This document shows, piece by piece, positions 1 to 34,437 of a DNA stretch of 34,437 nt. The stretch lies in the NCBI GenBank assembly GCA_964534675.1, contig CAZHQZ010000001.1, positions 1-34,437 of the forward strand, read 5' to 3'. Below the pieces are notes generated by a model. That model saw only the letters and a program-made list of their open reading frames with translations, was not told the DNA's origin and ran no database searches. A program made the translations under genes and the position numbers. The DNA is from an uncultured Pseudomonadales bacterium (GTDB lineage: Bacteria > Pseudomonadota > Gammaproteobacteria > Pseudomonadales > UBA7239). The number at the start of each line of letters is the position of its first letter. Position 1 is the first letter of the stretch.

Positions 1-1253
1 CAACGAAAAAACCAGCCGCCAAACCTGCTGTTAAAAAACCCAAAGTTAAAGAGCCCGATATTTTTCTCTGGGAGTTTAAAAACCCCAAAGGGCAGATGGT
101 GCGCGGGGAAGTCAAAGCACAAACATTGACTGATGCAAAAGCACAAATACGCAAACTGGGTTACAGCAACCCCAAAATCAAGAAAAAACCCAAGCCACTG
201 TTTGGTGGTGGCGGCAAATCCATTCAGCCTGCGGATATTGCCATCTTCGTGCGACAGATGGCCACCATGATGAAGGCCGGTGTGCCGCTGGTGCAGTCAT
301 TTGAGTTGGTTGCCGACGGTTTAGAAAATGCCAACATGAAAAAAATCGTGCTTGGTATACGCGACGAGGTATCTGGCGGCGGCAGCTTCGGCGGCGCGCT
401 GCGCAAATATCCCAAACATTTTGATGATCTTTTTTGCAGCTTGGTGGAATCTGGCGAACAGTCTGGCGCACTGGAAACTATGCTAGATCGCGTAGCCACT
501 TACAAAGAAAAAACTGAAGCGTTGAAGAAAAAAATCAAAAAGGCACTGACCTACCCAGTCGCAGTTTTGGTCGTTGCTTTTGTTGTAACAGGTCTACTGT
601 TGGTTAAAGTAGTGCCAGTATTTGCAGAAACATTCGCGTCCTTTGGTGCCAATTTACCCGCCTTTACCTTATTCGTATTGAATCTATCTAAGATTGCACA
701 AGCCTATTGGTTGCCGGTGCTCGGCATAGCAGTCGCCAGCGGAATTGCCTTCTCTAAAGCAAAAGAAAAAAGCCAAGCCTTTGCGGATGCAGTTGACCGT
801 TTCACTTTGAAAGTTCCTGTTGTTGGCATGATCGTCAATGAGGCTGTTATTGCACGGATGTCACGCACTTTATCCACGACATTTTCTGCAGGTGTCCCAC
901 TGGTTGAGGCATTGGACTCCGTTTCTGGCGCAGCGGGCAATGCCGTTTATCGCGATGCCGTAAAACGTGTGCGCGACGAAGTTACCGGCGGCACCATGAT
1001 TAACGTAGCTTTCCGCAGTGCCGGCGTATTTCCTACGCTACTGATCCAAATGACTGCCATTGGTGAGGAATCTGGCGCACTGGACACCATGTTGGAAAAA
1101 GTAGCTACTCACTATGAAGCCGAAGTAGACAACAAAGTCGACAACCTCACTGCTTTATTGGAGCCGATGATTATGTCAGTACTCGGTATTTTGGTGGGCG
1201 GTTTGATGATTGCGATGTACATGCCTATCTTCCAGCTCGGCTCCGTTGTTTGA
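1..1253 (+). CDS. pilC: Type IV pilus platform protein PilC (GspF family); 5' end lies outside the window
   Basis: Track ORF 96..1253 stays open in the same frame back to nt 3 (TKKPAAKPAVKKPKVKEPDIFLWEFKNPKGQ-MVRGEV...). DIFLWEF..G..V.GEV matches the conserved PilC N-terminus, so the real start is upstream of the window. There are two GspF-type repeats (MATMMKAGVPL...ESGEQSGALETML and LSTTFSAGVPL...GEESGALDTML). The pilC-pilD-coaE order is the classic one. Confidence 0.9.
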   Translation, partial: TKKPAAKPAVKKPKVKEPDIFLWEFKNPKGQMVRGEVKAQTLTDAKAQIRKLGYSNPKIKKKPKPLFGGGGKSIQPADIAIFVRQMATMMKAGVPLVQSFELVADGLENANMKKIVLGIRDEVSGGGSFGGALRKYPKHFDDLFCSLVESGEQSGALETMLDRVATYKEKTEALKKKIKKALTYPVAVLVVAFVVTGLLLVKVVPVFAETFASFGANLPAFTLFVLNLSKIAQAYWLPVLGIAVASGIAFSKAKEKSQAFADAVDRFTLKVPVVGMIVNEAVIARMSRTLSTTFSAGVPLVEALDSVSGAAGNAVYRDAVKRVRDEVTGGTMINVAFRSAGVFPTLLIQMTAIGEESGALDTMLEKVATHYEAEVDNKVDNLTALLEPMIMSVLGILVGGLMIAMYMPIFQLGSVV

Positions 1254-1254
1254 C

Positions 1255-2127
1255 GTGGAAGCTGCCAACTTCGCCGCTGGGGATCCCTTCGTTCTCACTG
1301 CGCTGATTGCACTGCTGGGCTGTGCAATCGGCAGTTTTCTCAATGTGGTATGCCTGCGCTTGCCGCGCATGATGGAGCGCGAGTGGCGCGTGCAATGCGC
1401 TGAAATTTCTGGCGTGCCCGTTGCAGAAGAAGAACCTCTGAACCTCGCTTTTCCACCGTCACGCTGCCCTCAGTGTGGCCATGTAATTCGCGCTTGGGAA
1501 AACATTCCTGTGGTCAGTTATATTTTTTTGAAGGGGCGCTGCTCAGGCTGCCAGACAAAAATTTCTGCGCGCTACCCCATTGTTGAAGCAGCCTGCGGTT
1601 TGCTGAGTGCGGTGGTGGCTTGGCATTTTGGTGCTACTTGGCAGTGTGCTGCTGCGCTGGTGTTCACTTGGACTTTACTGACACTGGCCGTTATTGATTT
1701 CGACACCCAACTGCTGCCAGACGACATTACGTTGCCGCTGTTATGGGCAGGTTTGCTGTTATCACTCGGCAATATTTTTGTATCTCTTGAATCTGCCGTT
1801 ATCGGTGCCGCTGCGGGTTATTTATCACTGTGGACGGTGTACTGGCTGTTCAAGTTTGCCACTGGCAAAGAGGGCATGGGCTACGGCGATTTCAAATTGC
1901 TGGCCGCACTCGGCGCGTGGATGGGCTGGCAAGCACTGCCACAAATTATTTTGTTGTCTGCCTGCACAGGAGCAGTGTTTGGCATTGTGATGATGATTTT
2001 TCGCGGGCGCGATCGGCAAATTCCCATCCCCTTTGGCCCTTATCTCGCCACTGCTGGCTGGATCAGCCTGCTCTGGGGCAGTGATATTACGCGCTGGTAC
2101 TGGCAATTCAGCGGCATGTCGCTGTGA
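1255..2127 (+). CDS. pilD: Prepilin peptidase / N-methyltransferase PilD (A24 family)
   Basis: Cys pairs CPQCGH...CSGC, catalytic Asp motifs [12 protein letters not shown] and [16 protein letters not shown], and C-terminal PFGPYL. The track start at 1210 (TTG) overlaps pilC. GTG at 1255, just after the pilC stop (1251-1253), is the more plausible start, but the exact start is uncertain. Confidence 0.9.
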
Positions 2128-2738
2128 CATTTATCGTTGGGCTCACTGGCGGTATTGGCAGTGGCAAGTCTGCTGCTGCGGACTGCTTCAGATCCCTAGG
2201 CATCACGGTAGTGGACGCAGATATCTGCGCGCGCGTTGTTGTCGAACCCAATAAACCCGCACTCAAAACCATTGCCGGACATTTTGGTCAAGAAATTATT
2301 CAAGCCGATGGCGCATTAGACCGCGCGGCTCTGCGGCAAAAAATTTTTGCTGATGAAACCGAACGCAAATGGCTGGAGGCTCTACTGCATCCACTCATTT
2401 TTGAAGAAATGTGGACGCAATTACACTCAGCCACTAGCCCTTACGCAATTTTGGAATCACCATTACTCGTGGAAGCTGGTCAGCAGGTCATTTGTCAGCG
2501 CACTTTAGTGATTGATGCGCCGGAAGCACTTCAGCTCGCTCGCGCCACAGCGCGTGACAACAACTCTGCCGCGCAAGTAAAAGCCATCATGGCAGCACAG
2601 GCTTCGCGCGAGCAGCGGCTTGCTAAAGCGGATGATGTGATTGTCAACGATCGCGATTTGACGCATTTGCATACGCAGGTAGAGGTGCTGCATCAACAAT
2701 ATTTATCCCTACTAGCCACCCAAATAATATCTACTTAA
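2124..2738 (+). CDS. coaE: Dephospho-CoA kinase
   Basis: N-terminal P-loop [12 protein letters not shown] and ~200 aa length. The GTG start overlaps the pilD stop (GTGA). Its position after pilD is conserved in many gammaproteobacteria. Confidence 0.9.
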
Positions 2739-3447
2739 AAAACGCAACTTCTTTGCCGGTTTTAATGTCTACCGCTAACCAAGCGTCGGATACAGTTGAT
2801 GTTGTGACAGGAAAAAATCGCACAGATGGGTTCGCGTTTTCCAGTGCTTGCAACTCTTTTATGTTTTTGCGTTTGGTATCCGCCGCATGTAATCCTTTTT
2901 CTGCCAGCTCCGGCAAAACTTTTGCATAAGTAACGTAATTTTCTGTGCTGTATTCTAGTCCAGACCCCATAACCGCCCACACAGCTTTCAATTGATTTTC
3001 TTGACCTTTAGGGAGATTCACACTCAACCAAACAGGCCAGCGGGTTTGCAATTGCGGTACTTTTTTGATGTCAATTTTTTGCGAGGTATAGCCATATGCA
3101 TTTGTTGTGGCAAAGGAGCCAGCCGCATACACCACGGCAATCGTGCGCGTAGACCATACGGTCCACATTCCACCCACCAAACACGCCAACTGGAAAACTG
3201 CAATGCAGGCCAAATCAAACGGCAAACTTTTTTTACCCAGTTTATAAACACACAGCGTTAGGATGGGGCCGATAAAAAAATCCACGCCGGCAATCAACTT
3301 CATGCCATCAATACCGCCATCGTGCAAAAACAAAAAACCCGGATACCACCAAAAGTAAATTATCGAGGCCAGCACCAGAAAAATACACAGACTAATCAGA
3401 ATATGGATACCAAAAGCTTGCCAACGATTAGCAGGACGAACGAACAT
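2731..3447 (-). CDS. Polytopic membrane protein with C-terminal soluble domain, family not recognised
   Basis: 238-aa ORF with a GAGG Shine-Dalgarno upstream of the ATG at 3447. Several hydrophobic helices lie in the first ~110 aa ([45 protein letters not shown]). It converges on coaE with an 8-nt overlap. Confidence 0.6.
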
Positions 3448-3529
3448 AGCGACTACCTCTATTGAATTGCGTGTGTTTTACCATTAAAAAACAGCTTCAA
3501 GCAAACTCTAATACAACAACAAGAAGGAT

Positions 3530-4321
3530 ATGACTATGCGACTACTCTCGCGTTTATTTGTTCCCGCCTGTTTCCTGCTGTTGCCGTATTTGGCGCTGGC
3601 GAATACGCAAGTAACAGTGATGGAGACAGCACCGACCGGCAGCAATATCACGCTAAGCACCAATCAAAACTTCTACCTGCGTCTGCGTTACACCAGCGAC
3701 ACCCCCACGCATATTTGGGTACGCCCGTTCTTTCAAGGCAAGCCGGTAAACGCCGGCAGCAACACATCGCGCGAGCATCCGGCTGGCTCCGGTGAAGCGG
3801 TGGGCTGGTTTTTTCTGTTTAAGCCCGACATACACGTCGATGAAATACGCATTAGCGCTGGCGATGGCTCGACCAACGGCACACCGGTTGTCGCCAGCTA
3901 TCCCATCACCCTTGTGAGCAGTGATGCGGTGGCACCCGCACCCGATCCAGACTGGGTAGCCACTTTTCTCGCTGCCGAAAAAGCCGCGCAAAAAGCTGAT
4001 TATCAGCAGCGCATGAACACGCCCGTCAGCACAGGTGATCTCGTTCTATTCAACGGCTTTATGCTCACCATGTACGCACTCGGCCTGCTAGGTCTCGCTT
4101 GGCCTTTGTGGGGCGTGTGGCGTTGGCAGGGTTACTGGCGACTCGCCTCCGCGCTGCCTGGCGCGGTAGGCGCATTTGTGGTGCTGCGCATTCTTATCGA
4201 CACCGCGCGCGACCCCACTTCGCACAACCTATGGCCGTTTGAAATTGTGATGTGGTGCGGCTTGAGCGTGCTGTGGATGTTCGCGCTGTCTCTGGTTAGG
4301 CGACTGCTGCAACGCAAGTAG
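3530..4321 (+). CDS. Exported protein with C-terminal transmembrane helices, unknown function
   Basis: Signal-peptide-like N-terminus MTMRLLSRLFVPACFLLLPYLALA|NTQ and hydrophobic C-terminal third (LVLFNGFMLTMYALGLLGLAWPLW, FVVLRILI, IVMWCGLSVLWMFALSL). AAGGA lies upstream of the ATG, and a hairpin follows the gene. Confidence 0.6.
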   Translation: MTMRLLSRLFVPACFLLLPYLALANTQVTVMETAPTGSNITLSTNQNFYLRLRYTSDTPTHIWVRPFFQGKPVNAGSNTSREHPAGSGEAVGWFFLFKPDIHVDEIRISAGDGSTNGTPVVASYPITLVSSDAVAPAPDPDWVATFLAAEKAAQKADYQQRMNTPVSTGDLVLFNGFMLTMYALGLLGLAWPLWGVWRWQGYWRLASALPGAVGAFVVLRILIDTARDPTSHNLWPFEIVMWCGLSVLWMFALSLVRRLLQRK

Positions 4322-4332
4322 CAGGCATAAAA

Positions 4333-4354
4333 AAACCCGCAATTACGCGGGTTT
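4333..4354 (+). terminator. Candidate rho-independent terminator (short, bidirectional-looking)
   Basis: aaACCCGCaattacGCGGGTtt: a 5-bp GC stem extended by A-T pairs, A-run before and TTT after. It lies 12 nt after the stop of 3530..4321. Confidence 0.45.
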
Positions 4355-4410
4355 CAGGACTTTCTTGAACTGCTGTGGATCTCGAAATGGTGGGATAAGC
4401 TCCCTCGAAT
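4355..4410. repeat. Left attachment-site repeat (att) of the small integrative element
   Basis: The 33-nt core is at 4361-4393. Weaker similarity continues on both sides (..GG.C before; .TAAGCTC...C.A.T after) to its partner at 8522-8578. Confidence 0.7.
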
Positions 4411-4461
4411 AGTAGCTGCAAGCCCTTGCAAACACTACATTCTTAAAATTCAAAAAAGCGA

Positions 4462-4483
4462 GTTACTGTAAAAGTTACTGCAT
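4462..4483. promoter_or_regulatory. Arm-type repeat pair GTTACTG-TAAAA-GTTACTGCAT (putative integrase/excisionase binding sites)
   Basis: A 22-nt string identical to 8421-8442, and itself an internal direct repeat of GTTACTG. It lies ~70 nt inside the left att repeat. Confidence 0.5.
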
Positions 4484-4701
4484 TTGGCGGCGACAACAGC
4501 GCCGCCAAGAACTAGACCACACAAATCATAAAAACAAGTGCAGTGTTGGGTGGAAGTGGCGGGGCGCTCGATTCAACCGATGCCGCTGGTCTTAACTTTT
4601 CCAGCCTGCTTCCCGACAAGCCGAATACCACCGCATAGCAATCCAACATACTTTTTCAACCCACGGTATTTGCATCCGACAGCATCAAAGCTCAATCTGC
4701 A

Positions 4702-5268
4702 ATGCCGACGACAAAGAGACTGAAGGAAGTTTTGAAGACGCTTGACGTTCAAAACTTTGACTCTGCCAAGACGACTCTCCCAGCAAACCCTCCAGCAGTT
4801 TCAAGCTACCTGATGAGGCAGTCCTCGTCAATGAGATCTGGGCTGTTTGGCAAGGGCGATGCCGTTTACCTGATTGGCAAATCCACCGGCAAAGACAGCG
4901 TTAGCGTGGTCGCAAAAGGCGGCACCTTCGATGTAAAAATGGCGCTTGCCGGTGTTGGTGGCGAGTTTTCAGGCTCTGCCGCTGAAGCAAAATCATGGCT
5001 CAAGTCGCGCTTGCAGGGCATGGGCAGCGCCATGTCTGGCAACGAAATGACAGATAGCGAGCTGGCCGCCAAGTTGAAGCTGGTTAAAGGTGAGGATGCG
5101 CTGGAGATTTTTGCAGCGAAAAAAGACGAAAAAGGCTTTACCTGGAAAGGTGTTGCTGCCGCCGACATTATCAAAGAGCTGAGCAAAGATCACGGCACGA
5201 ATGTTGATTTTTGGAACGCGCCTACTGCTGACGTGCTGGCTAATACGCCAAATAATGAAGATGCATAG
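4702..5268 (+). CDS. Hypothetical protein (element cargo), no recognisable family
   Basis: 188-aa ORF and the only plus-strand gene of the element. Gly/Ala/Lys-rich, with no TM segment or signal peptide. It converges on 5356..5940 across a GC-rich hairpin region. Confidence 0.55.
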   Translation: MPTTKRLKEVLKTLDVQNFDSAKTTLPANPPAVSSYLMRQSSSMRSGLFGKGDAVYLIGKSTGKDSVSVVAKGGTFDVKMALAGVGGEFSGSAAEAKSWLKSRLQGMGSAMSGNEMTDSELAAKLKLVKGEDALEIFAAKKDEKGFTWKGVAAADIIKELSKDHGTNVDFWNAPTADVLANTPNNEDA

Positions 5269-5355
5269 TCCACTGCGCAACTAACGCACTGCGTTTGTTT
5301 TCTGGCTAGGTTCGGGCGCGCTTCGCGCACCCTGCGCCGCGCCCAGACGCTTCCT

Positions 5356-5940
5356 CTAAAAAGCAACAACCTTGCTCTTGATCTGACTGCTGGAGTAATC
5401 ATTAGCCGTAGGTTTGCGCTGACCTTTGGTGTACACCTTGGCGAGATATGACAGCCAATAGAAAGTATCTGCAAACGTCATTTCATCACCGCGATGCACA
5501 ACACGCGCATCCCGCCAATCTGTCTGCACTTGCCCTACTTGCCACAGCGTTTTGCAAATGCCCGTTAATTGTTTAGCCGAGCAAATAGCATTGCCGTCCA
5601 GCAATAGCACGAGGTGGTAGTGCGTGTTGCCGGAAGCTTTACCTGTTTCACGCGCCCAGACATATCCAACACGATTTAAGCGTGCATACTCTTTTGGCAA
5701 TTGTGCTGAAAGGCGTTTCATAAACTGAGAAATCAAGCGATTATCCGGCACAAAATTTCCACAGTGCAGATCAAACCGAGCGACAAACATTTTGGAATGA
5801 TGGCTCAGTAATGCGGTCATTTGATGCTCAATCCGTTGCAAGATTTGCACATAGCAGCCAAGGCTACCCCCTCGCGCGTTGTTCACAGACAGCAACCTGC
5901 CATTGACGTTGATGCCGGCATCTTGGGTGACCGTTTTCAT
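5356..5940 (-). CDS. YagK/YfjJ-family (inovirus Gp2-like) protein, possible replication initiator
   Basis: C-terminal two thirds of track ORF 5356..6294. The motifs FVARFDLHC...GYVWARETGK..NTHYHLVLLLDGN resemble the YagK/YfjJ domain of E. coli cryptic prophages. The track start at 6294 overlaps the alpA-like gene, so I use ATG 5940 (MKTVTQD...). The start is uncertain. Confidence 0.6.
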   Translation of the reverse strand: MKTVTQDAGINVNGRLLSVNNARGGSLGCYVQILQRIEHQMTALLSHHSKMFVARFDLHCGNFVPDNRLISQFMKRLSAQLPKEYARLNRVGYVWARETGKASGNTHYHLVLLLDGNAICSAKQLTGICKTLWQVGQVQTDWRDARVVHRGDEMTFADTFYWLSYLAKVYTKGQRKPTANDYSSSQIKSKVVAF

Positions 5941-6124
5941 GCCGCACCGCCTTGCAGTGTTGCACACCCAGTATTCAGCACACAGAGAGATTCTTTGATG
6001 CCGTATACCGTTTGGCGCAAGAAAATAGCCTGCAATCCAGATGCAGCAAGGGTTTCGGCGCGGCAGAGCCAGTGAAAAAAACGAGAAAGTTTCGGAGAAA
6101 TTTGCGCATGCCAAATTGTAGATT

Positions 6125-6370
6125 TCAAGCAAAAACCTCTTTTCTGGCTTGCTCAAGTTGCAGAACCAATTCACGGATTTCGGTGTCAGATTTTCCTGCA
6201 ATGCGTGCGGCATTGATGGCTGTGATTTCGTTGGATGGCCAGCCAACGGCACGACCACCCAATGATATGGGTTTTGTCCAAAGCCCTTGGGCAATACGCA
6301 GGTAGATGGTGGAACGAGCCAGTGCTGACTCTGCCAACACTGATGGCAAGCGAAGGATTGTGGTGTGCAT
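6125..6370 (-). CDS. alpA: AlpA-family phage regulatory protein / excisionase-like HTH
   Basis: 81 aa. ILRLPSVLAESALARSTIYLRIAQGLWTKPISLGGRAVGWPSNEI is the typical AlpA/Phage_AlpA MerR-like HTH signature. It sits next to a P4-type integrase. Confidence 0.85.
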   Translation of the reverse strand: MHTTILRLPSVLAESALARSTIYLRIAQGLWTKPISLGGRAVGWPSNEITAINAARIAGKSDTEIRELVLQLEQARKEVFA

Positions 6371-6459
6371 GTTGAACCTCGTTGGATAAACCTAGAGGCT
6401 TCATGGTGCGAAGTTATGAGGTATAACTCGCCACCACTGCTAGCAAGGTGGCAACCCTG

Positions 6460-7107
6460 CTAGCTAAGGGGTTTACTCGCGTATTTTCTTTTCCAAGATG
6501 GTATCCACTTCTTATAAATAGTGGAGTAACTCAGGTCAGGGTTGAGCCTAGATACCATTTCTGTGAAGTCGGAATCATTTCTGTATAGATGTGGTGATTC
6601 TTGCCACTTTTGCCATTCTTGAAGCACTTTTATTTTTTTTGCCTTTTCTTCCTGTGGGCGATTTTTTTCCTTTGCTGCCGCCCCTGATTTTGCTCGACTG
6701 CTAAAGGCTTTTTGGGTTGCATCTTTTCTAGATAGCTTCACGTTATCTACGAGTTGGTCGGGAAGAATAGGAAGCAACTCCTTGGCATAATCTGGATCTG
6801 TTGTTTGTGCAAGCGCAGCCACTTCATTGATTGTTTTGCAAGCTATATCTTCCAACAGATAAAAGAGATTAAGAATGTCGCCAGTACCGAAAGATCCTCC
6901 AACATTTTCTATGAAGGCACTTATTCTGTTGTTTCGACTTAATATATCGGAATGTGTTACACACTTTTCCGCAAGCGCAAAGCGGAGAAATTCCTGGGCA
7001 ACTCCTTGTATTGCCACGCGGCGTTTTGACGAGATTTTATATAGGGACAAGGGGTGATTACTTATGCAGTTGCTACTACTAGAAGAGCTTTTTTTCTCTT
7101 TAGGCAT
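6460..7107 (-). CDS. Hypothetical protein (element cargo), Ser-rich N-terminus and Lys-rich C-terminal half
   Basis: 215-aa ORF starting 18 nt after the integrase stop, so probably co-transcribed. It is noticeably AT-rich compared with its neighbours. No family recognised. Confidence 0.6.
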   Translation of the reverse strand: MPKEKKSSSSSSNCISNHPLSLYKISSKRRVAIQGVAQEFLRFALAEKCVTHSDILSRNNRISAFIENVGGSFGTGDILNLFYLLEDIACKTINEVAALAQTTDPDYAKELLPILPDQLVDNVKLSRKDATQKAFSSRAKSGAAAKEKNRPQEEKAKKIKVLQEWQKWQESPHLYRNDSDFTEMVSRLNPDLSYSTIYKKWIPSWKRKYASKPLS

Positions 7108-7125
7108 AAGGCGATCCCCGCAAAT

Positions 7126-8361
7126 TCATATACCAGCTTTTAGTTCGTCCAAATAATCCGCCCAAGTTTGCATCATCTTCTTCCGCTCCGGCAGGTGTTT
7201 GGTGCGGTTATATGCCGTGCCGTTGGCATCTTTTACAGCGTGTGCGAGTTGGCGCTCTATCAATGCCACGCGACAGCCCAGCACTTCATCCAACACGGTG
7301 CGCGCCATTGCGCGAAAGCCGTGGCCACACATTTGCTCTTTGGTGTAACCCATACGGCGCAAAGCCACCAAAATGGCGGCATCACTCATGGGGCGACCAT
7401 TGGCGCGTGCACACGGAAAGACATACCGCCCTGTGCCGGTGAGCGCCTGTAACTCACGCAAAACTGCAACAGCCTGCACAGACAACGGCACAAAATGCGG
7501 TTCACGCATTTTCATTTTGCTGGCGGGGATATTCCATTCAGCTTTTTCCAGATCAATTTCCGCCCATTCTGCATAGCGCAATTCACCGGGGCGCACAAAT
7601 ACCAATGGCGCGAGGCGCAAAGCAGACTTGGTAACAAAATACCCCTGATAAGCATCTATGGCGCGTAACAACTCACCAATGGCTTTAGGTTCGGTAATGG
7701 AAGCGTAATGGCTTTGCTTCACTGCTGGCAGTGCGCCGCGCAAATCCGGGCAGGGGTTGCGCTTGGCTCGCCCCGTGGCAATGGCGTAGCGGAATATCTG
7801 CCCGCAATTCTGGTGTGCACGGTGCGCGGTATCCAGTGCGCCACGCGCTTCGATTCTGCGCAATACTTGCAGCACATCCATGGCTTCAATGTCGGCAATG
7901 GGCATTCTGCCCAGCCATGGAAATACATCCACCTCCAAGCGCCGGATAATTTTGCTGGCGTGCGAGGCAGCCCACTCCACTGAAAACTTGGCAAACCATT
8001 CACGCGCCACCTCTTCAAAGGAACCTACTGACGGTAAACCTTCGGCAAGACGCTTATCCACCTCCAGTGTCTTTGCTTGTTCCACTTTGCTGGCTTTGCG
8101 CAGGTCACTGGGGTCTATGCGCGCTGCCACCTGCTGCCGCGCTTCTGCGGCTTTGTCACGGGCTGCTTTTAAGCCGGTATCGGGGTAAGTGCCGAGGGAA
8201 AGCGTTTTGCGTTTGCCGCCGATGCTGTAATCCAGCCGCCACCAATGCGAACCGCTGGGCTTCAGTAGCAGGTAGAGGCCATCACCATCTTTGAGGCGTG
8301 GGGTAGCGTCTGGCTTGGCCGTGCGGATGGCCATATCGGATTTGATCAAATGCCTTGCCAT
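7126..8361 (-). CDS. Tyrosine recombinase, P4-type integrase with DUF4102-like N-terminal arm-binding domain
   Basis: N-terminus RTAKPDATPRLKDGDGLYLLLKPSGSHWWRLDYSIGGKRKTLSLGTYPD. Catalytic motifs: VRPGELR, GHGFRAMART, LAHAV...GTAYNRT. The track start 8415 is over-extended, so I use ATG 8361 (MARHLIKSD...). Confidence 0.9.
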   Translation of the reverse strand: MARHLIKSDMAIRTAKPDATPRLKDGDGLYLLLKPSGSHWWRLDYSIGGKRKTLSLGTYPDTGLKAARDKAAEARQQVAARIDPSDLRKASKVEQAKTLEVDKRLAEGLPSVGSFEEVAREWFAKFSVEWAASHASKIIRRLEVDVFPWLGRMPIADIEAMDVLQVLRRIEARGALDTAHRAHQNCGQIFRYAIATGRAKRNPCPDLRGALPAVKQSHYASITEPKAIGELLRAIDAYQGYFVTKSALRLAPLVFVRPGELRYAEWAEIDLEKAEWNIPASKMKMREPHFVPLSVQAVAVLRELQALTGTGRYVFPCARANGRPMSDAAILVALRRMGYTKEQMCGHGFRAMARTVLDEVLGCRVALIERQLAHAVKDANGTAYNRTKHLPERKKMMQTWADYLDELKAGI

Positions 8362-8363
8362 AT

Positions 8364-8472
8364 CAGTAACTTCCGTGAGAAATGCAGTAACTTTTCTTGC
8401 CAAAAGCAGTAACAAGGGATGTTACTGTAAAAGTTACTGCATAAATCGACGGATTGCCATAGATGTTACTGG
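8364..8472. promoter_or_regulatory. Cluster of arm-type repeats: (G)CAGTAAC x3 then GTTACTG x3
   Basis: CAGTAAC at 8364-8370, GCAGTAAC at 8384-8391 and 8406-8413, then the inverted version GTTACTG at 8421-8427, 8432-8438 and 8465-8471. All lie between the integrase start codon and the right att repeat. Confidence 0.5.
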
Positions 8473-8521
8473 TTTCTGCTGGACATAAAAAAAGCCGTAA
8501 CCCTTGATTTCATTAGATATT

Positions 8522-8578
8522 CCGGCCTTTCTTGGACTGCTGTGGATCTCGAAATGGTGGAGGTAAGCTCATCCAATT
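8522..8578. repeat. Right attachment-site repeat (att) of the small integrative element
   Basis: The 33-nt core at 8528-8560 matches 4361-4393 with one mismatch. Flanking partial similarity is as for the left copy. Confidence 0.7.
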
Positions 8579-8905
8579 ACACGCCATAACAGACTGATTT
8601 ATAAACATGTTAAGCCATTAAGCACTGCTCTATTCCCCCATAAATGCCCCCAACCTAAAATATGGCATCTATTCGATAGATGATTTCGCGCTTCCAATGC
8701 ATGAAGTCTAACCAAAAATTAATTTATATGCTTCAAACCCTATCTTTCCGCTAAAGTAAGCCATCCCACCACATCATCAAAGTGTTACGAAAAGTGGGCT
8801 GCAAAACCAATCAAGATAGACATCTACACGGGCTTGGAATAATACCTTGTAGCCTAATGAACCACATCGTCTTATTGATCTTGCCAGCTTTTCACGGCCA
8901 GTCTG

Positions 8906-9766
8906 CTAAGAGACTTTTTGTGCCTCAAACGCTTCCGGGCTGAGATAGCCTAAAAACGAATGCAGGCGTTGTCGATTGTAATAGATGTCGATGTACTCAA
9001 ACACCGCTGCCATCGCTTCAGCACGCGTGGCAAAATGTTCGCCATGTATGCTTTCCACCTTCAAGCTGTGGTTCCAACTTTCCATCGCTGCGTTATCGTA
9101 ACAATCGCCTTTTTTACTCATGCTGCACACCAGTTCGTGTTTTTGCAAAAGGCGTTGATAAGCGTGTGAGCAGTATTGGCTACCGCGATCCGAATGCACG
9201 ATCACACCTTTTGGCATTTTCCTGCGCCACAACGCCATTTTTAATGCATCCATCACCAGCGTTTTACTCATGCGGTCCGACATCGACCAACCCACCACCA
9301 GCCGCGAATGCAAATCCAGCACCACAGCGAGATACAGCCAGCCTTCACGCGTTTCAATATACGTGATGTCGCTCACCCATTTTTGATTCGGTTTTGCAGC
9401 GTAAAAATTTTGTTCCAACAGATTTTTTGCAACCGGAAGATTGTGTTTCGAGTTCGTGGTCGCTTTGAACTTGCGCGCGGCTTTTGCTACTAAACCCTGT
9501 TTTTGCATGCGTTTTGCCACACGATGCTTGCTAACGGGCATGCCTTGGTTACACAAAGCCTGTGCGATCCTTGGCGCACCCGCTCGGCCTTTTTGCGCAT
9601 GAAACACGTCGTGGATTTTTACATCCAGTTGCATATTTTCTTGCGCACGAACACTGGGTTCGCGTCGCTTCCAGTGACCGTAGCCCGAACGCGACACGCT
9701 CAATGCGCGGCACATCAAACTGATCGTATGTTGGCCTTCGTGCTGCTGGATGGTGGCGTACTTCAC
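8906..9766 (-). CDS. IS3-family transposase OrfB (DDE/rve integrase core), probably expressed as an OrfAB frameshift fusion
   Basis: DDE motifs: WVSDITYI, VHSDRGSQYCS, DNAAMESWNHSLKVE. C-terminal YYNRQRLHSFLGYLSP. Confidence 0.9.
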   Translation of the reverse strand: MKYATIQQHEGQHTISLMCRALSVSRSGYGHWKRREPSVRAQENMQLDVKIHDVFHAQKGRAGAPRIAQALCNQGMPVSKHRVAKRMQKQGLVAKAARKFKATTNSKHNLPVAKNLLEQNFYAAKPNQKWVSDITYIETREGWLYLAVVLDLHSRLVVGWSMSDRMSKTLVMDALKMALWRRKMPKGVIVHSDRGSQYCSHAYQRLLQKHELVCSMSKKGDCYDNAAMESWNHSLKVESIHGEHFATRAEAMAAVFEYIDIYYNRQRLHSFLGYLSPEAFEAQKVS

Positions 9767-10068
9767 TGAGGCTGTTTCGCGAAGTACACCGCCGCTTTTT
9801 TTAGGAAAGCGAGCTCTTCTTCCAGTTGCGTATTTTTACGCTTCAGCCGCGCCAACTCCACTTGTTGGCGATTCTGTTCTTCAAAACCCTTGCCGATACG
9901 CAGCAGCTTCTGCCGCCAGTTGTAGAGCGTGGCTTCTGATATCCCCAGCTCCATGGCCACCATGGCAACGCTTTCCTTCTCACTACGATCCACTGCCAGT
10001 TGCTTGAACTGTGGGCTATGCTGGCGGCGGGTTGGTTTGATGATGGTTACTGTCTTCTTGCTCTTCAT
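9763..10068 (-). CDS. IS3-family transposase OrfA (HTH)
   Basis: 101 aa. RRQHSPQFKQLAVDRSEK.SVAMVAMELGISEATLYNWRQK is followed by a leucine-zipper-like ELARLKRKNTQLEEELAFLKKA. It ends 4 nt inside orfB. Confidence 0.85.
   Translation of the reverse strand: MKSKKTVTIIKPTRRQHSPQFKQLAVDRSEKESVAMVAMELGISEATLYNWRQKLLRIGKGFEEQNRQQVELARLKRKNTQLEEELAFLKKAAVYFAKQPQ
9796..9802 (-). promoter_or_regulatory. Programmed -1 frameshift slippery run (A7 on the coding strand)
   Basis: The coding strand reads ttc cta aaa aaa gcg near the end of orfA. An A-AAA-AAA/G heptamer at this position is typical of IS3-family orfA-orfB junctions. Confidence 0.6.
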
Positions 10069-10125
10069 GGGTCACCTCAGGGTTAGATTACTCCCTTAGC
10101 CAGGTGGCCGAGAAACTATGGCAAG

Positions 10126-10218
10126 ATCAGTAAACTTCGTGCCCGCAAAAGACGCAACAGAAAATAAAAACAGCAATGATGCCAGCAAGATTTTTGATAC
10201 AGCAGAACGGATACTCAT
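10126..10218 (-). pseudogene. 5' remnant (signal-peptide region only) of a third Rhs-core toxin gene, abutted by the IS
   Basis: The minus strand reads MSIRSAVSKILLASLLFLFSVASFAGTKFTD, near-identical at nucleotide level to the 5' ends of 10877..11680 and 12286..13176. Homology stops at the IS. Removing the IS and one ATC copy gives ...KFTDQ-stop, so it was already truncated before insertion. Confidence 0.7.
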
Positions 10219-10290
10219 CGCAAGACCCCGTCATCTCAACCGACTGGTTGCAGACCTAGGGAAGGCGCTCCAACACACCGTCCACCACCA
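10219..10290 (-). pseudogene. Degenerate remnant of the 3' end of a paralogue of the 13173..13808 gene
   Basis: The minus-strand translation ...VLERLP*VCNQSVEMT aligns with ...MLDRLSLARSRLVELT of the 211-aa protein. It has an in-frame stop and a 1-nt frame difference at the ATGA junction. Confidence 0.4.
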
Positions 10291-10428
10291 TACTCTGCAG
10301 CATACAAAATACTTGATTAACGCCAAGCTCAAGCACCAACTTCTCTATCAAACTACTATGTTCTCTATATTTAGCAGAACCCACTCTGTATAGATTCAGA
10401 AGATAAAGACCCTAAAGCATGCGAATAT

Positions 10429-10872
10429 CTAGTCATCCTGATATTTGCATTCTGGATCGTTATAAAGATTTTTATTAGCATAAGCAGCATTATCTTTCAT
10501 AAAACTTGAAAATGCCTCTCTGTCAACTTGATATGCATATCCCCCCCGTTCGAAAACACCATTTCTGTCAATATGGATAGTCTCCTTATCAAAAAGAGCC
10601 TTGACTCTAACTAGAGATCCGTCAAATACTTCTGTCGTTTTTTTGCTGGAAACAACAACCCCATAAATCACCATAATCTTATTTTTTACATCTGTAGAAT
10701 ACTTTATTTTGTAGTCGCAAAATATATCATCCTGAGTAACAGGAGTATAAGTTTCCACAGAAAATGGAATGTAATAAACAGTCATAGAGCCTGGCTCGTA
10801 AACAGAGCAAGAAACACCAGAAAAAATTAAAGCAGCCGCCACAAGCGATTTTTTTTTCATAACCTTTACCAT
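10429..10872 (-). CDS. Exported small protein, putative immunity protein for the metallopeptidase toxin
   Basis: N-terminus MVKVMKKKSLVAAALIFSGVSC is a signal peptide with a non-canonical lipobox. It starts 4 nt after the stop of the toxin gene. The track start 10938 overlaps the toxin gene; the alternative ATG is at 10860. Confidence 0.6.
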   Translation of the reverse strand: MVKVMKKKSLVAAALIFSGVSCSVYEPGSMTVYYIPFSVETYTPVTQDDIFCDYKIKYSTDVKNKIMVIYGVVVSSKKTTEVFDGSLVRVKALFDKETIHIDRNGVFERGGYAYQVDREAFSSFMKDNAAYANKNLYNDPECKYQDD

Positions 10873-10876
10873 GCGA

Positions 10877-11680
10877 CTATTTATATTTTGTTCTTTCTGG
10901 ATAACCAAGTTCACGCCTGATTGGGTTTTCATTTTCATTTACATTATCCATATTATCCAAACCAACATCGAGTGTATAAGTTGCAGCATGACCAATTTCA
11001 TGACCAAGCAATATAGACAAAGGAGTAGATTTTTTTCCTTCTGTTGTCTGAACTTTTGCAGACCAATTCGGATCAATTGAGATAACTTTATCAACAAAAT
11101 CGTAACTCGCCTTGTTTTTTATGTCTGCATCGGTAATTTTATAATGGACATCCTTCCCCGAAGAATCTTTGTCCGTATCAAGTTTGTTGTATAGCCTTCG
11201 TCCATGCTCACTCTTCATAAGCTCTGCAATCGCAGACCTAAAGACAGCATCGTTTCCTTGAGACCACGCAAACTCAACTTTCCGCCCATCAGGATCAACA
11301 AACTTGTACGGATTATTGTTGGCATAGGCATACCGATTAAATGACATCGGATTCTTTTCAGTAAAACGCACAGGATCGTCTGATAAAAATATACTTAACG
11401 CAGGATCGTAATAACGCGCACCGGCATATACCAAATCCGGTTTGTCTTCTACATGGCCGGTGTAACCAATACGATTATCCCGATCATTGCCGCTCGCTTT
11501 GCCATACGGCTGATACGTTTTGCGCCATATCACGTCACCTGCCTGATTCATCGCTACCACTGGCGAACCCAGAGCATCGTTAACGTAAGACGTAAACTTC
11601 GTGTCGGCAAAAGACGTAACAGAAAATAAAAACAGTGATGATGCTAACAAGATTTTTGATACAGCAGGACGGATACTCAT
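10877..11680 (-). CDS. Signal peptide + C-terminal half of Rhs core domain + HExxH metallopeptidase-type toxin domain
   Basis: Signal peptide MSIRPAVSKILLASSLFLFSVTSFA|DTKF. Core: ALGSPVVAMNQAGDVIWRKTYQPYGK...YTGHVEDKPDLVYAGARYYDPALSIFLSDDPV...NRYAYANNNPYKFVDPDGR. Variable C-terminus with LLGHEIGHAATY. Confidence 0.8.
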   Translation of the reverse strand: MSIRPAVSKILLASSLFLFSVTSFADTKFTSYVNDALGSPVVAMNQAGDVIWRKTYQPYGKASGNDRDNRIGYTGHVEDKPDLVYAGARYYDPALSIFLSDDPVRFTEKNPMSFNRYAYANNNPYKFVDPDGRKVEFAWSQGNDAVFRSAIAELMKSEHGRRLYNKLDTDKDSSGKDVHYKITDADIKNKASYDFVDKVISIDPNWSAKVQTTEGKKSTPLSILLGHEIGHAATYTLDVGLDNMDNVNENENPIRRELGYPERTKYK

Positions 11681-11846
11681 TGTAATTTCTCCGTTAACTC
11701 AACTAACCGACTACGCGCCAGTGAAAGCCGATCCAGCATGCTACTGACGGCGGCATCCTGCAATTTTTCTTTCATCAATCTTTGCCTGATAACAACCATC
11801 TGTTTTAGAAACGGATCCTGCTCATAATGCGCGTTGATTGGCACAT
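11285..11846. repeat. 562-bp direct repeat, copy B (toxin 5' half plus upstream gene 3' end)
   Basis: Aligns colinearly with 12781-13342 at a constant offset of 1496 nt, with only scattered substitutions by eye. Similarity ends abruptly at both borders. Confidence 0.85.
11681..11846 (-). pseudogene. Duplicated 3' fragment of the 13173..13808 gene (no start, non-functional copy)
   Basis: Near-identical to 13177-13342, which encodes the C-terminus ...HYEQDPFLKQMIVIRQRLMKEKLQDAAVSSMLDRLSLARSRLVELTEKLQ. Its distal 25 nt now provide the last codons and stop of the immunity ORF 11822..12283. Confidence 0.7.
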
Positions 11847-12283
11847 GAATCAGTCACAAGAATAGCCTCTTCGTATCCATCCAACTCTTGGCTCACCCAA
11901 GACTCACCGTCACGAACAACATGAAACTTAACCAAAGCCCCCGATCCATCGCTAGAAATAATCGCCAAGATAGGACTGCTTGCAAAACTTTTTTTCCAAG
12001 CACTAAACAATGCCTCTACAAAAAGACACGCAGTAACGATATAGTCATGCTGAGTATAATCATCAATATGAATAGAATTAATGAAGCACTCATACCCTGT
12101 ATTATCTGGAAAATCATCTTTAGATACATTTGTATCAAGCTTTGCAAGAGATGCCAATAAGATACAGCCATCTCGATTAATGAAACCGAGATCAAGAATA
12201 TGAGAAAGCTCTGGCGGCAAGCCCTTACCCTCCCAACTCAAATTCTGCATTTCATTAACCATTTTTTTATTCATCTTAAACAC
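11822..12283 (-). CDS. Cytoplasmic small protein, putative immunity protein for the 296-aa toxin
   Basis: 153-aa ORF with a GTG start 2 nt after the toxin stop, preceded by AGGGGAA. No signal peptide, acidic. Its position is typical of toxin-immunity pairs. Confidence 0.6.
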   Translation of the reverse strand: MFKMNKKMVNEMQNLSWEGKGLPPELSHILDLGFINRDGCILLASLAKLDTNVSKDDFPDNTGYECFINSIHIDDYTQHDYIVTACLFVEALFSAWKKSFASSPILAIISSDGSGALVKFHVVRDGESWVSQELDGYEEAILVTDSCANQRAL

Positions 12284-12285
12284 GA

Positions 12286-13176
12286 CTATTCCCCTAAATA
12301 TTTAGTCATGCCTTTTTTAATGGCATTTTGGAATTCAGTATCCTCCAACAAACCATTCACAGATTTAGGGGCATCTGGAAAAGAATTTGTTTTAGGGTCA
12401 TACAGGTATTTGTTACCCGCGTTATCCTGATAATGCAGTTGCCCAGCACGCTGACCAGGATTGGGATTTTCCACATCAATTCGCGCCTTTCCTTCACCCT
12501 TCCAAAGTGTTTTGCTAAAAGTTTGAACGCCTCGCTCTCCTAGCATTCCTCCCTTTGCAGCAACCACCCCTTTTCCTATGATCTTAACTACTCCACCTAG
12601 AACAACCTCTGCGGGAACAAAACTTGTTGCATCTTCAAATGCAGAGGAAGCGAACCCAGCACCTTCGCCGTTATAACCGTCTACTAATGCTCCTCCAAGG
12701 TTGTTTGCATTAAACCCATTTCCACTTATGAGCTGACCGGTTTCATACAACAAACCACCGAATGCTGTAACCGCATTTTGCCCATCTGGATCAACAAATT
12801 TATACGGATTATTGTTGGCATAGGCATACCGATTAAATGACATCGGATTCTTTTCAGTAAAACGTACAGGATCGTCTGACAGTAATATTCCCAAAGCAGG
12901 ATCGTAATAACGTGCGCCTGCATACACCAGATCGGGCTTGTCTTCTACATGGCCGGTATAGCCAATACGGTTATCCCGATCATTGCCGCTCGCTTTGCCA
13001 TACGGCTGATACGTTTTACGCCATATCACATCACCTGCTTGGTTCATCGCCACAACGGGCGAACCTAACGCATCATTGACGTAAGACGTAAACTTCGTGT
13101 CTGCAAAAGACGTAACAGAAAATAAAACCAGCAACGATGCCAGCAAGATTTTGAATACAGCAGAACGGATACTCAT
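12286..13176 (-). CDS. Signal peptide + C-terminal half of Rhs core domain + unassigned C-terminal toxin domain (possible pre-toxin TG linker)
   Basis: Signal peptide MSIRSAVFKILLASLLVLFSVTSFA|DTKF. Same core as 10877..11680 up to NNNPYKFVDPDGQ. Then a Gly-rich AFGGLLYETGQLISG segment and a unique C-terminus (GKARIDVENPNPGQRAGQLHYQD...). The ATG overlaps the upstream stop (ATGA). Confidence 0.8.
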   Translation of the reverse strand: MSIRSAVFKILLASLLVLFSVTSFADTKFTSYVNDALGSPVVAMNQAGDVIWRKTYQPYGKASGNDRDNRIGYTGHVEDKPDLVYAGARYYDPALGILLSDDPVRFTEKNPMSFNRYAYANNNPYKFVDPDGQNAVTAFGGLLYETGQLISGNGFNANNLGGALVDGYNGEGAGFASSAFEDATSFVPAEVVLGGVVKIIGKGVVAAKGGMLGERGVQTFSKTLWKGEGKARIDVENPNPGQRAGQLHYQDNAGNKYLYDPKTNSFPDAPKSVNGLLEDTEFQNAIKKGMTKYLGE

Positions 13177-13342
13177 TGTAATTTCTCCGTTAACTCAACC
13201 AACCGACTACGCGCCAGTGAAAGCCGATCCAGCATGCTACTGACAGCAGCATCCTGCAATTTTTCTTTCATCAATCTTTGCCTGATAACAATCATCTGTT
13301 TTAGAAACGGATCCTGCTCATAATGCGCATTGATTGGCACAT
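12781..13342. repeat. 562-bp direct repeat, copy A
   Basis: Partner of 11285-11846. Spans codons 1 to ~132 of the 296-aa toxin gene plus the last ~166 nt of the 13173..13808 gene. Confidence 0.85.
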
Positions 13343-13808
13343 AATTTTCTGCCCTGCAACCCAGATAGGCGTACACAGTTTGATCCAGTGCCGCTAGTGC
13401 CAAACCACGTTGCTGTTCTTGTACTTCTGAACCCGGCTGAGAGGCTTTGATGGCTTCTAGGTTCATGCGGGCATCATTCATGCCCTGATTGAGTTGCTGG
13501 TTGAGTGTCGCATCCTTGGACAGCTGAATTAATCCGAAACTGACACTACTGTTTGAATGAGTAAGTGTTTTGCCTTGCGGCACCATCATCGTGCGGGCGG
13601 CAGATTGCCCAGATAGCGTCGTTGCCTGAGTGTTGCGCAATCTCAAAACTTCACTGGCACGGCTATATTGCCGCTGCAACGCCTGATTACGCTGGATGAG
13701 TGCGTCCGATGCTTCTTCCGAGTGCGCCGCTGGTGTGGTAATCGTAAAAATCACTGCCCCAACGACTGCCAGCCCCTGATGCACAACGACTCTCATTATT
13801 CTGTTCAT
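13173..13808 (-). CDS. Exported coiled-coil protein of unknown function, translationally coupled on both sides
   Basis: The start MNRIMRVVVHQGLAVVGAVIFTITTPAAHS|EE (signal peptide) uses the ATG at 13808, which overlaps the TGA of the giant gene (ATGA). Its own TGA overlaps the ATG of the toxin gene (ATGA). Gln/Leu-rich, heptad-like sequence. Confidence 0.7.
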   Translation of the reverse strand: MNRIMRVVVHQGLAVVGAVIFTITTPAAHSEEASDALIQRNQALQRQYSRASEVLRLRNTQATTLSGQSAARTMMVPQGKTLTHSNSSVSFGLIQLSKDATLNQQLNQGMNDARMNLEAIKASQPGSEVQEQQRGLALAALDQTVYAYLGCRAENYVPINAHYEQDPFLKQMIVIRQRLMKEKLQDAAVSSMLDRLSLARSRLVELTEKLQ

Positions 13809-16800
13809 AAGCAATCCCAATAGGTTGCAACAAGAGATGTGTTCTGAATTAAGGTTGGCTCAACTCCTCCAGTCGCGGCTATCAAGCCCTGTAAAGCCGA
13901 GCGGTTAATGCTGCAAGTTCCCGCTTTAATACGCTCCAATTGACTATCAGGATTACCCCAATCCGCTACCACAAAGTAATGTTGGCTACCCCGCTCATGA
14001 ATGATCAGACTGTCACCTTGTTGTTCCATCCATAGTTGGTTAGCGCGCAGCAACCCTGTCAATTGCATCGTATCTCTACCCGTGCCGCCTACCGTATATA
14101 TTGTTGTCCACGCGTCGTCTGCCATTTGATACAGGTCATTGCCTGGACCTCCATACAACGCACTATGGCCATAAGGCCCTCTGGCTATCAGCGTGTCATC
14201 ACCATCCTCTCCATACAGTGTTTGGCCACCCCAGCCGCCTTCCAGTGTGTCATTACCATCACCGCCATAAATGACATCGGCGCTTCCATTGGCGCTGTAT
14301 ATCACATCATTTCCAGCATCTCCGTACAAAACATCATCCCCCCAACTACCTGTAATGTGATCATTACCATCACCTCCATGAATGGTGCCACCATCGTAAG
14401 CAACTAAAATATCGTCAGCAAAAAGAGGATTCGCGTCATCTAACAATGCATCAGTCAAAACACGATTTTTGATGCAGTGCTGCACGCCAGTAAAGTCGAT
14501 ACAGCTGCCATCCCAGGTCACCCCATTAATGACAATATCCAACTCTGAAAAATTATAAGGAGGGTTATCAAAGAAACTCAGCACACGGGTAGTCGAAGCA
14601 TTGCTGCCATCGTTAATTTTGACGATTAAATCCATATTGGATCGCAACATCTGCACTTGTGAATCTGTTACGCCACTTAACATGACAATACGATCATGCG
14701 GCGCTCCCACTCCTAAAAAAGAACCAGTGGTTACATCCAAATTTTCAATGGTCGTATTGCCGCTGTTAGCATCCAACTCATAGGTATCTGCACCCGCCCC
14801 ACCCGATATCCAGTTATTACCGGAGCCGGGATTTAATACATCATCACCGCTGTCTCCCATGAGCTGATCATCACCGGAACCGCCATTCAAAATATCATTT
14901 CCGCCCCAACCGAATGCAATATCATTTCCCGATGTGCCTACAAATGTATTGGGTTCATCACAGGTAGTAGAACAACCACTAACCATTTTTACCTTTGTAA
15001 TGATGGCTTGCTTATCTAGCGGAAGATCCGACTGAGCACCATTAGCGGCTTTAAACTCGATATGATCAAAATTTGCCACCCCGTTTGGAACGCCAAGCTC
15101 GACGCTTGTGTACTGATCGTTGGCAAAAAAACCTAACAAACGAATTTCATCTGTTGTTGTAGGTTTTATAAGAAGATCCAAGCCATCTCGCTGAAAACTT
15201 GTCGTTGCTTGTGTAATGCCAGCGCCTAGCTGCAACGTATCCCCACTAGCCAGTTCAGGCACAAGCTCAACAACATCTCGTCCATCACCAACATTAAACT
15301 TGATCGTATCCGACCCATCACCTGTACGTAGCAGATCATTACCACCGAATCCTTCAAACACTTCAGGTATAGAATCTTCTCCTGACAACGTTTCATTCCG
15401 ACCATAACTGGCGTTGCCGCTAATAATGCCGCTGGTTACAGAAGGCACCAGCTCTACTACTGCTCTGTAACCATCCTGGCTACTGGTTGTTTCGCGATCA
15501 GCTACACGGTAACTGAATGTCAAAGGCGAGGTATAAGGTTGTGGAAACTCTGTGCCGATGGATCCATTACCCGGTGAATTCCAGTAGTTTTCATACCACG
15601 GCGAATCGGCTGCATTATCATTCAGCGGTGATAGTGAGGCCGTATTAAGATACAGCGCCCTCCTAGCTGGATTAAAATCATTGGCCAGAAGATCTTTTTC
15701 ATTAATCCACCGATACTGCGCAGCAGGCATCACAAAGAAATCATCAACCGCAACATAATTTGTAACCGTTGCACCAAAGGCAATGTAGTTCATTGCATGG
15801 CGATAAACATCTTTGGCGTAATCAATCAACATTAAGTTGTCAGTGGCGTCTGACAAGCCAACAGAAAGATTATCGCCTTCAATTGCGAAACGAACGGTAT
15901 CCGGCGGTTGCGTGCTATTAAGCTGCAACTTATCTTCGCGATTCGATGTTGCATCCTCAAAATAAGCAATATCAAATCCACTACCTTTGCTGAAGAGCAA
16001 CGTGTCATTACCATGACCATCCAGCAAAATATCATTACCGAATCCACCACTATAAAAACCATTATTTGCGGCATCATCAATAGCAATAACACCCGCATGG
16101 TCAGTAGCATATGATGCTAAATTCGTTCCAGTAGGCAGTAATTTTATATTGATCACCCCTTTTTTGGTTGCATTGCTACCATCACGCACAGTGATAGAAA
16201 AAGTAGAGTTATTCGTGGGGGGCGTGTAAGAATAACTAAGCGTATTGTTGGCGTATGTCAATACACCAGCACTATAGCTAGGCAGATCACTCACACTGCT
16301 AATATCAAGCGTTGCTAGAGACAATCCTGCCGGATCTGCCATAGCCAACACCCATTTCTTGCCGACACTGAATCCTGCGTGTGCCAATACGCTAATTTGA
16401 AAGCTGTCAGCAGAGTTGATGGGGCTAGTCGCGTTGGTCACTTCTAGTCCATCATTTACGCCGTCACCATCGGTATCCAACAACAATGGATTAGATCCCA
16501 TTGCACTTTCTACGCCATCATTAAGGCCATCTCCATCAGTATCCTTAACAAGAGGATTGGTTCCCAGATTACTTTCATCTCGATCAGATAATCCATCACT
16601 GTCAGAGTCTGTATCACCAAGATAACGGAATAGAGAAAAATCATCATTACCAGAGGAATTGCTATAACCGGCAACGACAAATTTTCCATCTACCTGCTTG
16701 ATCATCGATTGCATTGTTCCAGTTGATGAATCAAATGGGGTCGTAACAATTCCATCATCATCAAATTCCGTATCTAGCTCTCCACTGTCGTTAAATTTCA

Positions 16801-24737: not shown

Positions 24738-25652
24738 TCAAGCCACCCCAACCCTAGCAGCCATCTTACTATCCAGCTTCTCCATCAAACTCGGCCGTCC
24801 CTTGGCCGAGGTGTGCTGAGCAGTGTCCACTGCCTGCTCTGAAGGATTGTCTGTTTCTGGAAAAAACTCTTCCAAAATATCTGGCACTTCTTCCTCGCTG
24901 GTCTCAAACGCCGCATTCTGAAAACCTAATCGTGCTGCCTGATCGAGACCTTCTTGATCGAACCCTACCGCTTTGCGCTGTACATCTATTTCTCGCGCTT
25001 GCACAATCGCTTGTTCCAACGTCATGCCATCACGCACGGTGATGTCGGCATAGAAAATCGCAGCGCGATAAATTTGCGTGGTGCTTTTGCCGCGCAGTTT
25101 TAATTCCAGCGGCATGCAAGCGAGTAACCCGCCTGACACTGCATGAAAATAATTTAAGCGTGCAGCCAAGGTGCGGATGCTGTTAAACCCCGTGGTACGA
25201 AAAATGAAAGAACCCAACTCATCTTCGTCACCAATGCGAACATTCAAACGTCCGTAAGGCTTGCAACCAGCTTTTGCCAACTCGCAACTTTCTGGCGATG
25301 GGCATGGCAGTGATTGAATCACGCCGTTGCAGGTGCGTTTGCACTGCTCACCGTTGCCCACACACACCGGCCTGCCGTTTTTACGATCAAACAAACTGTA
25401 TTCCGCACGCAGATTGAGATCTGGATCGTTGAACAACAAGCGAATCGGAATAGCGCGCAGCTTGCCGTTATTGGCAGTTTTGCGCAGCTCTTCATCGAAA
25501 GGATGATTGATCCAACCGTCTTTGCCTTGCACTTGTGTGGTGATGGTGAACTGGTCATCTTTTTCTGGCAGGCGTTTGCCGTTCTTTTCAACAACGCGCC
25601 CAATGGAAATCCGCCCTAACAGTGGCGGTGTAATAGCGAGACCTTTAATCAT
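24738..25652 (-). CDS. Conserved-looking Cys-rich protein of unknown function, downstream of the YqaJ exonuclease gene
   Basis: 304 aa from ATG 25652, with AGGAG 8 nt upstream. Cys cluster CVGNGEQCKRTCNGVIQSLPCPSPESCELAKAGCKPYGRLNV. Acidic C-terminal tail. Confidence 0.65.
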   Translation of the reverse strand: MIKGLAITPPLLGRISIGRVVEKNGKRLPEKDDQFTITTQVQGKDGWINHPFDEELRKTANNGKLRAIPIRLLFNDPDLNLRAEYSLFDRKNGRPVCVGNGEQCKRTCNGVIQSLPCPSPESCELAKAGCKPYGRLNVRIGDEDELGSFIFRTTGFNSIRTLAARLNYFHAVSGGLLACMPLELKLRGKSTTQIYRAAIFYADITVRDGMTLEQAIVQAREIDVQRKAVGFDQEGLDQAARLGFQNAAFETSEEEVPDILEEFFPETDNPSEQAVDTAQHTSAKGRPSLMEKLDSKMAARVGVA

Positions 25653-25769
25653 GATGAATCTCCTGAGTAAAAACAAAAGCAATAAACAAATAAAAATCCC
25701 TGCCAGTGTTAGCTGACAAGGATCGTGATGGACTTCTGTGAACAGGCTGGAACGTCTATGGGCAAGCCA

Positions 25770-26732
25770 TTAGGTGTGAATCAAAAACCGTCTACTCCCC
25801 GCTTTGTTTTTCTTCCATGACACAACGCCATTCGCAAAGACAACCTTGCTCGCATCCCCCATGTGTTGCTGTAAGGTTTGCTTGCGTTCATCTTCGATCT
25901 GCTGGGCTCTGGCTACGTCTTCACGCGCCACCAATAAATCGGTGAACACCTGACACAAATACGGATCGTGGGTAAAGTCCAGCGTGTCGCCGCTGTCGTT
26001 GGGATATAGGTAACGTAGTGACTTGCCTGCTGATTCAGAGCCATCCGCAGGTGGCGGTGTATCGGTTTCAACGTAATGCCAAAATTGCCGCTCCAATGCG
26101 ATCAATTTTTCAATCAAGACTTCATCGCGCTCAATGCGATAAATCTTGATTTCTTGTCCACACAACAACACACAAACATCCGCTGCGGCTTTGCCGGTCA
26201 CAGCCAATTGGTGTTGCACTTGGCATTGCACATAGTCCGGCACACCATCGCGCCACAATTTACTGCCCCACTCGCCAGCGGTTTTGCATTCGAGTATTTG
26301 CACGTCAGCATGATTGATTACGGCGTAATCCAGATTGGCCAGCATCCAGTGTTTATCGGCATCAGGGTGTTGCAATACCGCATTCACTTTTCTGACTTTG
26401 TTGCCTGTGTGTTTGGTGTAGTGCTGCGCCACAATCGGTTCAAGGATATTGCCCCAATACATCGGTGAGGATTCATCATCGGGATCGGGTTTAGGCATAT
26501 CGCCATCACGCCCAGTTTTGATCATCCACAATTCCAATGGCGATTGATACGGACTAACACCCACCGCTGCGGCGGCATCACTGGCACCGATACCTTGTTT
26601 GCGAATATCAAGCCATGCGTCGCGTTGCATGTCTTGCGTGGACACCAACTGCAAAGCACCGTGTCGATGACGTTGCGCGTTTTTTGTGTTGGCGTTTGTA
26701 TTTGTGTTTGCCTTTTCTTTTGCGTGTTGCAT
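25770..26732 (-). CDS. YqaJ-family viral recombinase exonuclease (lambda-Exo-like, PD-(D/E)XK)
   Basis: GIGASDAAAAVGVSPYQSPLELWMIKTG, then ANLDY...ILECKT and the rest of the YqaJ signature. AGGAG lies before the ATG at 26732. Confidence 0.85.
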   Translation of the reverse strand: MQHAKEKANTNTNANTKNAQRHRHGALQLVSTQDMQRDAWLDIRKQGIGASDAAAAVGVSPYQSPLELWMIKTGRDGDMPKPDPDDESSPMYWGNILEPIVAQHYTKHTGNKVRKVNAVLQHPDADKHWMLANLDYAVINHADVQILECKTAGEWGSKLWRDGVPDYVQCQVQHQLAVTGKAAADVCVLLCGQEIKIYRIERDEVLIEKLIALERQFWHYVETDTPPPADGSESAGKSLRYLYPNDSGDTLDFTHDPYLCQVFTDLLVAREDVARAQQIEDERKQTLQQHMGDASKVVFANGVVSWKKNKAGSRRFLIHT

Positions 26733-26744
26733 GTTGTGTCTCCT

Positions 26745-26784
26745 AAAAATAAAAAGCCCAGCTGATCGCTCAGCTGGGCTTTTT
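26745..26784 (-). terminator. Rho-independent terminator (bidirectional hairpin)
   Basis: AGCCCAGCTG-atcgct-CAGCTGGGCT is a perfect 10-bp stem flanked by an A-run and a T-run. It lies between two minus-strand genes. Confidence 0.7.
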
Positions 26785-26828
26785 ATATGTGTTGGGTGAA
26801 AAGGTTGAGTTGAACGATAGATGAAGCG

Positions 26829-27587
26829 TTATCGCGGCAATCGGCTTTCTGAAAACACCACTGCATTGGGATGGATATAAGACAACAAAGACCACCACCA
26901 CGGTTGCTCCGTTAATGGCGCATGTTGATCGGCGCTGCCGTCATTGCCACTCACATGCACTTCCAAACAACAGGGATTGGCCAGCAGTTCTTGCACGAGT
27001 GCCCATTCGATACAGCGCGTGTGCGTTGCAACGATATGCAGATGCGACAAGTCCACGGCGTAATGCACACCGGATGCCAATAACTGACGGTATTCCGCCC
27101 AATCACTGAACAGCCATGTATTGTTTGGCGTGGGGTAATGCCCTTCGATGCCGACCGGTATACCAAACAACTGCTCGATGGCTTTGGTGTGATTCAGCAC
27201 ATCGTTGATCGACGCAGTGCTGCGCTTGCCTGCGTGTGCGGTATACGCCGGTGCATGCAATGCAGCAGACACCTTGGCGGCTTGCGCAAACCACGCTTTT
27301 TGCATTGGCCAATCACACAGATCTACAAACTGCATCCGATCCGTGACGTGCACGTTAGCGTGTAATCGCCACTGCACGTTTGAAAAATCCTCGTGTAAGG
27401 CTTGCGCTGTCTCTACCGTCAGTTGCCCACGGTTTTGCGGACACAGTTGCAAGTGCGCGGTGGAGAGTTGTCCAAACCATGGATCCACAGGCGTGTGTGT
27501 AAACACCGATTGCACGGCTTGTTCGTGTGTCACGCGCCCATAGCTGCCCAGCGAGATACACACACGTTCGTCACAGTGCGTGTTCAT
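26829..27587 (-). CDS. Putative metal-dependent TIM-barrel protein (xylose-isomerase-like / DUF692-like), tentative
   Basis: 252 aa from ATG 27587 (MNTHCDERV...). Motif spacing AYTAHAG...VGIEGHYP...YAVDLSHLHIV...LEVHVSGNDGSADQH resembles the His/Glu/Asp ligand pattern of that fold. The assignment is from motif memory only. Confidence 0.45.
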   Translation of the reverse strand: MNTHCDERVCISLGSYGRVTHEQAVQSVFTHTPVDPWFGQLSTAHLQLCPQNRGQLTVETAQALHEDFSNVQWRLHANVHVTDRMQFVDLCDWPMQKAWFAQAAKVSAALHAPAYTAHAGKRSTASINDVLNHTKAIEQLFGIPVGIEGHYPTPNNTWLFSDWAEYRQLLASGVHYAVDLSHLHIVATHTRCIEWALVQELLANPCCLEVHVSGNDGSADQHAPLTEQPWWWSLLSYIHPNAVVFSESRLPR

Positions 27588-28005
27588 ACACAGAACTCTC
27601 GGTATAAAACTCGCGGTGTTCCAATGCGCAACGCCATGCAGTGACATCAATAGTGAACGTGCCACTCGAACCGTCATTGATCTCCCAGCCGGGATACAGC
27701 GATTCCACGCAATCAAGCGCGTATCGTTTTAGCGCCTCTGCCAATGAACACGGCTTTTCCAGCACCAGTTGATACAACCGCCAATCTTCTTGTGCGTGTG
27801 CCACTTGCCATAGTGCAATCGATTCTTTTTCCAGCACAGTATCCAGTGATACCGGTGTAACCGATAATTCTTCCACGCCACCGGAATCGCCACCGCCCGC
27901 ATACACCACGCACACTTCACTCACACCCAACGGGGCTAAACACTCTAGCAACACCTGACGATTCAAGCTCAATGCTTGTTTAAACAATGCCGTGTGATTC
28001 AGCAT
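27571..28005 (-). CDS. Hypothetical protein, 144 aa
   Basis: ORF with AGGAG before the ATG at 28005. It overlaps the next gene start by 17 nt. Family not recognised. Confidence 0.6.
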   Translation of the reverse strand: MLNHTALFKQALSLNRQVLLECLAPLGVSEVCVVYAGGGDSGGVEELSVTPVSLDTVLEKESIALWQVAHAQEDWRLYQLVLEKPCSLAEALKRYALDCVESLYPGWEINDGSSGTFTIDVTAWRCALEHREFYTESSVYEHAL

Positions 28006-28028
28006 AAAAGACTCCTAAAAATGACAGA

Positions 28029-28064
28029 CAAAAAAATGCTCGGCACTGCCGAAGCAGCCCGAGC
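28029..28064 (-). terminator. Rho-independent terminator after the DUF932 gene
   Basis: The minus strand reads GCTCGGGCTGCTTCGGCAGTGCCGAGC followed by ATTTTTTT. Confidence 0.65.
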
Positions 28065-28085
28065 GTGATGAAGTAACAATAAATA

Positions 28086-29060
28086 CTACGCAGCCATCGA
28101 TAACGCCAAATCCAATGCGTTTTGTTTGATCACTGCACCCGCACCAAACCAAGCTGAATCGAGGCGGTTATCCGCACTGTGCGCACGGCGTTCGTGATCG
28201 ACAAACTCCGTCACCGCATTGAGCAAGCCATAAGCCGTGCCTTTAGCAGACACCAAATTCGATCCACGTCCGCGCCCATCAAACAGCTCCAATGTTTTTG
28301 CCATGGAGCGTTCGTTGGTTTTAGCAAACACCGGCTTGTGTTGTGCTTTGCTCGGTTCACTGAACACGCGCAAGAAAAAGTTTTCTGCTTCTTTCGCGCT
28401 CACTTTGCGTTCAGCCAAGGTTTTCATGCTGCGCATAAAGTTATCCCAGCCAGAGACAGAAATCCCCAACTGCTGTTTCACGACTTGTGCATCAAACTTC
28501 GTGCTGTGAGGCACTTTCACACAGCCACGGTTATCACTCAGAGCCACGGCCAATGTGTTGTTGCACACCACGCGAATGCTGGTGAACTGCGCCGTCGTTG
28601 CCAACGTGCCATCGCAAGCGGTGGCCAACAAAATATAGCCCTGTGTGACATCTTTCCCTTTGAGTGAAAAATCCTGACCAGTTTTTGCCAATGCCCAAAA
28701 CTTTTTACCGCCTTTTAAAACACCGGCGGTTTCCAGTTCAAAGCCAGACACTTCGGTGAGATCGCGATAAAACTCCAAAATCTCACGCGGCTGCACCACC
28801 TGATAACGGTTGCTGACCACTGATAACGGCGCGTGCGTATCCGAGCGATACAACACTTTGTTGTCATCAAACGAGAGGATTTCACCAAACTGCTTATTGG
28901 TTTTGCTGGTCACAAACCGCACAGGGGTATCCAAAATATCCCAATCCATACCGGCTTGTTTTGCCCATACGTCTAACGATTGACGTGGAGCCAGTGCATG
29001 ACCCAGACCATGCCAAGGTGTTTGACCCACATAGGCCATGTTTTCAACGAGATGTGCCAT
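28086..29060 (-). CDS. DUF932 (phage/plasmid-like, YfjQ-type) protein
   Basis: MAHLVENMAYVGQTPWHGLGHAL...DWDI is the characteristic N-terminus of the DUF932/TIGR03299 family common in genomic islands. GGAGA lies before the ATG. Confidence 0.85.
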   Translation of the reverse strand: MAHLVENMAYVGQTPWHGLGHALAPRQSLDVWAKQAGMDWDILDTPVRFVTSKTNKQFGEILSFDDNKVLYRSDTHAPLSVVSNRYQVVQPREILEFYRDLTEVSGFELETAGVLKGGKKFWALAKTGQDFSLKGKDVTQGYILLATACDGTLATTAQFTSIRVVCNNTLAVALSDNRGCVKVPHSTKFDAQVVKQQLGISVSGWDNFMRSMKTLAERKVSAKEAENFFLRVFSEPSKAQHKPVFAKTNERSMAKTLELFDGRGRGSNLVSAKGTAYGLLNAVTEFVDHERRAHSADNRLDSAWFGAGAVIKQNALDLALSMAA

Positions 29061-29084
29061 AAAAATTTCTCCACAATGAAAAAC

Positions 29085-29114
29085 GCATAAAACCCCGCCA
29101 GCAACACTGGCGAG
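29085..29114 (-). terminator. Candidate rho-independent terminator
   Basis: The minus strand reads CCTCGCCAG-tgttg-CTGGCGGGG followed by TTTTATGCGTTTTT. It lies downstream of 29154..29498. Confidence 0.55.
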
Positions 29115-29153
29115 GAAATCGTTGGGTTTGATGAATAAAAAGAGGAGGAGTGA

Positions 29154-29498
29154 CTAACGAAAGATTGGACGGTGCAGACTGAATTTGTAACGGCAATCCA
29201 GACAGTGGTAATTGTTCAGGATATTTTCATCCATCACTTCACCGAGGGCAGAGCCGGTTGTGCTGCCGGCGATACCGCCGACAAACAGGCCACCGATTAC
29301 CGCGCCGGTCATGGCACCGACTGTTGAACCGATAGGGCCGTACGGACTACCAATGACCATACCGGTACGTGCGCCGTTCAACGCGGCAGCAATGCCACCG
29401 ATAGAACCGACAATCGTGCCGATGGAGCCAAACGTTTTCTTGGCATTGTTGCGGACATCAATCCGTTCGGACTGACATTTGGGACATTGCAATGACAT
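29154..29498 (-). CDS. Small membrane protein: glycine-zipper segment inserted between the two halves of a zinc ribbon
   Basis: MSLQCPKCQS...GSIGTIVGSIGGIAAALNGARTGMVIGSPYGPIGSTVGAMTGAVIGGLFVGGIAGSTTGSALG...YHCLDCRYKF. AGGAG lies 7 nt before ATG 29498; the track start 29504 is only 1 nt from the SD. Confidence 0.7.
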   Translation of the reverse strand: MSLQCPKCQSERIDVRNNAKKTFGSIGTIVGSIGGIAAALNGARTGMVIGSPYGPIGSTVGAMTGAVIGGLFVGGIAGSTTGSALGEVMDENILNNYHCLDCRYKFSLHRPIFR

Positions 29499-29662
29499 AG
29501 GCATTCTCCTGTAGGGGTTAATGTCATGGCGATAATGTGTGAATGAAATTTTCTAGGTTCCATTGGAAAAATTGTAGCGATCTTGATTTTCAAGCTACGA
29601 TCACTGAATTCTTGCACATAAGAAACTGTCTAATTAAGCTCGTTCTAGATCAACATTCATAC

Positions 29663-30010
29663 TTAACTTCCCAGCATATCGCACAGATCCTCTACAACAC
29701 TTGCCAATCGCTGCCGCTTATCTAAAGGCAGGTTTTGCATCAAAGCTGTTATCCGCTGAGCCTCCGGGTACACCTCCTCTGGGTACTCGGCCAATAGTGC
29801 AGCAATGGTGGTGTCCAGCAGCCCAGCCAGTTTTTCCAGTGCCGTCAGCGATGGCAAGGTCACGCCGCGCTCAAACCGTGAAATGGATTCAGGTTCCATC
29901 TTCATCTGCTCGGCCAGATGCGCCTGCGTCAAGCCTAGCTCTTTGCGCCGTTGGCTGAGGTTGGTGCTGAAGCGGGCAGACAGGCTGCTGGATTGTGGAA
30001 TATCAACCAT
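29663..30010 (-). CDS. XRE-family HTH transcriptional regulator
   Basis: LSQRRKELGLTQAHLAEQMKMEPESISRFERGVTLPSLTALEKLAGLLDTTIAALL. ATG 30010 is preceded by GAGG; the track start 30070 is over-extended. Confidence 0.85.
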   Translation of the reverse strand: MVDIPQSSSLSARFSTNLSQRRKELGLTQAHLAEQMKMEPESISRFERGVTLPSLTALEKLAGLLDTTIAALLAEYPEEVYPEAQRITALMQNLPLDKRQRLASVVEDLCDMLGS

Positions 30011-30076
30011 AAATGTTGCCTCATGCAATCTTTTATGGTTGACCTCATTACAACGCTCTGACAGAATCAAATAAGT

Positions 30077-30091
30077 TGTCTTATTTAGACA
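30077..30091. promoter_or_regulatory. Candidate operator: inverted repeat TGTCT-N5-AGACA in the divergent XRE/GTPase intergenic region
   Basis: TGTCTtatttAGACA lies 67 nt upstream of the XRE start. It is only 5+5 bp, so it could be chance. Confidence 0.2.
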
Positions 30092-30262
30092 TATTTTGTT
30101 CAGTTTGATGCCGTGTAACCAGAGGAGCTGACATGAAAACCTACCACCTCAATACCCCCCGTCTTCACTTTCAGGCTTGAGCAGTAGCAACGCCTTGCGG
30201 CGGCGGAAACAGAATCGAATCAGTACAACTTTTCACTTCATGCGACAAATAAGGAAGAAACA

Positions 30263-31339
30263 ATGCAGAATCTTGAAGACCTACTGAAAGAAGTAATACA
30301 GAAAGCCAGCACAGAACGCGGTAACGTAAACATTTTGATTGCCGGACGATCTGGTGTAGGAAAGAGCACCCTGATCAATGCGGTATTTCAACAAGACCTT
30401 GCAGAGACTGGACAAGGTCGCCCTGTCACACAAAGCATCAGAGAAATAACCAAAGATGGGGTTCCACTCACAATATTTGATACGCGTGGACTAGAAATGT
30501 CTCAATACCAAGAGACATTATCTGAACTCGAAAAAGTAATTAAAGATCGTAACAGTGATAAAGATTCAAATAGACATATTCATGTCGCGTGGCTTTGTAT
30601 TCAGGAAGACGGACGACGGGTAGAAAGCGCAGAAATCGCTTTGCATAACATGCTATCCGAGCGTGTCCCATTAATTACAGTTATAACGAAGGCAAGAAAC
30701 GACAACGGATTCAAAAACGAAGCCCTTGGACTATTGCCTAAGTCAAAAAATGTGATCCGAGTTCGAGCCATTCAAGAGGAACTGGATGATGGGTACACAC
30801 TACAGCCTACAGGTCTTGATAACCTTATAGAGCTGACTTCAGAAGTCATTCCCGAGGGAAAGCGTAGAGCCTTGGCCGCCGCACAAAAAGCCAATCTCAA
30901 TTACACCAAAGCGCAGGCACATAAAATTGTTGCTGGAGCGGCAATAACTGCGGCTGCGGCTGGCGCAAATCCCATTCCATTTTCAGATGTCGCAATTCTT
31001 GCTCCAATCCAGATTGGAATGATTGCTGGAATTACTTCTGTTTTTGGTGTCGAACTATCCAAAGGAACCCTAAGTACCCTCGTGACATCTGCAATCGGCG
31101 TGGGTGGAGCGACATTCGTTGGGCGAACGATCGTTGTTAACGTCATGAAATGTTTTCCCGGTCTTGGAACAGTGGCTGGCGGCACAATTTCAGCGACAAC
31201 GGCAAGTGCAATCACTATCGGCCTCGGGGAGGCATACATAGCAGTTCTTGCAAAAATCTTCTTGGACAATCCAGATGCTACTCCTAGCGCAACAGATATT
31301 GCAGAAAAACTAAAAGAAGAAATGAGTGCCAAGAAGTAA
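30263..31339 (+). CDS. P-loop GTPase (YfjP/YeeP-like, MMR_HSR1-type) fused to a DUF697-like membrane domain
   Basis: G1 IAGRSGVGKST, G3 FDTRGLE, ITKARND at the G4 position. The C-terminal ~140 aa are Gly/Ala/Ile-rich: AGANPIPFSDVAILAPIQIGMIAGITSVFG...GVGGATFVGRTIV. AAGGAAG lies before the ATG. Confidence 0.8.
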   Translation: MQNLEDLLKEVIQKASTERGNVNILIAGRSGVGKSTLINAVFQQDLAETGQGRPVTQSIREITKDGVPLTIFDTRGLEMSQYQETLSELEKVIKDRNSDKDSNRHIHVAWLCIQEDGRRVESAEIALHNMLSERVPLITVITKARNDNGFKNEALGLLPKSKNVIRVRAIQEELDDGYTLQPTGLDNLIELTSEVIPEGKRRALAAAQKANLNYTKAQAHKIVAGAAITAAAAGANPIPFSDVAILAPIQIGMIAGITSVFGVELSKGTLSTLVTSAIGVGGATFVGRTIVVNVMKCFPGLGTVAGGTISATTASAITIGLGEAYIAVLAKIFLDNPDATPSATDIAEKLKEEMSAKK

Positions 31340-31403
31340 TGATGGATTCCTCCACTAAAAAACATTTCTTTAGAAAATCCCTTGTTTTGGCGATAAAAAA
31401 ACC

Positions 31404-31424
31404 GCGCGACAACCTATGTCGCGC
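31404..31424. terminator. Hairpin GCGCGACA-accta-TGTCGCGC, orientation ambiguous
   Basis: A perfect 8-bp stem. The A7 run lies on its left, so the T-run is on the minus strand, yet the only convincing neighbouring genes are on the plus strand. Confidence 0.3.
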
Positions 31425-31506
31425 AAAATACAAAACGGCGTTTTGGAAAGATTAGCGCGACTAATATGAAGCTCATAGACTAGATCATCGTCTAAAGGAA
31501 TGAGAT

Positions 31507-31713
31507 ATGCCGGTTGGTATCACAAGGGTTCTAAAGTTTACCTGCGAAAAATGCAAACGCTCTCGCATCGTCAACACGATAGGTGACTGCATTCACACTC
31601 CAACCTGCCGGCGTTGTGGCTGCACCATGCAAAGAGCAAATGATGATACGGCAGTAAAACTGGCTGGAGTACTGGGCAAGCTGGCCAAGCGCATGGGAAT
31701 TAGGTTGTTTTAA
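31507..31713 (+). CDS. Small zinc-ribbon protein (68 aa)
   Basis: CEKC...(17 aa)...CRRCGC plus a basic C-terminal helix. AGGAA lies before the ATG. It looks more protein-like than the overlapping antisense ORF 31531..31755. Confidence 0.45.
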   Translation: MPVGITRVLKFTCEKCKRSRIVNTIGDCIHTPTCRRCGCTMQRANDDTAVKLAGVLGKLAKRMGIRLF

Positions 31714-31754
31714 CGCTGAAATTACAAAATATTTATGCAGGGTGTCACAAAACA

Positions 31755-34437
31755 ATGAAAAATAAAAATCCAGAAAAATTGTTAGGAAGGCTAGTACGTT
31801 CTATTTTTCTTATAGCAAGTTTGTATATGTGTTTACTTCCTGCATATGCGCTAGAAAGTAACGGAGACCAGCAGTGGACTTCTTTGGGAGGTGTGAGAGG
31901 TACTGATGGATTTGTAAGACAGATGGTCAGCGATGGTGCGTCTATTTATATATGCGGAAGCTTTCGTGCTGTTGCTGAAACAATTGTACATAAAGCAGCA
32001 AAATGGAATGGAACTACCTGGGAGGCCATTGCTATTCCAGGGTATGTGGATGACATTGATTCCATGGCGATTGGCATAAATGGAGATATGTTTTTTGCAG
32101 GCCGTTCTTCTATCGACGGCAGCTTTATTGCCAGATTAAATGGAACTACGTGGACAAAAATTAGCACCCCCATTTCAACGGCACAGACGATTGTTTACGC
32201 AATGGTTGTTGATAAAACAGGTAATCTTTATGTGGGCGGAGGATTTCGTACAGCTCTTGGTGCCAATATGAATGCAGATTACCTTGCCAAATGGGATGGA
32301 ACTAGTTGGCAAGCGGTTGGTAGTGGTGTAAATAAAGATGTGCAGGCGTTGGCTGTTGATGCTAGTGGCAACCTTTACGTTGGCGGCTCATTTACCAGTG
32401 CTGGCGGAGTAACAAACACAAAAGGTATTGCAAAGTGGAATGGAAGCGCATGGAGCGCACTGAGTACAGGCGTATCTGGATCAGTAAGAGGGCTGGCGAT
32501 CAAATCTGGTGTTGTTTATGTGTCTGGAACCTTTGTAACTGCCGGTGGAGTTTCTGCAAACAATATTGCCAAGTGGAGCGGTAGTGCCTGGTCTGCGCTG
32601 GGATCTGGTTTTTCTGGAGATGGCGGTCGCAATATGGCGATAGACAGCGCAGGGAATTTGTATGCGTCAACGTACGGCGTATCCGCAGGTGGTGTACAGG
32701 TTAATGGCCTTGCTCGCTGGAATGGTGCGTCATGGAGTGCACTAGGTATAAATGCAGATGAGCCACGATGTGGAGGGCCATGCTCAATGGCTTTGGATTC
32801 TCAGGGAAACCTCTATATTGGAGGAGGGTTTACAAAATTTGGGGGAGTACTCAGCAGGGGGCTGTGGAAATGGAATGGCAATAAATGGTCATCATGGGTT
32901 ACAACTGGAATGGTCACTGCCATTTTGAATGGTGGTGACGCTCCTCATGGTGGCGATCTAGGGTTAATCATCAATGCCGTTGCAGTAGACAAACAGGGAA
33001 ATTTATTTGTTGGTGGTGGTTTTCTCGCGATTGGAAATACAAACATACCTTATTTGGCAAAGTGGGATGGCACATCCTGGAGCGCCGTTGGTACTGGTGT
33101 TAACGGGCAGGTTAATACATTGGTGTTTGATAAAGATAATAATTTGTACGTTGGTGGCGCATTTACTGCGGCAGGATCAATTGCAGGTACTAGCGGTATT
33201 GCAAAATGGGATGGAGCGTCCTGGAGCGCATTAGGAAGTGGAGTGACCAATAGCTCGGGAGAGGAGGTAAGAGCTATCGTTATTGATTCTCAGGGAAATA
33301 TCTATGCAGGAGGTACGTTTTATTCAATCGGCAACAGTGTTGCAAGATGGGATGGAAGTTCATGGATGCCTTTAGAAGGAAAGAATGGCACCAGGAATGG
33401 CGTTGATTGTGGGATAGGGCAAAACTGCGCAGAACCCATAGTAAGAACACTGGCAATTGATTCTTCAGATGCGTTATATATTGGAGGGAATTTTACATAC
33501 GCCGGAGGGAACTCCGCTAAATATATTGTCAAATGGTCTAGTCAAAACCCCAGTGAAAGATTATGGACTGCCAATTTTGGTAATAGTAACTTGCCGAGTT
33601 CCGTTTATTCATTGAAAGTGAATCAAGGGATTTTGTACGCTGGCGGTTTCTTTAATTTTTTGGGTGGCGGAGGGGAAAACTGGAGTGGTCTTGCAAGATG
33701 GAATGGCGCTACCTGGGTGGCTCAATACAGTAATAAAGAATCAGCAGCGTATGCAGTTTCAATGACGGAGGATTCTGAAAAGCAGTTATATCTTGCGGGA
33801 TATTATTATGATAAAAGCGCCCCTCGTAATTTGGGTGAATGGTACGATGTAATTGCGAAGATGAATGATTCATCTCAGGATGTTCTTAGTGGATTTGCTA
33901 ATGATTATGCTAATTCCATAGCTATTGATAATGACAGGCAGTTTGCTTATGTCGGGGGAGGTTTTTCTGTAGTCGGAAATAAAGTTTCTTTTGGTGTTGC
34001 CAGATATTCTCTGGCTGGTGCCGTCCCAACGGACGTTACACCGCCCACGGTTCCGCAGAATCTGTCTGCTACTGCTATCAGCACAACGCAAATCAATTTA
34101 TCGTGGAGTGCATCAACCGATGCCGTTGGCGTAACCGCCTACAATGTGTATCGCGGCGGCACGTTGATTGCGACACTGGGTAATGTCACGAGTTACAGCA
34201 ATACCGGCCTGTCACCCTCAACACTTTATAGCTACACGGTATCGGCCTGTGATGCTGCCGGAAATTGTTCGGTGCAATCGTCTTCGGCTTCTGCAACAAC
34301 ACTTAGTGTGCCGGATGTTACGCCACCGACGGTGCCGCAAAACTTGTCTGCCACTGCTGTCAGCACAACACAGATCAACTTGTCGTGGAGTGCATCAACC
34401 GATGCCGTTGGCGTAACCGCCTACAATGTGTATCGCG
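31755..34437 (+). CDS. Secreted beta-propeller-repeat protein with C-terminal tandem FN3 domains; 3' end outside the window (absent from the supplied ORF track)
   Basis: I translated the frame from ATG 31755 to the window end and found no stop. Signal peptide MKNKNPEKLLGRLVRSIFLIASLYMCLLPAYA|LE. About 12 repeats of the form IAKW(N/D)G..WSALG.G....V.ALA.D..GNLYVGG.FT.AGG. Then VTPPTVPQNLSATA.STTQINLSWSASTDAVGVTAYNVYR, which is FN3-like, occurs twice. Confidence 0.85.
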   Translation, partial: MKNKNPEKLLGRLVRSIFLIASLYMCLLPAYALESNGDQQWTSLGGVRGTDGFVRQMVSDGASIYICGSFRAVAETIVHKAAKWNGTTWEAIAIPGYVDDIDSMAIGINGDMFFAGRSSIDGSFIARLNGTTWTKISTPISTAQTIVYAMVVDKTGNLYVGGGFRTALGANMNADYLAKWDGTSWQAVGSGVNKDVQALAVDASGNLYVGGSFTSAGGVTNTKGIAKWNGSAWSALSTGVSGSVRGLAIKSGVVYVSGTFVTAGGVSANNIAKWSGSAWSALGSGFSGDGGRNMAIDSAGNLYASTYGVSAGGVQVNGLARWNGASWSALGINADEPRCGGPCSMALDSQGNLYIGGGFTKFGGVLSRGLWKWNGNKWSSWVTTGMVTAILNGGDAPHGGDLGLIINAVAVDKQGNLFVGGGFLAIGNTNIPYLAKWDGTSWSAVGTGVNGQVNTLVFDKDNNLYVGGAFTAAGSIAGTSGIAKWDGASWSALGSGVTNSSGEEVRAIVIDSQGNIYAGGTFYSIGNSVARWDGSSWMPLEGKNGTRNGVDCGIGQNCAEPIVRTLAIDSSDALYIGGNFTYAGGNSAKYIVKWSSQNPSERLWTANFGNSNLPSSVYSLKVNQGILYAGGFFNFLGGGGENWSGLARWNGATWVAQYSNKESAAYAVSMTEDSEKQLYLAGYYYDKSAPRNLGEWYDVIAKMNDSSQDVLSGFANDYANSIAIDNDRQFAYVGGGFSVVGNKVSFGVARYSLAGAVPTDVTPPTVPQNLSATAISTTQINLSWSASTDAVGVTAYNVYRGGTLIATLGNVTSYSNTGLSPSTLYSYTVSACDAAGNCSVQSSSASATTLSVPDVTPPTVPQNLSATAVSTTQINLSWSASTDAVGVTAYNVYR
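34035..34437 (+). repeat. Tandem 282-nt (94-codon) FN3-encoding repeat, second unit cut by the window end
   Basis: Units start at 34035 and 34317. 34101-34155 and 34383-34437 are identical (55 nt), while the preceding ~65 nt differ mostly at synonymous positions. Confidence 0.8.

What the first reader, a model, noticed from the sequence alone, without database searches (positions are those of the whole stretch)
4355..8578. Minimal (~4.2 kb) integrase-AlpA-Gp2-like element: candidate phage satellite or mobilisable micro-island
The element is bounded by direct repeats with a 33-nt core (32 of 33 identical) and has multiple arm-type repeats inside both ends. It has only five ORFs. Four are in one minus-strand operon: int, a 215-aa unknown, an alpA-like gene and a YagK/YfjJ inovirus-Gp2-like protein. 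One unknown 188-aa ORF is on the plus strand. There are no capsid, terminase, conjugation or relaxase genes. Integrase + AlpA + a replication-type protein is the core of P4-like and PICI-type satellites of Proteobacteria, but those are usually about 10 kb or larger. This one is closer in size to the recently described minimalist satellites of marine vibrios. It may hijack a helper phage or ICE for transfer, with the two unknown ORFs as hijacking or defence functions.
Basis: partly seen in the sequence, partly recalled or inferred. Interest (0 to 1): 0.65.

Follow-up and report, generated by a model that had tools for sequence, protein, structure and literature searches.

The report
Minimal tRNA-Ala integrative island with HUH Rep
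This is a real, intact 4.2-kb mobile mini-island inserted just behind a tRNA-Ala gene, carrying only an integrase, an AlpA excision regulator, a rolling-circle-type Rep protein and two small unknown genes, so it must borrow a phage or a conjugative element to move between cells.

Summary
Two direct repeats (4353-4393 and 8520-8568, with a 25-nt exact core) bracket five ORFs. GTTACTG arm-type sites cluster inside both ends.

The target is the 3' end of tRNA-Ala(GGC) plus about 19 nt downstream of it. An unoccupied site (host flank joined directly to the tRNA end) is present in a soil metagenome, so the block is not fixed.

The tRNA body is not next to the element. A second island of more than 26 kb lies between them, so this is a tandem array.

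The Gp2-like protein family has invariant HUH (H-Y-H) and YxxK motifs.

Integrases 86-91% identical, with the same arm sites, head 14-17 kb defence islands; those seen in a chromosome sit at tRNA-Ala(GGC). One of these was assembled as a closed circle carrying an attP junction.

The int-alpA-Rep module recurs widely, including DR-bounded 4.9-7.2 kb elements at tRNA or tmRNA genes.

The layout matches PICMI satellites (int, X, alpA, replication gene, accessory gene), but with an HUH Rep in place of the primase and a tRNA target in place of fis.

I could not test excision of this copy, or find its helper.

Verdict: a new variant of a known kind (helper-dependent integrative island). The satellite reading is plausible but unproven.

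The parts
4353..4393 (.). Distal att copy (attR relative to the tRNA). The 25-nt exact core is 4369-4393, which is CCACCA plus 19 nt of tRNA-Ala downstream sequence read on the minus strand. A degenerate tRNA-end copy (GCTTATC-CCACCA) runs on to about 4403. The host's native tRNA terminator lies at 4322-4352.
   Evidence: empty-site contig
4394..4484 (.). Distal arm of attP. It holds two GTTACTG arm-type sites (4462-4480) within the 22-mer GTTACTGTAAAAGTTACTGCAT, which is repeated in the other arm and is 100% conserved in relatives' attP junctions.
4484..4508 (.). Strongest hairpin in the element (TTGGCGGCG-ACAACAG-CGCCGCCAA, 9-bp GC-rich stem). It is a candidate nick or packaging site, which is speculation. 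It is not conserved in relatives.
4702..5268 (+). Accessory ORF of 188 aa (alternative start at 4831 gives 145 aa). It is a stand-alone copy of a domain of about 90 aa that otherwise sits inside DarA_N / InPase / LPD3 'polyvalent' proteins of phages and conjugative elements.
   Evidence: no fold match
5356..5943 (-). HUH Rep-like protein (YagK_YfjJ_C / REP_ORF2-G2P), 194-195 aa. The family-invariant residues are RFDL, WARE, H108-Y109-H110 and S165-Y166-L167-A168-K169.
6125..6370 (-). AlpA-family HTH protein, a putative excision factor or activator.
6460..7107 (-). 215-aa ORFan in the variable slot between int and alpA. In relatives this slot holds anything from a 164-292 aa unknown to about 10 kb of defence genes.
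7126..8361 (-). P4-type tyrosine integrase, 411 aa. The R...HxxR...Y residues can be read in VRPGEL, HGFRAM and AYNR.
8362..8519 (.). Integrase-proximal arm of attP and the int promoter region. It holds six GTTACTG sites (8364-8471). A terminator-like copy (about 8484-8527) replaces the tRNA's native terminator. This arm is conserved in the islands headed by the 86-91% identical integrases.
8520..8568 (.). tRNA-proximal att copy. It consists of the 25-nt core followed by an exact 14-nt tRNA-Ala 3' end (GCTTACCTCCACCA on the minus strand). The sequence then diverges into island 2.
8569..34437 (.). Context: a second island lying between the element and the tRNA. It carries an IS3-family IS (8906-10068), RHS toxin cassettes, a 3464-aa RHS/RTX protein (13805-24199), a Gp3-like RDF, YqaJ, DUF6878, DUF932, an HTH protein, a GTPase, and an ORF that runs off the window end.

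Best explanation
The block is a complete, probably still functional, helper-dependent integrative mini-island (a 'hitcher').

Integration (shown or strongly inferred): its P4-type integrase recombines an attP of about 300 nt (two arms carrying GTTACTG arm-type sites) with an attB. The attB is made of the last bases of tRNA-Ala(GGC) plus about 19 nt downstream. The crossover falls somewhere inside the 25-nt identical core. The element supplies a replacement terminator for the tRNA.

Position (shown): it sits as the distal member of a tandem array, behind a larger island in the same tRNA site.

Excision (inferred): AlpA acts with the integrase to excise a 4.2-kb circle.

Replication (inferred): the HUH/YxxK Gp2-like protein nicks the circle at an unidentified origin and drives rolling-circle replication. 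It takes the place that a primase holds in sister elements with the same integrase and att system, and in PICMI and P4.

Transfer (inferred, least certain): the element has no packaging or conjugation genes, so transfer needs a helper. The most likely route is a phage that packages multimers. The experimental precedents are PICMI115 and the jumbo-phage-transduced I55 islands, which also carry alpA and a Gp2-like gene.

Accessory genes: the 215-aa ORFan and the 188-aa polyvalent-protein-domain ORF are accessory cargo of unknown effect.
For: Boundaries and arms.

Target: a loose end of 24 nt plus CCACCA matches the tRNA-Ala 3' end. A 25-nt pattern taken from that end (19 of the loose-end bases plus CCACCA) hits more than 120 genomes, and ARAGORN calls tRNA-Ala in all nine loci checked.

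Empty site: in run X4, a 342-nt contig equals window 4076-4393 with one mismatch and continues directly into the tRNA-Ala end.

Intact integrase: all three domains are present, and it is 91% identical to P0049.

Same att system in sister islands: gltX - tRNA-Ala(GGC) - int in L221 and L227. The arms are conserved, including the 22-mer ATGCAGTAACTTTTACAGTAAC and the motif TTCGAGGGAGCTTA.

Circular relative: L222 is a circular permutation of the L221 island. It is 100% identical over both halves, its ends overlap by 24 nt, and it carries an attP-type junction. A second attP-type junction occurs in the 17.2-kb contig, whose integrase is 86% and whose Rep is 73% identical to the window's.

Rep: Pfam REP_ORF2-G2P at E = 1.8e-8. 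HUH and YxxK are invariant in 15 diverse homologues. The model is confident (pLDDT 89), and HUH Rep nuclease domains recur among the best PDB fold matches, although weakly.

Positional swap: sister islands carry alpA followed by a Zn-ribbon DnaG/Toprim primase where this element has alpA followed by Rep.

Module conservation: int, alpA and rep are colinear in 32 of the 41 loci that have enough upstream DNA. DR-bounded elements of 4.9-7.2 kb sit at tRNA-Asn and tRNA-Arg, or carry tRNA/tmRNA-type DR ends; other family loci lie beside tmRNA.

Literature: PMC10803314 (PICMI layout and the role of alpA) and PMC12595487 (I55 islands carrying intY, alpA and a Gp2-like gene, transduced by a jumbo phage).
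Against: - No attP junction or copy-number excess was seen for this element. Its contig depth equals that of its flanks (11.9/11.8/17.1 in runs X1-X3). Only assembled contigs were available, and these drop rare forms.
- No origin, pac or cos site, or oriT was identified. The only strong hairpin is not conserved.
- The fold matches of Rep to HUH nucleases are weak (no hit at E <= 0.001; TM-scores normalised to the query mostly 0.2-0.3, 0.18-0.33 overall). No member of the YagK/YfjJ family has a tested function.
- No phage was linked to the element. Homologues of Rep are rare in viral contigs (8 loci).
- The element could be a cargo-stripped derivative of a larger defence island.
Confidence: 0.6

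Rival explanations
1. It is an integrative mobilisable element (IME). The HUH protein acts as a relaxase at an oriT on the excised circle, and a conjugative element provides the mating pore. The element might also move by accretion with the neighbouring island in the same tRNA site.
For: HUH/YxxK chemistry is shared by relaxases and Rep proteins. The element is in tandem with a larger island whose distal junction starts at the same GCTTACC boundary. Tandem arrays of related elements are seen elsewhere (277-nt direct repeat 4.9 kb apart flanking the int-alpA-rep module in L181). The accessory ORF's domain occurs in polyvalent proteins, which are found in both phages and conjugative elements.
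Against: No conjugation genes (T4SS, coupling protein) are visible in the 26 kb of island 2 that is in the window. Its genes (DUF932, YqaJ, GTPase, HTH) match those of non-conjugative CP4/I55-type islands. The Pfam match is to phage replication initiators, not to relaxase families. The only experimental transfer data for islands with alpA and Gp2-like genes are phage-mediated (PMC12595487).
Confidence: 0.18
2. It is a stripped-down remnant: the backbone of a 14-17 kb defence island that lost its cargo. It can still integrate and excise but no longer transfers, and the Gp2-like protein has some role other than replication, for example regulation.
For: The closest relative carrying both genes (int 86%, Rep 73%) has about 10 kb of restriction and defence genes exactly where this element has only the 215-aa ORFan. 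The ORFan has no homologue among 5.8 billion proteins and lies in a low-GC stretch. The element's depth equals the chromosomal depth.
Against: All backbone genes are full-length. The 25-nt core is perfect and the arm sites are intact and identical to those of active-looking relatives. Independent elements of 4.9-5.2 kb with the same module at other tRNAs argue that small size is a stable state and not an accident.
Confidence: 0.15
3. It is a satellite of a filamentous phage (inovirus). The gpII-like Rep makes single-stranded circles that a helper inovirus coats and extrudes, as with RS1 and TLC in Vibrio cholerae, but with integration by its own tyrosine integrase at a tRNA.
For: The only family assignment of Rep is to inovirus gpII / ORF2 replication initiators. 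The size of 4.2 kb fits small filamentous satellites (RS1 and TLC, from my own knowledge). A GC-rich hairpin next to attP could act as a packaging signal.
Against: There is no inovirus gene nearby and no conserved packaging hairpin in relatives. The same Rep family sits in 20-55 kb islands, which are far too large for this route and which were shown to move by a jumbo tailed phage (PMC12595487).
Confidence: 0.07

Closest known systems
PICMI (phage-inducible chromosomal minimalist islands) of Vibrionaceae, e.g. PICMI115, 6.1 kb (PMC10803314)
   Same: Tiny size. Same gene order: int, a variable gene directly after int, alpA, a small gap or gene, a replication gene, then an accessory gene. No packaging or capsid genes. 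AlpA-family excision factor.
   Different: The replication gene here is an HUH Rep-like protein of about 195 aa, not a DUF3987/DUF5906 primase. The target is the tRNA-Ala 3' end, not fis. The host is a wastewater/soil proteobacterium, not a Vibrio. No helper is known and none was tested.
I23/I44/I55 tmRNA-associated genomic islands of Pseudomonas, transduced by a jumbo phage (PMC12595487)
   Same: A tyrosine integrase beside a tRNA-like gene, direct repeats that include the ...CTCCACCA end, alpA plus an inovirus Gp2-like gene as conserved core, and no autonomous transfer genes. The neighbouring island 2 carries the YqaJ and HTH genes typical of that class.
   Different: Those islands are 23-55 kb, with alpA and Gp2-like at the end far from int and with large defence cargo. 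They target tmRNA and have a conserved 23-bp end sequence that is absent here.
CP4-57-type islands of E. coli (intA-yfjH-alpA-yfjI-yfjJ at ssrA); comparison from my own knowledge of the K-12 map, not tested here
   Same: Same order: P4-type int, unknown gene, alpA, gene, YfjJ (YagK/YfjJ family). AlpA-controlled excision.
   Different: CP4-57 is about 22 kb with many further genes. Here the module stands alone between its att sites.
Sister islands with the same integrase and att system (L221/L222 from the MAG GCA_046347205.1 and run SRR13208899; the 17.2-kb contig from SRR16308653)
   Same: Integrase 86-91% identical, identical arm-type sites and arm sequences, and alpA followed by a replication gene. 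In the chromosomal copies seen (L221, L227) the target is tRNA-Ala(GGC).
   Different: They are 14-17 kb and carry Type ISP or type I restriction, GmrSD, PIF1 helicase and similar genes. L221/L222 use a Zn-ribbon/Toprim primase instead of Rep.
P4-like and PICI satellites
   Same: P4-type integrase plus AlpA, and integration at a tRNA.
   Different: This element has no alpha primase-helicase, psu, sid or delta, no cos site, and no terS, ppi or capsid-remodelling genes.

Membership tests
PICMI | Integrase present | tested here: met
   Pfam Phage_integrase, Phage_int_M and Arm-DNA-bind_3
PICMI | AlpA (PF05930/PF12728) present | tested here: met
   PF05930, E = 1.6e-10
PICMI | Primase with DUF3987 / DUF5906 | tested here: not met
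   No such hit in any of the five ORFs. An HUH Rep-like protein occupies that position.
PICMI | Integration next to fis | tested here: not met
   The att core is the tRNA-Ala 3' end plus downstream sequence
PICMI | Helper-phage-induced excision and packaging as concatemers | not testable with these tools
   Only assembled contigs of the source runs are available
P4-like satellite | Alpha primase-helicase, psu/sid/delta, cos | tested here: not met
   No Pfam or PHROG hits to these
PICI | Packaging or capsid-interference genes (terS, ppi, cpm and similar) and pri-rep | tested here: not met
   None found among the five ORFs
I55-family tmRNA islands (Zhao et al. 2025) | intY directly downstream of tmRNA | tested here: not met
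   The target is tRNA-Ala. There is no tmRNA in the window.
I55-family tmRNA islands (Zhao et al. 2025) | alpA, or the conserved 23-bp 3' end TTCAGATTACCCCGGCTCCACCA | tested here: met
   alpA is present. The 23-bp sequence is not seen at either att copy (read by eye; no pattern search was run), but the criterion is either/or.
I55-family tmRNA islands (Zhao et al. 2025) | Frequent core genes: inovirus Gp2-like, YqaJ, HTH, RadC | tested here: inconclusive
   Gp2-like lies inside the element. YqaJ and HTH lie only in the neighbouring island 2. No RadC was found among the ORFs scanned.
HUH endonuclease superfamily (Rep/relaxase) | HUH metal-binding motif and catalytic Tyr (YxxK), conserved across the family | tested here: met
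   H108-Y109-H110 and Y166-x-x-K169 are invariant in 15 homologues at 30-73% identity
HUH endonuclease superfamily (Rep/relaxase) | HUH nuclease fold | tested here: inconclusive
   The AF2 model has pLDDT 89. Foldseek lists vientovirus, AAV, B19, helitron, nanovirus and geminivirus Rep domains in the top 50, but none has E <= 0.001, and TM-scores normalised to the query are only 0.18-0.30 (up to 0.42 normalised to the target).
Integrative mobilisable element (IME) | oriT and cognate relaxase recognised by a conjugative helper | not testable with these tools
   No oriT could be defined and no T4SS genes are visible nearby
Site-specific integrative element (generic) | Site polymorphic for occupancy: an empty attB exists | tested here: met
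   A contig in run X4 joins the host flank (one mismatch in 318 nt) directly to the tRNA-Ala 3' end

The most novel reading that the evidence does not exclude
The element is the smallest member of an undescribed, widespread family of 4-7 kb satellites that replicate by rolling circle through a Gp2-like HUH initiator instead of a primase. The resulting multimeric or single-stranded copies are packaged by a helper phage, which could be tailed, jumbo or even filamentous. The int-alpA-Rep chassis seen here would be the minimal self-sufficient unit from which the larger tRNA/tmRNA defence islands are built by loading cargo into the slot after int.
Probability: 0.25. Interest if true: 0.8.

Novelty: new variant of a known kind. 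Interest (0 to 1): 0.55.

Why it matters
Many genomic islands at tRNA and tmRNA genes carry int, alpA and a YagK/YfjJ 'inovirus Gp2-like' gene. The papers I read still call the function of that gene unknown. How these islands move was shown only in 2025, and only for one case.

An element reduced to just this module gives a clean system for asking what the module does. It has intact att sites, an identified target, a documented empty site, and sister elements that swap the Rep for a primase. Three questions become testable: whether the HUH protein is the replication initiator, whether AlpA triggers excision, and which helper moves the element.

If the answers are yes, this is the minimal chassis of a large class of defence-carrying islands, and a second, mechanistically different kind of minimalist satellite.

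Tried and rejected
- Megablast of the element against the plasmid and phage collections: no match.
- Rfam and ARAGORN on the whole window: no tRNA, tmRNA or other RNA. I first suspected ssrA as the target; ARAGORN on the matching genomes showed tRNA-Ala instead.
- Exact 36-nt attB pattern against reference genomes: no hit, so the host species is not among the references.
- Search for an attP circle junction in the source runs. The 'goes back' joints are only the two repeats matching each other.
- The 7178->4322 joint looked like a 2.9-kb circle, but it is a separate 3412-nt contig. That contig carries the tRNA-Ala end, an att-like 72 nt, and a different integrase whose 3' end shares 43 nt with the window's.
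- The 215-aa ORF has no homologue, no family, and no similarity to the gene in the same position in L126.
- Profile search of Rep against PDB sequences: nothing.
- The accessory ORF's model has no significant fold match in PDB or BFVD.
- The non-coding stretches do not fold better than shuffled controls, and no hairpin is conserved among relatives.
- PADLOC: no known defence protein.
- An exact-sequence look-up of the flanking 263-aa protein failed.
- Host identity stays uncertain. Hints point to a beta- or gammaproteobacterium: the tRNA-Ala downstream sequence resembles that of a Nitrosospira MAG, and the best integrase hits are from Pseudomonadales, Nitrosomonas and Nitrotoga.

Full report
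**1. The observation**

The two direct repeats are real. Positions 4353-4393 and 8520-8560 match at 38 of 41 positions. An exact 25-mer occurs only at these two places in the 34-kb window, against none expected by chance.

The heptamer GTTACTG occurs 12 times in the window against 3.2 expected. Eight of the 12 copies lie in the two arms: two at 4462-4480 and six at 8364-8471, directly upstream of the integrase start.

Five ORFs lie between the repeats:
- A P4-type integrase with its arm-binding, central and catalytic domains (7126-8361, minus strand).
- A 215-aa ORF (6460-7107, minus strand).
- AlpA (6125-6370, minus strand).
- A protein of 194-195 aa matching YagK_YfjJ_C and REP_ORF2-G2P (5356-5943, minus strand).
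- A plus-strand ORF of 188 aa (4702-5268; the public gene call gives 145 aa).

No library reports a capsid, terminase or conjugation gene.

**2. The target**

The window holds no tRNA, tmRNA or other known RNA. The window comes from a wastewater metagenome (runs X1-X3).

Laying the assembled contigs of those runs on it gave a contig that matches up to 4393 and then continues AGGTAAGCGGGATCGAACCGCTGA. Read on the other strand together with the repeat, this is ...TCAGCGGTTCGATCCCGCTTACCTCCACCA, a tRNA 3' end.

A 25-nt pattern from it hit more than 120 reference genomes. In all nine loci checked, the gene is tRNA-Ala, mostly with anticodon GGC.

So the att core is CCACCA plus 19 nt downstream of a minus-strand tRNA-Ala. 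The right-hand repeat carries an exact 14-nt tRNA end (GCTTACCTCCACCA). The left-hand repeat carries a degenerate copy (GCTTATC-CCACCA). This is the pattern a Campbell-type insertion leaves. The crossover cannot be placed more precisely than within the 25-nt identical core.

**3. Occupancy is polymorphic**

In a soil metagenome from another study (run X4), a 342-nt contig equals window 4076-4393 with one mismatch. It covers the end of the 263-aa host gene, its terminator and the att core. It then runs directly into the tRNA-Ala end. That is an empty attB in a near-identical host.

The contigs stop 30 nt into the tRNA. This would be expected if the assembler's word length is 31 (my assumption), because tRNA-Ala is a repeat in the assembly graph.

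Pieces of the element at 100% identity also occur at low depth in soil, activated-sludge and aquaculture runs.

**4. It is part of a tandem array**

To the right of 8568 the sequence is not the tRNA. It is a second island that fills the rest of the window. It carries:
- an IS3-family element,
- orphan RHS toxin cassettes and a 3464-aa RHS/RTX protein,
- a Gp3-like directionality factor,
- YqaJ, DUF6878, DUF932, an HTH protein and a GTPase,
- a long ORF that runs off the end of the window.

Its junction with the att copy starts at the same GCTTACC boundary as the mini-island's own arm. This suggests insertion by a related integrase into the same site.

A 3412-nt contig in runs X1-X3 has nearly the same depth as the window (13.4/10.2/18.3 against 11.9/about 10/17.1). 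It carries the tRNA-Ala end, 72 nt resembling 4322-4393 (five mismatches), and then a different integrase about 1.25 kb long. It may be the tRNA-proximal end of island 2. I could not prove that.

**5. The integrase and att system is active in relatives**

The best integrase homologues are 91% and 89% identical. They sit as gltX - tRNA-Ala(GGC) - int in a Pseudomonadales MAG and in a JGI contig.

Their arms are conserved with the window's, including all the arm-type sites and a terminator-like stretch that replaces the tRNA's own terminator.

These relatives are 14-kb defence islands. They carry a Type ISP restriction enzyme, a PIF1 helicase or RnlAB, then alpA and a Zn-ribbon/Toprim primase.

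One of them was assembled from another run as a circular permutation. It is 100% identical over both halves, with a 24-nt overlap between its ends. It contains an attP-type junction: distal arm with the same 22-mer ATGCAGTAACTTTTACAGTAAC, then TTCGAGGGAGCTTACCTCCACCA, then the integrase arm.

A 17.2-kb contig carries an integrase 86% identical and a Rep 73% identical to the window's. It shows a second attP-type junction, and it has about 10 kb of type I restriction, GmrSD and other defence genes exactly where the window has the 215-aa ORFan.

So elements with this recombination system do circularise or form tandems, and the slot after int is a cargo slot.

**6. The Gp2-like protein**

In an alignment of 15 homologues at 30-73% identity, the invariant residues are R56, D58, Y86, W96, R98, E99, H108-Y109-H110, S165-Y166-L167-A168-K169 and K173. 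This is an HUH motif followed by hydrophobic residues, plus a YxxK tyrosine motif: the signature of HUH Rep/relaxase nucleases.

The AlphaFold model is confident (pLDDT 89). A PDB fold search gives no significant hit. Rep nuclease domains of vientovirus, AAV, parvovirus B19, helitron, nanovirus, geminivirus and circovirus recur among the top 50 at low TM-scores. A profile search against PDB sequences finds nothing.

I read it as a small, single-domain HUH initiator. Its biochemical activity is untested. The papers I could read still call the function of this family unknown (PMC6174562), or list it only as a likely core gene of mobile islands (PMC12595487).

**7. A wider family**

Blind scans of viral and metagenome contigs with the Rep alignment returned 88 loci. 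In 32 of the 41 loci with enough upstream DNA, a P4-type integrase lies colinear upstream of Rep. In 43 of 59, an AlpA-like gene lies within 1.3 kb upstream.

In 20 loci the contig starts less than 350 nt before int. That is typical of an assembly break at a tRNA.

A direct-repeat search found complete small elements:
- 4.9 kb (L151, and L183, which is followed by a chromosomal alcohol dehydrogenase gene),
- 5.0 kb (L201),
- 5.2 kb (L162, at tRNA-Asn),
- 6.5-7.2 kb (L126, L200, L212, L160).

These sit at tRNA-Asn or tRNA-Arg, or have direct repeats ending in ...CTCCACCA, a tRNA/tmRNA-type 3' end; other loci of the family lie beside tmRNA (L161, L217) or tRNA-Met (L149).

The window's 4.2-kb element is the smallest I saw.

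**8. The accessory ORFs**

The 215-aa protein has no homologue among 5.8 billion proteins and no family hit. It is unrelated to the gene in the same position in L126.

Residues 52-142 of the 188-aa ORF match a conserved domain of about 90 aa (YLIGKSRG...GVGGEF...WL...MG...KLKLV.GEDVL). This domain otherwise sits inside 800-1500 aa proteins that carry DarA_N, InPase, LPD3 and DarA_C domains. Those are the 'polyvalent' proteins of phages and conjugative elements (that characterisation is from my own knowledge). A few stand-alone copies of 85-100 aa also exist.

Its model is confident over the domain, but it has no informative fold match. A role in the conflict between incoming DNA and host defence is a reasonable guess and no more than that.

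**9. Mechanism**

Shown:
- The boundaries, the target and the arm sites.
- An intact integrase.
- An empty site in a near-identical host.
- The tandem context.
- An active-looking sister lineage.
- The conserved HUH motifs.

Inferred:
- AlpA-assisted excision to a 4.2-kb circle.
- Rep-driven rolling-circle replication. This rests on position: sister islands and PICMI have a primase in that slot.
- Helper-dependent transfer.

I favour a phage helper, for two reasons. The only experimental cases with this kind of layout or gene set are PICMI115 (int-iolg-alpA-up1-prim-up2, 6.1 kb, packaged as concatemers; PMC10803314) and the I55 islands (intY, alpA, Gp2-like; jumbo-phage transduction; PMC12595487). 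Rolling-circle multimers would also suit headful packaging of such a small genome.

Conjugative mobilisation, a non-transferring remnant, and a filamentous-phage satellite remain open.

Against activity of this particular copy: its depth equals that of its flanks, and no attP contig exists in the source runs. Assembled contigs cannot show rare forms.

**10. Classification**

It is not a PICMI (no DUF3987/DUF5906 primase, not at fis). It is not a P4-like or PICI satellite (no hallmark genes). It is not a formal member of the I55 tmRNA set (different target and size). It resembles all of these in how it probably works.

I rate it a new variant of a known kind: a minimalist helper-dependent integrative island whose replication module is an HUH Rep. 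I rate the interest as moderate. The element is ordinary in its parts. It is useful as the smallest natural version of a backbone that carries much of the defence cargo at tRNA and tmRNA sites.

Noticed in passing
window 8569-34437: A second island of more than 26 kb lies between the mini-island and the (unseen) tRNA-Ala. It carries an IS3-family IS, RHS toxin cassettes, a Gp3-like RDF, YqaJ, DUF6878, DUF932, an HTH protein and an MMR_HSR1/DUF697 GTPase. This gene set recalls the conserved part of CP4-type and I55-type islands.
   Followed up: partly
window 13805-24199 (minus strand), and 10877-13820: A giant 3464-aa protein with RHS, TSP3, DUF5122 beta-propeller and RTX repeats. It is followed by orphan RHS C-terminal cassettes (one with a Peptidase_M91-like tip) and small likely immunity ORFs. 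This looks like a polymorphic-toxin locus with a displaced-tip array.
   Followed up: no
3412-nt Logan contig in runs X1-X3 (matches window 4322-4393 and 7136-7178): The contig carries the tRNA-Ala 3' end, a 72-nt att-like stretch including a copy of the native terminator (five mismatches), and then a different P4-type integrase. Its depth equals that of the window. It may be the tRNA-proximal end of island 2, which would give three att copies in one genome.
   Followed up: partly
L222 (Logan SRR13208899, 14286 nt) vs L221 (GCA_046347205.1): A 14.26-kb defence island (Type ISP R-M, PIF1 helicase, alpA, Zn-ribbon/Toprim primase) with an integrase 91% identical to the window's. It was assembled as a closed circle carrying an attP junction, so it was excised or tandem in that sample.
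   Followed up: yes
L151, L183, L201, L162, L126, L212, L160, L200 (marine and other metagenome contigs): DR-bounded 4.9-7.2 kb elements with int-alpA-Gp2-like Rep. L162/L160 sit at tRNA-Asn and L200 at tRNA-Arg; the direct repeats of L126, L151, L201 and L212 end in ...CTCCACCA (tRNA/tmRNA type), with no RNA gene called on those contigs. They look like an undescribed family of mini-islands. L181 carries a 277-nt direct repeat 4.9 kb apart flanking the module.
   Followed up: partly
window 2731-3447 (minus strand), beside pilC-pilD-coaE (96-2738): A TfpX/TfpZ-family type IV pilin accessory protein lies next to the pilCD-coaE cluster. No pilin gene is visible between it and the tRNA-Ala site.
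   Followed up: no
window 8484-8527 vs 4322-4352: The integrase-proximal arm carries a terminator-like stretch (...GGCCGGAAT...GTTACGGCTTTTTTTATG) that mimics the tRNA's native terminator (ACCCGCGTAATTGCGGGTTTTTTTATG). The copy in relatives is a perfect 8-bp stem, while here it has one mismatch.
   Followed up: partly
window 31755-34437 (plus strand): A stretch that looks ORF-free and has strong positive GC skew is in fact a long ORF (more than 790 aa) running off the window end. Public contigs show it as a called gene.
   Followed up: yes
window 8773-9274 and 10028-10278: Contig depth rises 5- to 20-fold over the IS3-family element's ends in runs X1-X3, so this IS is multicopy in the community.
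   Followed up: no
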